Shown one piece after another: positions 1 to 64,000 of a stretch of 64,000 bases of DNA. Below the pieces are notes generated by a model. The model made no database searches. It was given only the letters and a program-made list of their open reading frames with translations, and had not been told where the DNA came from. The position numbers were made by a program, and so were the translations under genes. Every line of letters begins with the position of its first letter. Positions within the stretch are counted from its first letter, which is position 1. Source of the stretch: Candidatus Omnitrophota bacterium (lineage in GTDB: Bacteria > Omnitrophota > Gorgyraeia > Zapsychrales > JBAZNR01). The DNA is taken from positions 450,332 to 514,331 of the forward strand of contig JBAZNR010000001.1 in NCBI GenBank assembly GCA_041649175.1, in the 5' to 3' direction.

Positions 1-565
1 AGGTGATCGGCAGGATGCTCGCCTTTTGCTGCGCGTCCATGCCTTGGCCGGCTTGCGTATTATCGGCAATGGCCAAAACCAAAACATTTTGAAATAGTGT
101 TACAGAAATTTTTTCCGTTTCTTTTGATTTCTCAGATTCCTTGGGGTTTGGAGTAGATAAATGAGCGATAATATCCACATAATCTCCCGGAGATACTAAT
201 CCTCCGACGGCAGAAAGCTTATCGATATTGACCGTCACCGCTCTTTTTCCCGGAGGAGTTTTAAGGCTAAGGGGCGTTTGCGTCTTGGTTGCCGCGGCCG
301 CGGCGGCTTGCTGAGCTTTAGCGAAGGATTCCTGCTGTTTGGCGGCAAGCATTCTATTTTGCTGCGACAATTCCTCAATCTTCTTGGCGAGAGCATCGAT
401 GTCTTTTTTGGCTGTTCCGGCGCTAGCGACCAAAGCCGCCCGATCTTTTTCTTTTTCAGCTTCCATGTAACTATTAGCCAATACCAAAGAAACAATGCCC
501 ATCACAATAGCAATGCCGACTAAAATAACTTTTTTCTTATCAATTGCTTTTAAGTCAATGGCCAT
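1..565 (-). CDS. cpaB: Flp pilus assembly protein CpaB/RcpC (5' portion; gene runs off the window start)
   Basis: Reverse-strand frame, missing from the ORF track because no stop lies in the window: MAIDLKAIDKKKVILVGIAIVMGIVSLVLANSYMEAEKEKDRAALVAS…GKRAVTVNIDKLSAVGGLVSPGDYVDIIAHLSTPNPK…ISVTLFQNVLVLAIADNTQAGQG. It has an N-terminal TM anchor followed by a SAF-like 'RAVTV…VGG.V.PGD.VDI' module typical of CpaB. The ATG at 563-565 lies 4 nt after the upstream gene's stop codon. Confidence 0.6.
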   Translation of the reverse strand, partial: MAIDLKAIDKKKVILVGIAIVMGIVSLVLANSYMEAEKEKDRAALVASAGTAKKDIDALAKKIEELSQQNRMLAAKQQESFAKAQQAAAAAATKTQTPLSLKTPPGKRAVTVNIDKLSAVGGLVSPGDYVDIIAHLSTPNPKESEKSKETEKISVTLFQNVLVLAIADNTQAGQGMDAQQKASILPIT

Positions 566-569
566 AAGA

Positions 570-1499
570 TTATTTTAAAAGCTCCTCGTTGGTCACAATG
601 GTCGTCTTAGATTTTAGCTCGTCAATGTATTTTAAAATAGCCTGCTGTTGCTCCATTAAAGTCAGGCCATTTTTAATTTCTTCTTTAACGACTGCGAAGC
701 TTTGCGGATTACCGCCTTTTTTCTCTTCTAATTTGACGATGTAATATCCGTCGGGTCCTTTAAAAACACTGCTGATATCGCCCGTATTTAGGATGCTTAC
801 CGCTGTTTGCATTTGAGGAAATTTAAATTCCTTGATAAATCCCAGATCGCCGCCTTGAGCAGCGCTGGCGGCCTTAGAACGCGCCTGTGCCACCGACCCA
901 AAATCCGCTCCGGCTTGATAAAGTTGCGATAAAATTTCCTTGGCCTCTTCTTGAGTGGGAACCATAATTTCTCTTAAGCGCCATTCGCCGGGCTCAGAGA
1001 AAACATCTTTGTTTTGATTATAATATTCTTCCGCTTGCTGGTCGGTAACGGCAATGCTGGACGTGACCCTGGTGGCTACTTCCTGCATCAATAAACTGCG
1101 GCGAAATTCATCTAAAGCGGTTTTAATATCTTTTTCTTGCGCTATGCCGCGGCTTTCCGCGTCCTGAACTAAAAGCTGTTGGCGAACGAGCTCGTCTAAA
1201 ACCAATTTTTTTGATTCGACGGTGCTGGTATCGTAATCAGGAATGACTTCTTTGATGGCTTTAAGTTTTTCATTAAATTCATCTGCGGTGAGCGTCCAAT
1301 TTCCAACTTTCGCAACAACATCCGCGGCTACGGCTGTTTCGCCCGTCGGAGAAGTTGAGCTAGAAGTCGTTTCAGCCGCCGGTTTAGCTTTAGCTTTTAA
1401 AAACGGGACATAATCAGAAAGAAAGGATAATTTGTCACATCCGGAAACGGAAACCAATAATAGAGCCGACAGTATTGCTGTCATGCTTAGGCGTTTCAT
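570..1499 (-). CDS. Peptidyl-prolyl cis-trans isomerase, SurA/PrsA-like lipoprotein (parvulin type)
   Basis: 309 aa. The signal peptide ends in the lipobox LVSVSGC. A SurA-N-like region is followed by a parvulin/PpiC core (…GGDLGFIKEFKFPQ…). A strong SD (ACGAGGAGG) precedes the ATG. Confidence 0.8.
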   Translation of the reverse strand: MKRLSMTAILSALLLVSVSGCDKLSFLSDYVPFLKAKAKPAAETTSSSTSPTGETAVAADVVAKVGNWTLTADEFNEKLKAIKEVIPDYDTSTVESKKLVLDELVRQQLLVQDAESRGIAQEKDIKTALDEFRRSLLMQEVATRVTSSIAVTDQQAEEYYNQNKDVFSEPGEWRLREIMVPTQEEAKEILSQLYQAGADFGSVAQARSKAASAAQGGDLGFIKEFKFPQMQTAVSILNTGDISSVFKGPDGYYIVKLEEKKGGNPQSFAVVKEEIKNGLTLMEQQQAILKYIDELKSKTTIVTNEELLK

Positions 1500-1551
1500 A
1501 ACAATAAACCTCCTCGTTTTTCTAAAGGGAACAAATAATTTAATTTATTTT

Positions 1552-1580
1552 ATTATAAGGAGTAAGGGAAAGAGAAACAA
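1552..1580 (-). promoter_or_regulatory. Candidate sigma70-type promoter (TTGTTT-17-TATAAT on minus strand) upstream of the PPIase/cpaB pair
   Basis: The minus-strand sequence reads cTTGTTTctctttcccttactccTTATAATaaaat, about 55 nt upstream of the PPIase ATG. Confidence 0.3.
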
Positions 1581-1647
1581 GAGTTTTTATAGAAATATTT
1601 TTCCTAAAAAGTTCTTTCTCAAAGTAACAGCCGTTGAAACCTGCGCA

Positions 1648-2622
1648 TTACGGAGCACAGTTGCAACCGGCCGGAACGGGAGAGCCTTCGTCCGGCGGAG
1701 GACATTGCATTGGGCCGCAATTATCACACCAAGTAGTGCCGGCACCATGACAAAAATTCTGTCGATGACATTCATAACGCGCATTGCAGCATTGGGGAGC
1801 AGGCGCAGACCCTTGCCATTTATGCATAATAGCCCTACAACATTCATTATAGGCGTAGCAACACCCGTTGCCGTCGCTGCAGTCTGTTGATAGGCCGCGA
1901 CAAAATGCTTCCGTTTGAGCGGGGCATCGAACGTCACAATCATTATCTCCGCAATGTCCGGAACAATACTCCACACAACAGTCATTAGGCGTATTAATGA
2001 TCGTTTCATAGCAAGGAGCATCGTTATTACAAACGCCATTATTACGCAATCTCGCACAGCAATCGGGAGGACAAGTATACTCATCTTCATTGGGCCCGCA
2101 GAAATTATTTCCGCAGGTGTCGATCCAGGGACAATCCGCATAACAGCCTACATCTCCGTCAATAGGCGTTCCTCCGGAATTGCTGGGGCCATTTTCCGTG
2201 CAGCAACTTCCATCACCGCATGCGGGACTTCCGTGACAATCTAGACAACAATTCGTGTTAGTTTCTTCTCCATTACACACATTATCTCCACAGTACGAAC
2301 AATCGATCGGAGATATAGCGGCTGTTTCTCCGCCAATGGTGCAACATACTCCGTCACCATCAACCATGGGAAAATCTTGGCAGCAATAGGTTAATGTTTC
2401 GCCGGGATCGACAGCTCCGTTTCCACAATCGGGAGGAACAGGATATTCTGTGGCGGGCAAAAGAGGATCTTTCATAGAATCGCTGGCGGAGTCTTGCCAA
2501 CTTTTAAAATGAGCGTTGATGCCGCGAATCGTGGACGGACCCATGAGGATAATGCCGGCTAGCACCAATACAACAACGACGGAGAATTCAATGATAGATT
2601 GGGATTTTTTGGAAGAAATCAT
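1648..2622 (-). CDS. Cysteine-rich secreted/membrane-anchored protein with type-IV/Flp-pilin-like N-terminus (paralog A)
   Basis: ORF-track frame 1648..2721. The likely start is the internal ATG at 2620-2622 (MISSKKSQSIIEFSVVVVLVLAGIIL…), which matches the start of paralog B and removes a 74-nt overlap with it. About 60 Cys occur in 324 aa. The 'CGNGAVDPGETLTYCCQDFPMVDGDGVCC' motif resembles the CGNGxVExGE…DGDG Cys-rich repeat family. Confidence 0.75.
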   Translation of the reverse strand: MISSKKSQSIIEFSVVVVLVLAGIILMGPSTIRGINAHFKSWQDSASDSMKDPLLPATEYPVPPDCGNGAVDPGETLTYCCQDFPMVDGDGVCCTIGGETAAISPIDCSYCGDNVCNGEETNTNCCLDCHGSPACGDGSCCTENGPSNSGGTPIDGDVGCYADCPWIDTCGNNFCGPNEDEYTCPPDCCARLRNNGVCNNDAPCYETIINTPNDCCVEYCSGHCGDNDCDVRCPAQTEAFCRGLSTDCSDGNGCCYAYNECCRAIMHKWQGSAPAPQCCNARYECHRQNFCHGAGTTWCDNCGPMQCPPPDEGSPVPAGCNCAP

Positions 2623-2647
2623 TGGTTTTATTTCTTTTCCTATTTTA

Positions 2648-3715
2648 TCAACAAGAATTGCAATGATGCGGCGGACTACTTGTATTACATGCATTCGGTA
2701 CTCCGCAGGGGGCATCATCACAGCGACCAGGATTTCTCACTGAGACACAACTGCAGTATGTCCCTCCGGAAGACATTTGTTTCTGGCAACAATGACTCCC
2801 ATTGCGCCAATCAACCAGGGAACAACAAGTGCCTGAAGTAAGATTTTGTAAACAAGTTCCACAAAGCCCAGGCTCACCACATGGATCGCAATCTGCGTAA
2901 CAACGGTACGTATTAGGCACGCGATAATTGTCAGGGGATTCACAATCTTCATTGCAAATATGATCACCGCATTGAACCTCGCCGCCATAATCACAACAAT
3001 CTGTGGGGCAGTTTTGAATAGTTTCACCAATTTCGACATCACAGCGTCCACTACCACAATACATGCAGTCTTCTGGGCAATTCATCCAACTTTCACCGCA
3101 AGCAGGCCTTCCCATATAACCGTCGGCGCAAATACCATCCGGCGGAGAACACATAGGACACGGAGCCGGGCAATCATTAGTTGAATGCAAGTCTCGTCCA
3201 ACACCAACACAAGGATCACCGGCAGGACGAGCCAAACAATCAGCCCGAGATATAACACCATTAGCCGTACAGCAAAAGTTATCGTTGGGAGAAGAACAAT
3301 CGCCACAACAATATCCTGACAAATTGCTCGTCGTCCACGTTTCAGGATTAGAAGGATGGTCGGCATTGCAGGTAAGATCACCACAATAAGCACAATCGTT
3401 GGGCGATGTAACGGCCGTTTCTCCGCCAACCGTACAACATACTCCGTCACCATCAGTCATGGGAAAATCTTGACAACAATAGGTTAAGGTTTCACCGGGA
3501 TCAACGGCTCCGTTACCACAATTAGGAGGCGCGGGGTATTCAACGGCAGGCAAAAGAGGATCTTTCATAGAATCATGCCCGGAGTCTTGCCAACTTTTAA
3601 AATGAGCGTTGATGCCGCGAATGGTGGACGGGCCCATCAGAATAATACCGGCTAGAACCAGCACGATGACGACAGAGAATTCAATAATAGATTGGGATTT
3701 TTGGGAAGAGATCAT
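2648..3715 (-). CDS. Cysteine-rich secreted/membrane-anchored protein with type-IV/Flp-pilin-like N-terminus (paralog B)
   Basis: 355 aa with an ATG start. The N-terminal ~115 aa are almost identical to paralog A (MISSQKSQSIIEFSVVIVLVLAGIILMGPSTIRGINAHFKSWQDS…CGNGAVDPGETLTYCCQDFPM). The C-terminal ~240 aa are divergent but equally Cys-rich, and contain no CXXCH. Confidence 0.8.
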   Translation of the reverse strand: MISSQKSQSIIEFSVVIVLVLAGIILMGPSTIRGINAHFKSWQDSGHDSMKDPLLPAVEYPAPPNCGNGAVDPGETLTYCCQDFPMTDGDGVCCTVGGETAVTSPNDCAYCGDLTCNADHPSNPETWTTSNLSGYCCGDCSSPNDNFCCTANGVISRADCLARPAGDPCVGVGRDLHSTNDCPAPCPMCSPPDGICADGYMGRPACGESWMNCPEDCMYCGSGRCDVEIGETIQNCPTDCCDYGGEVQCGDHICNEDCESPDNYRVPNTYRCYADCDPCGEPGLCGTCLQNLTSGTCCSLVDWRNGSHCCQKQMSSGGTYCSCVSVRNPGRCDDAPCGVPNACNTSSPPHHCNSC

Positions 3716-3814
3716 CGGTTTGTTTTAAGTTTAAACGAAAAAGGCAGGAAGGGCAATAGTTAAGATGTTCTTTTTGACTTTGAAAAGAAAGCCCTTGCCT
3801 GATATGAAAAAACT

Positions 3815-4978
3815 TTAAGGGATCACTAGATTAAACCGTACCGAAAAACGAAATTCGCTTCCCTTACCTTGTTCGGAATGAAGCGAAATAAGCCCGCCCA
3901 TCTTTTCCACCAAAACCTTGCAAAGCCAAAGCCCTAACCCGGAAGATTCTTTGCGGGCCTGCGAGCCGACAACAGAATGAGGCAATGCACCTGCTTCACG
4001 GGGCAAAACATGTTCCATGGAACGCGGTTTAAAAATATCCATCTGTTTTTCTTTTGGAATTCCTTCCCCGGAATCTTGGACTACAAAAAAGATATGACAT
4101 CCGCGTCCTAAAACGGTCATCAAACGTGCTTTAAGACGAATTTCTCCTTCTTGGGTGTAGTGGATCGCGTTCGATAAAAGATTCATCAAGATCTGTTTTA
4201 AGCGATATTGGTCTCCTTTAAGATATCGTGGGATCTCTTTGTCAATTTCGTAGAAAAATTCGACCGGTTTTCCTTTAATGGCCGGATAAACATTCTTAGC
4301 AACTTCCTCCAGAACGTGCGTCAGTTCAAAATCCTCTTCCTTTAATTCCAATTTTCCCGTTTCGATCTTGGCGATATCAACGATATTATTAGCAAGATTG
4401 TGAAGAAAAAGACTTTTTGTTTTTAAGGCAGAGAGCGCTTCAACTTGTTTTTCACTGATGGGCATTTTAATAAGAAAATTAATATCCTTGATCATATCAA
4501 TCATGGCCTCATCAATATCGCGGCTGATCTGCATCAAGAAAATTGCCTTTTCTTGATGGGCATGTTCTAGGGCTTCCTTAATGCGCCGGACACTGTTGAC
4601 TTCCTCCTGTTGGTTTTTTCGCTCCAAGCCGCGGCGTATCGTTTCAATGAGGTCGGTTTTTTTGACCGGCTTGATCAAATAATCGAACGCCCCGACTTTG
4701 AAACTCCTGATGGCCGATTCTGTCGTCGGATAAGCGGTGATCATCACCACTAAAGTTTCCGAGTTTATCTCTTTGATCTTAGAGATCAATTCCAGGCCGG
4801 TCGTTTCTTTAAGGACAATATCGGTTAACACAAGCTGGTATTGTTTTTGTTTGAGAATGGTCAGCGCTTCGCGCTCATTTTCCGCCGTATCGACCGAGAA
4901 ATCTTCTTTGCTTAAGATCTCTTTAAAACCGTCCAGAATAGATGTGTCGTCATCAACAATGAGAACGCTTGATCTCAT
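3815..4978 (-). CDS. Hybrid response-regulator/histidine kinase (REC-HisKA-HATPase_c)
   Basis: N-terminal receiver (LIVDDDTSILDGF…LVLTDIVLKE), an H-box (LFLHNLANNIVDIAKIE), and C-terminal ATPase G-boxes (DSGEGIP…GLGLWLC). SD AAGAGGTGG precedes the ATG. Confidence 0.85.
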   Translation of the reverse strand: MRSSVLIVDDDTSILDGFKEILSKEDFSVDTAENEREALTILKQKQYQLVLTDIVLKETTGLELISKIKEINSETLVVMITAYPTTESAIRSFKVGAFDYLIKPVKKTDLIETIRRGLERKNQQEEVNSVRRIKEALEHAHQEKAIFLMQISRDIDEAMIDMIKDINFLIKMPISEKQVEALSALKTKSLFLHNLANNIVDIAKIETGKLELKEEDFELTHVLEEVAKNVYPAIKGKPVEFFYEIDKEIPRYLKGDQYRLKQILMNLLSNAIHYTQEGEIRLKARLMTVLGRGCHIFFVVQDSGEGIPKEKQMDIFKPRSMEHVLPREAGALPHSVVGSQARKESSGLGLWLCKVLVEKMGGLISLHSEQGKGSEFRFSVRFNLVIP

Positions 4979-5075
4979 GGCCCACCTCTTTCATTTTCTT
5001 TGCATTGAATATATTCCCTTTAGGGCTGGGCGCTCATTTTGTCATTTGACAAAATGAGCGCCACAAAAATAAATT

Positions 5076-8000
5076 TTATGTGATCGGTAATGTTATCGTA
5101 AAAATACTCCCTTTTCCCACTTCGCTTTTCACTTTTATCTCGCCTTTATGTTCTTTAATAATTCCTTGGCAGACAAAAAGCCCTAGCCCTGTCCCTGATT
5201 CCGCCTTGGTTGTAAAAAAAGCATCGAAAATATGAACAAGGTCTTTTTCCTGTATCCCTTCGCCGGTATCTTTGATCTGGACGATCACATGATGTTCATC
5301 ATGCGTTGTTGTAATGGTTACCTCACCTTTTTGTTTTTTGATGCTGTCATGGGCGTTGAGCACCATATTTAAAAACACCTGATGCAGCTGTTGCTGCCAT
5401 CCCATAACTTTAGGAAGATTTGGATCAAGATTAAGCGTTAATTTAATACCCTTACGGGACAGCTGATGTTCCACCAGCATCACCACTTTATCGATCACAT
5501 CATGCAGATCCATTTTTCCTTTGGCTTCTTCTTCTCCGCGATAGATATCGAGAAGCTTTGAAACGATATTGCGGATCTTTTCAATATTATTTTTTACAAA
5601 TTCGTAATTTTTGACCTTTTCAAACCCTTTGGGAAAATTGTCGTGGATGATCTCTAAATGAGTTGTGATCCCCTGTAGGGGATTATTGATCTCATGGGCG
5701 ATGCTGGCGGCGAGCCGCCCTGTGGCGGCGAGCCGCTCGGATTGCCGTAAGCCGCGGGTACGTTCTTCTACTAATTCCTCCAAATGTTTACGGTACTTCT
5801 CAAGCTCTTCCTGAACTTTCTTACGTTCATCAATGTCGCGGACAACAGCTAAGATACGGTCTTCATCACCAATACGGGCGCGTTTTAAATTCACTTCCAC
5901 CCAAAACGATTTTCCTTGCTTATTTTTGCTGAACCATTCAAACAATTGCGGTTGGCCTTGCGCGGCTTTTTGGATCAGCTCTAAAGCACGCTTTTGATTT
6001 TGAGAAGACCTATCGGAGCTGATGTCAATAACCTCTATGGATCTCATCTCTTCTGATGTATACCCATACATCTCGCACGTCTTTTGATTGACATCAAGAA
6101 TTTTCCCTGTCTTTACATCATGAATAAAGATCGCGTCATTGGCAGAATTAAAAATAGACCGGTAATTGATCTCAGATCTGGCAATAGCCTCTTGGATCTT
6201 TTTAAGGACCGTAATATCCGTTGAAACGCCTAAAATAGCCGGCGTATTGGTCCCCGGAATATGAAAAGGGATCTTGGTCGTTTGCAAAATACGCTGTTCA
6301 CCTTGGGCGCTGGTAATGACTTCTTCGGGAATAAATTTTCTTTTTCCACTTTTGATAACATCCAGATCATCTTTTCTAAAATGCTCCACTTCCTCTTTAC
6401 TTTTGGCAAAATCGGCGTCGGTTTTTCCGACGATCTCCTCCACCGTTGTCCCATAAACTTCGGCTACGGCCTGATTAACTAAAATGAACCGCCCATCAAT
6501 ATCTTTGGCAAAAACAAAATTCGGCGTTAGATCGATCACTTGGCGAAGTTTCGCTTCATTTTCTTTGACAATATTCTCGGCTAATTTACGCTCGGTAATA
6601 TCCTGAATCATGGTTTGAAAACCGATCATCTTTCCGGCTTTGATAAGGGGAGTATTGCTGATATTGGCATAGAACTCTTTTTTGGATCCCGTAACACATC
6701 TAACCTCGTGATAACGCGCTTGGACTTTCTCTGACCTTACCGCTTCCTGAAATATTTTTAGGATGCGTTCTTTTTCATCCGGATGAAGAAACATAAGAAA
6801 TGATTGGTTGATAATATCTCTTCTATCTCTTTCGAACATCTCCAAAAAAGATCTATTCGCAAAAAGGACCCGGCCGTCCATCGCCACATGTAAAACACCC
6901 GCCGATATACTTTCAAAAAGCAATTTGTACTGTGCTTCGTTCTCTTTGAGCTTTTCTTCCGCTTCTTTTTTCTCGGTCACATCTCGCCAGCTAGCGACAA
7001 TGCCATGTGTTTTCCCGTCTTTCTGTTTAATGACCCTTCCATTGGCTTCCATCCACAAATAATGCCCTTGGGCATGTCGGCAACGAAAAATGGCCCAACC
7101 GCTTTCCGAGGCCAGCGCTTTCTTAAATTCATTTTTTAATCTCGACAGATCCTCGGGATGAACAAAATCAAAAGCATTCGTTCCTACCATTTCTTTGGAA
7201 CGATAACCTAAGATACTTTCGATGGAGGGGCTGTGATAAAGGATGTTTCCTTCCAGGTCAAGCTCGGTAATAAGCTCCACCATGTTATCCGTGATCCGGC
7301 GCAGTCTCTCCTCGGAATTTCGCAAGTCTTCTTGGGCGCTATGTCGTTTCTCCTCGACGCCGATCGCCGAAGCCAAAATACCGATAGTTTTAATATCAAG
7401 TTCTGTCGGCTCAAGATCTTTTTGATAAACAGCGCACAAAGACCCGACACAGGTATTTGAAAATTTAACTGTTTTCCCTAAATATGTTTTTAATTGGTAC
7501 TTTTGGACATTAGGATCGCTTTGAGCATACCGGCTGTTTAAAAGATCGCGGATGATCATAACCTCGTCTTGTCCGCCTTTAATAACATCACAACAAATAT
7601 GTCCCCGGGAATCATCTTTGATCTTGTAACCATCCGGAACATTCCAACGGCCTAAAGAGTGCAGTTTTCCATCTTCCATGCGATTATAAATAACACAGGT
7701 GGCTCCCAAAAGTTCTCCGCACACAGCCGCGATCTTATTAATATTTTCTACCGGATCATCACTGAAGTTTAAGAAACATTCATTGATCTTTTTTAACCTT
7801 TCCTCGGGATTTTTCCGGTCAGAGATATCGCGGACGATACAAATAAGCCCTCCGTCTTCCAGGGCCGTTAAAGAAATTTCCTGAGGAAAAAGTTCTCCAT
7901 TTTTCCTTTTGCCGACAGATTCACCGCGCCATTTTTTCTCTCTAAAAAGAATGGGCATGATCTCGCTTTCAATATGCTTTAGCTCTTTGGGGCCATAAAG

Positions 8001-8270
8001 AACTCTCCACGATTTTCCGACGAGTTCTTTAGGGTCGTTATAGCCATAAATTTTGGCATGGGCATTGTTCATACAGGAATATTTTTCCTTGTTGTCCAAA
8101 ATAGCAATGCCGTCCATCGAGGCATGCATAGCGCGCATGTGATGACGGACAAGTTCGGGATTTATGTCTTGTTCCAGATCGGTCAAAGAGCGGCTGCAGT
8201 CTTCTTTTAAAACGATCGGAGAAGACCCGCGAGAGTTACTCAAGAAACGTTTTATAAAATCGATCATCAT
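5076..8270 (-). CDS. Multi-PAS/PAC (+GAF-like) sensor histidine kinase
   Basis: About 1064 aa. It has several PAS/PAC repeats, an H-box (AHEINNPLQGI), and an HATPase_c domain (DTGEGI…GTGLGL). The ORF-track start at 8273 is TTG; the first ATG is at 8268-8270, 4 nt after the upstream gene's stop. Confidence 0.85.
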   Translation of the reverse strand: MMIDFIKRFLSNSRGSSPIVLKEDCSRSLTDLEQDINPELVRHHMRAMHASMDGIAILDNKEKYSCMNNAHAKIYGYNDPKELVGKSWRVLYGPKELKHIESEIMPILFREKKWRGESVGKRKNGELFPQEISLTALEDGGLICIVRDISDRKNPEERLKKINECFLNFSDDPVENINKIAAVCGELLGATCVIYNRMEDGKLHSLGRWNVPDGYKIKDDSRGHICCDVIKGGQDEVMIIRDLLNSRYAQSDPNVQKYQLKTYLGKTVKFSNTCVGSLCAVYQKDLEPTELDIKTIGILASAIGVEEKRHSAQEDLRNSEERLRRITDNMVELITELDLEGNILYHSPSIESILGYRSKEMVGTNAFDFVHPEDLSRLKNEFKKALASESGWAIFRCRHAQGHYLWMEANGRVIKQKDGKTHGIVASWRDVTEKKEAEEKLKENEAQYKLLFESISAGVLHVAMDGRVLFANRSFLEMFERDRRDIINQSFLMFLHPDEKERILKIFQEAVRSEKVQARYHEVRCVTGSKKEFYANISNTPLIKAGKMIGFQTMIQDITERKLAENIVKENEAKLRQVIDLTPNFVFAKDIDGRFILVNQAVAEVYGTTVEEIVGKTDADFAKSKEEVEHFRKDDLDVIKSGKRKFIPEEVITSAQGEQRILQTTKIPFHIPGTNTPAILGVSTDITVLKKIQEAIARSEINYRSIFNSANDAIFIHDVKTGKILDVNQKTCEMYGYTSEEMRSIEVIDISSDRSSQNQKRALELIQKAAQGQPQLFEWFSKNKQGKSFWVEVNLKRARIGDEDRILAVVRDIDERKKVQEELEKYRKHLEELVEERTRGLRQSERLAATGRLAASIAHEINNPLQGITTHLEIIHDNFPKGFEKVKNYEFVKNNIEKIRNIVSKLLDIYRGEEEAKGKMDLHDVIDKVVMLVEHQLSRKGIKLTLNLDPNLPKVMGWQQQLHQVFLNMVLNAHDSIKKQKGEVTITTTHDEHHVIVQIKDTGEGIQEKDLVHIFDAFFTTKAESGTGLGLFVCQGIIKEHKGEIKVKSEVGKGSIFTITLPIT

Positions 8271-8274
8271 CAAT

Positions 8275-8853
8275 TTACGCTTTGTTTTTTAATTCCAATA
8301 ATAGGCTTATTTCGTTAAGCAGAATCTTCGTTTGAACCGGTTTTGCCAGACAACGGTCGGCGCCCATTTTCAATATTTTTGCGATATTGGGCTTGGTCGG
8401 ATATCCCGTTAAAATAAGGATCTTTATTTTCTTAAGAAGCGGATTGGATTTGATCAAACGGCAAGCGTTAAACCCGTCTAAGCCGGGCATTTTAATATCC
8501 AAAATGATCAACCCCGGCTCATACTGAATGGCTGAAACGCCGGCTTCAAATCCTTCCGATGCCGCATACGTTTTAAAACCTTCTTTTTGAAGGATCTCTT
8601 TTAAGCCTTCGCGGATGGATTGATCATCGTCCACAATGAGAATAGCCGGTTTCTTTTTTTGCTCAGAGACCATTTTATGGCGCGCCATAAAACGCTCGAG
8701 TTCTTCGCGGGGGATGCGCCGATGTCCGCCTAAAGTCTTAACGGCTTTAAGTTTTCCTGATTCGATCCAATCAATAACGGTGGAGTGGCTGACAAAAAGG
8801 CGGCTTCCGGCTTCATAGGTGGTATAGAATTCCTTTGGCGGGAGATGATTCAT
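8275..8853 (-). CDS. Response regulator with N-terminal excisionase/MerR-type HTH and C-terminal receiver domain
   Basis: The HTH reads 'EFYTTYEAGSRLFVSHSTVIDWIESGKLKAVKTLGGHRRIPREELERF'. The REC domain reads ILIVDDDQSIREGL…ILDIKMPGLDG. The maximal ORF extends to 8934 with a TTG start; the ATG at 8851-8853 (MNHLPPKEFY) was preferred. The start is uncertain. Confidence 0.65.
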   Translation of the reverse strand: MNHLPPKEFYTTYEAGSRLFVSHSTVIDWIESGKLKAVKTLGGHRRIPREELERFMARHKMVSEQKKKPAILIVDDDQSIREGLKEILQKEGFKTYAASEGFEAGVSAIQYEPGLIILDIKMPGLDGFNACRLIKSNPLLKKIKILILTGYPTKPNIAKILKMGADRCLAKPVQTKILLNEISLLLELKNKA

Positions 8854-9001
8854 CAAGAACCTTTTTAAAATAATGGTTTTAAGTTCTTTAGCAATCTTAG
8901 AATTCTTAGAATTTCCAAATAAAGAGTAACACAAGAAAACGCTTTCGTCAAGCCTGGCGAAATGCCTTTAGGAAAGATATAACTAGTTATATTACAATAA
9001 C

Positions 9002-9259
9002 TTACGTTTGCTTACTGCGGAAATTTTTAATTATTTCATCCAGTCTAAGAACGGCTTCGGAGTAAGCAAGAGAAATCTCTTGGGGTTCAGAACCCGTCTT
9101 TTCTTGTTCTGGCAGTTTTTCAGGGGTAGGTAAAACCAACGGAACGGATTTGCTTTCTTGGATGATTTCCGGCAAGAGCAACTTATCGTCTTTCTGCTGC
9201 GCATCCGCCTGAGAAAGGATATTTTTTAGATTCTTCAATTCTTGATCGTCGCCGGCCAT
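9002..9259 (-). CDS. Hypothetical small acidic Pro/Glu-rich protein, translationally coupled to mdh
   Basis: 85 aa. Its ATG at 9257-9259 immediately follows the mdh stop codon (TAAATG). There are no recognisable domains, so it may be a spurious ORF. Confidence 0.35.
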   Translation of the reverse strand: MAGDDQELKNLKNILSQADAQQKDDKLLLPEIIQESKSVPLVLPTPEKLPEQEKTGSEPQEISLAYSEAVLRLDEIIKNFRSKQT

Positions 9260-10237
9260 TTATAACAATTCCTTAACCGCTTCTTTTTCTTCTAAAAGCT
9301 CTTTTAAAGTTAACTGAATTTTTTCTTTGGAAAAATCATTTGAGTCAAGGCCTTGAACAACGGAACAGTCATTCCCGTCCGAGCGCAAGGGAAATCCGAA
9401 CATAATACCATCGGGAATTTCATAACTTCCGTCCGAAGAAATAGCCGCCGAGAAGAATTTCCCTTGCGGTGTCGGTGTGATGATATTTTTTACCGTATCA
9501 ATAACCGCATTAGCGGCCGAGGCGGCTGAAGAAAGCCCTCGCGCCTTGATAACGGCGGCGCCGCGCTGTTGAACAGCTTGAATAAAGGTTGTTTGAAGCC
9601 ATGTTTCGTCAGCGATCACTTGTGGAACTGGTTTTCCAGAAATTGTCGCATGATAAAAATCCGGATATTGAGTGGAAGAATGATTACCCCAAATAGCGAC
9701 ATTGTCCACTTCGCTGACCGCCACATTGGCTTTTTGCGCTAATTGCGTCTTAGCGCGATTTTGATCGAGCATGGTCATGGCAAAAAAGTTTTTCGCCGGA
9801 ATATTTTTGGCGAATGTTTTAGCGATATAGGCATTGGTGTTGCAGGGATTCCCGACGACTAAAACCTTGCAGGTTTTTTTGGCATTCTCGGAAATAGCCT
9901 TGCCTTGTTCAATAAATATCTTTCCGTTGATCTTTAAAAGATCACCACGTTCCATTCCGGCTTTGCGGGGAACACTACCGACTAAAAGCGCCCAATCAAT
10001 GTCTTTAAAAGCAACTTCTAATTTTGAAGTTGTGGTGACCGATCTCAATAAAGGAAAGGCGCAATCATCCAGCTCCATTTTAACGCCTTCTAAAGCGGGA
10101 AGGGCCGCTTCAAGTTCAAGTAAGTTCAAATGGACTTGTGTATCTTTTCCGAACATTTCTCCGGCGGCAATTCTAAACAAAAGGGCGTAGCCGATCTGTC
10201 CGGCCGCACCCGTTATAGCAACTTTTATATTTTTCAT
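9260..10237 (-). CDS. mdh: Malate dehydrogenase (LDH-like, NAD-dependent)
   Basis: The sequence [30 protein letters not shown]…[11 protein letters not shown] is the MDH Rossmann signature. The ORF-track N-extension to 10309 is probably not translated, because the ATG at 10237 has SD AAGGAGAG. Confidence 0.9.
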
Positions 10238-10248
10238 AAAAACTCTCC

Positions 10249-10605
10249 TTATTTCTTTTTTAAAACCGCCATCTTCAATGTGATCTGCTGGCGATTTCCC
10301 CAGGGCCAAAGCATAGCGATGACCTTCGTTCCGTTAAAATCTTTTCTAAAAAGCACCTGATTATCAAAAACACCTCCAAATTCTTCCGTTAGCGAAGAAT
10401 CTTCCCTTGTAGGCGCTTTACCTTCGGGCTTTGCCACCGGGCCAAAGACATCTGTAAGGACTTTATGCCAAGCCTGCTGGTCTTTGACGTCAAAAACGAC
10501 TTCCACATAATCGTCTTCCATGGCGCGTTGTTGATCGCATTTGAGGCTTTGGAATTTCTGGAAAATTTCCTTGAGGGAAGCAACGCTTGTATTATCTTGA
10601 GGCAT
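10249..10605 (-). CDS. Hypothetical protein (118 aa)
   Basis: The ATG is preceded by a strong SD (AAGGAGAT). The gene sits between the CN-hydrolase gene and mdh. No confident family assignment can be made. Confidence 0.55.
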
Positions 10606-10613
10606 AGATCTCC

Positions 10614-11408
10614 TTAAAATTTTACAGGGATTTTATCTCGTGTCTTTATTAGATCGTCTTTGGAAAGATCGGCAACGATAATTCCTTCCTTGTCGTTTGA
10701 GGCGCAGGCTAAAACCTCGCCCCAAGGAGAAATGATCATGCTTTTGCCGAATGTTTCCACACCACCATGGCCAAACCCAAACTGATCGGGCGCTAAAACA
10801 TAACAACTATTCTCGATAGCGCGAGCGCGCAAAAGAATCTCCCAATGCGCTTGTCCGGTTGTTTTCGTAAATGAAGAAGGAACGCATAAAATATCAACAC
10901 CTTTTTTTGCATACGCGCGATACATTTCCGGAAAACGCACATCATAACAAACAGATAATCCGATCTTAAAATCTTTAACATTGGCCGTTACAAGATCTTT
11001 TCCCGGCATAAAAAATCGCGATTCTTTGAGCGTTTTTCCGTCGACAACAGCATCGAAAAGATGATTTTTCCGATATCGGGCGATTGCCTTTCCTTTATCA
11101 TTGATCAGAATGGATGTGTTAAAAACTTTATGAGTTCGGGGAGATTTCTCACAAAGCGAACCTAAAAGAATAAAAACTTTATGCCGGCGGGCTAATGCCA
11201 TAAAAGGCTTTGAAGATTCTCCGGGAATATTTTCCGCGACAGAGAAATAGCCTTTCTTTAAATCCGCTTTCCCGCGATAATTGAAAACTTCCGGCAGGAG
11301 AATGAATGTAGCGCGTTTTTGGATGGCTTTACGGACTAAGAAAAGTGCGCCGGCGATATTCTTTTTCTTATCGGCGCCGGCGCACATTTGAATAACCGCA
11401 GTTCTCAC
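10614..11408 (-). CDS. Carbon-nitrogen hydrolase family amidohydrolase (nitrilase superfamily)
   Basis: 264 aa. It carries the Glu (…FILLPEVFNY…), Lys and Cys (…LSVCYDVRFPE…) catalytic-triad context typical of CN hydrolases. Confidence 0.85.
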   Translation of the reverse strand: MRTAVIQMCAGADKKKNIAGALFLVRKAIQKRATFILLPEVFNYRGKADLKKGYFSVAENIPGESSKPFMALARRHKVFILLGSLCEKSPRTHKVFNTSILINDKGKAIARYRKNHLFDAVVDGKTLKESRFFMPGKDLVTANVKDFKIGLSVCYDVRFPEMYRAYAKKGVDILCVPSSFTKTTGQAHWEILLRARAIENSCYVLAPDQFGFGHGGVETFGKSMIISPWGEVLACASNDKEGIIVADLSKDDLIKTRDKIPVKF

Positions 11409-11758
11409 GATAAAATTTCCTTTAGTCTTTCCGCCGGACGGGCGAGAATGGCTTTTTCGCCTTTTTCTACAATAGGCCGCTGAATAAGATCCGGATAGAT
11501 CATCATCAAATCTAAAATTTCGCTTTCCGAATAATTCTTCTCGTCAAATTTCAGCTCTTTATACTTGGCATCCTTACTTCGTAAAAGTTCTTTGGCGGAA
11601 ATCCCCATTTTGGATAAAAGTTCTTTGAGTTTTGCCTTTGAGATCGGCTCTATATAATAATCCACCGCGTCAAAGTCGACATTGCCGGCCTTTAGAGCCG
11701 CATAAACTTCCCGGCACGTTGTGCAGGTTGGTTTTTGATAAACAGTTATTTTTTCCAT
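11405..11758 (-). CDS. ArsC/Spx/YffB-family thioredoxin-fold protein
   Basis: 117 aa. The N-terminus is 'ITVYQKPTCTTCREV' (CxxC after a beta-strand), as in ArsC-family reductases. SD AAGGAAAC is present. Confidence 0.75.
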   Translation of the reverse strand: MEKITVYQKPTCTTCREVYAALKAGNVDFDAVDYYIEPISKAKLKELLSKMGISAKELLRSKDAKYKELKFDEKNYSESEILDLMMIYPDLIQRPIVEKGEKAILARPAERLKEILS

Positions 11759-11783
11759 GGCTGTTTCCTTAGATAAATATTTC

Positions 11784-12425
11784 TTATTTTAAAGCGTTTA
11801 AGGCATCCGCGTAACTTTTATGGCACTTTGTGTAAAATTCTTGAGCCTGGAGACCAGCTCTCCACTTCATAATATTAGAATATTTGCTAATGTCAATGGA
11901 GGCCACTTCCGACGGATCTAAAATAACCAAAAGCGAAATATCGGCCAATGTTATTTTATTTCCGGCCACATATTTATTCTTGGCTAATTGTTCGTTCACG
12001 ATCGGCAAAAATTTTTCCAAATCTTCTAAGCCTGTTTTTATTTCTTGCTCATCCACCGGGATATTGCGGCGCGGTTTAAAAATACGATTGTAAACAATTT
12101 TCATGGCCGCTGATCCGATATGAGCATTGATAAAATCGATCCATTGATCGACTTGAGCCCTTTGCTTGATATCTTTAGGATAAATATCAGAACCGGCCTT
12201 TTCCGCCAGATATTTGACAATGGCTCCGCTTTCAAAAAGAACAAAACCGTCGTCATCGATCACCGGAACTTTTCCTGCCGGATGCATTTTGAGGAATTCC
12301 GCTTTTTTATGTTCACCTTCGCGTAAATTCACCTTTTTATAATCATATTTCAATCCTAAAAGATTAGCCGCCATCCTTACCTTGTTCGACGGGCTAGACA
12401 GATCGCTTCCATAAATCGTTAGCAT
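11784..12425 (-). CDS. Glutathione S-transferase
   Basis: 213 aa. The N-terminal thioredoxin-like GST fold is present (…HPAGKVPVIDDDGFVLFESGAIVKYLAEK). SD AAGGAG is present. Confidence 0.85.
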   Translation of the reverse strand: MLTIYGSDLSSPSNKVRMAANLLGLKYDYKKVNLREGEHKKAEFLKMHPAGKVPVIDDDGFVLFESGAIVKYLAEKAGSDIYPKDIKQRAQVDQWIDFINAHIGSAAMKIVYNRIFKPRRNIPVDEQEIKTGLEDLEKFLPIVNEQLAKNKYVAGNKITLADISLLVILDPSEVASIDISKYSNIMKWRAGLQAQEFYTKCHKSYADALNALK

Positions 12426-12515
12426 AAAAACTCCTTTTTGCTATCAGCTTTCAGTCATCAGCCACCAGCTGCTGAAAACTGCGAGCTGAAGGCTGATAGC
12501 TTACTGATATATTTT

Positions 12516-13073
12516 TTATTCTTGAATATACGCCTTAATGATCTTTTGCTCTTCCACCGGCTTATCGTTAGCTCCGGTTTTGCAATTTTCTATTTTTTGG
12601 ACGACATCATAGCCTTCAACCACTTCGCCGAAAATAGTGTGGTGCATCAAAAGCCACGGGGTGGGAGCGGTAGTAATAAAAAATTGGCTGCCATTAGTTC
12701 CGGGGCCGGCATTGGCCATGGCTAAAATACCGGGCTTCTCAAAAGAAACACTTTTGCTGAACTCATCTTCAAATGTCCCGCCCCACAAAGATTCTCCGCC
12801 AGCGCCTGTTCCCGTCGGGTCTCCGCCTTGGATCATGAAATTTTTAATGACACGGTGAAAAATAATTCCGTCATAATAACCTTTATTCACAAGCCCGGTG
12901 AAATTCTCAACCGTCTTGGGCGCGATATCCGGATAAAGTTTTAAAACGATATTCCCTTGGTTCGTTTCAAAAACAACTTTTACATCTTTTTTGGCGTCTT
13001 GGGCCATGGCTGCTCCTATTGTCAAAGAGGTTAATAAAAACAGTGTCCCTAAAAACATCTTTACCATTCTCAT
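12516..13073 (-). CDS. ppiA: Peptidyl-prolyl cis-trans isomerase, cyclophilin type, secreted
   Basis: A signal peptide is followed by a cyclophilin core ([28 protein letters not shown]…[11 protein letters not shown]). SD AAGGAGAA is present. Confidence 0.9.
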
Positions 13074-13099
13074 TGCTGTTCTCCTTTTTAACTTTTTAA

Positions 13100-13747
13100 C
13101 TAAATGATCTTTTCTTCAATTTTTCCGATGAGCTGATCAATATCTTTAACCAAATTGGCCGGTAAAAGTCCGGAATCTTCAATTTCGTGTTTTAAACTTT
13201 TTAATGCCCCGATACAACGCCGAAGAGTGGCGTTCTGTCTTTTTTCGCGCGCCTCATCCGGGTCAAGCTCTTGACGCTGTTTCATCAGCATCGTGAGGTC
13301 TTTTTTGACTTCGCGGACATCTTTGCCTTTTTCAAAAATATTTTTCTTCAAATTCGCGTAATCAGCTCCATCGAGCGTTTTTTTATTTTTGGCTAAACGC
13401 AGCACGTCAATGGCTTCGTAGCTGGGGACTTGGCCCGGCTGTGCTGACTCCATATACTCATTTTTCAAATATTGTGGTTCTTCTTTCTCTAAAAAGAAAT
13501 ACGAACGAAGTAATTTCATTGCTGTTTGTTTACGAATCCCAATCTCCTTGGACGTATAGGTGTCAAATTGTTGATAACCCCATTCCTTATACAGTTTATC
13601 TCGGTAGACACTGTACAGCGCGCGGCCTAATTCGATCCAGGAACTCTTAAAGCTTTTGGCATTTTCTAAAATATGCCGGCGCAGACTATCCGGCTCTAAA
13701 CTTTTCATCTTTTCTTCGATATTTTCTAAAGAACGTGGTTTATACAT
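13100..13747 (-). CDS. Hypothetical protein (215 aa, charged/coiled-coil-like C-terminus)
   Basis: Complete ORF with an ATG start and consistent coding periodicity. No recognisable family. Confidence 0.55.
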
Positions 13748-13758
13748 AAAAAGTCCTT

Positions 13759-15138
13759 TTATTTTTTTGCTGGTGGTTTTGGTAAGTCTTTGATGGAATC
13801 GATGGATCTTTTTAATTCATCTTCAGGCAAATGATATACCTCAAGTTTTTCCGACAAATATTTATCGTAGCCGACCAAATCCATCAGCCCATGGCCGCTA
13901 TAATTGAACAGGATCACTTTTTGTTTACCTTCAGCCTTGGCTTTCTTAGCTTCGTCGATAACACAGGCAATGGCGTGGCTTGTTTCCGGCGCGCAAATGA
14001 AACCTTCGGTCTTCGCCCATAAAAGAGCCGCTTCATAACATTTCACTTGATCAAAAGCTTTCGGCGTCATCAACCCGTCGACAATGGCCTGGCTTACTAA
14101 AGGCGCCATGCCGTGATAACGAAGCCCTCCGGCGTGAATAGGAGCCGGAATAAAGGTATGGCCCAGCGTATACATCGCTAAAAGCGGTGTTGTTCCGGCG
14201 ACATCACCAAAATCATAGGTAAAAAGCCCGCGAGTCATTTTGGGGCAAGCGGTTGGTTCTACCGGAATAATTTCGATTTTTTTACCGTTGATCTTATCTT
14301 GTGTAAACGGAAACGCAAGTCCCGCAAAATTACTTCCGCCGCCGGCGCATCCAATAACAACATCCACTTTTTTCTCACCGGCCATCACCATTTGTTTTTT
14401 GGCTTCAAGCCCGATGATGGTTTGGTGCAAAAGAACATGATTTAAAACACTGCCCAAGCAATATCGGGTTTTTCCGGACTTATCACCGACCGCCGCTTCA
14501 ATGGCTTCACTGATGGCAATGCCAAGACTGCCCGGAGTATCAGGCATTTTCTTTAAGATCTCCCGGCCAATGGCCGTTTCCGTACTTGGGCTCGCCACAC
14601 AATTGCCGTTCCAAATTTGCATCATGGTTTTACGCATCGGTTTTTGCTCAAAGCTGACGCGCACCATAAAAATTTTGCATTCCAACCCCAACAAAGAACA
14701 AGAAAACGCCAAAGCGCTGCCCCATTGCCCGGCGCCGGTTTCCGTTGTTAAGCGTTTTATTCCGAATTGTTTGTTATACCAAACTTGCGCAACCGCCGTA
14801 TTGGTTTTGTGGCTTCCCGCCGGTGAAACACTTTCGTCTTTGTAGTAAATGCGCGCGGGAGTTTTTAAATATTCTTCTAAATAGCGGGCCCGGCGCAGTG
14901 GGCTGGGGCGCCAGCGATAAAGAATTTCTAGGATTTCTTGGGGAATATCGATCCAGCGTTTGGTACTTACTTCCTGCTCAATTAAATTCATCGGAAAAAC
15001 CGCCGAAAGCATATCGGGAGTTATCGGATTTCCGTCGGGGCCAAGCGGAGGCAAAGGCTGCGAGGGCAGATCGGCCGCCAGGTTATACCATTTTTTCGGG
15101 ATGTCTTTTTCTTTGAGGTAAATTTTTAGTTCTTTCAC
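13759..15138 (-). CDS. trpB: Tryptophan synthase beta-like PLP enzyme, TrpB2 type
   Basis: 459 aa. It has a long N-terminal extension and 'SHKTNTAVAQ' (the PLP lysine motif). The 459-aa length is typical of TrpB2. It has a GTG start with SD AAAGGAG. Confidence 0.85.
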   Translation of the reverse strand: MKELKIYLKEKDIPKKWYNLAADLPSQPLPPLGPDGNPITPDMLSAVFPMNLIEQEVSTKRWIDIPQEILEILYRWRPSPLRRARYLEEYLKTPARIYYKDESVSPAGSHKTNTAVAQVWYNKQFGIKRLTTETGAGQWGSALAFSCSLLGLECKIFMVRVSFEQKPMRKTMMQIWNGNCVASPSTETAIGREILKKMPDTPGSLGIAISEAIEAAVGDKSGKTRYCLGSVLNHVLLHQTIIGLEAKKQMVMAGEKKVDVVIGCAGGGSNFAGLAFPFTQDKINGKKIEIIPVEPTACPKMTRGLFTYDFGDVAGTTPLLAMYTLGHTFIPAPIHAGGLRYHGMAPLVSQAIVDGLMTPKAFDQVKCYEAALLWAKTEGFICAPETSHAIACVIDEAKKAKAEGKQKVILFNYSGHGLMDLVGYDKYLSEKLEVYHLPEDELKRSIDSIKDLPKPPAKK

Positions 15139-15168
15139 TTTTTTAAACTCCTTTGATCTCGTGTGTAG

Positions 15169-16056
15169 TTATTTAGGAAATATTTCTTTGGGCTCCATAT
15201 GGGCAATGACTTCCGTAACGCCGGGAATAGCTTTCTGAATAGCATCTTCAATATCATGGCTTATTTTATGCGCATCCTCTAAGGTCATTTTAGAATTAAC
15301 GAGGACGTGCAGATCGATATAAATGTCGTCGGAGCGCCCGCGGGAACGGATGCGGTGGCACGACTCAACCCCTTTGACACTTAAAACGATCTTTTCAATA
15401 TCTTTAACATTAACGATCACCACAGTATCGCATAAAACTTCAGAGCTTTGTTTAATGATCTCATAAGCTGAATAAGCGATGAAACATGAGATGAGCAAAG
15501 TGACGATCGGGTCAATAATGGGATATCCCATTTTCATAACAATGATCGCCACAATAACAGAAAAAGACGTAAAGATATCTGCCTTGGTATGAATGGAATC
15601 GGAAACAAGAATGTCGCTTTTGAGGATTTTCCCGTGATTATATTCAAAGTTCATCACCACAAGATTCACAATGATAGTAACGAACATCACGATAAAAGCC
15701 CGGTCATCGAGCTGTGGAATAATAGGATGATAAAACCGTCCCACGGCATCTTTGATAAGGTTAAAGCAGACAAAAAGCAGTAAAACGCCTATCCCTAAAG
15801 AAAAAAGCGTTTCATATTTTTTGTGGCCGTAAGGATGGTCTTTATCCCGGGGCTGAGAAGCCACCGCAATACCGATCAGCCCCATAAGATTCGAAATTCC
15901 GTCGGAGAGAGAATGAAATCCGTCTGCCGTAATACTAGCCGAACGGCTCCAAAGGCCGTAAAAGATCTTGGCCAAGGCAACCGCCCAATTCAGCAGTAAA
16001 ACAACAATTAAAACAAATCGTATTTTAGCGTAGTGTTCGCTTGTTTTTTTACTCAT
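15169..16056 (-). CDS. Cation diffusion facilitator (CDF) family metal-efflux transporter
   Basis: Six-TM CDF core (…SITADGFHSLSDGISN…HPYGHKKYE…) with a C-terminal cytoplasmic domain. The ORF-track start at 16155 is GTG; the internal ATG at 16054-16056 (MSKKTSEHYAK) was chosen. The start is uncertain. Confidence 0.75.
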   Translation of the reverse strand: MSKKTSEHYAKIRFVLIVVLLLNWAVALAKIFYGLWSRSASITADGFHSLSDGISNLMGLIGIAVASQPRDKDHPYGHKKYETLFSLGIGVLLLFVCFNLIKDAVGRFYHPIIPQLDDRAFIVMFVTIIVNLVVMNFEYNHGKILKSDILVSDSIHTKADIFTSFSVIVAIIVMKMGYPIIDPIVTLLISCFIAYSAYEIIKQSSEVLCDTVVIVNVKDIEKIVLSVKGVESCHRIRSRGRSDDIYIDLHVLVNSKMTLEDAHKISHDIEDAIQKAIPGVTEVIAHMEPKEIFPK

Positions 16057-16230
16057 GGAAGATAAAAAGTTTGGCCCAAATTTTGCCTTACACAAAATTT
16101 GGGCTACCTCGGCAACCACAATTAAATCTCTTCGAGATTTAATTGGCCGACCCACGCCTTCGGCATGGGCGGGTTTTTTCTGCTGAAAAACCCGGGTGAG
16201 GGATATTATACTAAAGGGATAAAAAAAGTG

Positions 16231-18111
16231 TTAATGTTCTTTTGTCCGATGTTCATCTTCCTTAGAACCATCACCCGTGACCCATGTCCACTTCATTGGA
16301 TAGACATCGGGGTCAAACATCACAAAATATCCGTGCCAAATAAGGATCGCCAAGCAGGCCAAAACCGCTTCATAGTAATGAATAGCCGCGATCACATCGT
16401 AAAGCCATTTAGGGAAATAATGTAAAAACCAATTTTCCCAAAGCATCAATCCTCCGGTTAAAACCATGATCATCGAGCCCCACACTAAAGCCCAATATTC
16501 AAATTTCTCAACGTATCCGTAAAATCCAAATATAGGTCTTTCTTTGCGCCACCCAAAATAATAAGCGAACATTTGCCCGCATTGGATAAAATCTTTTTTG
16601 CGCAAAATAAGGGCATTAAGATGATGCCGTCCTTTTTGCGTGAATAAAACATACACGACATGATACAGCGATAAAACGCAAAAGATAAGCGCGGCCGCGC
16701 GATGCCCGAGGCTGCGCCAATCAACCCGCCCAACGAAAGGACTGGCCCACCAGGCTTGAGGATATTTTAAAGCAAATCCGGTATACGCTAAAGCGATGAA
16801 AGCCGTCAGCAAAATAAGATGCTGAATGCGCTCATTAGTTGACATGCGTTTGGGTTTTCCCAAAGAAGACATTCTTTGATAATGCGCCCGCAGCTTCTTT
16901 ATAAAATCGAGGCAATTGTGAAGAAATAGAAATCCGATCACGGCAATGATCAAAATAATATAAAACCGGCTGACAAAAAAACCGGCTTTGTTTTCCAAAC
17001 CTGATTTTCGGCTGGTATGGATCTTGCCCTTCGCTACTTGTTCGCTCACCCCCGCGTGGCATTTACCGCAGGTCTGCTCTAGATTCTTAGGATTGACGGA
17101 AGAATTGCTGTCGCTTACGGGCAATATATCGTGAAAACCATGGCACGACGCGCAGTTGGCGGTAATGACCGAACCCAGCTTGATGGCGAGCCCGTGGTAA
17201 CTTTGCATAAATGTATCGACGACATTATTGGGCAAACTATATTTTGTGGTGATGCGCTCAACCGCGTGGCATTGTCCGCAAGTTTCTGTAATATGCGCCG
17301 GAGCAACCTTTGAGGTGATCTTTTTGACTTCTTCAATAGAATGTTCTCCGTGACAATCGGTACACACGGGCGCTTCTCTTTTTCCTTCTCTAACAGCTTG
17401 CCCGTGAATACTGCGCATATACGTCATCTGAACGTTTTCGTGGCATTTTCCACAGGTGGTGGGGATATTTTTCCAAAATAATTTTGAATCTTCATTGGTG
17501 GCTTTACTTAATGCGTGGGAACCGTGGCAATCGGTGCACACGGCCGCCTGGATAAGATGGCTTCCCTCGACGGCCATTCCGTGAACGCTATGTTCATAGG
17601 AAGAAACCGGCTCCGCAATATTGAGGTTAAATTTCTTCATCTCTTCGGTCTTTTCATGGCAATGCGCGCAAGTTTTGGGAATATTTTCCCGGTAAACAGG
17701 AGAGACAAGATTGCGGGAATTAAGAAGTTCGTGCGGATTTCCATGACAGCTTTGACAAGTAGCCGCTTCGGTAACGCCATGGCCTAAAGCCTTGCCGTGA
17801 TCGCTATTTAAATAAAGCTCGGTTTCAATGCGATGGCAGCTTCCGCAACTGACGGGTTTTAGTTTTTCTTCGTGCGGGACTTCCACAATGTCCGAATGGC
17901 AACTGATACATAAATTTCCGCCGTGAATAGACGATTTGAATTTTTCCGGATCGACAAAAGGTGTGGCTTCGGGGTCGCTGTGGCAGGTAAAACAAGTTTC
18001 ATTATCAATAACTTCTTTTTCTTCGCCGAACGATTGCGCGGAAACGCTCAAAAAACAGCAAAGAATAAAGAAACAGATCTTAAAGTTTTTGGTCGTAAGA
18101 AAATTTTTCAT
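16231..18111 (-). CDS. CbcL-like inner-membrane quinol-oxidoreductase-type cytochrome: 11-haem c-type periplasmic domain fused to a dihaem cytochrome-b (HydC/FdnI-like) membrane domain
   Basis: A signal peptide is followed by 11 CXXCH motifs (CFTCH, CISCH, CGSCH, CQSCH, CAHCH, CTDCH, CGKCH, CTDCH, CGQCH, CASCH, CGKCH). A C-terminal ~230-aa segment has 4-5 TM helices with conserved His residues (…HRAAALIFCVLSLYHVVYV…IAAIHYYEAVLACLAILIWHGY…), as in Ni/Fe-hydrogenase/formate-dehydrogenase b-type cytochromes. Confidence 0.8.
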   Translation of the reverse strand: MKNFLTTKNFKICFFILCCFLSVSAQSFGEEKEVIDNETCFTCHSDPEATPFVDPEKFKSSIHGGNLCISCHSDIVEVPHEEKLKPVSCGSCHRIETELYLNSDHGKALGHGVTEAATCQSCHGNPHELLNSRNLVSPVYRENIPKTCAHCHEKTEEMKKFNLNIAEPVSSYEHSVHGMAVEGSHLIQAAVCTDCHGSHALSKATNEDSKLFWKNIPTTCGKCHENVQMTYMRSIHGQAVREGKREAPVCTDCHGEHSIEEVKKITSKVAPAHITETCGQCHAVERITTKYSLPNNVVDTFMQSYHGLAIKLGSVITANCASCHGFHDILPVSDSNSSVNPKNLEQTCGKCHAGVSEQVAKGKIHTSRKSGLENKAGFFVSRFYIILIIAVIGFLFLHNCLDFIKKLRAHYQRMSSLGKPKRMSTNERIQHLILLTAFIALAYTGFALKYPQAWWASPFVGRVDWRSLGHRAAALIFCVLSLYHVVYVLFTQKGRHHLNALILRKKDFIQCGQMFAYYFGWRKERPIFGFYGYVEKFEYWALVWGSMIMVLTGGLMLWENWFLHYFPKWLYDVIAAIHYYEAVLACLAILIWHGYFVMFDPDVYPMKWTWVTGDGSKEDEHRTKEH

Positions 18112-18123
18112 GGATCTAAAGGA

Positions 18124-19623
18124 TCAGTTTCCCGTGTGGCAATCGGTGCAATTCATTTCTTTCCAGCTTTCATCTTCATTGAATGGATGGCGAAACGTTA
18201 AACCATCCGTGCTTTTTTCTATGGATGAAGCCGTGCCCTGCTCAATGATGGAGTGGCAGCTATTGCAGTTTTTGGTAATTGTTTTACCGCTTGCGGCCGC
18301 ATGTTGATCGTCGTGACAGCGAAAACATCCCGGAGAAACCAAATGCCCGATATTATCCGGATAAATATCCCATCGTGCTTTTCGTTCCGGAAAAATATTA
18401 TTTTTAAATAAAATAACGATCTCGTCGGCGGACTTTTTAATATCTTCTTGATGTGATTGATAAAATTCGGGGTGTTTATTTTGATAATATTCCAGAATCG
18501 TTTTAGGAATAGCCTGGAGCGCTTCTTGTTCGGTTTTATACGGCTTAGATAGAACTTCCATGGCTTTACTTTTGATCGATGGGATCTGTGGGTTTATTTT
18601 GCCGTCATTCATCGCCCGATTGATCAAGTCAAATGGAGGTTCAAAGCGATGCGAGGGGCGATTATGACAATCCATGCAATCCATCTTGCGCACAAGGCTT
18701 TGAGGCGGTTCTTTATCTTTATAGGGCGAATCGGGCGTTGTAAAGATCTCTTCTTTGCCGTCTTTGCCAATAGTTTTAACCCAAGAGATCACCTGGCGTT
18801 TTTGATCATCGGCCACGTAATAAACATCCTGATCAACATACATATGCGAATGAATGCCGTAATCTTTCTTTTCGTCCCGGCCGACGTGGATCAGCATACG
18901 CAAAGACCACGGGTCGGGCTGGTCGGCTTCCGTGGAACGGTATGTCCGGCGCAGTTCCACAGAACTATAGAATTTTCCCGGCCAGTGGCATTGTTCGCAT
19001 GTTTCTGCCGATGGACGCAAGTTTTGGACCGGCGTGGGAATAGGTTTGGCATAATCATTTTTTATGGTGTGATAAACTTGGCGCAAGCCGGAAAGTTTTG
19101 ATTTTACGTACCAGTTGGCGCCAGGCCCGATGTGGCATTCCACGCATTTAACGCGAGCATGCGGCGAATTAAGATAGGTAGCATATTCGGGTTTCATCAC
19201 ATCGTGACAGGTCACTCCGCAAAAATGGACCGATTCGGTATAGTGAAACGCCTTATAAGAACCGATAATGGTCATCACCATTAAAATGGATGTTCCGATC
19301 AGAAAAACAAAAATAGCATTGCGGTGAGTGGGAATAGCGGGATCAATGAAAAGCGTTTTGGGCGCGGATTCTGAAATTCCTTTTAAAATTCGCTTGTGTT
19401 TCCAGGCTGCCCCCAAAGGAATTAAGATAAGCCCTAAAATAAGAAAGGGCGGGAGAAAAACATAGGTGAGAATGCCTAAATAAAAATTAGCGCCGTTGGT
19501 AAAGAAATCAATGCCGAACAGAAGGCATTCGATAATAAATACCAGAAGCGCTAAGGCAACACCGCCGTAAGTTATGCGGTTATAAAAATAATCGGAAAAT
19601 TTATGTTTCTTTTCTGTGGGCAT
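18124..19623 (-). CDS. ImcH-like inner-membrane multihaem c-type cytochrome (3 N-terminal TM helices, NapC/NirT-like region, 7 CXXCH)
   Basis: 499 aa. Three predicted TM helices are followed by CGVTCH, CVECH, CEQCH, CMDCH, CFRCH, CNSCH and CTDCH. The architecture matches the Geobacter ImcH description. Confidence 0.75.
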   Translation of the reverse strand: MPTEKKHKFSDYFYNRITYGGVALALLVFIIECLLFGIDFFTNGANFYLGILTYVFLPPFLILGLILIPLGAAWKHKRILKGISESAPKTLFIDPAIPTHRNAIFVFLIGTSILMVMTIIGSYKAFHYTESVHFCGVTCHDVMKPEYATYLNSPHARVKCVECHIGPGANWYVKSKLSGLRQVYHTIKNDYAKPIPTPVQNLRPSAETCEQCHWPGKFYSSVELRRTYRSTEADQPDPWSLRMLIHVGRDEKKDYGIHSHMYVDQDVYYVADDQKRQVISWVKTIGKDGKEEIFTTPDSPYKDKEPPQSLVRKMDCMDCHNRPSHRFEPPFDLINRAMNDGKINPQIPSIKSKAMEVLSKPYKTEQEALQAIPKTILEYYQNKHPEFYQSHQEDIKKSADEIVILFKNNIFPERKARWDIYPDNIGHLVSPGCFRCHDDQHAAASGKTITKNCNSCHSIIEQGTASSIEKSTDGLTFRHPFNEDESWKEMNCTDCHTGN

Positions 19624-19646
19624 ATTTTATTACGTAGAAATTCTTT

Positions 19647-19705
19647 AAAAGGTGCTTTGGCGCGGCCTTATAAAGCCGCGCCAAAGCACCTTCTTTTTCT
19701 ATTTT
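19647..19705. terminator. Bidirectional rho-independent-terminator-like hairpin (19-bp perfect stem) between the beta-barrel gene and the ImcH-like gene
   Basis: The sequence aaaaggtgctttggcgcggc-cttataaa-gccgcgccaaagcacctt is followed by a T-run (ctttttctattttt) on the plus strand and by an A/T-rich tract on the minus strand. Confidence 0.45.
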
Positions 19706-19728
19706 TATTCTAACAACGTTTTTTTATT

Positions 19729-21783
19729 TTACCACGTAAACTTTGTATCCAACCAAACAACATGGGCGCTGTAGTTTCCGTAGCCGTCCGTTGCAAAAAG
19801 ATCACCCGGATTTGCCTTATAGGAATAGTATCCGTAATGAGGTTCCAGCGTAAGATCTTTTTTAGGAGACCACCTTGCTCCTAACGTAATATCGTACGCT
19901 TCGCTATTGACCCCATACGGCATACCAACCCACCCATGAGAATCGAAATCGTTAGTTGTCGAATATTGAGCGCTGCTATAAAAACTCAAATTTTCTTTAG
20001 GCGCGTAACTGGTTGATAAAAGCAACGTATAGACATCGGCAACATAAACAGGAACTCCTCCGCCGCTTACGGCCGTTTGCGATGCCGGCGTTGAGACTTT
20101 GAACTGATTTAACGACGCCCCAACATTAAACATCCACTCATCCAAAGGCTGCACAGAAATATCGTAAGTATACACCCTTGAATTGGCATTGCTTTTGATC
20201 CAATCTCTTTGCGGCGTTACAACAGGAGTCGATTGAACTTGGTAAACCGTATCAGCTAACTGCACGCGGAAAGAATTCTGAAACCATTTGGTCGGCTTCC
20301 AAACAAGCCGATTGTTCCACTCATCTGATTTGGTCCGAATCCTTGAAATACTCACCGCATTGTCATTATTTTGATATATGTCGTAGGTGTTGCGGTCCGA
20401 CTTGAGTCTAACATTCGAAGTCATATTGACCTTATTATTAAAAACATAACGAATGCCCATGACCCCTGTCGATTCAGGATTAGTATCTAAATACTCCGTA
20501 TAGCTCGTTCCCAGAGCAGCTTTTGAATTCCAGCTTCGCGTCTGTTGAAAATCCCAATCCGTATAAAGACTGGTTTTAGACCAACCAGTATAATTCAAAG
20601 AGAGTGATTCGCCGGTGCGGGTTATCTGATTTTCGGTAACATCCGCCTTATTGGAACCACTTAAAAACCCTTGCCTAAAACCAAAACCGGTTGAAGCAAT
20701 AATTTCTTGTTTCAATTTTGTACTGAAGTTTAGATCCGGTGTCAAATTCGTGGCAAAATGCTCAACCCAAGAATGTGAATCGCGGCTAGCCCATCCATCC
20801 ACAACACCATTATGACTGCTTCCCGTAGGAAGGCCTGTTGTTGAATCAAAGGCTAAGATCGTTTCCAGCATGTCGCTCTTTGAATTCTGGAATTGATAGC
20901 CAAAAGAAACATATGTTTTGTCATTCATCATCCAGCGATCTGCCCTCAGCGATGAAACTAATTGCTTGGATCTGGGTTCTTGTGTGGTGCGAACATATTC
21001 CGTGCTGTCATTATCTTCCCTCATCGTGCGTCCTGAATAAAACTCAGCTTTTTGCTTGCCCTTAACGTTAAATCCGGCAACATTCACATTTCCTTTGATC
21101 TCGATAGCATCGATGGCCGTTGAGACGTCTTGCCAGGCAGGGTTTATTTTACGAGTAACTCCTTCAACAACATCGCCCCACGTTAGCCTGCTTTTTGTTC
21201 CTTCTTTGGTATCACGCCGATAGCTTAAGGCTATCCCGGGTTCGCTTTCAACATTGCTTCCTGCTTCAAAAAAGAAATGCCCTATATCCAATGCCGGATC
21301 GAGGGGTAATTTAGAAATAGACTGTCCTCCGAAATTGGTATAAAAACCTCCATAAACATCATACCATTTGCGAAAATTCCCATAATCCAACGTCACGTAG
21401 TTGCCGTTACCCTTAACAAGATTAAGATTAGCGTCAAAATCATTGTCACCAGAAATGACGTGTCCCTGAAAAGACAAGTGGTCACCATTACCCAGATCAC
21501 CCTCAAAGGTCATATCTTTAATTCCGGTGGCTGTCCCGTCATTCATCCAATTTAAAGCACGGAATTTCGCCGCATCTCCTTTGACGCTGACATAACGAAG
21601 AGGCATAAATTCAAAATTGTCCAATTTAAACTTTTGAGTAAAATCGCTGATGTCCTGATTGAACAACTTTTTTAAGGTTTCCGTTAATGTGCCGGCAAAA
21701 ACATTTGTTTGGCCCAAGCCAAAAACCAGCATAAAGATCGTCAGCAGGACCGGGCTGAAATCCTTTAAAATATGTTTTTTCAT
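19729..21783 (-). CDS. Large outer-membrane beta-barrel protein, MtrB/PioB/MtoB-like porin partner of the upstream multihaem cytochrome
   Basis: The ORF track gives 19729..21828 with a TTG start. The likely start is the ATG at 21781-21783 (MKKHILKDFSPVLLTIFMLVFGLGQTNVFAG, a signal peptide) with SD AAGGAGGTG. The mature protein is ~660 aa, Cys-free, and has a pervasive amphipathic beta-strand pattern. It ends in the C-terminal aromatic 'TKFTW'. Its position is immediately downstream of an MtrA-family cytochrome. Confidence 0.7.
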   Translation of the reverse strand: MKKHILKDFSPVLLTIFMLVFGLGQTNVFAGTLTETLKKLFNQDISDFTQKFKLDNFEFMPLRYVSVKGDAAKFRALNWMNDGTATGIKDMTFEGDLGNGDHLSFQGHVISGDNDFDANLNLVKGNGNYVTLDYGNFRKWYDVYGGFYTNFGGQSISKLPLDPALDIGHFFFEAGSNVESEPGIALSYRRDTKEGTKSRLTWGDVVEGVTRKINPAWQDVSTAIDAIEIKGNVNVAGFNVKGKQKAEFYSGRTMREDNDSTEYVRTTQEPRSKQLVSSLRADRWMMNDKTYVSFGYQFQNSKSDMLETILAFDSTTGLPTGSSHNGVVDGWASRDSHSWVEHFATNLTPDLNFSTKLKQEIIASTGFGFRQGFLSGSNKADVTENQITRTGESLSLNYTGWSKTSLYTDWDFQQTRSWNSKAALGTSYTEYLDTNPESTGVMGIRYVFNNKVNMTSNVRLKSDRNTYDIYQNNDNAVSISRIRTKSDEWNNRLVWKPTKWFQNSFRVQLADTVYQVQSTPVVTPQRDWIKSNANSRVYTYDISVQPLDEWMFNVGASLNQFKVSTPASQTAVSGGGVPVYVADVYTLLLSTSYAPKENLSFYSSAQYSTTNDFDSHGWVGMPYGVNSEAYDITLGARWSPKKDLTLEPHYGYYSYKANPGDLFATDGYGNYSAHVVWLDTKFTW

Positions 21784-21805
21784 TGAGTTCACCTCCTTTA
21801 TTTTT

Positions 21806-22567
21806 TTATTCACGTAAATGCCGATCAAAATATGACCCGTGTGGTGCTGTATGACATCCGGCGCTCCAACATGATCCTTGAAGATTGCGTGTATTATGAT
21901 TACTGTTTCCTATTCTAGGAAAGTTTGCTTGGACGTGACAACGCAAACACAAATTGTTATCTCTGGCAACCAACATTTTATCCGTAATAGACCCATGAAC
22001 CTTATGACAGCTCGTGCATCCATCGCGTAAGGCCTGATGCTCCCACGGAAACGGTCCTTGCTGGTCTTTATGGCATTTAAAACAAGTTTCATTGACATCT
22101 TCCATGCTGGTCGCTGTCCATGGCCGGCTGTCACTGCCATGCGCATTATGGCAATCAGAACAGCTCATTTTTCCTTCCAGGACAGGATGACGATAAGGAA
22201 GTTTGAATTCCATCTTTTTTTCCGTATGACAGGTAAAACAGGCTTCCGGATTTTTGTCGGGATTAACCATCGTTCCTCTGCCGCCGCCGTTTTCAACGTG
22301 AATACTGCCCGGGCCATGGCACATTTCGCACCCTTGGGCCTCGATCTCATCTCCTTTTACTTCTATCCTGGAATGAGTTGAAAGTTGATACTCTCGATTT
22401 TCTTTTTCATGGCACGAGGCGCACGTTTCGCTGCCAACGTAGGTAGCGCCTTTCATGCTGGGAAGAATATTGTTCATCTCCTGTGCCGCTTCAACCCTTA
22501 ATCCAAAAAATAATAGCGACAAAACACCAAGAATCTGGCAAATCCTTAAAAGCCATTTTCCGGCCAT
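21806..22567 (-). CDS. Periplasmic multihaem c-type cytochrome of the MtrA/MtoA/PioA/DmsE family (7 CXXCH + 1 CX4CH)
   Basis: The start is the ATG at 22565-22567 (signal peptide MAGKWLLRICQILGVLSLLFFGLRVEAAQE) with SD AAGGAGGG. The ORF-track N-extension overlaps the upstream gene. The motifs SCSDCHNAHGS, ETCFKCHKDQQGPFPWEHQ, GCTSCHKVHGS, LCLRCHVQ and SCWSAGCHTAPHGS align with conserved MtrA blocks (TCSDCHNPHGS, DTCYSCHAEKRGPKLWEHA, NCVTCHNPHGS, LCQQCHAS, SCLNCHSQVHGS). Confidence 0.8.
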   Translation of the reverse strand: MAGKWLLRICQILGVLSLLFFGLRVEAAQEMNNILPSMKGATYVGSETCASCHEKENREYQLSTHSRIEVKGDEIEAQGCEMCHGPGSIHVENGGGRGTMVNPDKNPEACFTCHTEKKMEFKLPYRHPVLEGKMSCSDCHNAHGSDSRPWTATSMEDVNETCFKCHKDQQGPFPWEHQALRDGCTSCHKVHGSITDKMLVARDNNLCLRCHVQANFPRIGNSNHNTRNLQGSCWSAGCHTAPHGSYFDRHLRE

Positions 22568-22624
22568 AAGACAACCCTCCTTTTTTCGTAAATCTGAAAT
22601 TTGATTTATGATAACTGTTGTCAT

Positions 22625-22897
22625 TTATTGGGTCGCCTCCGGGGCCTTGCCAACTTTTTGATATGTTTCAGCCGTCGGTTGCGGATTTTCTTTAATAACC
22701 TTTTGGCCATATTCGCTCAACTCATGCATGCCGTCATCTTTTTTTGGCATTTTATCGGTATGGCAGGCAATGCATTTAGGTGATTCTCCGGGAAAAGCCT
22801 CTTTATATACTTTGATCTCTTTCATATCAGCTTGCGCCGCAACAGCCCATCCTAGAATAATAACAGCGGTTAAAAGAAATAAGTGTTGATGTTTCAT
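22625..22897 (-). CDS. Small periplasmic monohaem cytochrome c (MtoD-like position)
   Basis: 90 aa. A signal peptide (…GWAVAAQA) is followed by a single CIACH. SD GGGAGGAAGG is present. It lies immediately upstream of the MtrA-like gene, with only a 1-nt gap. Confidence 0.75.
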   Translation of the reverse strand: MKHQHLFLLTAVIILGWAVAAQADMKEIKVYKEAFPGESPKCIACHTDKMPKKDDGMHELSEYGQKVIKENPQPTAETYQKVGKAPEATQ

Positions 22898-22929
22898 TGT
22901 GCCTTCCTCCCTTAAAGATTATGAAAAGA

Positions 22930-24522
22930 TTATGATGTTTTTAAACTTTTCCTTATGCCGACAAAGGCAAAAAAAGCCGCCTCAAAAATAAGATAATAAA
23001 CGATCCAAGCGCTTTGACCCGCGCCAAAACCATAGCTATGCAGGCCCTTTCCTAAAATAAAATTCACACCGTACCATGTCATAAGAACTAAAAGAAATCC
23101 CAAAATAGCGCCGACAGCCAAGGCCTTATTGCTTAATTTTCCGGCGTGACGAAAATGAACAATGACCATATATCCTAAAAAGGTAATGAGCGCCCAGGTT
23201 TCTTTAGGATCCCATCCCCAAAACCGCCCCCAGGATTCATTAGCCCAAACGCCGCCTAAGATCGTTCCGATCCCAAGAGCGATCAACCCTGCCTGCAGTA
23301 AACGATTAATCATATGCGCCGAAACGGCTTCGCTATTTTCGGAAAACTTTCCTAAAGCGTTTAAGAAAAGATGCCGGTGGCCTAAGGCCATGGCGAGCCC
23401 AAAAATACCATAACTGGAAACGATCGTTAACACATGAATGGCCAGCCAATAATTGCTTTTGAGAACCGGGACTAAAACATCCAAAGATTTTTCTACCGGG
23501 AGAAGGTCGGCAAAGATCATGACCAAAGCCCCGGTTAAAGCCGCCACCGATAAAACGAAATATTGCTTTTTAGATAAAAAGAAAATAAAGGCACCGGCCA
23601 CTAAGATCCAATTCATAAAAATGATCGACTCATACATGTTGGACACCGGTGGACGCCCTAAAATAATAACCCTCAGCAAAAGCCCCGCTGAATGAAATAA
23701 AAATCCAGCTAAAACCAGCGTAACGCCTGTCATGCGCAATAAAGATTTCGAACTGAAAAAAGATACAAAAATAAAAGCGATCAGATATAAAACCCATGCC
23801 CACAAAAAAGGTTTGAGCTGATAATAAATATTTTCCAGGTAGACATAAGGCGCGAATACTTCCGGCGAATGCCGTTCAATATCTCTGCTCCACTGCCCGG
23901 CGAGCCCAACAAAATCTAAAGATCCCTTGGAATATAAAAGTGTCAGGACCCTGAAATTTTCTGCCAGTAATCCGGACGTCTTATAAGGAGATTCCCATTC
24001 TAAAGTGGCCGTGGGAATGGTTTTAATATATTCTTGCGCAGCCAGATCATCGACGGTTAAAAGGCGCGTATAAAGCAATTCGGCCGCTTGCTCCGTAGAC
24101 GTAAGCGTTAATTCGCGTTGGCGTTTGTCTTTCGCGCTTTGGATCAGCGTCAATAATAGAGGAACACAGCTTTTAAGCTCTCGATAGGAGAAATATTTCT
24201 TATCCGCGGAAAGGTCGACGGCTTTTTTTAATTCCAGATGATCGACGCGGATAAATGGAATTTCCAGAAACTTCTTCGGATCATGAAGATTTTTAAAAAT
24301 AACCGAAACAGCCGGCTCTTGACCCCAGGTTTCTTTCCCGGAAATAAGCCGCAAGGTTTCCCGGGAAAAAACATCGAATGATTTAATGCGCCCGTTATGC
24401 TGAATGGGAATTTTCCCGGCGGCGCGAGGCATTACATCGGTTGCGCCACAAGAACAAAGCGAAAAACATATTGTTCCCAGGGCCATCAAACATAAAGCAC
24501 TTTTTTTGATTCTCGTTACCAT
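22930..24522 (-). CDS. ccsA: Cytochrome c biogenesis protein CcsA/ResC (system II haem-handling, WWD domain) with N-terminal periplasmic extension
   Basis: 530 aa. The tryptophan-rich WWD motif 'WGRFWGWDPKETWALITFLGY' is present, with conserved His residues in flanking TM helices. Confidence 0.85.
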   Translation of the reverse strand: MVTRIKKSALCLMALGTICFSLCSCGATDVMPRAAGKIPIQHNGRIKSFDVFSRETLRLISGKETWGQEPAVSVIFKNLHDPKKFLEIPFIRVDHLELKKAVDLSADKKYFSYRELKSCVPLLLTLIQSAKDKRQRELTLTSTEQAAELLYTRLLTVDDLAAQEYIKTIPTATLEWESPYKTSGLLAENFRVLTLLYSKGSLDFVGLAGQWSRDIERHSPEVFAPYVYLENIYYQLKPFLWAWVLYLIAFIFVSFFSSKSLLRMTGVTLVLAGFLFHSAGLLLRVIILGRPPVSNMYESIIFMNWILVAGAFIFFLSKKQYFVLSVAALTGALVMIFADLLPVEKSLDVLVPVLKSNYWLAIHVLTIVSSYGIFGLAMALGHRHLFLNALGKFSENSEAVSAHMINRLLQAGLIALGIGTILGGVWANESWGRFWGWDPKETWALITFLGYMVIVHFRHAGKLSNKALAVGAILGFLLVLMTWYGVNFILGKGLHSYGFGAGQSAWIVYYLIFEAAFFAFVGIRKSLKTS

Positions 24523-24533
24523 ATTTTTATTCC

Positions 24534-26246
24534 TTACGCGTTTTCCGGCCTTCGTGAAAACGGCTTAACATAAAATTGTAGAAAAGCTCCGGCAAAAATA
24601 ATGATCGAACTAGTATAGATAAGGCTAATGCCGGGATTTTTGGCAATGGTAAAAACAGATCCTTCTTTTTCATTAGGGTTTTGCATGAACGAAGATTGAA
24701 AGATGCGAAATCCCCGGTAATCAAACGGTTGATTCATGGCGATCGTCTTCTCCAGGCGAATATTTTCCTGTTGGTCTTCCACGGTCACATCACTTTCAAA
24801 CGATGCCGGACGGTTCGTTCCGGGATAATCTACTTTTCGAAAATCTTTAAGCGTCAAAGAGAAGGGCACTTGTTTTTGCGCCGGAATAATAGATACGAAA
24901 AGATCGTTCTGTCCGACAGAGATCTTTTTTTCTTCCCCTTCTAATACCCATATTGGAGAATTCCCGTTTTGATGATTGATGACGACCTTGGCGGCCAATG
25001 CGCCCTCACCGGGAACATCCACGGCGGTTATCTCATGGGAAACCAAGGCATGCGTATATAATTTTTCAACCCGCGCTAACATATCTGCCCACCCTAATTC
25101 GATAGTTTCCCCGGAATGAACAGCTCCTTTTTTTATGATCTCCTGCGCGGACATAGATTGGTATTGAAATTTTCCATCGGGATCAATGAAAAAATTTAAA
25201 GAAGGCCCGCCATAGGATTGCTCTTCCTTAGCGCCGGGAACATCAAGATCGATGACAATATCAAATTCATTTTGAGATGTTTGATGATGCATCGATTCAA
25301 AATCAGGAAACAAGGCAAATCGAATGTAATGACGTGCTCGCCCTTGGCCGTCTACCGCGTCAAATTCAACCGCCGGATTAAGAGAACCGCTTTGAGGCGC
25401 ATTGACCAGCTTGTGTTCGGAAACTCTGGCATACGGATAATACTGAAGCCCTTTGATGGTCAATCCTTTTTGCTTCAACGGAATTTCTTTAGGCGCCGGC
25501 TGATTAAGATCAAGGACCGTTAATATTTCCCCGGATTTTTCCGCGATCGTTAATGTCGGGCTTTGCGTGGAAATTTTTTCTTCTTTTTTTCCTAAAGAAA
25601 CCTTTAAAGGCCCAAAAAACTGCACGGCAGAAGACAAATGCCCTTGATCGCCTTCGATAAGCCAAAACGCCTGATCAACTCCCATCGACGGGCTTTTTAA
25701 GGTGACCTGTAAGGCATTTTGAGCCGGATTTTGAACGGTTCCTTCTCGGACGATCAGTTGGGGCGCGGCATGTTCGATAATATCTTTCACGATCATCGTT
25801 TCGTTCTTTTCAGCACCGTTTAAAATATGTTCACCCTTGCGTAGATCAAAAACATGTTCAGCCTTGCCGGGCACAACCACACTAAGACTGTATCCGCCGA
25901 GCCTTATTGTATTGGCTGTTTCTCCTTCTCGTAAAGCCATCTGGCCTTCAACGGCCAACAAACGCGTCAACAAAGACCCTAAAAGCAATCCTAAAATACC
26001 AATATGAGTAATGAGAAATCCTGTGTGATACTTTTTAAAAGGAATTCTCAAGATCGTTGAACAAAAGATATTGATCCAAAGCAAAGATAAAAGTGCGTCA
26101 AACCATTTCGTTTGATAAAAAGTTTTCTGAGCGAACGGTGTTCCGTGCATCGATTCCATAACGGTTGCCACGATCAAAAGCGCCATTAAGCTCGCACAAA
26201 TAAAAGCCGTAAAAGAAAGGGATCCTAATTTTTTAACGAGCCACAT
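24534..26246 (-). CDS. ccsB: Cytochrome c biogenesis protein ResB/CcsB/Ccs1 (system II)
   Basis: The N-terminus has TM helices and a conserved His (…VMESMHGTPFAQKTFY…), followed by a large periplasmic domain and a C-terminal TM. The likely start is the ATG at 26244-26246 (MWLVKKLG…) with a GGAG SD. The ORF-track extension to 26288 overlaps hemA. Confidence 0.85.
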   Translation of the reverse strand: MWLVKKLGSLSFTAFICASLMALLIVATVMESMHGTPFAQKTFYQTKWFDALLSLLWINIFCSTILRIPFKKYHTGFLITHIGILGLLLGSLLTRLLAVEGQMALREGETANTIRLGGYSLSVVVPGKAEHVFDLRKGEHILNGAEKNETMIVKDIIEHAAPQLIVREGTVQNPAQNALQVTLKSPSMGVDQAFWLIEGDQGHLSSAVQFFGPLKVSLGKKEEKISTQSPTLTIAEKSGEILTVLDLNQPAPKEIPLKQKGLTIKGLQYYPYARVSEHKLVNAPQSGSLNPAVEFDAVDGQGRARHYIRFALFPDFESMHHQTSQNEFDIVIDLDVPGAKEEQSYGGPSLNFFIDPDGKFQYQSMSAQEIIKKGAVHSGETIELGWADMLARVEKLYTHALVSHEITAVDVPGEGALAAKVVINHQNGNSPIWVLEGEEKKISVGQNDLFVSIIPAQKQVPFSLTLKDFRKVDYPGTNRPASFESDVTVEDQQENIRLEKTIAMNQPFDYRGFRIFQSSFMQNPNEKEGSVFTIAKNPGISLIYTSSIIIFAGAFLQFYVKPFSRRPENA

Positions 26247-27297
26247 AGGATTTCTCCGATGGATTAAGCTTTGATGCTTCTGCGACACGAATTTTTTCTA
26301 TTTTGGCGTAAAATTCATCAATTTTTTTAGCGATGATCTTTTCAACCTCTTCAACCGCCAAGCGGCGGCGGGCAATATTATGCTCCACGGCTTTATCGAG
26401 ATCGTCGACGGATAACAAAGAAACATTTTCTATAAAAGCAATATCAGGATGAATATTGCGCGGCATAGAGATATCGATCAAAACTAACTTTTGTTTCGCG
26501 CGTGCCGGCATAATTTGATCGATCAGGTCTTTTTCTAAAAGATACTGCGGAGCGCTGGCCGAACAAATGCAGACATCAACTTTGGCCAGGATATTTTTAA
26601 GCTCAAGGAAGGAAACCGCTTCGGCGCCAAATTCATTGGCCACGGCGCAGGAATTTTCATGTGTACGGCTCATGACATAAATCTTACTGGCGCCTTTTTC
26701 TTTTAGATGGCTCACCGCCAAATGCCCCATTTTCCCGGCGCCGATGATCAAAACAGATTTATCCTGAAGGGTCCCCAATAAATGTTGCGCCATCGTGACC
26801 GCCGCCCAGCTGACCGATGACCCACCGCAACCGATGGCCGTTTCACTCTGAGCTTTTTTCCCGGCGCGAATAACGATCTGGGACAGAACATTGAATTCTT
26901 TTTGCAGCATTGCTTTGGCGCGGGACAATTCTACCGCTTCTTTGATTTGCCCTAACACTTGTTTTTCTCCTAAGATCAGAGAATCAGCTCCCGTTGAAAC
27001 GCGTAAAAAATGCTCCAGCGCTTCTTTGCCCTGATAGGAATAAAAATATTTCTGAACATCCGTCCCCATAGAGATCTTTTTGATACGGCAAAGATGGTCG
27101 AGCAAAATACCAACATTCTCGTCGATAAGATGAGCGCAGATTTCCGTGCGGTTGCAGGTCGAAAGAACAATGGCTTCTATAATACGAGGATCGTTTTTAA
27201 ATTCATTAAGCAAAAGCGTGCGTTCATTTAAATTGAGATGGAACTTTTCCCGTATCTCGATAGGTGCTGTCTTATGATTAATTCCGCAAAGGATCAT
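26233..27297 (-). CDS. hemA: Glutamyl-tRNA reductase
   Basis: The likely start is the ATG at 27295-27297 (MILCGINHKTAPIEIREKF…), aligning with the canonical HemA N-terminus. The catalytic 'LSTCNRTE' and the NADP-binding 'LIIGAGKMG' are present. The ORF-track N-extension (to 27462) is non-homologous. Confidence 0.85.
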   Translation of the reverse strand: MILCGINHKTAPIEIREKFHLNLNERTLLLNEFKNDPRIIEAIVLSTCNRTEICAHLIDENVGILLDHLCRIKKISMGTDVQKYFYSYQGKEALEHFLRVSTGADSLILGEKQVLGQIKEAVELSRAKAMLQKEFNVLSQIVIRAGKKAQSETAIGCGGSSVSWAAVTMAQHLLGTLQDKSVLIIGAGKMGHLAVSHLKEKGASKIYVMSRTHENSCAVANEFGAEAVSFLELKNILAKVDVCICSASAPQYLLEKDLIDQIMPARAKQKLVLIDISMPRNIHPDIAFIENVSLLSVDDLDKAVEHNIARRRLAVEEVEKIIAKKIDEFYAKIEKIRVAEASKLNPSEKSYVAR

Positions 27298-27889
27298 GTT
27301 TCTTGCAAACCTTTTTAATTTCCCGAAGGATAAAATTTTTCTCAACCAAATGCAGATCTTCGTCGGCTGCTTTGTGGATTTGTTCGCTTTCCGCGCGCAC
27401 GTGATGGCGCAAAAGGCACATAAGATACGTCCCTTTTTCTTTGAGCTGTTCGATGATCTCAAAACGCCTGTTTTCCGTTTTGGCGTTTTTTAACTGCTCA
27501 AATAGCACAATAAATGATCTTAAATTAGATTTAAACTCTCGGTGGTCGATCTTGAAAATCTTAATGGCCGGGCTAAGCCGCGGAATATGGGTGGCGACGA
27601 ACGGAAAAAGGATGCGCTCATCGAGATCCATGTGCGGCAACAATGTTTTTTGGAAGAATTTTAAAATTTCCGCTATGCTTTTGATGTTGCGCCCTAAAGA
27701 AACTTTGCCTTCATAACGTAAATTGACCAAAAACTGCAGAAGTTGTTGGGATTTTTTTAAGACCTCTTTATGACAATGTTCTAAAGATGTGGTCACGCCT
27801 ACGCGATTTTTATGCACCATAAAAAAGCCGCTCCTATTTTTCGTAACATTATAAGAGACAGTGTGTTTTGTGTCTGTGATATCCATCAC
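27278..27889 (-). CDS. Hemerythrin-like (HHE cation-binding) domain protein (tentative)
   Basis: 203 aa with several His/Glu-containing helical segments (…LEHCHKEV…HMDLDERILFP…HREF…RHHVRAESEQIH…) consistent with a hemerythrin-like fold. The assignment is weak and the start is uncertain. It overlaps the hemA start by 20 nt. Confidence 0.4.
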   Translation of the reverse strand: MMDITDTKHTVSYNVTKNRSGFFMVHKNRVGVTTSLEHCHKEVLKKSQQLLQFLVNLRYEGKVSLGRNIKSIAEILKFFQKTLLPHMDLDERILFPFVATHIPRLSPAIKIFKIDHREFKSNLRSFIVLFEQLKNAKTENRRFEIIEQLKEKGTYLMCLLRHHVRAESEQIHKAADEDLHLVEKNFILREIKKVCKKHDPLRN

Positions 27890-27920
27890 ATAAACCTAAA
27901 ATCTTGTTTTTTCCATAAAC

Positions 27921-28619
27921 TTAAGAAAGGTGTTTTTCCAGGCCGTTTTTGTTAAGAATAACGATCTGCTTTGGTTTGATCTCGATCAATTTCTTGCGTT
28001 TAAATTCATGCAGGTGGCGGGCGACTGTTTCGCGGCTTGAGCCGATACGATGGGCTATTTCTTCCCGGGTAAAGGGAAGAGAGACAAGGTTTTCTTGAGT
28101 ACGTAAAGCGACATTATTACCGTGTAGGTCCAAAAGGAATTTCGCCAGCCTTTTTTTGGTATCGTCCAATGATACTTTTTCGATCAAAGAACTGAATTTC
28201 GATAGGCGTTCGGCAAAGATCCGGTTTAGAGTATGCGTGAGCTGCGAGCTGACCTTAACTAAGCGAACATAATCTTCCCGGGATAAAAACCATACCTGAC
28301 ACGTCGTTAGGGCTTCGGCGGAAGAGGAACAGCACCACTGCGTCGCCCCGGGATTACAAGCACACGTATCTCCGCCTTCCAAAACCTCCAGGATCTGTTC
28401 CCGGCCGGATGATGCCGTACGAAAAACCTTAACCCTGCCGGAGCGAATAACAAAGACACGCTCACAAGGCTTGCTGTCATAAAACAAGAGCTCGCCTTTT
28501 TCATATATCTTTTCTTTGATGCAGGATCGTAAAAGTTTAAGCTCTTTAGAAGAAAGGCCCCGGAAAAGGCCGATATCTTTTAAGGCAGGAGAGAAAGATT
28601 TCTTATCGTGGTTTGACAT
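27921..28619 (-). CDS. Crp/Fnr-family transcriptional regulator (cNMP-binding domain + C-terminal HTH)
   Basis: 232 aa. A beta-roll effector domain is followed by the HTH 'REEIAHRIGSSRETVARHLHEFKRK'. An unusual Cys cluster 'GDTCACNPGATQWCC' lies in the effector domain. Confidence 0.85.
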   Translation of the reverse strand: MSNHDKKSFSPALKDIGLFRGLSSKELKLLRSCIKEKIYEKGELLFYDSKPCERVFVIRSGRVKVFRTASSGREQILEVLEGGDTCACNPGATQWCCSSSAEALTTCQVWFLSREDYVRLVKVSSQLTHTLNRIFAERLSKFSSLIEKVSLDDTKKRLAKFLLDLHGNNVALRTQENLVSLPFTREEIAHRIGSSRETVARHLHEFKRKKLIEIKPKQIVILNKNGLEKHLS

Positions 28620-28873
28620 AATTTTTTAGCGGTCTTTATCCTACTATTGAAATATGTAATTTTCAATTATTTTTCTGTATGTTTTTCTTCTCGATCCGTC
28701 GATAAGTTTTGCGTAAATTCACACACTGCGTTCATAGATTTTCACAAAGATTTAACAATACCGTCACACATATTTCTCACCAACACGGTATTTTAAAGGC
28801 ACTTTATCTTTTTATGGTTTGATAAATTTTCTTGGGCCTGTTTTCGCAGAAAACAGGCCCGATTTAAACCTTG

Positions 28874-28903
28874 TTGACAAAAGGAAGCCCAAAAGCATAC
28901 AAT
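28874..28903 (+). promoter_or_regulatory. Candidate sigma70 promoter (TTGACA-18-TACAAT) for the ppx-ppk1 operon
   Basis: The sequence ttgTTGACAaaaggaagcccaaaagcaTACAATagg lies ~80 nt upstream of the ppx ATG. Confidence 0.4.
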
Positions 28904-28985
28904 AGGGGACATTTTAAATCCTCCGTTTTTTCATCCGAGAAAACCCGGGCAAAAATAATAAAAACCTCAAAAAAGAACTTTTTTC

Positions 28986-30539
28986 ATGAAAGACGATAAG
29001 ATCATCCGTAGCGGCGTTATCGACATCGGAACCCATTCCATCAAGCTTTTGATCGCCGAAGGAAATAACGGCGATATTAAGATCCTGGAATCCTTAAAGA
29101 ACGTGGCCGCCTTAGGCCGGGATACGTTCTTGAAAGAACGATTCTCCCAGGAAAGCATCAACCGCACCATTGCGATCTTGGATAAATACGCCAATACCCT
29201 TAAAGAATACGACATTACCAATCCACGGGTCATTGCCACCACCGCTGTCCGCGAAGCGAGGAATAAAGATGTCTTTATAGACGCCGTTCAGCGTAAAACC
29301 GGATTTAACGTTGAGGTTTTAACCGTCGGAGACGTCGTTTATTATATCGACGCTTATATCTATCATCGGCTCAAAGATAAATACCCTCTTCACGAAAAAA
29401 ATCTCCTGATCGCCGAACCGGGCGCGGGAAGTTTTGACATCTCCCTTATGGCGCAAGGATTTACTTTGATGAACGCGGGGCTTCCCTTAGGGACCATGCG
29501 CTTAAAGCAATTGATCAATAAACTTGACGGCAGTTTCCAGGAAAATTATGAAGCCTTAAAAGAAAGCGTAGAGAACGAACTGGCGTATTTGCGCCGCAGT
29601 ATGCCGCCTTTGGCCATTGACGATATTATTCTCATTGATGAAAATTATTCACCTTACCTAGATAAGATCCTCGCTAACAAAGGCCTCGGTGAAAGCTTCT
29701 TCCAGCTCAGTCAAGATGACACCAAACAACTTTTAAGCCATTTAATGGACAAAAAAGTTGACGAGATCGTCAGCGACTACAAAGTTCCGCTCGAAACGGC
29801 CGAATCGTTTATGGAATACGCCATTATCCTTAACGCCGTTGTCGAATTGGCTCAAAACAAAAATATCTATATTCTTAAAACATCTTTGGCCGAAGCTATC
29901 TTAGCCAATGAAATATTAGGGTATGACATTTCCCAGAAATACAATAAGGGAAATCAGCTTATTTCTATGGCGCACGCCCTTTGCCGTAAATATAACGTCG
30001 ATCTTAATCATGCTCATCAGGTTGCGCGGTTATCCGATAAATTATTTGACGCCTTTAAAGACCTTCTGGGGCTTAAAAAAACAGAATCTTTGTATTTAAC
30101 TTTGGCGTCCTATTTACATGATATCGGCATGTTCATTTATAACCGCGCGCATCATAAACATTCCGAATATATTATTAACTCCTTGAATTTCTTCCGCCTG
30201 ACAGAAGAAGAAATAAAGATCATCGCCTGCGTGGCGCGTTATCACCGTCGGGGAAATCCGTCAGACACACATCTTCTTTACCAATCGCTCCCCAGAAAAG
30301 AACAGATCTTGGTCCAAAAACTAAGCTCTCTTTTAAAAGTCGCCAACTCTTTAGACCGTTCTCATAAACAAAAAGCAAAAGACATTGAGATAAAACTTAA
30401 CCGCCTGCAGGATATCTCTTTGATCGTTACCGTTGACGGCAGTTTTATTTTAGAAAAAGCGGAATTCGCGGAGAAAAAAGAGTTTTTAGAAGAAGCCTGC
30501 GGCAATAAGATCAGTTTAAAGATCAAATCAGCCTCCTAA
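28986..30539 (+). CDS. ppx: Exopolyphosphatase / guanosine pentaphosphate phosphohydrolase (Ppx/GppA) with C-terminal HD domain
   Basis: 517 aa. The N-terminus is an ASKHA fold (GVIDIGTHSIKLLIAE…), and the C-terminus is an HD domain (…YLHDIGMFIYNRAHHKHSEYII…). Confidence 0.9.
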   Translation: MKDDKIIRSGVIDIGTHSIKLLIAEGNNGDIKILESLKNVAALGRDTFLKERFSQESINRTIAILDKYANTLKEYDITNPRVIATTAVREARNKDVFIDAVQRKTGFNVEVLTVGDVVYYIDAYIYHRLKDKYPLHEKNLLIAEPGAGSFDISLMAQGFTLMNAGLPLGTMRLKQLINKLDGSFQENYEALKESVENELAYLRRSMPPLAIDDIILIDENYSPYLDKILANKGLGESFFQLSQDDTKQLLSHLMDKKVDEIVSDYKVPLETAESFMEYAIILNAVVELAQNKNIYILKTSLAEAILANEILGYDISQKYNKGNQLISMAHALCRKYNVDLNHAHQVARLSDKLFDAFKDLLGLKKTESLYLTLASYLHDIGMFIYNRAHHKHSEYIINSLNFFRLTEEEIKIIACVARYHRRGNPSDTHLLYQSLPRKEQILVQKLSSLLKVANSLDRSHKQKAKDIEIKLNRLQDISLIVTVDGSFILEKAEFAEKKEFLEEACGNKISLKIKSAS

Positions 30540-30542
30540 TTT

Positions 30543-32585
30543 ATGGATAATGCTCCCGAAAAAATATCTGATCCAAAAGAAAAATTCATTCACCGCGATA
30601 TCAGCTGGCTTTTGTTCAATGAGCGGGTCTTAGAAGAAGCGGAAGACCGCAATAACCCCTTGCTTGAACGCGTTAAATTTTTGGCTATTTTTGCCAATAA
30701 TCTCGACGAGTTTTTTATGGTCCGGGTGGCGGGCTTACGCCGGCTTTTAGATTCTGGATTTAATCAAAAAGACAATTTTGGTTATTACCCGCAAGAGCTA
30801 CTCGAAGAGGTTAAATCGCGTTCCGACGTCTTGCTTGCCCGATTTTATCAAACCTTTCAAAATGACATCCAAAAAGACTTAGAAAAAAATAAGATCTTTA
30901 TCAAAAAATACGCCCAGCTTAACGCGGAACAAAAAAAGGCCGTCCAACGTTATTTTGACGTCACCTTATATCCTATTGTAACGCCCATGGCGGTCGACCA
31001 AGGGCATCCTTTTCCGGTGCTTCACTCAAAAACAACCGCCTTTGGCGTTTATCTTAACCGGGCTAATGAACATTTTCTCGCTATTATCCCTGTCCCAAAA
31101 TCCATTCCGCGCCTCTTACGCCTTCCATCGGAAAAAGATGAATTTTGCTTTATCCTTATTGACGATATCATCCGGGAAAATCTTGAAATATTTTTCCGGG
31201 GATATACCATTTTGGGCAGTTTCGCGTTTCGCATTATTCGGGATAGTGAATTTTCCGGACAGGAAGAATACACATCTAATTTACTCACCGCCATCGCCGA
31301 TGAGATCAAAAAACGCCCCAAGGCCAGAGTCGTTTCTTTGCAAGTCGAAAAAAACCATCACCCGGAACTTTTAACTCTGCTTTACAAAGGCGTTGATTTC
31401 CCTCAAGAGCCCATCACCTTTATCGACGGTGATCTGGATATGACCTATCTTTTTGAATTGGTCAGCCAGAACATTAAACCGGCATTGCTTTTTAAAAGTT
31501 TTGTTCCTGCAGAAAAAACATACGAAGATATTTTTGAAGCCATCAAGGAAGGTGATTTTATCGTTCATCTCCCCTATCAATCTTTCCAGCCGACCATTGA
31601 CCTTTTGCGCTCAGCCGCAAGAGATAAAAATGTCTTGGCTATCAAAATGACTCTTTATCGCGCGGATGAAGATTCCGCCATTATCAAGGCCTTGATCGAG
31701 GCGGCCAAAAATAAAAAACAAGTGACGGTCTTAGTAGAGATCAAGGCTCGTTTTGACGAAGAAAAGAATATCACCTGGACCAAAGAATTGGAATCTGTCG
31801 GTTGCCATGTTATTTATGGGTTATCGGGAATAAAGATCCACTCTAAAATGACCTTGATCGTCCGCAAAGAAGAAAGCGGCATTCAACGCTATGTTCATTT
31901 ATCGACGGGAAATTACAATGAAAAAACCGCCCGTATCTATACGGATATCGGATATTTTACCGCCAATGAAGATACCGCCAAAGACGTGGCGGATATTTTT
32001 AACGTCATTACCGGTTATTCGCTCCCGTCGCGATGGAGAAGGATCGTTTCCTCCCCGAGAGACTTGCGGGAATATTTCTTTGAACTGATCGATAAAGAAA
32101 TTGCCTTTCAGAAAAAATACAAAACCGGATTTATTTTTGCCAAAATGAACTCTTTAGAAGATGTTAAGCTTATTGAAAAACTCTACGAGGCCTCCCGAGC
32201 GGGAGTTAAAATACAACTGATTGTCCGCGGCATCTGCTGTTTGGTTCCCAACGTGGAAGGGCTAAGCGAAAATATAGAGGTCAGAAGCATCGTCGGAAGA
32301 TTTTTAGAACATTCCCGTTTGTACTATTTCCATAATAACGGGACCTACCGCACCTTCATCTCTTCAGCAGACTGGATGAGGCGGAATTTTGATAATCGCG
32401 TAGAGCTTTTATTCGAAATTTACAATGATAAGATCAAAGAGCATTTTAAGAATATTTTGGAACGATACTGGGCCGGACAAATAAAATCCCGGATCTTAAC
32501 ATCAAAACGAAACTACCTGCACACCCCTGTTTATCAAAACGACGTTAACGCTCAAGAAGATCTGATCAAATCTCATGGCTTATGA
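30543..32585 (+). CDS. ppk: Polyphosphate kinase 1
   Basis: 680 aa. PPK1 N, H (autophosphorylated His region) and C1/C2 PLD-like domains are present (…IHSKMTLIVRKE…). Confidence 0.95.
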   Translation: MDNAPEKISDPKEKFIHRDISWLLFNERVLEEAEDRNNPLLERVKFLAIFANNLDEFFMVRVAGLRRLLDSGFNQKDNFGYYPQELLEEVKSRSDVLLARFYQTFQNDIQKDLEKNKIFIKKYAQLNAEQKKAVQRYFDVTLYPIVTPMAVDQGHPFPVLHSKTTAFGVYLNRANEHFLAIIPVPKSIPRLLRLPSEKDEFCFILIDDIIRENLEIFFRGYTILGSFAFRIIRDSEFSGQEEYTSNLLTAIADEIKKRPKARVVSLQVEKNHHPELLTLLYKGVDFPQEPITFIDGDLDMTYLFELVSQNIKPALLFKSFVPAEKTYEDIFEAIKEGDFIVHLPYQSFQPTIDLLRSAARDKNVLAIKMTLYRADEDSAIIKALIEAAKNKKQVTVLVEIKARFDEEKNITWTKELESVGCHVIYGLSGIKIHSKMTLIVRKEESGIQRYVHLSTGNYNEKTARIYTDIGYFTANEDTAKDVADIFNVITGYSLPSRWRRIVSSPRDLREYFFELIDKEIAFQKKYKTGFIFAKMNSLEDVKLIEKLYEASRAGVKIQLIVRGICCLVPNVEGLSENIEVRSIVGRFLEHSRLYYFHNNGTYRTFISSADWMRRNFDNRVELLFEIYNDKIKEHFKNILERYWAGQIKSRILTSKRNYLHTPVYQNDVNAQEDLIKSHGL

Positions 32586-33454
32586 ACTTCCCCGGACCCA
32601 AAGCCCGTCTAGCGCTTTTTGTTTCTTGCTACGTTGAAAATATCTTAAAAGAGTCTTCGGCTGTCAAAATATCCCAAGGAATAGATTCTCTCCACCGGAT
32701 GCGCATCTCATCGCGCCGTCTTCGTTGCGCTCTGAAAATATTTAAGGCATTGTATCCGCAGAAGAAAATCAAAGAATGGTTAAAGCCTTTACGCCGATTA
32801 GGAAAATCTTTAGGAAAGGCCCGCCAAATAGATGTTCAGCTTCGTTTTCTTTCTCTTTTGAAGAAAAAATCCAAAGATCCTGCTATTTTGATGGAAATAG
32901 AGAATACCGTTCCTCTTTTAAGAAGAAAACGCCAAGCGGCTCAGAAAGGAATACTGTCCACCCTAAAACTCGTCGAGAAAAAAGGCACGTTTTTAGAGAT
33001 ACAAAATTATCTCCGAGGCTTATCGCATCAAAAATACAAAGAAGATGCGGACAATAAGGAAATATTCTTAGAGCGATCAGGAAATATCCTTAAAAAGAAG
33101 GCCCGTAAAATACTTTCTTTTGAACCGCTGATCAATTCTCCCCAAAACACAAAAGAACTTCATCAAATGCGTATTGCGGTAAAAAATCTGCGTTATTCTT
33201 TAGAGCTATTCAATCCGATCTTTAAAAATAAATTCGACGCCTTCATTCCTGTGATGATCGATATTCAGGATATTCTCGGCGATTTTCACGAATATGATGT
33301 TTGGGTGGATTTTTGTCATACAACATCTTCTCGCGCTCATCTTAAAGCGGTATGTGAGGCGCTTCGAGCAGATCGCTACCGTCAATTCCTATTGTTATGG
33401 AAAGATCTAAAGAATAAAAAAATATGGGCTCATTTACAAAAAGCAATTCTTTAA
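32582..33454 (+). CDS. CHAD domain protein (polyphosphate-associated)
   Basis: 290 aa. A basic helical protein with the CHAD signature 'LHRMRISSRRLRCALKIF' and a second 'LHQMRIAVKNLRYSLELF'. It overlaps the ppk stop by 4 nt. Confidence 0.8.
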   Translation: MNFPGPKARLALFVSCYVENILKESSAVKISQGIDSLHRMRISSRRLRCALKIFKALYPQKKIKEWLKPLRRLGKSLGKARQIDVQLRFLSLLKKKSKDPAILMEIENTVPLLRRKRQAAQKGILSTLKLVEKKGTFLEIQNYLRGLSHQKYKEDADNKEIFLERSGNILKKKARKILSFEPLINSPQNTKELHQMRIAVKNLRYSLELFNPIFKNKFDAFIPVMIDIQDILGDFHEYDVWVDFCHTTSSRAHLKAVCEALRADRYRQFLLLWKDLKNKKIWAHLQKAIL

Positions 33455-34053
33455 GAAAAACTCTTTTGTTTGCAAAAGCTTGCCGTTATGAAAAAGGGCA
33501 TTCACAGCAAGTTGCCAGAATTTCCGTAAAGATCTTCGATACTTTAAAGCCTTGGCACAAGCTAGGAAACACCGAGCGAAGCTGGCTTCAAGCGGCCGCG
33601 CTGCTACACGATATCGGATGGAGCCAAGGGCGGCAAGGGCATCACAAAGCCTCGATGGAAATGATTATCAAAACAACACAGTTGTCTTTTGAAGAAAATG
33701 AGCGAATACTCGTCGGGCTTATCGCGCGTTATCATCGTAAAAGCCTTCCTAAAGATTCGCATAAATACTATTCAGATCTTAACGGCGCGACAAAAAGATT
33801 GGTCTGTATTTTGTCATCTTTCTTGCGCATAGCTGACGGGTTAGATAGAAGCCACGGCTGCAGAGTTAAAAATTTACGTTGTGAAATTCTTTCCGATGAG
33901 ATCATTACCCATATCAAGACGCGAGAATTATCTGAAGAAGATTGTCAGGCTGGCGAGAAAAAATCAGACCTTTTAGAGAAAGTCTTGGAGAAAAAAGTTC
34001 GTTTGGTTTGGGAAGTTATGAATGACAGACTAGAGCAACGCTCCCTAAAATAA
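33424..34053 (+). CDS. Stand-alone HD-domain phosphohydrolase, paralogous to the C-terminal HD domain of Ppx/GppA
   Basis: 209 aa. The sequence '…HSQQVARISVKIFDTL…LLHDIGWSQGRQGHHKASMEMII…IARYHRKSLP' parallels the ppx C-terminal HD region. It overlaps the CHAD gene by 31 nt in another frame. Confidence 0.7.
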   Translation: MGSFTKSNSLRKTLLFAKACRYEKGHSQQVARISVKIFDTLKPWHKLGNTERSWLQAAALLHDIGWSQGRQGHHKASMEMIIKTTQLSFEENERILVGLIARYHRKSLPKDSHKYYSDLNGATKRLVCILSSFLRIADGLDRSHGCRVKNLRCEILSDEIITHIKTRELSEEDCQAGEKKSDLLEKVLEKKVRLVWEVMNDRLEQRSLK

Positions 34054-34975
34054 TAGCGTCGTCGCCCAACGTTGAAACCACCACCGGGCATTTGTTCAAT
34101 CCTTTTAAAAGCTTATCGCTGCTAAAGGTTTTTTTAATGATAGGGATCATGAACGAGCCGCAGGCCTCCACAACACCTCCACCTAAGATAATGATTTCCG
34201 GATCAAAAACATGCCGAAGCGAAATACAGGCAAGGCCTAAAACACGGGAAACATCTTTCATGATCCGCACCACAACAGGATCTTGGGCTTTTAAGGCCCG
34301 CGCGATCATTTTACTTTTTATGGATCTATTGTCTTTTTCTAAAAAGCGCTTGATCACTGTCCGGTGCCCATCGGAAATAGCTTTCTTGATCTCTTTTTCA
34401 ATAGCCCAACGGCCGACAAAAGCCTCTAGGCATCCTTTATTGCCGCAGTTGCATAGCGGCCCATCATTCTCGACGATCATATGCCCGATCTCACAAGCCG
34501 CTCCGTGAGCGCCTAAAAACAATTTTCCGTCCACAAGCACTCCGGCTCCTAGCCCTGTTCCGACAAAAAGACTAACGGCATTTTTATACGCACGGGCGGC
34601 TCCCAGCCATTTCTCCCCGAGTAATCCTAAGTTAACATCATTTCCGGCGGCAATTCTTACAGGATATTCTTTCTTTAGATCTTTTACTAAATCAAATCCG
34701 GAAAGCTCCATATTGGGTGTTTTCACGATCTTGCCTGACGGCGCAATAATTCCCGGGATCCCTAAACCTATTCCTGCAATATTCTTGACACTTAGTTTCT
34801 GGCTATAGATAAGGTCATCAATAATGTCTTTCAGGATCTGGGTGACTTTTTTAGGAGAGGAATTTTTAGGAGTGGAAATCTTTTCGCGGTTTAAGATTTT
34901 TCCGTTTTGGGTTACGAGCCCGGCGAATATTTTCGTTCCGCCGATATCAATGCCGATATAGAACTTATTAGGCAT
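34016..34975 (-). CDS. ROK-family sugar kinase (glucokinase; possibly polyphosphate/ATP-glucokinase)
   Basis: 319 aa. The N-terminus is 'YIGIDIGGTKIFAGLV', and the ROK zinc motif is 'CNCGNKGCLEAF'. It is convergent with the polyP cluster. Confidence 0.85.
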   Translation of the reverse strand: MPNKFYIGIDIGGTKIFAGLVTQNGKILNREKISTPKNSSPKKVTQILKDIIDDLIYSQKLSVKNIAGIGLGIPGIIAPSGKIVKTPNMELSGFDLVKDLKKEYPVRIAAGNDVNLGLLGEKWLGAARAYKNAVSLFVGTGLGAGVLVDGKLFLGAHGAACEIGHMIVENDGPLCNCGNKGCLEAFVGRWAIEKEIKKAISDGHRTVIKRFLEKDNRSIKSKMIARALKAQDPVVVRIMKDVSRVLGLACISLRHVFDPEIIILGGGVVEACGSFMIPIIKKTFSSDKLLKGLNKCPVVVSTLGDDAIILGSVALVCHS

Positions 34976-35007
34976 ATTTTAAAAACCTCAAAAAAGAAAA
35001 TAAAAAG

Positions 35008-35081
35008 TGACCCCAGCGGGATTTGAACCCGCGTCGCGAGCTTGAAAAGCTCGTGTCCTAACCAGGCTGGACGATGGGGTC
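35008..35081 (-). tRNA. tRNA-Glu (anticodon TTC)
   Basis: The reverse complement GACCCCATCGTCCAGCCTGGTTAGGACACGAGCTTTTCAAGCTCGCGACGCGGGTTCAAATCCCGCTGGGGTCA folds as a cloverleaf: 7-bp acceptor stem, anticodon stem CGAGC/GCTCG, loop TTTTCAA. No CCA is encoded. Confidence 0.85.
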
Positions 35082-35149
35082 AGCAACTAAAACTCCGATA
35101 TTATACTGACAAATATTTGTTCGTAAAGAGATTTTTCTTAAGCGGAAAT

Positions 35150-37603
35150 TTATTCTTCTTCCGCGGCAATAATATTAGCGACAGAGCTGACAATATCATC
35201 TTTGGCTAAACTCATCAACCGCACGCCTTGGGTATTTCGCCCCGATAGACGAATATCTTTAACCGAACAGCGCACCGTCATTCCTTGCTGGGTGACGGTC
35301 ATGATTTCATCGTCTTCGGTAGCAGTGGCAATACCGACCACATAGCCTGTTTTTGAAGCCACTTTGATATTGATGATCCCTTTGCCGCCGCGTGATTGCA
35401 TACGATAATCTTCGAAATTGCTGCGCTTGGCAAACCCTAAGGAAGTGACCGTTAAAATGGAGTTGCCGGTTTTCGCCACATCCGGCGGAAAAACCTGCAT
35501 CCCGACAACAATATCATCTTTTCCTAAATTGATCCCGCGCACTCCTTTGGCCCCGCGGCCCATATCGCGCACATAACTTTCCGGAAAACGAATGGCCTTG
35601 CCTTGTTTAGTGGCTAAAAGCACCTCGTCTTTTTCATTGCTGATCATTGTCCCGATCAGCTGATCGCCTTTTTCCAAGGTAATACCGACAATCCCGGATT
35701 TTCTGGGATTGCTGAACGCGGAAAGCTTTGTTTTCTTCACTAGCCCCTTGGCCGTGGTCATAATGATACACTGCTTATCACTAAATTCCTTAACCGCGAC
35801 AATAGAGCTAATGGCCTCGTCGCCAGAAAAACTCACCAAGTTAACAATGGCCTTGCCCTTGGCGCTGCGCGAAGCAATGGGAATTTCATAGGCTTTAAGC
35901 CAACGGACAACTCCCTTATTAGAAAAAATCAATAAGTAATCTTTAGAAGAAGCCACGAAGATCTGTTTTACAAAATCTTCTTCTTTGGTTTCCATGGCCG
36001 TAACGCCTTTGCCGCCGCGTTTTTGCTTTCGATAAGCATCAACCGGAAGCCTCTTGATATAGCCGGTATTGCTGATGGTAATAGCCATATCTTCTTCGGC
36101 GATCAAATCTTCCACTTCGATCTCTTCGGCCTTGCCGGCAATTTCGGTGCGGCGGTCGTCGGCAAATCTTTTTCTGACTTCCAGAAGTTCGCTTTTGATA
36201 ATTTCGTCGATTTTCTTAGGTGATGCAAGAATCGCGCGAAACGCATCAATATTCTTTAAAAGTTCTTTGTATTCGGCCTCGAGTTTATCTTGTTCAAGAG
36301 CCGTTAATTTCTGCAATTGCATTTCCAAAATGGATTGCGCTTGGATCTCGGAAAGTTCAAATTCCTTCATCAAGGCCTTTTTAGCCTCCAGAGTACTCTT
36401 AGAAGATTTGATAACTTTAATGATCTGATTAATGAATTTTAAGGCAATGCGCAATCCCTCTAAAATATGGGCGCGTTTCAATGCGCGGTCCAGGTCGAAT
36501 TGTGTCCGTCGACGAACGATCACGCGGCGATGGCCGATATAATAATCCATTAATTGTTTTAAATTAAGGACGCGCGGTGTTCCGTTCACCAAGGCCAGAT
36601 TGATAATGCCAAAGGTAACTTCCAACGGAGTATGTTTGTAGAGATAATTCAAAATAATTTGAGGTTCTACGTCGCGGCGAAGTTCGATCACCACACGAAT
36701 ACCGTCTTTATCCGATTCATCGCGGATATCGGTAATGCCTTCTACGCTTTTATCTTGGACTAAGCCGGCAATGGTTTCCACCAAATTAGCTTTATTGACC
36801 TGATAAGGAATTTCGGTGACGATAATAGAATCTTTATTTCCTTTTTGGCGTTCAATAGAGGCTTTAGCGCGCAAGGTGATCTTGCCGCGGCCATTATTGT
36901 AAGCATCCGCAATGCCTTCTCGCCCACAAATGATCCCACCCGTCGGAAAGTCCGGCCCCTTGACATATTTGGTAAGGTCTTTGATGGCGATTTCCGGGTC
37001 ATCTAAAAGGCAAACGATGCCGTCCACCACTTCTCCCAAATTATGCGGCGCCATATTAGTTGCCATACCGACCGCGATACCGCTGGAACCGTTCACTAAT
37101 AAATTAGGAATAGCGGAAGGCAAGATCTGCGGTTCTAAAAGCGTTGCGTCAAAATTGGGCGAAAAATCAACCGTCTCTTTTTCGATATCGGCCAACATCT
37201 CTCCGGCGATCGCTGACATACGGGCTTCCGTGTAGCGCATCGCCGCGGCCGAATCTCCGTCCACCGAACCAAAGTTTCCTTGTCCGTCCACCAAAGGATA
37301 CCGCAGAGAAAATTCTTGGACCATGCGCACCAACGTATCATAAACCGCCACGTCTCCGTGAGGATGATATTTACCTAAGACTTCCCCGACGATACGAGCG
37401 CTTTTTTTGTACGATTTATTGTGTTCCAAGCTCAGCTCTTTCATCGCGTATAAAACCCGCCGATGAACCGGCTTTAACCCGTCACGCACATCCGGAAGCG
37501 CGCGGCTAACGATAACGCTCATCGAATAGGACAGATACGAATTCTTCATTTCCTCTTCGATAGGAACGGGAACGATCTTCTCTTTTGCGGTAAAATCCTT
37601 CAT
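35150..37603 (-). CDS. gyrA: DNA gyrase subunit A
   Basis: 817 aa. The active-site region is '…[10 protein letters not shown]…', with a QRDR-like segment and a C-terminal beta-pinwheel. Confidence 0.97.
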
Positions 37604-37629
37604 GATGTTTTTTCGTCCTTTTTAAAAAA

Positions 37630-40442
<2,813 letters not shown>

Positions 40443-40445
40443 TAG

Positions 40446-41534
40446 CTAGATCCGCATCGGCAATACTAAATATAAATAATCATTGAGGCGTAAAACACCC
40501 GGCTTGTCCGGGCCCAAAAGTTCCAACTCAACAAACTCATTATCAATATTCTTAAGGACATCGATCAAGTAATGCGGATTGAATCCGACAATTAACTCTG
40601 CCCCTCCATAGGTGATGGCAATTTCTTCCCGGGATTCTCCCACATCCGGTGTTGTTTTTGAAACGATCAATTTATCTGTAAATACTTCAAATTTAACGGC
40701 TTGGAAGTCTGGTGTTGCTAAAAGATTGGCCCGCCTTATCGCTGATAAAAGGTCCAAACGGCTTGTTTTTATTTTAGGGATTGCTGCTTCCGGAATAACT
40801 TGTTTATAATTCGGAAATTCCCCTTCGATAATACGCGTTACAATTAAAGTACCATTGATATCGAACAAAATTTGGTTTGTCCCTACTAATAAAGATAGGT
40901 CGCCTTCATCTTTGAGGTTTCTAACAATTTCTTGAATGGCTTTACTGGGAATAATGGCGGTGATCTCTTTTTTTGTTGGGATAGATAACTTTTTCTCGAT
41001 CTTAGCTAAACGCCGGCCATCCGTTGCCACAACACAGATCTTATTTTCGGATATTTCAAACAAAATTCCATTTAGCACATATCTGGCTTCTTCATGAGAA
41101 ACAGCGAAAGATGTTAAGCGCAACATCTCTTTTAAAACGTTTTGTCCAATCTGGATCGCTTCTCTGTCTTTAAACTCCGGGAATTTTGGAAATTCTTCTT
41201 TAGGAAGACCAGTGAGTTTAAAATGACAATTTTGCCCTTCAATATCGATTTGATTGTTCTTTTTTGTTGTAATAATAATATCCCCTTCGGGTAATTCCTT
41301 AATAATATCACTGATTTTTTTTGCCGGGATCGTGATCGCACCTTCTTCAAGGATACTCACAGGAACTTCACAGGAAATTCCAATGTCCAAATCTGTTGTA
41401 TTGATACGAATGGCTTCGTTTTTTGTTTCAATAAGCATATTGGACAAAATAGGCAGCGAATTTTTTGAAGTTACGATGTTTTGGACAATTTGTATTCCGG
41501 AAAGAAGGTTTTGTTTTGTAGATTTTATTTTCAT
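40446..41534 (-). CDS. dnaN: DNA polymerase III beta sliding clamp
   Basis: 362 aa with three-domain clamp architecture, at the canonical position downstream of dnaA. Confidence 0.95.
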   Translation of the reverse strand: MKIKSTKQNLLSGIQIVQNIVTSKNSLPILSNMLIETKNEAIRINTTDLDIGISCEVPVSILEEGAITIPAKKISDIIKELPEGDIIITTKKNNQIDIEGQNCHFKLTGLPKEEFPKFPEFKDREAIQIGQNVLKEMLRLTSFAVSHEEARYVLNGILFEISENKICVVATDGRRLAKIEKKLSIPTKKEITAIIPSKAIQEIVRNLKDEGDLSLLVGTNQILFDINGTLIVTRIIEGEFPNYKQVIPEAAIPKIKTSRLDLLSAIRRANLLATPDFQAVKFEVFTDKLIVSKTTPDVGESREEIAITYGGAELIVGFNPHYLIDVLKNIDNEFVELELLGPDKPGVLRLNDYLYLVLPMRI

Positions 41535-41608
41535 GAGAACCTTTCTAACTAGTTAACATTTCGGAACGATTAAATATCTATTAAAACAGTATCAGTTGTA
41601 ATAGTGTT

Positions 41609-41617
41609 TGTGGATAA
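41609..41617. promoter_or_regulatory. Perfect DnaA box (TGTGGATAA = TTATCCACA on the opposite strand) in the dnaA-dnaN intergenic region
   Basis: An exact 9-mer consensus lies within the 162-bp A/T-rich dnaA-dnaN spacer. Confidence 0.55.
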
Positions 41618-41696
41618 GTTGAATAAGAATAAAACCATATTAATTACAATAAGTTATGTAAAAAAAGCCTGTTAATATCACTTGAATAAAAAACAA

Positions 41697-43037
41697 TCAT
41701 TGTTTAAGAGTTGTTATTAAGTTTTCAATGGTGTTCTTTAAGCGGTGGTCATTTTTTAAATCTCCATCAATTTTCTTCCAAGAATGTAAAACAGTCGTGT
41801 GATCTTTGCCTCCAAAAGCCGTGCCTATTTCCGGCAGAGAAAAATTGGTCAAATTTCTTGATAGATACATAGCAATTTGTCTGGGAAAAACGACATTTTT
41901 GGTACGTTTTTTTGTTTTAAGCTCTGATAAAGAAATGCTAAAGTGATCCGCCACCGTTTTTTGAATAACATCAATACTAATTAACTTAACTGTTTCTTTG
42001 ACCATGTCCTTTAAGATGAATTTAGCCATGTCTAGCGAAACAGATTTCTCCTCTAATAGAGAATAAGCGACAACACGGATCAAGGCACCTTCCAATTCCC
42101 GAATATTGGTTTTGATCTCTTGGGCGATAAAGTTAATGACTTCATCGGGGACTTTAACGGGTTCCCGTTCAATTTTCTTTCGCAGGATAGCAACGCGTGT
42201 TTCAAAATCCGGAGCCTGAATATCGGTGATCAGCCCCCAAGTAAAGCGTGACCTCAAACGCTCTTCTAAATTAGAGATCTCTTTGGGAGAACGATCGGAA
42301 GTGATGATGATCTGCTTTCGGTCGTTATGCAGAGCGTTAAAGGTGTGAAAGAATTCTTCCTGGGTGGATTCTTTTCCGGCGATAAATTGGATGTCGTCGA
42401 TCAAAAGCACGTCGACGTTTCGGTATTTTTGACGGAATTGAGGTGTTGAGCGATGCCGGATGGCATCAATAAGCTCGTTAGTGAAACGTTCGGAAGTGAT
42501 GTAGCAATGTTTGGTTTCCGGATTGCGGACGTGAATTTGGTGAACGATGGCTTGCAGTAAATGTGTTTTTCCTAAGCCTACGCCGCCGTAAATAAAAAGC
42601 GGATTGTAGGCTTTGGCCGGAGATTCAGCAACAGCAAGCGATGCCGCGTGGGCAAAACGGTTCGAAGAGCCGATCACAAAATTATCGAATGTAAAACGGG
42701 AATTTAAAGCGTTAGGAGGTGTTTGCGCCGCCGGGCCGGAATATTTTTCGGAAGGTTTGGAAGCACGATTGAGAAAATTTTCACCTAAAATATCGGGATT
42801 GACCGAAAACTCAACTTCAACGACCCTTTGAGAAATGTCTTTAAGGGACTCTCGGATGAGGGCCGAATAATGATCGACCACCCAAGTTTTAAAAAACTCA
42901 TCCGGTGTTTCGATCAGAAGCGATTCGGGGTTTTTTTCTTTGATGTTTAGAGAGGAAAACCACGTTTCGTAGGCGCTAGAACCCACTTTTTCTTTAATAG
43001 CGCTCTGGGCTTTTTCCCAGACAGCGGTTAAGCTCAT
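41697..43037 (-). CDS. dnaA: Chromosomal replication initiator protein DnaA
   Basis: 446 aa. It has Walker A 'GGVGLGKTHLLQA', an AAA+ core, and the C-terminal DNA-binding 'DHTTVLHS'. Confidence 0.97.
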   Translation of the reverse strand: MSLTAVWEKAQSAIKEKVGSSAYETWFSSLNIKEKNPESLLIETPDEFFKTWVVDHYSALIRESLKDISQRVVEVEFSVNPDILGENFLNRASKPSEKYSGPAAQTPPNALNSRFTFDNFVIGSSNRFAHAASLAVAESPAKAYNPLFIYGGVGLGKTHLLQAIVHQIHVRNPETKHCYITSERFTNELIDAIRHRSTPQFRQKYRNVDVLLIDDIQFIAGKESTQEEFFHTFNALHNDRKQIIITSDRSPKEISNLEERLRSRFTWGLITDIQAPDFETRVAILRKKIEREPVKVPDEVINFIAQEIKTNIRELEGALIRVVAYSLLEEKSVSLDMAKFILKDMVKETVKLISIDVIQKTVADHFSISLSELKTKKRTKNVVFPRQIAMYLSRNLTNFSLPEIGTAFGGKDHTTVLHSWKKIDGDLKNDHRLKNTIENLITTLKQ

Positions 43038-43495
43038 AAGAAAGACGACCTTTGCTTTTTAAAATACTTCCTTCGGGCAAAAAAACGGCTCCGACGGAAT
43101 TAACAGTTTTTCCACAGCGGTGAATTGCCACCGCTTAACCTCTTTGTCGTCGGAGGAGAAGAAAGACATGTAAAAAGTATTTTTTTTAAAAACGATTGAT
43201 CTTTTTTAAATTTTCAAACGTCCCTATTATAACAAACAATTGTTTTATTTCAATTCAAATTTTTTTGCCTCAAAAAATACCGAAAAATAAGGTACTCTTA
43301 TTTGATGGGCCAAAGCCCGTAAAAATTTTTAATAGGGCTTTGGCCTGCCGCAATTCTTTCTTAAAAGATCCCAATAATTAAGATGTTAACACTTGGTCAA
43401 AGAGCCTGTTTTATTCCATAGTGATCTTGTTTGAAAAATTCCCAACATGTTTAAAGCCAAGATGTTTTGTTCCTCGCTAATGAGTTTTAAAAAAC
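43038..43495. other. Putative replication origin (oriC) region upstream of dnaA
   Basis: A 458-bp non-coding A/T-rich tract (e.g. 43170-43300) lies between divergent dnaA and rpmH. It contains a 1-mismatch DnaA box TTTTCCACA (43108-43116) and several GATC sites. Together with the dnaA-dnaN box it may form a bipartite origin. Confidence 0.45.
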
Positions 43496-43523
43496 TTGAC
43501 TAAGCAAAGCGCTATGTTATAAT
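43496..43523 (+). promoter_or_regulatory. Candidate sigma70 promoter for rpmH (TTGACT-16-TGtTATAAT)
   Basis: The sequence TTGACTaagcaaagcgctaTGTTATAATtgacaaactATG implies a very short (near-leaderless) 5' UTR. Confidence 0.45.
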
Positions 43524-43532
43524 TGACAAACT

Positions 43533-43670
43533 ATGAAAAAACATTTACGCATTCCAACGCTGATAAAAGGCAAAAGAAAGCACGGTTTCCGTCGGAGAAT
43601 GAGCACACAAAACGGACGTGCGATTCTACGCAGGCGGCGCGCCCAAGGCCGCAAGCGGCTTGCAGTTTAA
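43533..43670 (+). CDS. rpmH: 50S ribosomal protein L34
   Basis: 45 aa: [45 protein letters not shown]. Absent from the ORF track (<60 aa), and overlapped by a spurious 99-aa ORF in another frame. Confidence 0.9.
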
Positions 43671-43706
43671 CTCATCTGTCTACCGATTGCTCCATAAAAA
43701 AATTCC

Positions 43707-43916
43707 ATGAAACGATTTTTTTATCTATTGGTATGTGTTTATCAAAAAATCGGCGCATTGTTTTTTGTGTCTCCTTGCCGGTTTTATCCCACATGTTCTT
43801 CCTATGCTTTGGAAGCGGTTGATAAGTACGGTTTAATTAAAGGAATCCCTCGCGTACTTTGGCGTATTTTAAAATGTTCGCCTTTTTCTAAAGGCGGCTA
43901 CGATCCGGTGAAATAA
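43707..43916 (+). CDS. yidD: Membrane protein insertion efficiency factor YidD
   Basis: 69 aa. The motif 'YQKIGALFFVSPCRFYPTCSSYALEA' is the YidD signature. Confidence 0.85.
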   Translation: MKRFFYLLVCVYQKIGALFFVSPCRFYPTCSSYALEAVDKYGLIKGIPRVLWRILKCSPFSKGGYDPVK

Positions 43917-43920
43917 TCCT

Positions 43921-45540
43921 ATGGAAAAAAGAACTATTTTAGCAATAGCCTTATCTTTTCTCGTCATGTATGTTTACAACATGATGGTCACTTCTCAAGT
44001 TGCAAAAACTAAGGAAACTCAAGAGCAAAATATATCACAAGTAATTGAAAATAAACAAGTTATACATAGTGAAGAATCTAAGTTATCCGCAATAGAACCT
44101 GCGAAAATCCTGCCAAGCTCAGGCCAAAAAATATCGGAAGAAATCGTTTTGGTAGAGAACTCAAAAATAAAGTCAGAAATGTCCAATCTTGGCGGCGTTA
44201 TTAAGAGCGTCGAAATCAAAAAATACGGTTATCGTATGCCGGTCGTTGATGTTTTTGGATTGTCTGAATATTCCAGCCTTCCATTTTCTGTAACGAAAAA
44301 AAATGGAAACTCGATTTCTTATCTATGCAGAGACTCCAATTTAGAAATTGAGAAGCGATACGATTTTTCAGATGACACTGATGTTTTGACAGCCGCGATC
44401 AGCATAAAGAACGTATCCGGAGCGCCGATCATTAAAAACCTTTCCATCAATAGCTTTTCTATAGATACATCCAGATTGGACAATATCGTTGATCCCGAAA
44501 GAGACATAAGTCTTTTTGAATATTCGGTTTATTCCGGAAATATGGCTTTTCGCAGAGGGAATGCGTATAAATTTACCATTAAAGATACGAAAAAAACATC
44601 CGGCATGGTGAAATGGATCGGATTTCGCAATCGTTACTATGCAATATTCGTAAAGCCTGAATCCCAGGCCAAAGGATATCAAACCGATTTTGTAAATGAA
44701 AAGCGATTGAAACTTTCCATTGACCATGATGACGTTGCGATCAATCCCGGTGAAGTTTTCACATATTCCGCTAAAATCTACGTCGGGCCGCAAGATTTGA
44801 AATTACTTAAGAGCTACAAGCAGGGTTTTGAAGATATTATGGTATTTAGTAATTTTTCGCCCATTGATTGGGTTTCTAAACTTATTTTGAACGTTATGCA
44901 TATCATTTATAAAGTTATCCCGAATTGGGGCATTGCAATCATTCTTGTAAGTACTCTTGTCTTTTTAGCGATGTATCCTTTGACTTTTCATGGGATGAAG
45001 TCAATGAAGAAAATGCAAGCCATACAGCCTAAAATGGCCCAATTACGTGAACAGCACAAGAATAATCCTCAAAAAATGAACAAAGAAGTTATGGAATTAT
45101 ATAAGCAATACAATGTCAATCCTTTTAGCGGATGCTTGCCATTTTTGCTTCAAATGCCGGTATTTATAGCGCTTTATCAGGCTTTATGGCGCTCTGTAGA
45201 GTTTAAAGGAGCTCCATTTTTATGGATCAAAGATTTATCTGAACCGGACCGCCTTTTTGTTTTCGCTCAAAACCTGCCTATTATAGGGAATGAATTCAAT
45301 TTACTTCCGCTTCTTATGGCCGTTGTCATGTATTTTCAGCAGAAAATATCCATGAAATCAATGTCTTCAGCGGATCCAAATCAAGTTCTACAGCAAAAGA
45401 TCATGCTCGTATTCTTTCCAATTTTCTTAGGGTTTATATTTTATAAATTCTCAAGCGGACTATCTTTGTATTTTACCGTATTTTATCTTCTTTCGACAGT
45501 TTCTCAGTGGAAAATGTCCAAAATGAACTTCGAGAAATAA
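43921..45540 (+). CDS. yidC: Membrane protein insertase YidC
   Basis: 539 aa. It has an N-terminal TM, a periplasmic domain, and the 60-kDa IMP core (…PLTFHGMKSMKKMQAIQPKMAQLREQHK…). Confidence 0.92.
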   Translation: MEKRTILAIALSFLVMYVYNMMVTSQVAKTKETQEQNISQVIENKQVIHSEESKLSAIEPAKILPSSGQKISEEIVLVENSKIKSEMSNLGGVIKSVEIKKYGYRMPVVDVFGLSEYSSLPFSVTKKNGNSISYLCRDSNLEIEKRYDFSDDTDVLTAAISIKNVSGAPIIKNLSINSFSIDTSRLDNIVDPERDISLFEYSVYSGNMAFRRGNAYKFTIKDTKKTSGMVKWIGFRNRYYAIFVKPESQAKGYQTDFVNEKRLKLSIDHDDVAINPGEVFTYSAKIYVGPQDLKLLKSYKQGFEDIMVFSNFSPIDWVSKLILNVMHIIYKVIPNWGIAIILVSTLVFLAMYPLTFHGMKSMKKMQAIQPKMAQLREQHKNNPQKMNKEVMELYKQYNVNPFSGCLPFLLQMPVFIALYQALWRSVEFKGAPFLWIKDLSEPDRLFVFAQNLPIIGNEFNLLPLLMAVVMYFQQKISMKSMSSADPNQVLQQKIMLVFFPIFLGFIFYKFSSGLSLYFTVFYLLSTVSQWKMSKMNFEK

Positions 45541-45741
45541 ATGGAAAAAACCCAAAATAGCATTGAAGTAGAAGGGAAGACAGTCAAAGATGCTATAAAA
45601 AAGGCATTAGAATTGCTCAAGGTTCCTCGAAACGCGATATCAGTAAAGATCGTCTGCGAAGAGAAAAAAGGCCTTTTTGGATTGGATAGCGCAAAACCGG
45701 CAAAAATCATTGTCAGCGTAAATAAAGAAAAAAGACCTTGA
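45541..45741 (+). CDS. Jag/KhpB N-terminal domain protein (66 aa; KH/R3H parts absent)
   Basis: The sequence 'IEVEGKTVKDAIKKALELLKVPRNAISVKIVCEEKKGLFGL' is the Jag_N fold. The gene starts directly after the yidC stop. Confidence 0.6.
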   Translation: MEKTQNSIEVEGKTVKDAIKKALELLKVPRNAISVKIVCEEKKGLFGLDSAKPAKIIVSVNKEKRP

Positions 45742-45790
45742 TTTTCATAGACTCCATTATTAGAATAACGAAGGAATAAGCTTTTAGAAA

Positions 45791-45806
45791 TGTTTCACGT
45801 GAAACA
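45791..45806. promoter_or_regulatory. parS centromere-like site (TGTTTCACGTGAAACA, perfect palindrome) upstream of parA
   Basis: It matches the Firmicute/Proteobacterial parS consensus TGTTNCACGTGAAACA, and lies ~15 bp upstream of the parA ATG. Confidence 0.6.
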
Positions 45807-45820
45807 TTGGATATTGCCCC

Positions 45821-46663
45821 ATGGGAAAAGTCATTTCGGTATGTAATCAAAAAGGCGGCACAGGAAAAACCACTACCACTATCAATTTGTCCGCAGCATT
45901 AGCCTTATCCGGGAAAAAGATCCTTTTAGTTGATGCCGATCCTCAGGGAAATTCTACCAGCGGTTTAGGAATCAACAAAAATACCATCACCAAATCCATT
46001 TATAATGTTTTGCTGAATCAGCTCACCGTCGATGAAATAGCTTTGCCGACGGAAGTTCCTAATTTGAAAGTAGCTCCGTGTAATATTAATTTAACCGGAG
46101 CGGAAATTGAATTAGTTGGCGTTATTTCCAGAGAAACACGCCTAAAGAAAGCCTTAGAAAAAGCAAAGAACGACTATGATTATATTTTTATTGATTGTCC
46201 ACCGTCTCTAGGCTTGCTTACGCTGAATGCTTTGGTGGCGAGTGATTCGATCATTATTCCGATCCAGTGCGAGTTTTATGCCTTGGAAGGCGTATCACAA
46301 CTTCTTAAAACGATCAATTTAATCAAAGACGGATTGAATTCCAGTTTGGACATTGAAGGCGTTGTTTTGACTATGGCTGACTTCCGTACTAATTTAACAA
46401 ACGAAGTCATTAGTGAAATTAAAAGCTATTTTAAAGAACGAGTTTACAAAACGATCATTCCGCGCAACATTAAGCTGAGCGAAGCACCAAGCTTTGGAAA
46501 ACCAATTTCTCTTTATGAAAAAAGTTCCATTGGCGCCAAGCGTTATGAAGAATTAGCCAGAGAATTTTTAGGGGAAGCCTCCGGCGACAATGGCGGAAAT
46601 TATTCGCCGGAATTAGTCGCGTCACAGGAAAACATTTCGGATAAAGAAAAGGCGGGAGAATAA
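45821..46663 (+). CDS. parA: Chromosome partitioning ATPase ParA/Soj
   Basis: 280 aa. The deviant Walker A is 'KGGTGKTTT'. Confidence 0.92.
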   Translation: MGKVISVCNQKGGTGKTTTTINLSAALALSGKKILLVDADPQGNSTSGLGINKNTITKSIYNVLLNQLTVDEIALPTEVPNLKVAPCNINLTGAEIELVGVISRETRLKKALEKAKNDYDYIFIDCPPSLGLLTLNALVASDSIIIPIQCEFYALEGVSQLLKTINLIKDGLNSSLDIEGVVLTMADFRTNLTNEVISEIKSYFKERVYKTIIPRNIKLSEAPSFGKPISLYEKSSIGAKRYEELAREFLGEASGDNGGNYSPELVASQENISDKEKAGE

Positions 46664-46664
46664 A

Positions 46665-47507
46665 ATGGAAAATCGTGCTTTAGGAAAAGGCTTATCGGCG
46701 CTTATTCCCGAAAAAAATATTTCCGTAAAATCTGAATCAGTCACCTATCTTCGCACGACGGAGATCAAAGAAAATTCTCTACAGCCTCGTTTGGATTTTG
46801 ATGATGCCAAATTAGGTGATCTTATTTCGTCCATTAAAGAAAAAGGAGTTTTACAGCCGATCCTTGTTCGAAGAAAAGGCGATGGATACGAAGTGATCGC
46901 CGGCGAACGCCGTTTACGCGCGGCCAAGTCTTTGGATATGGAAGAAGTTCCGGTCGTTATCAAAAATGTTAACGACCAAGAAGCTTTAGTGATCGCCTTA
47001 GTTGAAAATATTCAGCGTGAAGAACTTAATGCCATTGAAGAAGCGCAGGCTTTCAAGAAGCTCATAGAAGATTTCAAATTTACGCAAGATGATGTGGCGC
47101 AATCAGTTGGGAAAGATAGAACAACCATCACCAATACACTGCGCCTTCTAAAGCTTCCTTTAGAGATACAAAAAGCTATTTCCGGTAATTCGATCTCTGT
47201 CGGCCATGGACGCGCGCTTTTAAGCATTGAAAATGAAAGTTTACAAAAGAAACTTTTTCTAAAAATTGTTAAAAATGGTTTGTCGGTCCGAGCCATTGAA
47301 CAACTGGTAAAGCCTGACGCGGACGATCAGGAAAAAAGAAAATCAAGCGCCCATAAAGATCATTACACCATCGATCTCGAAGAAGACCTGCAAAGAATTT
47401 TAGGAACAAAGGTAAGGATCAAAGCACAAAAAAAACAAGGGAAAATTATCATCGAATATTATTCATTAAACGATTTAGAACGAATCATGGGGATCATAAA
47501 AAAATGA
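46665..47507 (+). CDS. parB: Chromosome partitioning protein ParB/Spo0J
   Basis: 280 aa. It has the ParB N-terminal box 'GERRLRAAK' and an HTH. Confidence 0.92.
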   Translation: MENRALGKGLSALIPEKNISVKSESVTYLRTTEIKENSLQPRLDFDDAKLGDLISSIKEKGVLQPILVRRKGDGYEVIAGERRLRAAKSLDMEEVPVVIKNVNDQEALVIALVENIQREELNAIEEAQAFKKLIEDFKFTQDDVAQSVGKDRTTITNTLRLLKLPLEIQKAISGNSISVGHGRALLSIENESLQKKLFLKIVKNGLSVRAIEQLVKPDADDQEKRKSSAHKDHYTIDLEEDLQRILGTKVRIKAQKKQGKIIIEYYSLNDLERIMGIIKK

Positions 47508-48007
47508 AAGAACAAGTTCTTATTGTGGTAAAGCCCGACGGGCTGGCCAAATCTTTGACCGGGAATATCCTCACGCGCCTTTCCGAAACAAAACTAGAGA
47601 TCGTCGCGGCGCGCATGGTGCGCGTTGAGCGTGAACTCGCTGAGGAACATTATCAACACCTGAAAGACAAGCCGTTTTTCGGAGAAGTCATTCAATATCT
47701 GATGGGCGAATATCATAATCGCAAGAAAGTGATGGCCATGGTCTATTGGGGTGAAGATGCCATTGCCAAATGCCGCGGCCTCGCCGGCGCCACTAATCCG
47801 GAAGAAGCGGATGTGACCAGCATTCGTGGTTCTTACGGGCGCATCACCACTAAGGGTGTTTATGAAAATGTTATTCACGTTTCGGCTAATAAAGAAGATG
47901 CCGAACGCGAGATCAAATTATGGTTTTCTCCCGACGAGATCATCGTTGACCTTTACCCGGTCAAAGAAACAACAATCAATTCTTATAAAAAGAAGGTGTG
48001 GGCATGA
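47504..48007 (+). CDS. ndk: Nucleoside diphosphate kinase
   Basis: 167 aa. The sequence '…IVVKPDGLAKSL…NVIHVSANKEDAEREIKLWF' includes the active-site His. Confidence 0.95.
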   Translation: MKEQVLIVVKPDGLAKSLTGNILTRLSETKLEIVAARMVRVERELAEEHYQHLKDKPFFGEVIQYLMGEYHNRKKVMAMVYWGEDAIAKCRGLAGATNPEEADVTSIRGSYGRITTKGVYENVIHVSANKEDAEREIKLWFSPDEIIVDLYPVKETTINSYKKKVWA

Positions 48008-48825
48008 TCACAGGAATGACGGGTTTTGGTTCAACTGAATTTACCGCCAGTGGCGTGCGCGGCACCGTTGAGGTCAAAAGCGTTAATCATCGGTATTTAG
48101 ATATCGGATATTATTTACCGACGGGATTCGCGGCTGTTGAAAACCGTATTCGTCAACTCATTGAAGAAAAAATCGAACGCGGCCGAGTGATCATTGCTAT
48201 TAAAATCACTAACAAGCCGCAGCTCAGCGTTCATTTTAATAAAGAAGTCGCAAAAACATATTTGAAATACGCACATATCCTAAAGAAAGAACTTAACCTT
48301 AAAGGCGACCTGTCTTTAAGCGATATTATCCAGCTTCCGGGAATTGTGGAAACGAAAGAAACAACCATTGACCCTGAGGTTTTATGGCCGGCATTTGAGC
48401 GTGCGATTACTGGCGCTTTAAAAAGCTTGGTGACCATGCGAAAAAGAGAGGGGTCAAGCCTCGCCAAAGATATTAGTGAACAATTGAAACGTATGTCCTT
48501 ACAGGTCAATATGATACAGACGAGAGCAAAATTTATTCTCAAAGAAAAAAAGAAAACCCTTAATGGCGAAGAATTTTCTTCTTTAGAAAAAAGCTCTGAT
48601 GTGAATGAAGAACTTAAACGCCTGGCGCACCATGTGGATGAATTAAAACTTCTATTAAAAACAGATACGGCAGCAGGAAAAAAGATCGATTTTATTGCCC
48701 AAGAAATGCAGCGTGAAACCAATACCATCGGATCAAAACTGCAGGACAAACACATCTCCAATGCCGTTATTGCTTTAAAAAGTAAGATCGAAAAAATTCG
48801 CGAGCAATCTCAGAATGTCGAATAA
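48004..48825 (+). CDS. yicC: YicC-family stress-induced protein
   Basis: The sequence 'MITGMTGFGSTEF…VEVKSVNHRYLDI' is present. The ATG at 48004 has a GAAGGTG SD and overlaps the ndk stop. The ORF track starts 6 nt earlier at a GTG. Confidence 0.85.
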   Translation: MITGMTGFGSTEFTASGVRGTVEVKSVNHRYLDIGYYLPTGFAAVENRIRQLIEEKIERGRVIIAIKITNKPQLSVHFNKEVAKTYLKYAHILKKELNLKGDLSLSDIIQLPGIVETKETTIDPEVLWPAFERAITGALKSLVTMRKREGSSLAKDISEQLKRMSLQVNMIQTRAKFILKEKKKTLNGEEFSSLEKSSDVNEELKRLAHHVDELKLLLKTDTAAGKKIDFIAQEMQRETNTIGSKLQDKHISNAVIALKSKIEKIREQSQNVE

Positions 48826-48837
48826 CGCTTTGTGCTT

Positions 48838-49428
48838 ATGAAAAAAAGATCTGCCAAGCGCAAGGGACGGATTGTCATTATTTCCGGGCCTTCCGGGTCG
48901 GGGAAGACGACGCTCTACAAGAAGATACTTTTAAGTAGACGGCTCAAAGGAAAACTGCTAAAATCCGTTTCCGCGACAACAAGGTTACGGCGTCCGGGCG
49001 AGCGAAACGGCCGTGATTATTTCTTTTTAACGAAAGAAAAATTTTTACGCCTTAAAAAAAGCGGGCAATTTTTAGAATGGGAAAAAGTCTTTAGCGAATA
49101 TTATGGAACGCTAAAATCTCAAGTTTTAAAATTGTTACGCGCGGGAAAAAATGTTCTTTTATGTATTGATGTCAAAGGTGCCGAAACGGCCCTGCGGCAA
49201 TATTCCGACGCGTTAACGGTTTTTATCAAACCTCCGTCGGTAAAAATACTAAAAGACCGTTTAAGCCGGCGCGGTTCTGAGTCGAAAACAAGCCTTTCGG
49301 TGCGTTTAAAAAGAGTTCAGTTTGAAATGAGCAAAGCCGGAATGTATCAATATATTATTGTTAACGATCATCTTGCCAAAGCAACGAAAGAATTACAGCA
49401 CATTATCGAAAAAGAATTAGAAAAATAG
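48838..49428 (+). CDS. gmk: Guanylate kinase
   Basis: P-loop 'IVIISGPSGSGKTT'. The ORF-track start is a GTG at 48832; the first ATG is at 48838. Confidence 0.9.
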   Translation: MKKRSAKRKGRIVIISGPSGSGKTTLYKKILLSRRLKGKLLKSVSATTRLRRPGERNGRDYFFLTKEKFLRLKKSGQFLEWEKVFSEYYGTLKSQVLKLLRAGKNVLLCIDVKGAETALRQYSDALTVFIKPPSVKILKDRLSRRGSESKTSLSVRLKRVQFEMSKAGMYQYIIVNDHLAKATKELQHIIEKELEK

Positions 49429-49455
49429 TTTTTATTCAACCCTTAAGGAGGACAA

Positions 49456-49695
49456 ATGGCGTATCAACCACTGGAACAATTATTGCCCCGTGCAGCGGGA
49501 AGTATTTATAAGTTGATTTTATTAGCTTCCAAAAGAGCTTTGGAATTAGCTGATGGGCTGCCGCCCTTGATCGATTTTCCGTCACAAAAAACGGCGACCA
49601 TCGCCTTAGATGAGATCTTGGCGGGGAAAGTAGAGACCAAAGAAAGCGCTGAAATAGACGAGAAAGCAAGAAAAGCAAAAAAGGAAGATAAGTGA
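49456..49695 (+). CDS. rpoZ: DNA-directed RNA polymerase subunit omega
   Basis: 79 aa. The motif 'SIYKLILLASKRALEL' is present, and the gene follows gmk as in many bacteria. Confidence 0.85.
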   Translation: MAYQPLEQLLPRAAGSIYKLILLASKRALELADGLPPLIDFPSQKTATIALDEILAGKVETKESAEIDEKARKAKKEDK

Positions 49696-50231
49696 AAAAA
49701 CCTAAAGAGATCATTTTAGGGGTTTGCGGAAGCATTGCCGCGTATAAAGCCGGCGATATCATTCGCCGCTTACAAGACCAGAATTGCCAGGTTACGGTGG
49801 TTATGACCAAAGAAGCTCAAAGATTTATTCCGGCTTTAACTTTGTCGGCACTCTCGGGGCGAAAAGTCTTGACGGATATGTTCGATGAAGACAGTTGGAA
49901 AATGAGCCACATTGCTTCAGGGCAAAAGGCTGATCTTTTTCTTATTGCCCCGGCAACGGCCAATGTGATCGGAAAATTATCCGCCGGAATCGCCGATGAT
50001 TTTTTAACCTGTTTGGCTTTAGCAACGCAAGCGAAGATCCTGATCGCTCCGGCGATGAATGATGTGATGTATAAAAATAAGATCGTTCAAGAGAATATTT
50101 CGAAATTAAAAAAAATGGGTGTTAGTTTTATTGAGCCCGTTAAAGGTAAATTAGCCTGCGGCACGACGGGCGAAGGGCATTTGGCGGAAGTGGACGATAT
50201 TGTTCGCTCGGTCGTTCGTTCTTTAAAATAG
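49692..50231 (+). CDS. coaC: Phosphopantothenoylcysteine decarboxylase (stand-alone CoaC flavoprotein domain)
   Basis: 179 aa. The motif 'ILGVCGSIAAYKAGDIIRRL…LSAL…' and a C-terminal 'GKLACG' are present. No CoaB (PPC synthetase) domain is fused. Confidence 0.8.
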   Translation: MKKPKEIILGVCGSIAAYKAGDIIRRLQDQNCQVTVVMTKEAQRFIPALTLSALSGRKVLTDMFDEDSWKMSHIASGQKADLFLIAPATANVIGKLSAGIADDFLTCLALATQAKILIAPAMNDVMYKNKIVQENISKLKKMGVSFIEPVKGKLACGTTGEGHLAEVDDIVRSVVRSLK

Positions 50232-50248
50232 AAGAGATATGAATATTT

Positions 50249-50320
50249 GGCGTGGTAGCCAAGTGGTAAGGCAGCAGTCTGCAAAACTGCTATGCACCGG
50301 TTCAAATCCGGTCCACGCCT
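50249..50320 (+). tRNA. tRNA-Cys (anticodon GCA)
   Basis: The sequence is GGCGTGGTAGCCAAGTGGTAAGGCAGCAGTCTGCAAAACTGCTATGCACCGGTTCAAATCCGGTCCACGCCT. It has a 3-bp D-stem and the U73 discriminator characteristic of tRNA-Cys, and the loop CTGCAAA. Confidence 0.85.
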
Positions 50321-50377
50321 CGAAATGAGCATATAATTTACGAAGCCTTGGCTTTGTAAATTATAAATGCGAATTTC

Positions 50378-50426
50378 GCCCCGCACCTTTGTATCGCTCA
50401 TTCTGAATAATTCAAAGGTGCGGGGC
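50378..50426. repeat. Long perfect inverted repeat / stem-loop (14-bp stem gccccgcacctttg…caaaggtgcggggc, 21-nt loop) in the tRNA-Cys/tRNA-Leu spacer
   Basis: Seen directly in the sequence. A second 15-bp stem (ataatttacgaagcc/ggctttgtaaattat, with a G·U pair) lies at 50332-50366. Confidence 0.6.
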
Positions 50427-50480
50427 CCAATTCATACGTAAATTTATGTTCGCTGTTGCTCCATAAATTTAGTACTCATT

Positions 50481-50563
50481 GGGCAAGTGGTGGAATGGCA
50501 TACACGAAGGACTTAAAATCCTTTGGCCGTAAGGCTGTGAGGGTTCGACTCCCTCCTTGCCCA
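50481..50563 (+). tRNA. tRNA-Leu (anticodon TAA)
   Basis: The sequence is GGGCAAGTGGTGGAATGGCATACACGAAGGACTTAAAATCCTTTGGCCGTAAGGCTGTGAGGGTTCGACTCCCTCCTTGCCCA. It has a long variable arm, the loop CTTAAAA, and discriminator A73. Confidence 0.85.
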
Positions 50564-50612
50564 TTTGTGTTATTTCATTAATATCTAATATCAGAGAAAT
50601 AACACAAATGGG
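50560..50612. repeat. 17-bp perfect inverted repeat (cccatttgtgttatttc…gaaataacacaaatggg) whose left arm begins inside the 3' end of tRNA-Leu
   Basis: Seen directly in the sequence. The loop is 19 nt (attaatatctaatatcaga), and no T-run follows it. Confidence 0.6.
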
Positions 50613-50743
50613 TCCTAAGCCATAAGCGCAAGCGAATGGCGCAGGACGAAAAATATGGTGGGCCTAACGAGGCTCCGTCCGAGCTAGGGCAGATTTAAAA
50701 CCAAATAGCCGATAAGGCTATTTCAAAATAAAAGGAGAAGTAA

Positions 50744-51358
50744 ATGTCTCAAGGTATTCGTTATGCGGTCATAACACTATTTTTTTGTGGGATTATTTTT
50801 GTTGGACAGGGATATGCCCAAGACCAGGCGGCACCGGCTAAAACAGAACAAGAATTAATGATGGAAAAATGGCAGCAATTTTCAACGCCAAATGAAAACC
50901 ATAAAAATTTAGATTTTCTTGCCGGAGAATGGACCTATACGATGAAATGGTGGCAAAGCGCGGATACTACACCGGAAGAATCAACCGGGACGACCAGCAG
51001 CCGTTGGATTTTAGGCGGACGTTTTGTCCAATCGGATGTTAAAGGGGAGTCGATGGGCCAGCCTTTTGAGGGAATTAATATTATAGGTTATAATAATTTA
51101 AGTAAAGAATACAACTCGATCTGGATCGATAATATGTCAACGGCTGTGATGGCGACCACCAGCCAATATGACCCGGCAACAAAAACATTTACCGAACAAG
51201 GAAGTGTTTCTTGCCCAATGACCGGCGAAACAAATCGCGCGGTGCGCGGAATTTCAAAGATCATGGATGCCGATCATTATAGTTATGAAATGTTCATGAA
51301 CGGCCTCGACGGAAAAGAATATAAAACGATGGAGCTCATTTATTCACGAGTTAAGTAA
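50744..51358 (+). CDS. Secreted hypothetical protein (DUF1579-like, tentative)
   Basis: 204 aa. It has a signal peptide and SD AAAGGAGAAG. The Trp/Gly-rich pattern (…LAGEWTYTMKWW…WILGGRFVQSDVKG…) is reminiscent of DUF1579, but this is not certain. Confidence 0.55.
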   Translation: MSQGIRYAVITLFFCGIIFVGQGYAQDQAAPAKTEQELMMEKWQQFSTPNENHKNLDFLAGEWTYTMKWWQSADTTPEESTGTTSSRWILGGRFVQSDVKGESMGQPFEGINIIGYNNLSKEYNSIWIDNMSTAVMATTSQYDPATKTFTEQGSVSCPMTGETNRAVRGISKIMDADHYSYEMFMNGLDGKEYKTMELIYSRVK

Positions 51359-51392
51359 ATACATTGGTTATTTGATTTAATTTGGTTTATGT

Positions 51393-51469
51393 GGACTCAT
51401 AGCTCAGTTGGTTAGAGCGCTTCCTTGACATGGAAGAGGTCGGAGGTTCGAGCCCCCCTGAGTCCACCA
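51393..51469 (+). tRNA. tRNA-Val (anticodon GAC), CCA encoded
   Basis: The sequence is GGACTCATAGCTCAGTTGGTTAGAGCGCTTCCTTGACATGGAAGAGGTCGGAGGTTCGAGCCCCCCTGAGTCCACCA. It has the anticodon loop TTGACAT. One A·C mismatch in the T-stem lowers confidence slightly. Confidence 0.8.
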
Positions 51470-51497
51470 TATTTTATTTTAGGGTCCTTAAAGAAAC

Positions 51498-53228
51498 ATG
51501 GAATACAAAACAGACATTGATAAACTTCGTCACAGTTGTTCGCATGTGATGGCGCAGGCGGTTCAGGAACTTTGGCCGGAAACCAAAGTGACCATTGGCC
51601 CGGCTATCGACAATGGGTTTTATTATGATTTTGACCGCAAAGAGCCCTTTACGCCGGAAGATTTGAAAACAATAGAATCCAGAATGCGCAGAATTATCCA
51701 AGGCAAACCGGTTTTTGTCCAAAGTTTCATGCCGAAAAAAGATGCCATTGATTTGTTCTCCAAGATGAAAGAAACCTATAAAGTAGAACTTATCCAGGGA
51801 ATCCCTGACGAGAAAGTCTCCATCTTTAAAACAGGTGACGCGTGGATGGATCTATGCAAGGGTCCGCATGTTGATAATGCCGGCGAGATCAAAGCCTTCA
51901 AGTTACTATCGGTGGCTGGAGCCTATTGGCATGGCGATGAAAAAAATCCTATGCTGCAGCGCATTTACGGAACTTGTTTTCCGACGGAAAAAGAACTTAA
52001 AGAATATCTTCAATTATTGGAAGAAGCTAAAAACCGCGATCATAGAAAATTAGGGATTCAGCTTGATCTTTTCAATGTGTATCATGAAACCGCCGGAGCG
52101 GGGCTAATTTTTTATCATCCCAATGGCGCGATGTTACGCAAAATTATCGAAGATTATGTCCGCGCGCAGCATATGAAACACGGATATGATTTTGTTTCAA
52201 CGCCTCATATTTTAAAAGGAAAGCTTTGGGAACAAAGCGGCCACGCCGAGTATTATCGCGAGAACATGTATTATTTTAAGACGGAAAATGAAGAATATGC
52301 CGTCAAGCCGATGAACTGCCCGGGGCATATGTTGATCTACAAATCTAAGATCCGTTCTTATCGCGATCTTCCGGTACGTTTTTTTGAATTAGGAACTGTT
52401 TATCGTCAAGAAAAAGCCGGTGTTTTGCACGGGCTGCTTCGCGTGCGCGGATTTACCCAAGATGATGCGCATATTTTTTGCCGTCCGGATCAAGTTAAAG
52501 CGGAAGTCATCAATGTCGTTGATTTTGTTTTTGAAACAATGAATGATTTTGGATTTAAAGATATGGATATTGAAGTGAGCACTCGTCCGGCGAAATTTAT
52601 TGGAACCGAAGAAAACTGGAATACAGCCACCCAAGCTTTGGAAGAATCTTTAAAGGAAAGAAAATTATCTTATAAAATTAATGAAGGCGATGGGGCATTT
52701 TACGGTCCAAAGATCGACATAAAGCTTAAAGACGCCCTCGGGCGTCAATGGCAATGCGCGACCATTCAGTGTGATTTCGCTTTACCCGAGCGTTTTGAAT
52801 TGGAATACGTTGATGAAACCGGAAAAGCCGTACGCCCCATTATGCTTCACCGTGCTATTTTAGGAAGTTTGGAGAGATTTATCGGAACCTTAATAGAACA
52901 TTATGCCGGAGCATTTCCTTTATGGCTTGCTCCGGTTCAAATAGCGATCATTCCTATTAGCGAGAGCCATCACGATTACGGCGTAAAAGTAAAAGAGGAT
53001 TTACAGAAAGAAGGATTTAGGGTTATAATTGACCAAAGCCACGAGACGCTCAACAAGCGTATTCGCGAAGCGACGACTAAAAAAGTTCCGTATGTTCTGA
53101 TCGTCGGCGACAAAGAAGCCTCTTCCGGAAAAGTGGCGGTTAGAAAACGCGTTGTTGGCGACGAGGGAAGCGTTGACCTAAAAGAGTTTATTGTTAGATT
53201 AAAAAAGGAAGAGGAAGAAAAAATATAA
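51498..53228 (+). CDS. thrS: Threonine--tRNA ligase (lacking the N-terminal TGS domain)
   Basis: 576 aa. It begins in the editing/second additional domain (…HSCSHVMAQAVQELWPETKVTIGPAIDNGFYYDFD…), then has class II motifs and a C-terminal anticodon-binding domain. Confidence 0.95.
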   Translation: MEYKTDIDKLRHSCSHVMAQAVQELWPETKVTIGPAIDNGFYYDFDRKEPFTPEDLKTIESRMRRIIQGKPVFVQSFMPKKDAIDLFSKMKETYKVELIQGIPDEKVSIFKTGDAWMDLCKGPHVDNAGEIKAFKLLSVAGAYWHGDEKNPMLQRIYGTCFPTEKELKEYLQLLEEAKNRDHRKLGIQLDLFNVYHETAGAGLIFYHPNGAMLRKIIEDYVRAQHMKHGYDFVSTPHILKGKLWEQSGHAEYYRENMYYFKTENEEYAVKPMNCPGHMLIYKSKIRSYRDLPVRFFELGTVYRQEKAGVLHGLLRVRGFTQDDAHIFCRPDQVKAEVINVVDFVFETMNDFGFKDMDIEVSTRPAKFIGTEENWNTATQALEESLKERKLSYKINEGDGAFYGPKIDIKLKDALGRQWQCATIQCDFALPERFELEYVDETGKAVRPIMLHRAILGSLERFIGTLIEHYAGAFPLWLAPVQIAIIPISESHHDYGVKVKEDLQKEGFRVIIDQSHETLNKRIREATTKKVPYVLIVGDKEASSGKVAVRKRVVGDEGSVDLKEFIVRLKKEEEEKI

Positions 53229-53313
53229 ACCAAGTTGTTGCCCAGCACTAATTTAGCAAAGTTAAATTAGTGCTGGGTTAACTCGTCCCGATTATTCGGG
53301 ACTCGTTAAGGAG

Positions 53314-53838
53314 GTGGTTCGTATACAAAAGTATATTCGCGTCAACGAAAGAATCAGAGTTCCCGAAGTTCGCGTTATCGGTCCTAATGCCGAACAATTA
53401 GGCGTTGTGATGATCCAGCGCGCGCTGGAGTTGGCCAGCCAGCACAGCCTTGATTTAGTTGAGGTTGCTCCGACGGCAAAACCGCCGGTGTGTCGTATCA
53501 TGGATTTCAGTAAATACAAATATGACCAAGAGAAAAAAGAGCGGCGTGTTAAAAGAAGTCAAAAGATTTCTCATCTAAAAGAAATTCGCGTTAAGCCTCA
53601 TATTGAGGAAAACGATTATCAGGTGAAATTAAAACAGGCCATCGCGTTTTTAAATAAGAAAGATAAAGTCAAAGTGAATTTATTTTTCCGCGGACGCGAA
53701 ATGGCTTTTCAAGATCTGGGTAGGCGGATCGTCGACCGATTCACCAATGACTTGATGCCCCACGGCCAGATCGAAAAGGGTGCGATGATGGAAGGGCGTA
53801 TTATGAGTGTTGTGATCGCGCCTAAGGCGGATAAATAA
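53314..53838 (+). CDS. infC: Translation initiation factor IF-3 (non-AUG start)
   Basis: The sequence '…IRVPEVRVIGPNAEQLGVV…PPVCRIMDFSKYKYDQEKK' is present. The frame opens at GTG 53314, which overlaps the SD AAGGAGG. An ATA codon at 53323 sits 8 nt after the SD and is a plausible atypical start, as in the autoregulated infC genes of other bacteria. Confidence 0.9.
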   Translation: MVRIQKYIRVNERIRVPEVRVIGPNAEQLGVVMIQRALELASQHSLDLVEVAPTAKPPVCRIMDFSKYKYDQEKKERRVKRSQKISHLKEIRVKPHIEENDYQVKLKQAIAFLNKKDKVKVNLFFRGREMAFQDLGRRIVDRFTNDLMPHGQIEKGAMMEGRIMSVVIAPKADK

Positions 53839-53905
53839 CAAAATGTTTTAGCAGTATTGTTTTTAGGTCGCAGTTTGTAGTTTTTAAATAAAAGAAAGGG
53901 GCAAC

Positions 53906-54103
53906 ATGCCGAAATTAAAGACAAATCGTTCGGCCGCTAAACGGTTTCGATTTACCAAAAAAGGGAAGATCAAGCACCGCAAAGCCGGCCGCGGCCACAT
54001 CTTAGGTGGCAAAACCAGAAAGCGCAAACGCAATTTACGCCAAACAGGCTATATTGCCGGCGTCGATCATCAAAATATTAGGAGGTTACTTCCTTATGGT
54101 TAG
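53906..54103 (+). CDS. rpmI: 50S ribosomal protein L35
   Basis: 65 aa: [28 protein letters not shown]…. Confidence 0.9.
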
Positions 54104-54446
54104 AATTAAACACGCTGTCTCGGCGCGCAGAAAAAAGAAGCGTCTTTTAAAGAAGGCGGCCGGTCAGTTTGGGCATCGTAGCCGTCGTTATTCCCAAGCC
54201 AAAAGATCACTGCTTAAAAGCATGTCTTATGCTTATCGCGATCGCAAAAATAGAAAACGAGCATTCAAAAGCCTTTGGGTTGTCCGCCTTAACGCGGCTT
54301 GCCGTGCGGCCGGAACAAATTATAGCCGGTTCATCAAAGGTCTTAAGACTGCCAAGATCACCATTGATCGAAAAATATTAGCTGACTTAGCGGTTAATTC
54401 TCCGGAAATACTTACAAAACTCATTGATATTTCAAAAGCAAAATAG
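54096..54446 (+). CDS. rplT: 50S ribosomal protein L20
   Basis: The sequence [32 protein letters not shown]… is present. The ATG at 54096 has SD GGAGG and overlaps the rpmI end by 8 nt. The ORF-track N-extension is spurious. Confidence 0.9.
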
Positions 54447-54489
54447 TTTTCGTTTGTTTGGGGAAAGCAATATCAGCAAATATGGAGAG

Positions 54490-54538
54490 CCGGGAAAATA
54501 TTTTCGTTAAATTAGTAAGATATTTTCCCGGCTTTTTA
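54490..54538 (+). terminator. Rho-independent terminator after rplT
   Basis: The 13-bp stem gccgggaaaatat…atattttcccggc is followed by ttttt. Confidence 0.6.
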
Positions 54539-54560
54539 AAAGCCTTAAACGAATTTAAAT

Positions 54561-55604
54561 ATGAATTTGGATTTCAATACTATTGAATTAACAGCCGCCA
54601 ATGAAATAAAGGCGGCTTTACATCAAAAAGACTTAGAAGCACTGCGCATAAAATATTTGGGCCGCAAGGGTTTGATTGCCGAGATCTATGCCAGTCTTCC
54701 CGATCTTTCTGCCGAACAGAAGCCTTCCGTCGGAAAAAATGCCAATGAACTCAAGAATAAGATTGCGCAACTTTTGGAAGAACAAAATGAAGTTTTGAAA
54801 AAATTACCGGGTGCTTTCGGTTCTTCAAAAGAAACCGTAGATATGACAATTCCCGGAGTGGCTATTGCTCCCGGAAAGGCGCATATCTTAACGCAAACCA
54901 TGAATGATATTTGCTCTACTTTCGAAAAGCTTGGGTTTGCGGTCATGGAAGGGCCGGAAATTGAAACCGAATTTAATAATTTTACCGCGTTAAATATTCC
55001 CGTTGATCATCCTTCCCGCGATGCTTTTGACACGTTTTATTTAGACCTCAAAGATGATATAAAGAAAGACCGATTCAAATTGTTGCGCAGTCATACCTCT
55101 CCGGCGCAAATCCGGGTGATGGAACAATTTTCTCCGCCGCTAGCGGTTGTGGTTCCGGGGAAAGTTTATCGTCCCGACGCGGTCGATGCCAGTCATTCGT
55201 TCATGTTCCACCAGGTCGAAGGGCTTTTGGTCGATAGGGATGTTAAATTTTCCGATCTTAAAGGGCTTTTAGAAGCCTTTGCGAAAAAATTCTTCGGGGA
55301 AAAAATCAAGATGCGTTTTCGTCCGCATTTTTTTCCTTTCACCGAGCCTTCCGCCGAAGTGGATATCTCTTGTTATCTCTGCGATGGAAAAGGGTGCTCT
55401 GTTTGCGGTAAAAAAGGGTGGCTGGAGATCTTAGGATGCGGCATGGTCAATCCAAAAGTGTTTGAAGCCGTTGGGTATCCTAAAGATAAGTATACCGGCC
55501 TGGCCTTTGGGATGGGCGTTGAGCGCATTGCTATGCTTAAATACGGCATTGACGATATTCGGTTGTTTTTTGAGAATGATGTGAGATTTTTAAAACAGTT
55601 TTGA
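54561..55604 (+). CDS. pheS: Phenylalanine--tRNA ligase alpha subunit
   Basis: 347 aa with class II motifs (…FRPHFFPFTEPSAEVD…GWLEILGCGMV…). Confidence 0.95.
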   Translation: MNLDFNTIELTAANEIKAALHQKDLEALRIKYLGRKGLIAEIYASLPDLSAEQKPSVGKNANELKNKIAQLLEEQNEVLKKLPGAFGSSKETVDMTIPGVAIAPGKAHILTQTMNDICSTFEKLGFAVMEGPEIETEFNNFTALNIPVDHPSRDAFDTFYLDLKDDIKKDRFKLLRSHTSPAQIRVMEQFSPPLAVVVPGKVYRPDAVDASHSFMFHQVEGLLVDRDVKFSDLKGLLEAFAKKFFGEKIKMRFRPHFFPFTEPSAEVDISCYLCDGKGCSVCGKKGWLEILGCGMVNPKVFEAVGYPKDKYTGLAFGMGVERIAMLKYGIDDIRLFFENDVRFLKQF

Positions 55605-55780
55605 TGATGGCGCTTCAAAAAACCGCTTTCCTAGAAAAGCTATCCTTACGTTGAGTCCTCCCTCTTTTTATAATATACTTATACTATAGTCGCGCCTGTT
55701 CTTTTGAAGAAAGCGCTGGCGCGTATCATAAAGCTAAAAAGCTACCGAAATATTAATGTATTTCTGGGAGGGGTTTGTTC

Positions 55781-57421
55781 ATGCGTAGACTTCATTTATT
55801 GGTGCTTATATTTCTCGTCTCGATTTTGCCTGCGATCGTTTCCGCTCAAAATTCTGAAACAATTTCTCTAACGACCTATTACCCCGCGCCGTTTGGGGTT
55901 TATGACCGTATGCAAATAACACCGCATAATCCGGCGGTAGCTTTGCCGGCGTGTACCAATGCTATTCGTGGAATGATGTTTTATGATGATGCCAATAATG
56001 TGGTGGTTGTCTGCCAGGGGACAGGCCCCAGCTGGTCGAGTTTAGGGTCGCAGTGGACACAAGTCGGAAATAATTTATATCCGACGAATATTAATTCTTT
56101 AGTCGGGATTGGGACAGCAACGCCAACCGCCAGGCTGCACGTTCACGGATCGGTGACTGCGGGTAATGATGCTGTGTATTTGTACAACGCATTTGGCGGC
56201 GGTGGAGGAAGGACATTGAGAGTAGCAAACAACACCGGTAATGTTAGCCCCTTAGCTTCTTTTGAAAATTCCGGCGTTGGCCCGACGGCAACTTTTACCG
56301 GAGGGCGCGTTGGTATTGGAACTAATGCTCCCGACAGCGATACTTTATTGCATGTTGAAAATGGTTCAATTTTATTTAACGGCACAACAGGAAATACTCC
56401 TGTTTCCGGCGCTGGAACAAGGTTTATGTGGATCCCTTCTAAGGGGGCGCTTCGCGCGGGAAGTGTTGGTGGCGCTCAATGGGATGATGCTAATGTTGGA
56501 CTTTATTCTGTTGCTCTTGGTTCCGGCACCATAACGGCCAGCAATACCAATAGCATTGCCTTAAGTCATAATTCGTCCGCAACTGGTTTGCGGGCCATTG
56601 CTATGGGTGAAAGCAGTCAAGCGACAGGGACAAACGCTGTTGCCATAGGTCCCGGAGCGATCGCGACCGGAACCACATCTTTGGCTTTAGGGACGCATAT
56701 CAACTCTGTCGGATCAAATTCCGTAACGATCGGCAAAGGCCTTAGCGCCGCTAATCGCATTACCAATGCAACCAATAATTCTTTAGCTATAGGATTTGAT
56801 TCTAATATTCCGACGATGTTTGTCGGCCCGGCATCGGGAGCCGGAACAACCGGTGATGTTGGTGTAGGTACGGCAAGTCCTCAGGAGAAACTGCATGTTT
56901 CCGGCGGCAATCTTAAAGTCTCCGGTGGAGGGAATTTTGGGGATGATGTTATTGTTGATGGCGGGTTAGTGTGGACATCTCAAAATGACGGCAGCGGTTC
57001 CGGATTAGATGCCGACAGGATCGAAGGCAGAGATTTCTACATCAGAAATACAAATCCACCCGCTGGACCGGCACAGCTTTGTTTTAATGTTGCCGCAACG
57101 GAAAATTGCTCTACACAAACAAGATATTGTAATGGATTTGATGACTTGGGGCCGTTTAACGTCGGTTGTAAACCGGATAATTGGTGTGATGCGCAGTGCC
57201 GCGCGATTTATCCAACACCGCAATCTTTAGCTTCATGTAACGGCAATACAACCTCTTGTGTCGGTGGGACGACAAATACGGGAGTTGGAACTGTAGAAGG
57301 AAGCAGTGAATGTCTAGGGGCTGTTACATCGTGCACATGTTCTTTATCTAATTCAACGTATCAACAAGAATTAGCTAGTTTTGATTCGGGTGTTTGGTGT
57401 GCGAATATTGTTAAGCAGTAA
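55781..57421 (+). CDS. Secreted Gly/Thr/Asn-rich fibre-like (beta-helix/tail-fibre-like) protein, paralog 1, with Cys-rich C-terminus
   Basis: The ATG at 55781 has SD GGGAGGGG (the ORF track starts at a TTG 6 nt earlier). The signal peptide is …AIVSA|QNS. The conserved mature N-terminal module 'ETISLTTYYPAPFGVYDRMQITPHNPA' is followed by recurring 'VGIGTATPTARLHVHG'-type motifs, and then a C-terminal region with ~16 Cys. Confidence 0.75.
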   Translation: MRRLHLLVLIFLVSILPAIVSAQNSETISLTTYYPAPFGVYDRMQITPHNPAVALPACTNAIRGMMFYDDANNVVVVCQGTGPSWSSLGSQWTQVGNNLYPTNINSLVGIGTATPTARLHVHGSVTAGNDAVYLYNAFGGGGGRTLRVANNTGNVSPLASFENSGVGPTATFTGGRVGIGTNAPDSDTLLHVENGSILFNGTTGNTPVSGAGTRFMWIPSKGALRAGSVGGAQWDDANVGLYSVALGSGTITASNTNSIALSHNSSATGLRAIAMGESSQATGTNAVAIGPGAIATGTTSLALGTHINSVGSNSVTIGKGLSAANRITNATNNSLAIGFDSNIPTMFVGPASGAGTTGDVGVGTASPQEKLHVSGGNLKVSGGGNFGDDVIVDGGLVWTSQNDGSGSGLDADRIEGRDFYIRNTNPPAGPAQLCFNVAATENCSTQTRYCNGFDDLGPFNVGCKPDNWCDAQCRAIYPTPQSLASCNGNTTSCVGGTTNTGVGTVEGSSECLGAVTSCTCSLSNSTYQQELASFDSGVWCANIVKQ

Positions 57422-57472
57422 AGAGCAAAATAAATTTTTTAAAAAAGGAATTTCCCATAGGAGGATAAGACA

Positions 57473-58981
57473 ATGCGAAAAAAAATATTATTCATAAGCG
57501 TTCTTGCGATTCTCTTTTCTCCGCCGATTATTCCAAATTCTGTGTTTGCCCAGGCGACGGAAACGATTACGCTTACTACTTATTATCCCGCGCCGTTTGG
57601 AGCGTATGACCGCTTGCAAATCATGCCGCATAATCCAGCGGCTCCTTTACCGACATGCGATGGTTCGACGCTAGGTTTAATGTTTTTCAATGACGCCACT
57701 GACATGATTGTTTCTTGCCAGGGTACAACGCCGGCATGGGTAAATCTAGGTAGTGGATTTTGGACGACCGGCGCTATTCCGGGCAATATTTATACGACGG
57801 ATATCAACTACAATGTCGGCATCGGAACAACAAATCCAACTTCAAGATTGAGTGTCTTAGGCGGTAGTGTCCAATGGGGCGCCGCGACGACATCTAATTC
57901 GCTTAATGCAGATGGAGGTGGATCGATAGAGTTAGGAGCGAGCAGTAATACAACATTAAACCCCGTTATCAATGGTGCGCCTTATATTGATTTTCACTCT
58001 GGATGGCTTGCAGCGCCGCAGGATTTTAATATGCGGATCATTAATTCCACCAATAATCGCCTTGAATTCCAAAAGATGACCAGTGGAGTTACGACAAGTG
58101 TTATGACAATTAATGGAGTTAATGTTGGTATTAAAAATTCATCTCCGGCATATGATTTGTCTATCGTAGATTCCGGTGTTGGATTAGGCAGGCCTGTGCT
58201 TAATCAGCTCGCGTTTTATACAAATTCAGCTGAGAGAATGAGAGTAGATGCTTCAGGAAATGTCGGTATTGGTATAGCAAATCCAGCTGGTTATAAATTA
58301 AATATTGGCGGAGGTGCAAACGGAGCGGCGCCGGTACCACGATTAAAGCTCAGTGATTATTATGATAATGCGGGAAATCCTTCTCTTTCCCATATTGACC
58401 TTTACGGCGGGGCGTATGGTTTTGGCATTAGTTCGAATTCATTAAATTATATTAGCAATCAATATCATCGTTTTTATGATGCCGGGGATTTAGTGACTCC
58501 TGTATTGATGATGAACGGGGATACGAAAAGAGTTGGGATAAACGTAGCGGTTCCGGCAGGAACTATTGATTTTCAAGGAGGAACAGCAGCCGCAAATCAA
58601 AATGGAGTTAGTATGATCCTTCGTGCGCAAGATGGAGGAACTGGAAACACTGATGGAGGGCATATTATTCTGAATCCAGGATCGGGAAGCGGTACGGGAC
58701 AACCAGGAACTATTTGGATTCAAGGTGGGAGCATTGCAGTTGATTTTCAAAAATTGTGCAGAACAACAGATGGAGGTAATTTTACAGAAACTGTTTCGGT
58801 TCCAGCTGGTTGGCCGAAAGGTGCTTGTGAAGAGTATTCAGATGAAATGAATGCCGGAGCAACGCTATTTTCACTTGGCTGTTTATTTAGCGCTAGCGGT
58901 CCAAGCGGATATATAAGTTGGGGGCCCAATTGCAACAATGCTGGTTCTTGCGCTGCTCCTAGCCCCAACTGCGGCTGGTAA
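57473..58981 (+). CDS. Secreted Gly/Thr/Asn-rich fibre-like protein, paralog 2
   Basis: SD TAGGAGGA is present. It has a signal peptide, and the mature N-terminus 'TETITLTTYYPAPFGAYDRLQIMPHNPA' is ~70% identical to paralog 1 over ~95 aa. The motif 'VGIGTTNPTSRLSVLGG' is present. Confidence 0.75.
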   Translation: MRKKILFISVLAILFSPPIIPNSVFAQATETITLTTYYPAPFGAYDRLQIMPHNPAAPLPTCDGSTLGLMFFNDATDMIVSCQGTTPAWVNLGSGFWTTGAIPGNIYTTDINYNVGIGTTNPTSRLSVLGGSVQWGAATTSNSLNADGGGSIELGASSNTTLNPVINGAPYIDFHSGWLAAPQDFNMRIINSTNNRLEFQKMTSGVTTSVMTINGVNVGIKNSSPAYDLSIVDSGVGLGRPVLNQLAFYTNSAERMRVDASGNVGIGIANPAGYKLNIGGGANGAAPVPRLKLSDYYDNAGNPSLSHIDLYGGAYGFGISSNSLNYISNQYHRFYDAGDLVTPVLMMNGDTKRVGINVAVPAGTIDFQGGTAAANQNGVSMILRAQDGGTGNTDGGHIILNPGSGSGTGQPGTIWIQGGSIAVDFQKLCRTTDGGNFTETVSVPAGWPKGACEEYSDEMNAGATLFSLGCLFSASGPSGYISWGPNCNNAGSCAAPSPNCGW

Positions 58982-59048
58982 TTTTTTACATTTGCTTTAT
59001 ATTCCTTTCATTGACAATCGCACGCCGCCGCCTTAAAATGTCTGCATT

Positions 59049-61079
59049 ATGAAAATCTCTCTGAATTGGCTCAATGACTATGTCCCCGTCCGCTTAAAAT
59101 CCGAAGAATTAGCTCATCGGCTCACCATGGCCGGTTTAGAAGTTAAAAAGATCGAAATCATCGGTGGAGATACTGTTTTTGAGATCGAAGTAACGCCTAA
59201 TCGCCCTGATTGTTTGAGCCTCATTGGCATTGCTCGTGAAACATCCGCGATCTTAAATATTCCTTTAAAAATTCCCGGTGTTGGTGGATTTAAAATTTCA
59301 AAAGAAAAAGTCGACATTACTATTTCCGATAAAAAAGACTGCGCGCGCTATATTGGTGCTATCGTCAAGAATATTTCCGTCAAATCCTCCGGTGATTGGC
59401 TCAAAAACCGCCTTATCCCCGTCGGTGTTCGCTGTATTAACAATATTGTGGATATTACTAATTTCTGCCTTTTAGAAACAGGCCAGCCCTTACATGCTTT
59501 TGATTTGGATAAATTATCCGGTGGCAAGATCATTGTTCGGCGCGCCAAAGATAATGAAACGATCACCACCATTGACGGTGTTGAGCGAAAACTCGATCCG
59601 TCCATTTTAGTTATTGCCGATGCTAAACGCGCTGTTGCCATTGCCGGAATTATGGGCGGCAAAGATGCGGAAGTGACCGAACAAACAAAAAATATCCTTT
59701 TAGAAAGCGCCTATTTTGATCCCGTTCTTATCCGTCGGGGTGCTAGAAAATTGGGGCTTTCCAGCGATTCGTCTTATCGCTTTGAACGCGGCGTTGATAT
59801 AAACGGCGTTGCCGCAACCGCCAAACACGCGCTGTTACTTATTAATGATGAAGCTAAAGGAACATTAAGCGCGTATACAGATCTTTATCTTCAAAAAATA
59901 AAAATATCTAAAACAACTATTACGTTGAACTTAAAAAAAGTGGACCGTCTTTTAGGGCAGAAAATCTCTTCGGAAAAATGCAAAAACATCCTGAAAAAAC
60001 TGGGATTTAAAATAAATTTAGCCTCCAAAAACGCGTTAAAAATTGTTCCTCCGGATTTTCGTTTAGATGTTCGTCAGGATGTTGACGTTATCGAAGAGAT
60101 CGCCCGCATGATCGGCTATGACCGTATTCCGGTCAGCCTTCCGCAAATTAAAGTCTCTTCGATCATTTCTCCCATTAGTCAGATGATCAAAAAAACATTA
60201 TCTTCTGTGTTGTGCGGCTATGGATTAAATGAGGCTATCAGCTATACGATGATCAGCCGGAAGTTCTTGGAAAAAACCAATTTAAATGAAACAGATCTTT
60301 TGAAGGTCAAAAATCCTTTAACCCAAGAACAAGAGATCATGCGCCCCTCGGTTTTGCCCGGCTTGTTGGCGGTCGTGTCAACAAACCTTAATCGCGGACA
60401 GAAAGATATTCATCTTTTTGAATGCGGAAAGATCTATTCTTCGTCGGGAGAAAAAGAGACATTAACGATCGTGATGACAGGTCAGTATCGCTATGATTGG
60501 CGAAATCCTAAAACAGGAGAAGCGGATCTCTTTGACCTAAAGGGAATTATCGAAAATCTTTTAAAGACGATCGGCATTAAGAAAATGGATTTTGCGCCTT
60601 TATCCATCGTGTTTCTAGACGAGGGACAGGCGGCGAACATTTTAGCGGCAGATAAAAAAATAGGTTTTTTGGGAAAAGTTTCCGGACAGGTCTTAGATCA
60701 GTGGGATATCAAAAAAAAGAAAGTGTTTTTCGCGCAGTTGGATCTAGAAAAGATCTTTCTAGCGGCACAACCGATAAAAAATTATCAGCCCATTACACTG
60801 TTTCCCGGTATTGTGCGCGATATTAGTTTGGCCGTTAAAGATAACGTAAGTTTTGAGCAGATCCGCGCGCTGGTACGCAGCCATGACGACGGTTTGGTCA
60901 AACAGGTCAATTTTATGGAGCAGTATTTGGGCGAAAAAATCCCTGCCGGCCATCGCGGCCTTATCTTTTCTTTGATCTATCAAGACCAAAAGCGCACGTT
61001 GCGCGAAGAAGAAGTTGCTCAGGTTCACGAGAAGATCTGTCAATCCCTGACGAACCAATTGGGCGCCATCAGACGGTAA
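59049..61079 (+). CDS. pheT: Phenylalanine--tRNA ligase beta subunit (short form, 676 aa)
   Basis: B1, B3/B4, B5, catalytic-like and C-terminal anticodon-binding domains are present (…FRFERGVDINGV…). It lacks the tRNA-binding (EMAP-like) insertion of the ~800-aa forms. Confidence 0.95.
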   Translation: MKISLNWLNDYVPVRLKSEELAHRLTMAGLEVKKIEIIGGDTVFEIEVTPNRPDCLSLIGIARETSAILNIPLKIPGVGGFKISKEKVDITISDKKDCARYIGAIVKNISVKSSGDWLKNRLIPVGVRCINNIVDITNFCLLETGQPLHAFDLDKLSGGKIIVRRAKDNETITTIDGVERKLDPSILVIADAKRAVAIAGIMGGKDAEVTEQTKNILLESAYFDPVLIRRGARKLGLSSDSSYRFERGVDINGVAATAKHALLLINDEAKGTLSAYTDLYLQKIKISKTTITLNLKKVDRLLGQKISSEKCKNILKKLGFKINLASKNALKIVPPDFRLDVRQDVDVIEEIARMIGYDRIPVSLPQIKVSSIISPISQMIKKTLSSVLCGYGLNEAISYTMISRKFLEKTNLNETDLLKVKNPLTQEQEIMRPSVLPGLLAVVSTNLNRGQKDIHLFECGKIYSSSGEKETLTIVMTGQYRYDWRNPKTGEADLFDLKGIIENLLKTIGIKKMDFAPLSIVFLDEGQAANILAADKKIGFLGKVSGQVLDQWDIKKKKVFFAQLDLEKIFLAAQPIKNYQPITLFPGIVRDISLAVKDNVSFEQIRALVRSHDDGLVKQVNFMEQYLGEKIPAGHRGLIFSLIYQDQKRTLREEEVAQVHEKICQSLTNQLGAIRR

Positions 61080-61259
61080 TTAAAAGAATATTACAAAATC
61101 CCTGCTGTGCGCGTTTTGGGTTAAGGTAGTAATGAACCAATACATTAACTACGGGAGCCAAATTTCTAATTGTCCGAAGGACATTTTAGTGAGGCACCCA
61201 CGTAAATTGCAGGTTCAATTTACATCTAACCCGACGGCACCGCGGGGATAAATTTTTCC

Positions 61260-62600
61260 ATGAAAAAACACACATCCTCACCCGACCAAGCAGAGAACCT
61301 CTTCGAAGAAGAAAAGCAGCCCCAAGATCAGCTTAAAAAACTCCCTCTTAGTGTGCGTATGCGTCCGACAACCCTAAACGAAATTGCCGGGCAAAAACAT
61401 ATCTTAGGCGAAGGAAAACTTCTCATCCGTTCCATTGAAGCCGACCGGCTCAGCTCGCTTATTCTCTATGGCCCTCCGGGAACGGGAAAAACGAGTTTAG
61501 CTCACTGCATTAGCTTTGTCACTCAAGGCCATTTTGAAAGCCTTAATGCTGTCTCGTCCAACGTGGAAGAATTACGAAAAGTTATCGCTTCCGCCAAATA
61601 CCGATTTAAAACCACTTCCAAAAAAACGGTCCTTTTTATCGATGAGATCCATCGGTTCAATAAAGCCCAGCAAGATGTTTTAATGCCCGATTTAGAACAG
61701 GGTTATGTGATCTTGATCGGTGCCACTGTTTTTAATCCGTTTTTCGCGCTCATTGGTCCTTTACTATCACGGTCTATCATCTTTGAATTAAAACCTTTGT
61801 CGGCTGAAGATATTATGTCAGTTTTAAAACGCGCTTTATCCGACCAAGAAAAAGGACTTGGCCATCTCAAGATCGAAGCCGAGGAAAATGCGTTAAAGTT
61901 TTTAGCGCAAGTTTGTGAAGGAGACGCCCGCCGAGCGCTTAATGCTTTAGAGATCGGGTGTATGACCACGCAACCCGATAAGGATGATCGCATTCACCTG
62001 ACGTTAGATGTTGTGCAAGAATCCGTCCAAAAAAAACAGGTCAATTATGATAACGATGGCGACGCGCATTATGATACGATCTCAGCGTTTATAAAATCCA
62101 TGCGCGGCTCAGATGCCGATGCTACGCTTTATTGGATGGCGAAAATGCTTTACGCGGGAGAAGATCCGCGTTTTATTGCCCGCCGGATCTGCATTTGCGC
62201 GGCAGAAGACGTAGGCAATGCCGATCCGCAGGCGCTTGTTTTAGCGAGCGCGGCTTTGCAGGTTTCGGAGTTTATCGGCTTGCCGGAGGCCAGAATTCCG
62301 CTCGCTCAAGCGGCTGTTTATGTCGCGTGCGCGCCAAAATCCAATGCCGTATATTTAGGAATAGAAAAAGCCCTTAAAGATGTTAAGGAAAAAAGAGTTC
62401 AAGAAGTCCCCAAGCATCTTAAAGATAGTTCGTATAAAGGCGCCAAGAGTTTAGAGCATGGACAAGGCTATAAATACGCCCATGATTTTGAAAACCATTA
62501 TGTTGCGCAAGAATATATGCCGGAACATACCATTTATTATGAGCCGACAGACCTAGGCTTTGAGAAAGAGATCAAAAAAAGGATGCCCAAAAATCCCTAA
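61260..62600 (+). CDS. rarA: Replication-associated recombination protein A (RarA/MgsA AAA+ ATPase)
   Basis: 446 aa. It has Walker A 'LILYGPPGTGKTSLAH' and Walker B 'VLFIDEIHRFNK', with a C-terminal MgsA helical domain. Confidence 0.9.
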   Translation: MKKHTSSPDQAENLFEEEKQPQDQLKKLPLSVRMRPTTLNEIAGQKHILGEGKLLIRSIEADRLSSLILYGPPGTGKTSLAHCISFVTQGHFESLNAVSSNVEELRKVIASAKYRFKTTSKKTVLFIDEIHRFNKAQQDVLMPDLEQGYVILIGATVFNPFFALIGPLLSRSIIFELKPLSAEDIMSVLKRALSDQEKGLGHLKIEAEENALKFLAQVCEGDARRALNALEIGCMTTQPDKDDRIHLTLDVVQESVQKKQVNYDNDGDAHYDTISAFIKSMRGSDADATLYWMAKMLYAGEDPRFIARRICICAAEDVGNADPQALVLASAALQVSEFIGLPEARIPLAQAAVYVACAPKSNAVYLGIEKALKDVKEKRVQEVPKHLKDSSYKGAKSLEHGQGYKYAHDFENHYVAQEYMPEHTIYYEPTDLGFEKEIKKRMPKNP

Positions 62601-62653
62601 AAGATCTTTTAAGACGGCACCAAAATATTTGCGGTTGTATATTTTAGGAAAAA

Positions 62654-63286
62654 ATGATAAAATGCCCGATGTTAAAAAGTTACGTCACCAAAAAGAATAA
62701 AAAAGAGAAAACCGAAGAAACAGAAACCCGCCTTTTAAAATCAGTTTTGCGGGTTAAATTGTTGTCTTTGTTAAGAAACCAAAAGGAGGAAACAAGACTT
62801 AAGAAAAGCAAAGCCATTCAGAAAAAGCTTTTTTCAACACCTGAGTTTAGGCGCGCTAAGATAGTTTTGTTTTACGCATCGTTTGACGGAGAAGTTGAGA
62901 CATTCATGATGATGAGTCATGCGCAACGATTAGGAAAGAAAGTCGCATTACCTAAGATTATCAGAAATCAAAGAAAGATGATTCCCATATTGATCCAAGA
63001 TCTTAACACTCAGCTAGCCCAAGGCGCTTACGGTATCAAAGAGCCTTTGGTGCGAACGAGCTTAAAAGTTTCGCTCAAAGAACTCGGCTTAGTTTTAGTG
63101 CCGGGGGTTTCCTTTGACCGGAATAATAACCGCCTAGGGCGGGGTCTTGGATACTATGACCGTTTTTTAAGGAAATTGCCGCGTACCGTTCCTTGTGTCG
63201 GCCTTGCCTTTGATTTCCAGATCGTTGATCGCCTGCCTCATCACAAAAATCGGGATATCCCGGTTTCTCGTGTTGTAACAAACTAA
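62654..63286 (+). CDS. 5-formyltetrahydrofolate cyclo-ligase
   Basis: 210 aa. The motif '…VPGVSFDRNNNRLGRGLGYYDRFL…' is present. Confidence 0.85.
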   Translation: MIKCPMLKSYVTKKNKKEKTEETETRLLKSVLRVKLLSLLRNQKEETRLKKSKAIQKKLFSTPEFRRAKIVLFYASFDGEVETFMMMSHAQRLGKKVALPKIIRNQRKMIPILIQDLNTQLAQGAYGIKEPLVRTSLKVSLKELGLVLVPGVSFDRNNNRLGRGLGYYDRFLRKLPRTVPCVGLAFDFQIVDRLPHHKNRDIPVSRVVTN

Positions 63287-63359
63287 GTTATTAAAATCTA
63301 AGAGTCGGTTTTTAAAGAACACCGAAAGTTATCTTTTGATAAAGGGAGGTATTATTGCC

Positions 63360-64000
63360 ATGTTTACCGAAACAAGCATGATGATGAAAAGTATCGGCAT
63401 GTCTGTTGCGGCTATTACTCTGATCTTGGCGGGGTATTTTTTAAGCCGTTTTTTTGCCGATAAAAGGTTAAAAGTTTCAGAATCAAAAGCCAAAGAATTA
63501 TTAGAAGCTGCTAAAGTCGATATCGAGCAACGTAAACGTGAAGCAGAAATTACTGCTAAAGATACATTGCTTAGGCTTCGCCAGGACTTTGAGCGGGAAA
63601 CCAAGGAGCGACGGGAAGAAGCCGCCGCTACCGAAAAAAGGCTTTTACAAAAAGAAGAGAATATTGACCGCCGCGTCGATCTTTTAGAGAAGAAAGAAAA
63701 AGACATTAATGCCCGGGTTGCCACATTGCATCAAGATGAAATTAACGCTAAACAAAAAAGTGAGCAATTAGATAAATTGATCAGCGAAGAAAAAGAAAGG
63801 CTTCAAACCATTTCTTCTCTAACACAAGAGGAAGCTAAGAAGATCCTTTTAAGTCGTTTGGAAAGCGAATTAACGCAAGAAAAAGCTACTGCGCTTCGAA
63901 AGATGGAAGAAGAAGTCAAGGAGTCAGCGGAAAAAAGAGCGCGGGAAATTATTGCCACCTCTATTCAGCGTTGCGCCAGTGACCATACGGCGGAGACGAC
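63360..64000 (+). CDS. rny: Ribonuclease Y (5' portion; gene runs off the window end)
   Basis: The ATG at 63360 has SD AAAGGGAGG. An N-terminal TM (MSVAAITLILAGYFLSRFF) is followed by a long coiled coil (…AKELLEAAKVDIEQRKREAEITAK…), typical of RNase Y. It is not in the ORF track because no stop occurs before the window end. Confidence 0.85.
   Translation, partial: MFTETSMMMKSIGMSVAAITLILAGYFLSRFFADKRLKVSESKAKELLEAAKVDIEQRKREAEITAKDTLLRLRQDFERETKERREEAAATEKRLLQKEENIDRRVDLLEKKEKDINARVATLHQDEINAKQKSEQLDKLISEEKERLQTISSLTQEEAKKILLSRLESELTQEKATALRKMEEEVKESAEKRAREIIATSIQRCASDHTAET

Follow-up and report, generated by a model that had tools for sequence, protein, structure and literature searches.

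Described porin-cytochrome conduits

Two-component conduits that lack a surface cytochrome, such as MtoAB and PioAB, are found typically in Fe(II) oxidisers, whose direction of use need not be general: proteins of the CbcL/MtoC type operate in both directions. In the absence of MtrC, MtrAB reduces Fe(III) chelates that are soluble (PMC7198977), and no atypical haem motifs have been found in Mtr cytochromes (PMC4245776). With respect to the inner-membrane partners, ImcH homologues are known only from Fe(III) reducers and have been implicated so far in quinol oxidation alone, CbcL/MtoC-family proteins are present in Fe(II) oxidisers, and mtrAB or mtoAB genes adjacent to imcH were reported not to have been found (PMC6295460). 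In addition, 'novel porin-multihaem cytochrome' clusters, in which a porin gene lies beside that of a periplasmic cytochrome with eight haem sites, have been predicted in Verrucomicrobia (He et al. 2017, PMC5615132), and Mtr-like EET clusters have been described for peat Acidobacteriota/Verrucomicrobiota (preprint 10.64898/2026.05.27.727921); both of these works concern lineages other than Omnitrophota. Here, a locus from a Candidatus Omnitrophota MAG is compared with these systems, using the whole 64,000-nt stretch of DNA that was analysed (the window) together with related loci anchored on the barrel (L003-L013, n=11), anchored on the cytochrome (L001, L019-L021) or taken from other phyla (L016-L018). 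Taken as a whole, it is probable that this locus represents an MtrAB-type conduit devoid of a surface cytochrome which exports electrons.

A shortened relative of MtrA

Three co-directional minus-strand ORFs, all of them real genes, span positions 19729-22897 and correspond to the trio of monohaem cytochrome, multihaem cytochrome and barrel recognised in the first-pass annotation, whose motif counts (seven CXXCH plus CWSAGCH in the cytochrome, a single CIACH in the 90-aa protein and a barrel free of Cys) were reproduced. The multihaem cytochrome (21806..22567, minus strand; 253 aa) possesses a type I signal peptide and carries its CWSAGCH at residue 233. Three lines of evidence support its start at ATG 22567, namely a Shine-Dalgarno sequence (aaggagg), homologue N-termini and the gene model of NCBI (253 aa; protein P0001, 100% identical). 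This start lies 57 nt past the monohaem stop; the 1-nt spacing noted earlier applies to the longest ORF (ATG 22624) and not to this supported start. In the public annotation the protein appears as 'cytochrome c3 family protein' and the barrel as 'hypothetical protein'.

When the single sequence was searched against the PDB with phmmer, the best match was the MtrA chain of the Mtr complex (6r2q_A, E 1.7e-29), and the alignment covered the blocks CSDCHNaHGS, netC[fy]xCH..GP..WEH and CxxCH[kn][vp]HGS, in agreement with the block-by-block likeness proposed beforehand. The family profile scored 149.5 bits against MtrA (E 1.2e-42) compared to 34.7 bits against NrfB, and in NCBIfam two decahaem families reached 174 and 164 bits while NrfB remained at or below 38 bits, which places the protein with the MtrA/DmsE type rather than with NrfB/NapB, as had been suggested. 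Strict membership in the MtrA/DmsE and MtrB/PioB families did not hold, as curated thresholds were missed, including both decahaem cut-offs in the case of the cytochrome. Judged from these alignments, the multihaem protein is a genuine but shortened MtrA relative.

The two haems by which it falls short of the ten of MtrA are not N-terminal, as had been supposed: haems 1-2 of the query pair with haems 1-2 of MtrA, and its haems 3-8 are colinear with MtrA haems 5-10, so that the absent ones are two internal haems (MtrA haems 3-4 or 4-5), where the two pentahaem halves meet. A mis-set start does not hide further sites either, since the 19 upstream residues contain no Cys-X-X-Cys-His. The last site is CX4CH where MtrA has CXXCH, and the suspicion of a sequencing error can be dismissed, because seven CXXCH plus C[FW]S[AG]GCH are kept in 119 of 120 homologues and two relatives (L008 and L011) have CXXCH in the same alignment column. 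The family also conserves eight invariant non-motif His residues, for eight haems.

The barrel and the monohaem protein

The gene immediately downstream of the cytochrome encodes a 684-aa outer-membrane beta-barrel (19729..21783, minus strand), starting at ATG 21783 (MKKHIL), 22 nt past the cytochrome stop, rather than at TTG 21828. With about 654 aa in its mature form, a C-terminal aromatic residue (...KFTW) and no Cys, it belongs to the MtrB size class, as previously stated. Its AF2 model (pLDDT 81) has 26 strands and no plug domain, well above the 12-18 strands of a barrel too narrow for a cytochrome, and shows a helix, modelled with confidence, that connects strands 1 and 2, as well as short strands 2-5, which resemble features described for MtrB (PMC7198977). 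MtrB was also the top Foldseek match (E 5.3e-13, TM 0.59/0.62). The arrangement parallels Shewanella MtrAB (6R2Q) both in gene order and in barrel fold.

On the other hand, the barrel sequence found no match in Pfam, NCBIfam or the PDB, PF11854 does not recognise it, and a 111-sequence barrel profile revealed no significant similarity to MtrB; MtrB_PioB matches occur in 9 of 63 distant family members, and most or all of these are weak (best E 4.3e-6). The likeness to MtrB may have arisen by convergence on 26 strands. The barrel also differs from MtrB in lacking an N-terminal CXXC, to which the first-pass annotation had drawn attention; to our knowledge, this motif is a signature confined to gammaproteobacterial metal reducers, and its absence here is unremarkable.

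The barrel profile retrieves proteins of Verrucomicrobiota, Acidobacteriota and Methylomirabilota, and in 26 of the 63 distant relatives the barrel is fused to a c-type cytochrome domain, a link between the barrel family as such and electron transfer. Barrels of Verrucomicrobiota usually bear such a fusion, an N-terminal PSCyt1 monohaem domain, whereas the monohaem protein of the window is a separate and apparently unrelated small gene. Such fusions are reminiscent of Cyc2, which likewise joins an N-terminal monohaem cytochrome domain to a barrel; however, a Cyc2 barrel consists of about 16-17 strands and works without a partner, whereas the window barrel, with 26 strands, has no fused haem domain and is partnered by the eight-haem cytochrome.

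The monohaem c-type cytochrome (22625..22897, minus strand; 90-aa precursor) possesses a signal peptide, a CIACH motif and a downstream His58, and in 11 aligned family members C42, C45, H46 and H58 are invariant. No homologue was found in Pfam, NCBIfam or the PDB, and the family matched neither MtoD nor any class I cytochrome c, whether as single sequences or as a profile. The label 'MtoD-like' can accordingly not be upheld as homology; as far as sequence comparison reaches, the resemblance is positional and functional only. Of the 11 barrel-anchored loci, 8 have the gene beside the cytochrome/barrel pair, as do L019-L021; it is not obligatory, because it is missing in L001, L005 and L013.

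Gene neighbourhood and synteny

The gap of 105 nt which follows the barrel gene contains a perfect 18-bp GC-rich palindromic hairpin (19649..19692) that may act as a partial terminator or mRNA-stabilising stem, its minus-strand U-tract (TTTTAAAG) being weak. Beyond it lie two inner-membrane cytochrome genes on the same strand. The product of the first (18124..19623; 499 aa, PF03264), a seven-haem cytochrome, has three N-terminal hydrophobic segments, a CX3CH motif (CGVTCH) adjoining the third, six CXXCH and a NapC/NirT-like region, and thus shares with Geobacter ImcH, as described in PMC6295460, three TM segments, the position of CX3CH, six CXXCH and a length of about 500 aa. The second (16231..18111; 626 aa) encodes a CbcL/MtrH/MtoC-like fusion assigned by Pfam (PF01292 plus multihaem domains) and NCBIfam (formate dehydrogenase gamma), whose N-terminal half is periplasmic and bears 11 CXXCH, and which ends in a membrane di-haem cytochrome b domain of the HydC/FdnI type; by its published description Geobacter CbcL has the same architecture but nine CXXCH (PMC6295460). 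The quinol module consists of ImcH-like and CbcL-like proteins in place of CymA, and, in contrast to what was reported for imcH, an MtrAB-like pair lies directly upstream of the ImcH-like gene.

Upstream of the trio, again on the minus strand, are genes for System II cytochrome c maturation, namely CcsA/ResC, the haem-handling subunit (22930..24522; PF01578, TIGR03144), and ResB/CcsB (24534..26246; PF05140), followed by HemA, the glutamyl-tRNA reductase of the first haem-synthesis step (26233..27297; PF05201, PF01488). Homologue N-termini indicate MWLVKKLG as the likely start of ResB/CcsB, whose longest ORF begins at 26288; that of HemA is likely MILCGINHKT, the longest ORF beginning at 27462. 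Pfam further identified a hemerythrin-domain protein (27278-27889) and a Crp/Fnr-family regulator (27921-28619), also on the minus strand, through which redox- or O2-responsive control of the cluster is possible. The window encodes only four c-type cytochromes.

The cytochrome adjoins the barrel in all of L001, L003-L013, L016-L018 and L019-L021, an adjacency that spans Omnitrophota, Acidobacteriota and Verrucomicrobiota-type contigs. The ImcH-like gene follows the pair in most loci examined (directly 3' of the barrel in L003, L004, L006, L007, L009, L010 and L019-L021), and the order cytochrome, barrel, ImcH-like gene recurs in every locus reaching far enough downstream, with or without the monohaem gene. 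In nearly all related loci the module is immediately preceded by HemA, CcsA/ResC is syntenic in L001, L008, L011 and L020, and in L020 a hemerythrin and Crp/Fnr pair (46% and 28% identity) precedes HemA, ResB, CcsA, monohaem protein, cytochrome and barrel.

The clusters described for Verrucomicrobia and Acidobacteriota likewise combine a porin with a cytochrome of eight conserved haem sites. Two barrel-profile matches adjoin cytochromes with seven CXXCH plus CW[SN]AGCH that are 48-51% identical to that of the window; together with the retrieval of these phyla by the profile, this makes the window locus very probably a member of that broad family, the published clusters being likened by description. 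Differences are evident nonetheless: in an acidobacterial locus (L017) and a PSCyt1-barrel contig (L016) the cytochrome carries a lipobox (LLVSC) instead of a type I signal peptide, and the Omnitrophota pair is set in a full pathway cluster comprising haem synthesis, maturation, ImcH-like and CbcL-like genes.

Direction of electron flow and alternative explanations

It is likely that the locus encodes a trans-outer-membrane conduit. By analogy with MtrAB, the 26-strand plug-less barrel would form a sheath in the outer membrane around the 253-aa cytochrome; the apo-cytochrome itself gave an unusable AF2 model (pLDDT 40), and the threading is therefore argued by analogy. Eight bis-His haems, with the CX4CH site in place of MtrA haem 10, would give a chain about 60 A long, which would cross the membrane of about 40 A with little periplasmic protrusion, unlike ten-haem MtrA. 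Electrons would be drawn from the menaquinol pool via the ImcH-like and CbcL-like cytochromes, the small monohaem protein being the most likely periplasmic relay and proposed hand-off partner. The exposed last haem would be their exit, from which they would pass to acceptors in soluble or colloidal form, for instance chelated Fe(III), humic quinones or a partner surface. The upstream HemA and System II genes would provide for haem supply and attachment.

A different view would be that there is no conduit, the cytochrome being a periplasmic NrfB/cytochrome c3-type carrier for a periplasmic reductase and the barrel an unrelated solute or secretion channel. The public annotation, the want of a sequence match to MtrB/PioB and a verrucomicrobial barrel relative in Roseibacillus (L014) with no adjacent multihaem cytochrome are compatible with it, but the adjacency of the pair across phyla, the cytochrome domains fused to barrel relatives, a margin of more than 110 bits for MtrA, the closest solved relative, over NrfB, and a cluster with no periplasmic reductase gene make it improbable. 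Even less credible is a Geobacter Pcc-type system (OmaB/OmbB/OmcB), although the periplasmic cytochromes OmaB and OmaC also have eight haems (PMC4245776) and the ImcH-like and CbcL-like partners are of Geobacter kinds, since porins of the Pcc type, with a predicted 18-22 strands, fall far short of MtrB in size, the proteins of Pcc systems are described as unrelated to those of Mtr (PMC4245776), the cytochrome is clearly an MtrA homologue (OmaB being compared by description) and the window holds no OmcB-like outer cytochrome.

The direction of flow is less certain, because surface-cytochrome-free conduits are at home in Fe(II) oxidisers and CbcL/MtoC-type proteins are bidirectional. The same conduit might run inward in the manner of MtoAB/PioAB. 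Its electron source would then be extracellular, whether Fe(II), a mineral, a cathode-like surface or a partner cell, and the monohaem cytochrome would hand the electrons on to the inner-membrane cytochromes, which in this case would work as quinone reductases. As in MtoAB/PioAB clusters (PMC4245776), no MtrC-like surface cytochrome was found in the window or in related loci; the succession of monohaem, decahaem-like, barrel and NapC/NirT-type genes mirrors mtoD-mtoA-mtoB-cymA (PMC10654088), Fe(II) oxidisers carry CbcL/MtoC-family proteins (PMC6295460), and a Rieske/cytochrome b complex adjoins the pair in L001, L005 and L013. Against this, the pair's most constant neighbour is the ImcH-like gene, with the ties to Fe(III) reduction and quinol oxidation noted above (PMC6295460), and the window contains neither terminal oxidase nor carbon-fixation genes. 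Mtr-type conduits are intrinsically reversible, and the genomic evidence is therefore weak either way; inward flow appears rather unlikely, and outward flow is somewhat favoured.

In conclusion, the locus is best read as a new Omnitrophota member of a porin-cytochrome type for which Verrucomicrobia and Acidobacteriota had already provided predicted examples, and it suggests an Omnitrophota bacterium able to exchange electrons with extracellular substances.

Gene array and coordinates

The candidate conduit genes belong to an array that is co-directional throughout on the minus strand, and that leads from a Crp/Fnr-family regulator (27921-28619) and a hemerythrin-domain protein (27278-27889) through HemA (~26233-27297), ResB (~24534-26246) and CcsA (22930-24522) to a 90-aa monohaem cytochrome with a signal peptide and one CXXCH motif (22625-22897), a 253-aa multihaem cytochrome (21806-22567) and a 684-aa barrel (19729-21783). 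These are followed by a 499-aa ImcH-like cytochrome (18124-19623) and a 626-aa CbcL-like cytochrome (16231-18111), with a CDF-family cation-efflux protein (15169-16155) directly downstream of the latter. Apart from the 90-, 253-, 499- and 626-aa proteins, the 64-kb window encodes no c-type cytochrome. The window derives from a metagenome-assembled genome of Candidatus Omnitrophota, and proteins 100% identical to the 253-aa cytochrome and to the barrel are present in NCBI on a 1.2-Mb contig, where they are labelled 'cytochrome c3 family protein' and 'hypothetical protein', respectively.

The first-pass annotation had described the monohaem, multihaem and barrel genes as an MtoD/MtoA/MtoB-like trio, and its motif counts are correct, namely one CIACH in the 90-aa protein, seven CXXCH plus CWSAGCH in the 253-aa protein and no cysteine in the barrel. 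The gap of 1 nt that it gave between the first two genes applies to the longest open reading frame only; the supported start of the multihaem cytochrome is ATG 22567, which lies 57 nt past the monohaem stop, is preceded by aaggagg, is the same as in the public gene model and agrees with where homologous proteins begin. For the barrel, the start codon is ATG 21783, 22 nt past the cytochrome stop. In the intergenic gap between the barrel and the ImcH-like gene, a perfect 18-bp GC-rich palindrome (AAGGTGCTTTGGCGCGGC…GCCGCGCCAAAGCACCTT, 19649-19692) forms a hairpin that clearly exceeds in strength all others found from 13 to 29.5 kb of the window and that may partially uncouple transcription of the two genes. 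FeoAB ferrous-iron uptake genes are located just upstream of the module in one related locus (L021, 2932-5280), which, together with the CDF gene of the window, is a possible sign that iron is handled near the conduit.

An eight-haem relative of MtrA

A phmmer search of all PDB chains with the 253-aa cytochrome retrieved MtrA of the Shewanella Mtr complex (6r2q_A, E 1.7e-29), and a profile of 29 homologues scored 149.5 bits against MtrA (E 1.2e-42), compared to 38.5 bits for the next match and 34.7 bits for NrfB. The best NCBIfam families are both decahaem, i.e., NF041028 (GSU2203 family; 174.1 bits) and TIGR03508 (DmsE/MtrA; 164.2 bits), yet both scores are below the curated cut-offs (325 and 192.2 bits, respectively), NrfB models do not exceed 38 bits, and no Oma-type family is among the NCBIfam matches. 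Because of these scores, the 253-aa protein is assigned by sequence to the relatives of MtrA, as had been proposed, rather than to the NrfB/NapB type, while falling outside the curated decahaem families. The ten CXXCH motifs expected of the MtrA/DmsE decahaem family are not present, their place being taken by seven CXXCH (CASCH, CEMCH, CFTCH, CSDCH, CFKCH, CTSCH and CLRCH) and one CX4CH (CWSAGCH). This same combination occurs in 114 of 120 homologues, and five more carry eight CXXCH and one CX4CH.

The two haems that are missing relative to MtrA had been placed at the N-terminus, with a mis-set start codon as a possible cause. In HMMER alignments, which extend over all ten motifs of MtrA, query haems 1-2 correspond to MtrA haems 1-2 and the high-scoring segment pairs query haems 3-8 with MtrA haems 5-10, so that the absent haems are internal and fall where the two pentahaem halves join. 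A weaker alternative alignment, in which query haems 3-4 match MtrA haems 3-4, is attributable to the internal duplication of MtrA. A mis-set start hiding two N-terminal haems is thus ruled out, as the missing haems are internal and the in-frame residues upstream of the start carry no haem motif.

A similar doubt had been raised about the terminal CX4CH, which might have reflected a sequencing error. This motif aligns with haem 10 of MtrA, is kept as C[FW]S[AG]GCH in 119 of the 120 homologues, and is replaced at the same column by a CXXCH (CW-GCH or CW-SCH) in two Omnitrophota loci (L008 and L011), which together rule out such an error or a frameshift. The alignment furthermore contains exactly eight invariant histidines outside the motifs (H65, H90, H127, H143, H177, H191, H243 and H250) for eight haem sites, a number that fits eight bis-His haems, with these residues as putative ligands. 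Given this conservation, the CXXCH counterparts and the eight invariant histidines, the CX4CH is regarded, on alignment evidence, as a genuine site. According to Shi et al. 2014 (PMC4245776), ten haems are common to all MtrA, MtoA and PioA proteins, and atypical motifs are not known in Mtr cytochromes, from which it follows that the present cytochrome is a real variant of that family. An AlphaFold2 model of the cytochrome (29-sequence alignment) was set aside at a pLDDT of 40, a value that is unsurprising when a multihaem protein is modelled in its apo form.

Other forms of the cytochrome were encountered among more distant relatives. The eight-haem cytochromes of L016 (5203-6000) and L017 (5147-5968) carry a lipoprotein-type signal (…LLVSC…), unlike the window protein, and may because of this be membrane-anchored. 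In L018, an Omnitrophica relative (6001-9708), the gene order is reversed with the barrel first, the cytochrome is a 325-aa, 11-haem version with two CX4CH motifs, and the barrel (905 aa) bears an N-terminal extension of ~250 aa that is of low complexity and rich in Ser, Lys and Glu.

A 26-strand barrel without a Pfam model

Sequence searches of Pfam, NCBIfam and the PDB gave no match for the window barrel, nor for profiles built from 34 and from 111 sequences; in the PDB, none of the three queries found MtrB. The Pfam family MtrB_PioB (PF11854; gathering threshold 23 bits) likewise has no match to the window barrel at E <= 0.01. Of 63 distant relatives it matches nine at E <= 1 (best E 4.3e-6), with no other barrel family matching as strongly; the three of these with listed scores reach 12-17 bits and are thus under the threshold. 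A sequence link between barrel and MtrB through the PDB was therefore dismissed, the PF11854 matches being weak, mostly sub-threshold and confined to some distant members. The family is sizeable and unannotated, since an exhaustive profile search of 1.84 billion representatives recovered 780 barrel clusters at E <= 1e-3, a number that is still 298 when the limit is set to E <= 1e-30. A barrel-profile search of genome contigs returned Omnitrophota MAGs only, some of them labelled 'uncultured Planctomycetales', and the wider taxonomy of the barrel is based on the exhaustive profile search and not on this contig scan.

An AlphaFold2 model built on a 34-sequence alignment (mean pLDDT 81.4, pTM 0.71) contains 26 strands between residues 52 and 682, with no plug and no extra domain, and not the 12-18 strands that the first-pass annotation had considered too narrow for a cytochrome. 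As modelled, the barrel would be of the MtrB/PioB kind, i.e., 26-stranded, plug-less and wide enough for a folded multihaem cytochrome. It ends in …KFTW, and a terminal aromatic residue is typical of outer-membrane barrels. The N-terminal CXXC of MtrB is missing from the cysteine-free barrel; to our knowledge, that motif is a signature only of the MtrB of gammaproteobacterial metal reducers. A Foldseek search of the PDB with the model found MtrB (6r2q_B) as the best match (E 5.3e-13, TM 0.59/0.62), with the next matches at E 5e-9 or weaker and TM 0.47 or lower. In addition, the model places a confident helix (residues 71-78, pLDDT about 85-90) between strands 1 (52-69) and 2 (83-98), overlapping GDAAKFRA.NW, the most conserved motif of the barrel family, and its strands 2-5 measure 9-16 residues as compared to 15-24 for later strands. 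This helix, which occupies the loop joining strands 1 and 2, and the short N-terminal strands are reminiscent of MtrB, which has a capping helix in the same place and shorter N-terminal strands (PMC7198977). Remote homology between the barrel and MtrB, formally a structural match only, is considered probable.

Among the 63 distant barrels scanned, 26 possess one or two PSCyt1 monohaem cytochrome domains fused to the N-terminus, mostly in Verrucomicrobiota; examples are found in L014 (1869-4613) and L016 (6001-8565) and in proteins P0236, P0251 and P0255, among others. Relatives of one such fused barrel for which source names are available are also mostly from Verrucomicrobiota, e.g. Pedosphaera and Limisphaerales. 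The Roseibacillus barrel (L014) is 914 aa long, has two PSCyt1 domains and lacks an adjacent multihaem cytochrome. These PSCyt1-fused barrels of the 26-strand type resemble a giant Cyc2-like architecture.

The monohaem protein and the inner-membrane partners

The 90-aa protein belongs to a conserved family of small proteins characterised by a signal peptide and the pattern YKEAFP..KPKCxxCH...PKKDDGxHE.N.YG. Of the 11 loci retrieved through the barrel, 8 have its gene adjacent, some of them twice, and it is also adjacent in L019-L021, retrieved through the cytochrome. No match was obtained in Pfam or NCBIfam, Pfam scans of all 11 members yielded nothing consistent, and an 11-homologue profile found neither MtoD nor a class I cytochrome at a meaningful E-value in the PDB, where the best cytochrome match (E 0.69) covers the signal peptide and CXXCH only. 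Identification as MtoD or a class I cytochrome was therefore discarded, and 'MtoD-like' is, in view of the lack of a relative in these three databases, an analogy of position and size, that of a small secreted monohaem cytochrome beside MtoA- and MtoB-like genes, and not homology. An hhalign comparison with the PSCyt1 domains of the fused barrels aligned 19 columns only, around P-x4-C-x2-CH-x4-PK, with a probability of 74%.

ImcH has been described as a protein of about 500 aa with three N-terminal transmembrane helices, a CX3CH by the third of these, six CXXCH and a NapC/NirT-like region (PMC6295460). The 499-aa protein has hydrophobic segments at 16-45, 45-75 and 101-124, CGVTCH at 135, six CXXCH and PF03264 at 101-191, and therefore has the ImcH signature as given in that description. 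The 626-aa protein contains 11 CXXCH within residues 40-352, transmembrane segments between 374 and 601, PF01292 at 423-600 and a match to TIGR01583 (formate dehydrogenase gamma), features that correspond, at the sequence level, to the CbcL/MtrH/MtoC architecture of an N-terminal periplasmic multihaem domain joined to a C-terminal HydC/FdnI-like di-haem cytochrome b. Homologues of ImcH and CbcL have already been counted in Omnitrophica in a study that reported no mtrAB genes beside imcH (PMC6295460).

Conservation of the neighbourhood

All 11 barrel-anchored loci are from Omnitrophota MAGs, and the eight-haem cytochrome is upstream of the barrel wherever the contig extends far enough. The ImcH-like gene usually follows the barrel directly, is located elsewhere in the locus in L005, L008 and L013, and was not seen in L011, while HemA, with or without ResB-CcsA, is usually upstream of the module. 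Four independent look-ups anchored on the cytochrome (L001/L002, L019, L020 and L021) revealed the same arrangement, the gene after the cytochrome encoding a barrel of ~700 aa that is 31-34% identical to that of the window. In L019-L021 the next cytochrome gene is ImcH-like (45-59% identical to the window's), L001 has a NapC/NirT-type cytochrome past an intervening Rieske/cytochrome b set, and in L020 Crp and hemerythrin genes lie upstream, as in the window. Cytochromes with seven CXXCH and CW[SN]AGCH, 48-51% identical to the window protein, are also encoded directly upstream of a barrel in L017 (Acidobacteriota) and in L016, which has a PSCyt1-fused barrel and whose phylum is not established. 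A large barrel gene adjoins the cytochrome in all related loci examined.

In L001 (13028-18209), L005 (10148-13348) and L013 (9975-15006) the place of the CbcL-like fusion downstream of the barrel is taken by a set for a bc-type complex, in which a Rieske protein and a cytochrome b are accompanied by two multihaem cytochromes, one with 9 and one with 4-5 haems, and the ImcH-like gene is found further on past this set.

Other features of the window

The chromosomal replication origin region is contained in the window (35150-47507), with dnaA (41697-43037), dnaN, gyrB and gyrA on the minus strand and a ParA-family ATPase gene (45821-46663) and yidC on the plus strand. AT-rich sequence (GC 0.36-0.37) occupies 40-46 kb, and near 42 kb the cumulative GC skew reaches its minimum; the electron-transfer cluster is about 20 kb from the origin and co-oriented with replication. 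A polyphosphate set (28986-34053), divergent from the Crp gene, encodes Ppx/GppA, polyphosphate kinase 1, a CHAD-domain protein and an HD/Ppx domain III protein. The interval 3815-8934 encodes a 1065-aa histidine kinase in which PAS domains are numerous, together with a hybrid response-regulator/ATPase protein and an HTH response regulator that flank it, and a 548-aa protein with YadA-head repeats (55775-57421) is adhesin-like.

Proposed conduit mechanism and direction of electron flow

The homology of the cytochrome, the fold and size of the barrel and their conserved adjacency make it most likely that the two proteins form an insulated wire of the MtrAB type across the outer membrane. The ten haems of MtrA cover a distance of 80 Å, compared to a membrane thickness of about 40 Å, and haem 1 protrudes about 20 Å into the periplasm (PMC7198977). 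By scaling from MtrA, eight haems would extend over ~60 Å and would cross the membrane with little periplasmic reach. Such a short wire would provide a role for a small monohaem cytochrome that either diffuses or docks, and for the fused periplasmic monohaem domain of the Verrucomicrobial relatives.

Electrons would pass outward to soluble or colloidal acceptors, a direction that is favoured because of the ImcH signature of the 499-aa protein and the CbcL architecture of the 626-aa protein. Inward flow, serving the oxidation of Fe(II) or of a partner, is a serious rival to which the gene order, similar to mtoD-mtoA-mtoB-cymA, and the lack of a surface cytochrome in the cluster lend weight; an MtrC/OmcA-like extracellular partner was found neither in the window nor in the flanks of related loci. 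A broader reading, which we consider improbable as a whole, is that the eight-haem cytochrome, 26-strand barrel and monohaem 'adapter' constitute a distinct Mtr-type lineage spanning the phyla Omnitrophota, Verrucomicrobiota and Acidobacteriota, in which a shortened wire without periplasmic reach is served by a dedicated monohaem module docking at its periplasmic mouth (free-standing in Omnitrophota, fused to the barrel as PSCyt1 in Verrucomicrobiota), and which in ultra-small, host-associated Omnitrophota could wire the cell to a partner organism and not to minerals.

Comparison with known systems and implications

The Mtr-type porin-cytochrome conduit is a well-known kind of system. The Geobacter Pcc conduit (OmaB/OmbB/OmcB) combines a porin of 18-22 strands with an outer-membrane multihaem cytochrome (PMC4245776), whereas the window barrel has 26 modelled strands and no Pcc-type outer cytochrome is encoded in the window, which has no further c-type cytochrome. 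PCC3 and PCC4 of Fe(II) oxidisers, with cytochromes of 21 haems and more and a five-helix inner-membrane protein (PMC5566968), were ruled out because of this different architecture. A 'novel porin-MHC' whose periplasmic cytochrome carries eight haems has been predicted in Verrucomicrobia (He et al. 2017; PMC5615132), and the window has the porin of at least 20 strands beside a periplasmic cytochrome with eight haem sites that defines this cluster, a correspondence set by these criteria. The link to that work is made through Verrucomicrobiota-labelled barrel relatives and through L016, of phylum not established. A 2026 preprint also reports sequence-divergent Mtr-like clusters in Acidobacteriota and Verrucomicrobiota (10.64898/2026.05.27.727921), and no description of an Omnitrophota version was found in the literature searched. 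We therefore classify the conduit as the Omnitrophota addition to an Mtr-type branch that is known bioinformatically and experimentally uncharacterised. Compared to canonical MtrAB, it differs by a count of eight haems that includes a conserved CX4CH site, a barrel from a family that Pfam does not recognise, a monohaem partner encoded separately and without detectable relative, and directly linked ImcH-like and CbcL-like genes.

These findings show that an MtrA-type wire need not have ten haems of the CXXCH kind, as the eight-site family is large (>1,200 database proteins at E <= 1e-5) and has a conserved CX4CH at its outward end. With 780 representative clusters and no Pfam model, the barrel family is missed by current annotation pipelines and probably also by HMM-based surveys of extracellular electron transfer, which may thus under-count such conduits. 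The ~12-kb co-directional array begins with haem synthesis and maturation, continues with the periplasmic and outer-membrane components and ends with two candidate quinol oxidases, and the cluster is small enough for heterologous-expression tests. For the Omnitrophota, a widespread and uncultured phylum, it represents a compact candidate pathway for extracellular electron transfer.

Follow-up and report, generated by a model that had tools for sequence, protein, structure and literature searches.

Paralogous secreted fibre-like proteins encoded between pheS and pheT in an Omnitrophota genome and their likeness to MAT fibres

Mosaic adhesive trimer (MAT) fibres were described in Bdellovibrio (Caulton, 2024; PMC10769870). 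As defined there, these proteins begin with a signal peptide that is followed immediately by a conserved beta-rich N-domain of ~130 aa, and they form trimeric fibres with capping loops, which end in either S74 or non-S74 tips and are displayed at the cell surface (PMC10769870). Table S3 of that study contains one Omnitrophica MAT member, and Myrf was included in the paper's own capping-loop alignment (PMC10769870). A host-dependent lifestyle, predatory or parasitic, has been predicted for the Omnitrophota (PMC10066038).

Here we describe two genes, P1 and P2, in a window (the whole stretch of DNA that was analysed, 64 kb in length) that lies ~13 kb from dnaA in a Candidatus Omnitrophota genome. 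The gene products are probably paralogous, Sec-exported fibre adhesins of the Omnitrophota, belonging to the MAT fibres or built like them. The best reading places them in the non-S74 part of the MAT superfamily, a membership that would rest on the shaft and the overall architecture. A first-pass annotation of the same DNA had proposed that the two form a surface fibre or adhesin pair, secreted and of phage-fibre and beta-helical character, and this proposal is supported by the matches to YadA_head and Bd2133, the S74-bearing relatives, and the weak phage-fibre matches of the P2 shaft. The label "novel" does not survive, since the published MAT superfamily has this architecture and an Omnitrophica example of it was already on record (PMC10769870).

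Gene layout and the slot between pheS and pheT

The adjacent genes pheS and pheT had been reported as split by an insert, and the gap indeed measures 3,444 bp and contains two co-directional genes, P1 and P2, the order of the operon on the + strand being thrS-infC-rpmI-rplT-pheS-[P1-P2]-pheT. The features of this region are as follows.

54561..55604, + strand: pheS, phenylalanyl-tRNA synthetase alpha subunit, 5' edge of the gap (Pfam tRNA-synt_2d, E 1.8e-100, and Phe_tRNA-synt_N)
55651..55679, + strand: candidate weak sigma-70-like promoter match, TTGAGT-17-TATACT, 9/12, in the 176-bp pheS-P1 spacer (consensus scan)
55781..57421, + strand: P1, predicted 546-aa secreted fibre protein, MAT-like, non-S74 (ORF, Pfam YadA_head, PDB matches)
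57473..58981, + strand: P2, predicted 502-aa secreted fibre protein, with paralogy to P1 confined to the N-module (ORF)
58959..58988, + strand: candidate terminator-like hairpin and T-run across the P2 stop codon (consensus scan)
59011..59039, + strand: strong sigma-70-like promoter match, TTGACA-17-TAAAAT, 11/12, 10 nt 5' of pheT (top site of the consensus scan)
59049..61079, + strand: pheT, phenylalanyl-tRNA synthetase beta subunit, 3' edge of the gap (Pfam B3_4, B5, tRNA_synthFbeta, FDX-ACB)

Both genes have the strong Shine-Dalgarno sequences attributed to them, GGGAGG 8-13 nt upstream of the ATG at 55781, which is most likely the start of P1, and AGGAGG 7 nt upstream of the P2 start. NCBI has an entry identical to P1, a hypothetical protein from a MAG assigned to Candidatus Omnitrophota. 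Because the promoter consensus scan yielded no more sites than were found in shuffled sequence, the match in the pheS-P1 spacer is a candidate only. The 11/12 match in front of pheT suggests that this gene acquired its own promoter after it was split from pheS.

The gap serves as a slot for fibre genes near the replication origin, and this use of it is conserved within lineages. Genes with the N-terminal module shared by P1 and P2 (the N-module, described below) occupy it, 1-5 at a time, in two other lineages and throughout the window's clade, wherever a genome could be resolved. When 1.2 Mb of Omnitrophota loci centred on pheS were searched, 23 N-module genes were found, all of them in the gap or adjoining pheT. 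The insertion named at first pass is not a recent horizontal one; the synteny check shows the same family in the same gap throughout the clade. In the composition check, the GC content of P1-P2 exceeds that of the flanks through an amino-acid effect, with the rise falling entirely on codon position 2 (0.51-0.55 vs 0.30-0.40), and codon usage is near native, with GC3 slightly lower and the synonymous-codon score inside the host range.

These observations bear on the suggestion that P1-P2 are a domesticated phage tail-fibre cassette or prophage remnant, recently inserted by horizontal transfer. Several matches point that way: P2 resembles phrog_9942 "tail fiber protein" (E 4e-8), its residues 108-375 are 27-31% identical by tblastn to phage "chaperone of endosialidase" fibre genes in INPHARED (a weak match, E about 1e-4), there is a weak structural resemblance to the N-termini of Mtd and of tailspikes, and the GC content is raised. 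However, the GC rise is of the kind just described, and both proteins carry predicted Sec signal peptides, which virion fibres do not have. P1 has no tblastn match in the 50,697 phage genomes of INPHARED, where the N-module is left uncovered except by one weak match touching its C-terminal part, and a search of 2.9 million IMG/VR contigs with the N-module pattern found no relative. No phage genes flank the pair, as the first-pass annotation had stated, and none are present in the 64-kb window; P1-P2 are accompanied by no flanking att-like or direct repeats, no integrase and no tRNA target. Finally, one family holds one gap across a whole clade of Omnitrophota MAGs in which pheS identity to the pheS of the window is 60-76%. 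The reading as a recently inserted phage cassette is thus largely refuted, and we regard it as very improbable.

The N-module and its family

Both precursors begin, as claimed earlier, with what appears on inspection to be a classical Sec signal peptide, in which a hydrophobic core separates the basic n-region from a small-x-small site. The N-terminal features are listed here.

55781..55846, + strand: P1 predicted Sec signal peptide, aa 1-22, predicted cleavage between VSA and QNSE (sequence inspection)
55856..55924, + strand: P1 conserved N-terminal segment ETISLTTYYPAPFGVYDRMQITP, aa 26-48 (family alignment, DNA repeat D1)
55925..56098, + strand: P1 small beta domain, aa 49-106, in which two Cys are conserved (C..G.MFYD.....VVC.G..W)
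57473..57550, + strand: P2 predicted Sec signal peptide, aa 1-26, predicted cleavage between VFA and QATE (sequence inspection and family pattern)
57560..57811, + strand: P2 N-module, ETITLTTYYPAPFGAYDRLQIMP and onward up to the first capping loop, aa 30-113 (BLASTP and alignment with P1; HMM E 2.4e-26)

P1 and P2 are 52% identical across 130 aa, signal peptide included (BLASTP, E 1e-38). The ~95-aa shared module noted at first pass is real, but the ~70% identity assigned to it is too high, because the mature ~100 aa are only 58-59% identical; identity of ~80% is confined to the first ~27 mature residues. The corresponding DNA repeat, D1, is 98 nt long and 78% identical, and downstream of the N-module the two proteins share 24% identity. 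There are no copies of the N-module in the 64-kb window beyond P1 and P2.

The N-module, with its signature ExITLTTYYPxPxGxY, defines a large family, all source-named members of which are Omnitrophota, and it has no model in Pfam or NCBIfam. An exhaustive profile search recovered 956 representatives at E<1e-10, and about 70 of the best 150 have the full N-module at residues ~25-130, right after the signal peptide. The TYYP motif starts at a median of residue 32 in 107 family members, with small residues right before the conserved Glu, and the T, Y, Y, P, P, G and Y of the N-terminal segment are (nearly) invariant among 71 members. In the arrays that fill the pheS-pheT gap, identity over the first 95 mature residues is mostly 45-89%, with one pair at 35%, and the sequence after them is 1-43% identical, mostly below 35%. 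Three relatives (P0040, P0052 and P0087) combine YadA_head with a C-terminal Peptidase_S74, an intramolecular chaperone characteristic of phage fibres. Other phyla fuse this head/S74 cassette either to PF07963, the N-terminus of type IV pilins, or to PF18962, a C-terminal sorting domain of the T9SS that is present in Bacteroidota relatives, which fits the idea that the N-module serves for targeting or anchoring. Neither P1 nor P2 has a Pfam match to PF07963, and a type IV pilin identity is rejected by their mature N-terminus, which is polar and aromatic (ETISLTTYYP), not hydrophobic. In Pfam and NCBIfam, neither protein gave a Por_Secre_tail, RTX-type or autotransporter signal when checked for T9SS or T1SS export.

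Since many members of the family are just 125-138 aa, far below fibre length, the N-module may do more than anchor fibres, and two alternatives build on this. In the first, which takes up a donor-strand resemblance noted at first pass, P1 and P2 would be subunits of a polymerising pilus-like fibre, in which the mature N-terminal segment serves as the donor strand for the next subunit, as in chaperone-usher pilins, TasA and archaeal threads, and short and long paralogues are major and tip subunits. Pilin-sized members are indeed numerous, tandem arrays are common, and in all members no more than 0-4 residues separate the predicted signal-peptidase site from the segment, which has an alternating I-x-L-x-T-x-Y pattern. 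The AF2 monomer model of P1 leaves the segment (aa 26-48) without secondary structure, with pLDDT of 63-76, and renders the next domain (aa 52-101) as beta-rich with pLDDT of about 90, as expected of a strand that needs a partner. However, a trimer interface or a partner-binding peptide would be expected to look just as unstructured in a monomer model, and the family has no recurrent neighbour among chaperone, usher, sortase or other assembly genes, being surrounded by assorted housekeeping genes. Because the S74 chaperones, YadA-head rolls and capping loops of the long members are hallmarks of self-contained trimeric fibres rather than polymerised pilins, we think the donor-strand arrangement unlikely, while granting it some chance.

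In the second alternative, the N-module would be a recognition or leader element for maturation or dedicated export, with fibres as one type of cargo, so that P1 and P2 would be clients of an undescribed Omnitrophota sorting system. Consistent with this, short members consisting of the N-segment and a Cys-rich tail are encoded directly 5' of HxsD, radical SAM/SPASM and Peptidase_A24-like genes at no fewer than five loci, conservation of the module is limited to its first ~25 residues at two loci (L013 and L014), and in other phyla the same fibre cassettes come with pilin N-termini or with sorting domains of the T9SS. Yet the gene association is seen in a minority of loci, no sorting or maturation genes lie near P1/P2 or other pheS-pheT arrays, and radical SAM enzymes are cytoplasmic, whereas the segment follows a Sec signal peptide. 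We judge this reading to have a low probability, and retain the fibre adhesin as the preferred interpretation of P1 and P2.

Shafts and tips

Beyond the N-module, each protein continues into a shaft with recurring VGIGT-type motifs and ends in a Cys-rich tip.

56099..56143, + strand: P1 capping loop 1 LVGIGTATPTARLHV (regex scan; agrees with the MAT alignment in Suppl. Fig. 18 of PMC10769870)
56306..56356, + strand: P1 capping loop 2 RVGIGTNAPDSDTLLHV, inside the Bd2133-aligned stretch (regex scan)
56459..56815, + strand: P1 YadA-head-like left-handed beta-roll repeats, about aa 227-345 (Pfam PF05658, three stretches; BpaC/YadA head alignments)
56855..56899, + strand: P1 capping loop 3 DVGVGTASPQEKLHV (regex scan; aligned with Bd2133 residues 207-255)
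56978..57418, + strand: P1 Cys-rich tip, aa 400-546, 12 Cys (Cys positions)
57812..57856, + strand: P2 capping loop 1 NVGIGTTNPTSRLSV (regex scan)
58121-58165, 58259-58306 and 58529-58573, + strand: further P2 capping loops (regex scan)
58730..58978, + strand: P2 C-terminal tip, aa 420-502, 6 Cys (Cys positions)

The regex scan found the motif noted at first pass three times in P1 (aa 107, 176 and 359) and four times in P2 (aa 114, 217, 263 and 353), and, judged by its sequence, VGIGTxxPTxRLHV is the MAT capping loop. A profile of 78 family sequences matched five Bdellovibrio chains, 8OND (Bd2133, E 1.5e-11), 8OML and 8ON4 (Bd1334), 8OL4 (Bd2439) and 8OJN (apparently Bd3182, the entry being garbled in the table of PMC10769870); the match to Myrf (7DC3) was weaker, at E 0.2. 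P1 alone aligns with 8OND (E 5e-6) over two capping loops and shaft, its residues 130-203 being paired with 8OND residues 91-162. The motif is short, is also present in Myrf and in giant repeat proteins by the thousand, and marks a fibre fold more than a function.

In its middle part, P1 matches Pfam YadA_head (E 2e-12), and the beta-roll region has about 100 homologues across phyla. Its top PDB matches are heads of trimeric autotransporter adhesins (BpaC, YadA, Hep_Hag), with 7O23 (BpaC) at 4e-10 and 1P9H (YadA) at 4e-6. These head repeats and best structural matches, together with an NCBIfam YadA_autotrans score of 21.7 bits, might place P1 and P2 among the classical trimeric autotransporter adhesins, such as YadA and Hia, which use type V secretion. 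However, that score compares with a cut-off of 750 bits, P2 shows no such signal, and Pfam finds no stalk, neck or PF03895 anchor, the C-termini being Cys-rich, soluble-looking tips. The conserved module is N-terminal, the reverse of the autotransporter polarity. The absent anchor refutes a type Vc identity, which we consider extremely unlikely.

The C-terminal module of P1 had been credited with ~16 Cys. Its end is Cys-rich, but the count is 12 Cys in aa 434-540 and 14 in the whole protein. This tip has no match to a known domain in Pfam, NCBIfam or PDB, and a single homologue of it was found, at the C-terminal end of family member P0107, with 34% identity over 143 aa. P2 has 8 Cys, 6 of them C-terminal; no homologues of its tip were found, Pfam and PDB searches with P2 gave no significant match, and its single-sequence model has a low pLDDT of 34. 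Because both proteins are without Peptidase_S74 and have unrelated Cys-rich tips, they appear NS74-like.

Proposed working and comparison with known systems

In the proposed working, each precursor has a predicted cleavable signal peptide and, directly at the predicted mature N-terminus, the ~100-aa module, which consists of the 23-residue ExITLTTYYPxPxGxYxxLRLxP segment and a small, putatively disulfide-bonded beta domain. The shaft that follows is punctuated by xVGIGTxxPxxxLxV capping loops, with a YadA-head-like beta-roll added in P1, and each protein ends in its own, unrelated Cys-rich tip. Three chains may form one fibre, trimerisation being suggested by the YadA_head and S74 relatives. 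By analogy with the Bdellovibrio fibres, the conserved N-module would attach the fibre to some element of the bacterium's own cell surface, and the variable tips would point outward and each recognise a different ligand, be it on host cells, prey cells or surfaces. Comparison of the paralogues shows that tandem duplication, with the 5' module kept and the 3' ends swapped, diversifies the tip repertoire.

Among known systems, trimeric autotransporter adhesins (YadA, BpaC, Hia) share with P1 the left-handed beta-roll head repeats, but P1 and P2 lack the C-terminal beta-barrel anchor and coiled-coil stalk and have the opposite polarity. Phage tail fibres and tailspikes with S74 (K1F endosialidase, T5 pb1) and Bordetella phage Mtd share the logic of a triple-beta-helix or fibre with a constant proximal N-terminus and a variable receptor-binding tip, with weak similarity in sequence (P2 shaft) and fold (Mtd N-terminal hairpin). 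They differ from P1 and P2, which have predicted Sec signal peptides, a chromosomal, non-phage context, no S74, and an N-module not found in phage databases. The bacterial "Tail fiber domain-containing protein" class (YadA_head with Peptidase_S74; Acidobacteriota, Bacteroidota and others) includes about 100 proteins 35-50% identical to P1 aa 150-390 and has in common with P1 the capping loops and the GAGTRxMWxPxKxAFRAG..W.D.N.G head-entry motif. In contrast to P1 and P2, most of its members end in S74, and they use other targeting modules (an xxYQGRLTD N-domain, PF07963 or PF18962).

The Bdellovibrio MAT fibres (Bd2133, Bd1334, Bd2439, Bd2734, Bd2740 and Bd3182; 8OND, 8OML, 8OJN, 8OL4 and 8ON4) share the order of signal peptide, conserved beta-rich N-terminal part, xVGIGTxxPxxKLxV shaft and variable tip. 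S74 and non-S74 subtypes occur in the Omnitrophota N-module family too, as do a many-copy repertoire and tip swapping, and the host bacterium is likewise predicted to be predatory or parasitic. The differences are that P1 and P2 are about 500 aa rather than about 1,000 aa, that P1 contains an inserted YadA-head roll, that the Cys-rich tips are not among the solved Bdellovibrio tips, and that the genes are located inside the pheST pair. The conserved N-module, ~100 aa here and defined by TTYYPxPxGxY, has the same position as the ~130-aa Bdellovibrio N-domain and may be its counterpart. An adhesin-fibre role for P1 and P2 would fit a host-dependent lifestyle, as Bdellovibrio uses such fibres to grab prey, and the two proteins would extend a known fibre family rather than represent a new system.

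Gene content of the pheS-pheT gap

The pheS and pheT genes form an otherwise near-universal pair. In the window, they lie on the plus strand in a ribosomal/aminoacyl-tRNA synthetase gene cluster (thrS-infC-rpmI-rplT-pheS...pheT), in whose 3' part the end of pheS (55604) and the start of pheT (59049) are separated by a 3,444-bp gap. As the first-pass annotation had proposed, the pair is split by two co-directional genes, which encode the paralogous, secreted, fibre-like proteins P1 and P2:

55781-57421, + strand: P1, ORF of 546 aa (ATG start) with a strong Shine-Dalgarno sequence
57473-58981, + strand: P2, ORF of 502 aa with a strong Shine-Dalgarno sequence

Both proteins carry the signal peptides that had been predicted for them, of typical Sec type with predicted cleavage at VSA|QNSE (P1) and VFA|QATE (P2), and Gly, Thr, Ser, Ala and Asn are abundant in both. 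Over the first 130 residues, including the signal peptide, P1 and P2 are 52% identical (E 1e-38), and the shared N-terminal module (hereafter the N-module) is therefore real, but the identity of its mature ~100 residues is 58-59% instead of the 70% originally given; the remainders of the two proteins are 24% identical. The earlier count of 16 Cys in the P1 tip was also too high, since the whole protein contains 14, with 12 located within residues 434-540, and P2 contains 8. Based on the ORF, alignment and Cys counts, the initial description was correct apart from these two figures. The two genes also have 98 nt of conserved 5' DNA in common, at 78%.

A hairpin with a T-run, a candidate from a consensus scan, overlaps the P2 stop codon, and an 11-of-12 match to the sigma-70 consensus (TTGACA-17-TAAAAT; 59011-59039) lies 10 nt upstream of pheT. 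These two elements suggest that pheT may now have its own promoter, a candidate from consensus scans in which promoter and terminator sites were no more numerous than in shuffled sequence. The split of pheS from pheT is a curiosity of genome organisation and not a new mechanism. Directly downstream of pheT are a 6S/SsrS RNA (61096-61252, + strand; Rfam RF00013, 57.8 bits) and a rarA/mgsA-like AAA+ gene (61260-62600).

The pheS gene shares 60-76% identity with its counterparts in Candidatus Omnitrophota MAGs, an identical P1 appears in NCBI as a hypothetical protein from a 1.23-Mb contig of one such MAG, and sequencing run SRR8542065 contains an identical 4.2-kb contig. The window is origin-proximal, with dnaA, dnaN, gyrB, gyrA, yidC and parAB at 35-47.5 kb. 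Within this region (35150-47507), gyrA, gyrB, dnaN and dnaA are on the minus strand, followed by yidC, parA and parB on the plus strand; the fibre genes are ~13 kb from dnaA, and GC skew is positive over 48-64 kb, the stretch profiled. No phage-like genes were found in the 64-kb window, in agreement with the first-pass annotation, and none of its 4 tRNAs adjoins the P1/P2 insert. Other gene groups include a multihaem cytochrome cluster (16231-26288, minus strand) with MtrC/MtrF-like domains, NapC/NirT, a cytochrome b561 fusion, paired CXXCH motifs and, inside it, a 699-aa ORF without a Pfam match (19729-21828); the cytochrome c biogenesis genes ResB/CcsA adjoin this cluster, which may be an extracellular electron-transfer module. 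A polyphosphate cluster (28986-34053, plus strand) encodes Ppx/GppA, polyphosphate kinase 1, a CHAD-domain protein and an HD/Ppx domain-III protein. Two overlapping ORFs of ~355 aa without a Pfam match (1648-3715, minus strand) adjoin a PpiC-type rotamase gene (570-1499), and a conserved Rotamase_2 gene has been noted in Omnitrophota secretion loci (giant-gene preprint 10.1101/2023.11.21.568195).

Occupancy of the pheS-pheT slot in Omnitrophota

The first-pass annotation had raised a horizontal origin for the insert, a possibility on which both synteny in relatives and base composition bear. In most of 80 Omnitrophota pheS loci, pheT follows pheS after 3-120 bp, and in 10 genomes this locus harbours 1-5 N-module genes, with occupied gaps of 0.7-9.4 kb where the contig carries both genes; in locus L049, one N-module gene is in the gap and a second lies directly after pheT. 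When every ORF of this 1.2 Mb was scanned with an HMM, 23 N-module genes were detected, all 23 at the pheS-pheT locus and none in the ±10-kb flanks. A neighbour-joining tree of pheS put the occupied loci into three groups: the whole window clade (the window, L004/L123, L010, L008, L009, L013, L014 and L159), a small clade (L049, L047 and L040/L126) with one unoccupied member, L041, and L132 alone. In L024, also of the window clade, the end of the contig bears a toxin-antitoxin pair together with a new ORF that encodes a signal peptide. Identity within the arrays of the window, L004, L010, L013 and L159 is 49-89% over the first 95 mature residues and 1-37% beyond them, while the L008 and L009 arrays display little or no such contrast.

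The raised GC content of the P1 and P2 genes comes entirely from codon position 2 (0.51-0.55 vs 0.30-0.40), with GC3 slightly low (0.39 and 0.34 vs ~0.44) and a low-normal synonymous-codon score, and no direct repeats flank the insert. This amino-acid-driven composition, the lack of att-like repeats and the clade-wide occupancy of the gap led us to reject a recent horizontal insertion, and because of them we conclude that the apparent insertion is an old, lineage-conserved slot that varies in copy number.

Cargo other than fibre genes was also seen, namely the RHH-antitoxin/RelE-ParE-like toxin pair of L024 (4231-4965) and a DUF6036 nucleotidyltransferase in L009 (12355-12834), which gives the gap the behaviour of a small, variable island. 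Of 79 metagenome loci that together encode 107 N-module ORFs, just 5 were at pheS/pheT; other recurrent neighbours were pyrR/pyrB, rsmI, a miaB-like gene, dapA, smc and a radical-SAM cluster. No recurrent partner gene was found in 160 loci, where N-module genes had housekeeping neighbours only, plus the radical-SAM cluster in a minority.

The N-module family

The 99-aa N-module of P1 gave no match in a word-indexed homologue search, a limitation of the index, whereas an exhaustive HMMER profile search of 1.84 billion representatives returned 8,468 matches at E<1e-3 and 956 at E<1e-10. The top 150 matches were of two kinds. About 70 were proteins of 170-740 aa containing the whole module at residues ~25-130, and the others were giant proteins of 1-4.9 kaa that matched only its last ~45 positions ('W..G..IYP....VGIGT..P...L.V'), 15-30 times each. 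The unit matched in the giant proteins is a generic shaft repeat. Thousands of such proteins (P0003-P0010 and similar) were present in the representative search, and this capping-loop unit (the 'xVGIGTxxPxxKLxV'-type shaft motif) is therefore a fibre building block of very wide occurrence, well beyond Bdellovibrio and Omnitrophota.

In whole-module proteins, the consensus is a segment, xE(S/T)(I/L)T(L/I)TTYYP(A/S)P(F/Y)G(V)Yxx(L/M)R(L)xP, followed by C...G.MYYD.....L.VC....W, with T, Y, Y, P, P, G, Y, P, C, G, C and W (near-)invariant. The TYYP motif starts at median precursor residue 32, which places the segment 0-4 residues from the predicted cleavage site. Neither Pfam nor NCBIfam has a model covering the N-module, and all members with a source name are hypothetical proteins of Candidatus Omnitrophota. 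A phage remnant was rejected, because the window lacks phage genes and no relative of the module turned up when 2.9 million IMG/VR contigs were scanned with its pattern.

AlphaFold2, using a 78-sequence alignment, predicted with confidence a small five-stranded beta domain at P1 residues 52-101 (pLDDT 86-91), and the conserved segment (residues 26-48) had no secondary structure in the monomer model (pLDDT 63-76). This disorder, the location of the segment exactly at the mature N-terminus, and the pilin-like size of many family members leave some weight to the idea that the segment is the donor strand of a polymerising pilus-like fibre, but no assembly machinery is nearby and the long members bear trimer hallmarks.

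In proteins of ~130 aa encoded at L084 (10001-16285) and also at L134/L135, L161, L129 and L148, the signal peptide is followed by the TTYYP segment and then by a Cys-rich tail that ends in 'MLCC'. Their genes are located directly upstream of those for HxsD, a radical SAM/SPASM enzyme, another radical SAM enzyme and a Peptidase_A24-like protein. These short members may be post-translationally cross-linked mini-members of the family. Their position beside the HxsD/radical-SAM/SPASM genes suggests that the N-module might act as a sorting or maturation tag, an explanation that does not apply to the pheS-pheT arrays. We also consider it possible, although rather doubtful, that the N-module is not the N-domain of the Bdellovibrio fibres discussed below but an undescribed, Omnitrophota-specific device at the signal-peptidase site for surface anchoring or sorting, which would tether a very large polymorphic cargo family, with the pheS-pheT gap next to the origin serving the host-recognition repertoire as a conserved slot of high expression. 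On this reading, the cargo would extend from fibres of 500-700 aa down to Cys-rich mini-proteins of 125 aa, and radical-SAM maturases would be coupled to some of it. The motif TYYP[AS]PxGxY provides a simple sequence handle for mining the whole fibre repertoire from metagenomes, and for seeking the surface element that would anchor the fibres, here as in Bdellovibrio.

Relation to mosaic adhesive trimer fibres

P1 contains YadA_head repeats (PF05658, E 2e-12), a head roll matching BpaC (PDB 7O23, 4e-10) and YadA (1P9H, 4e-6), and outside the head it matches Bdellovibrio bacteriovorus Bd2133 (8OND, 5e-6), in alignments spanning residues 105-139, 130-203 and 357-401. A family profile of the N-terminal ~240 positions of 78 members matched five Bdellovibrio fibre chains in the PDB, which were 8OND (Bd2133, 1.5e-11), 8OML and 8ON4 (Bd1334), 8OL4 (Bd2439) and 8OJN (apparently Bd3182, the entry being garbled in the table of PMC10769870), and weakly Myrf (E 0.2). 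P2 alone had no Pfam or PDB match, and its single-sequence AlphaFold2 model had a pLDDT of 34. It matches a PHROG tail-fibre family (4e-8), and residues 108-375 show weak similarity, at 27-31% identity, to phage fibre genes with the annotation 'chaperone of endosialidase'. Together with the C-terminal Peptidase_S74 (S74) domain that follows the module and YadA_head in the long N-module proteins P0040, P0052 and P0087, these matches support the earlier proposal of a surface fibre or adhesin with a phage-like fibre fold. Trimeric autotransporter, T9SS cargo and type IV pilin were each rejected, because Pfam and NCBIfam searches found their defining domains missing; a T9SS signal had been suggested as a secretion-route check.

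P1 residues ~150-390 are 35-50% identical to ~100 'tail fiber domain-containing' proteins from many phyla, which join this cassette to a type IV pilin N-terminus (PF07963), a T9SS C-terminal domain (PF18962) or an 'xxYQGRLTD' N-domain. The tips of P1 and P2 are unrelated: for the Cys-rich tip of P1, the one homologue is the C-terminus of P0107, another N-module protein (34% over 143 aa), and no homologue was found for that of P2. The mosaic of cassettes and tips in these tandem paralogues, as in the Bdellovibrio fibres, argues that the N-module would be the cell-proximal, lineage-specific part and the tip the variable, ligand-binding part.

Omnitrophota are uncultured and ultra-small, many are predicted predators or parasites of other microbes, and discussion of their host recognition and attachment has so far centred on type IV/Tad pili and giant ORFs. 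P1 and P2 would be exported by Sec to the periplasm, lose their signal peptides and trimerise; the N-module would then be anchored to a surface element, with tips projecting outward to bind host, prey or substrate epitopes. The repertoire could diversify as genes are duplicated and their tips exchanged, a process that the conserved 5' DNA would assist. Given the predicted host-dependent lifestyle (PMC10066038), an adhesin role is plausible, which is not proof. In the window clade and at least two other Omnitrophota lineages, a small set of Bdellovibrio-type adhesive fibres appears to be maintained and to diversify rapidly, with the base conserved and the tips swapped, and the genes for these fibres are concrete, clonable candidates for host-range determinants.

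The novelty first suggested for the fibres did not hold, since the mosaic adhesive trimer (MAT) class has been published (Caulton et al., 2024; PMC10769870), with one Candidatus Omnitrophica member listed in its Table S3 (A0A2H0LB00, 713 aa, S74-like), so that a MAT-type member was already known in the phylum. MAT proteins begin with a signal peptide, directly followed by a conserved, beta-rich N-domain of ~130 aa, which lacks a PDB homologue and is predicted to bind a predator surface element; next comes a trimeric fibre that meanders and carries capping loops, ending in a variable tip for which either an S74 chaperone-protease or some different fold is used, and the fibre is displayed on the predator surface (PMC10769870). 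Judged by sequence, from shaft and architecture and leaving the N-module apart, P1 and P2 are best read as additional members of the MAT-type class, short and of the non-S74 kind. What is new is modest, namely an N-module without a database model and so far found only in Omnitrophota, the Cys-rich tips and the clade-conserved pheS-pheT slot. The recurring 'VGIGT(A/T)xPTxRL(H/S)V' motif that had been noticed in both proteins, with 3 copies in P1 and 4 in P2, is the MAT capping loop, aligned as NVGIGTTxPxAKLx in Supplementary Fig. 18 of PMC10769870, and the tips are variable in both systems, in the mosaic pattern described for MAT fibres.
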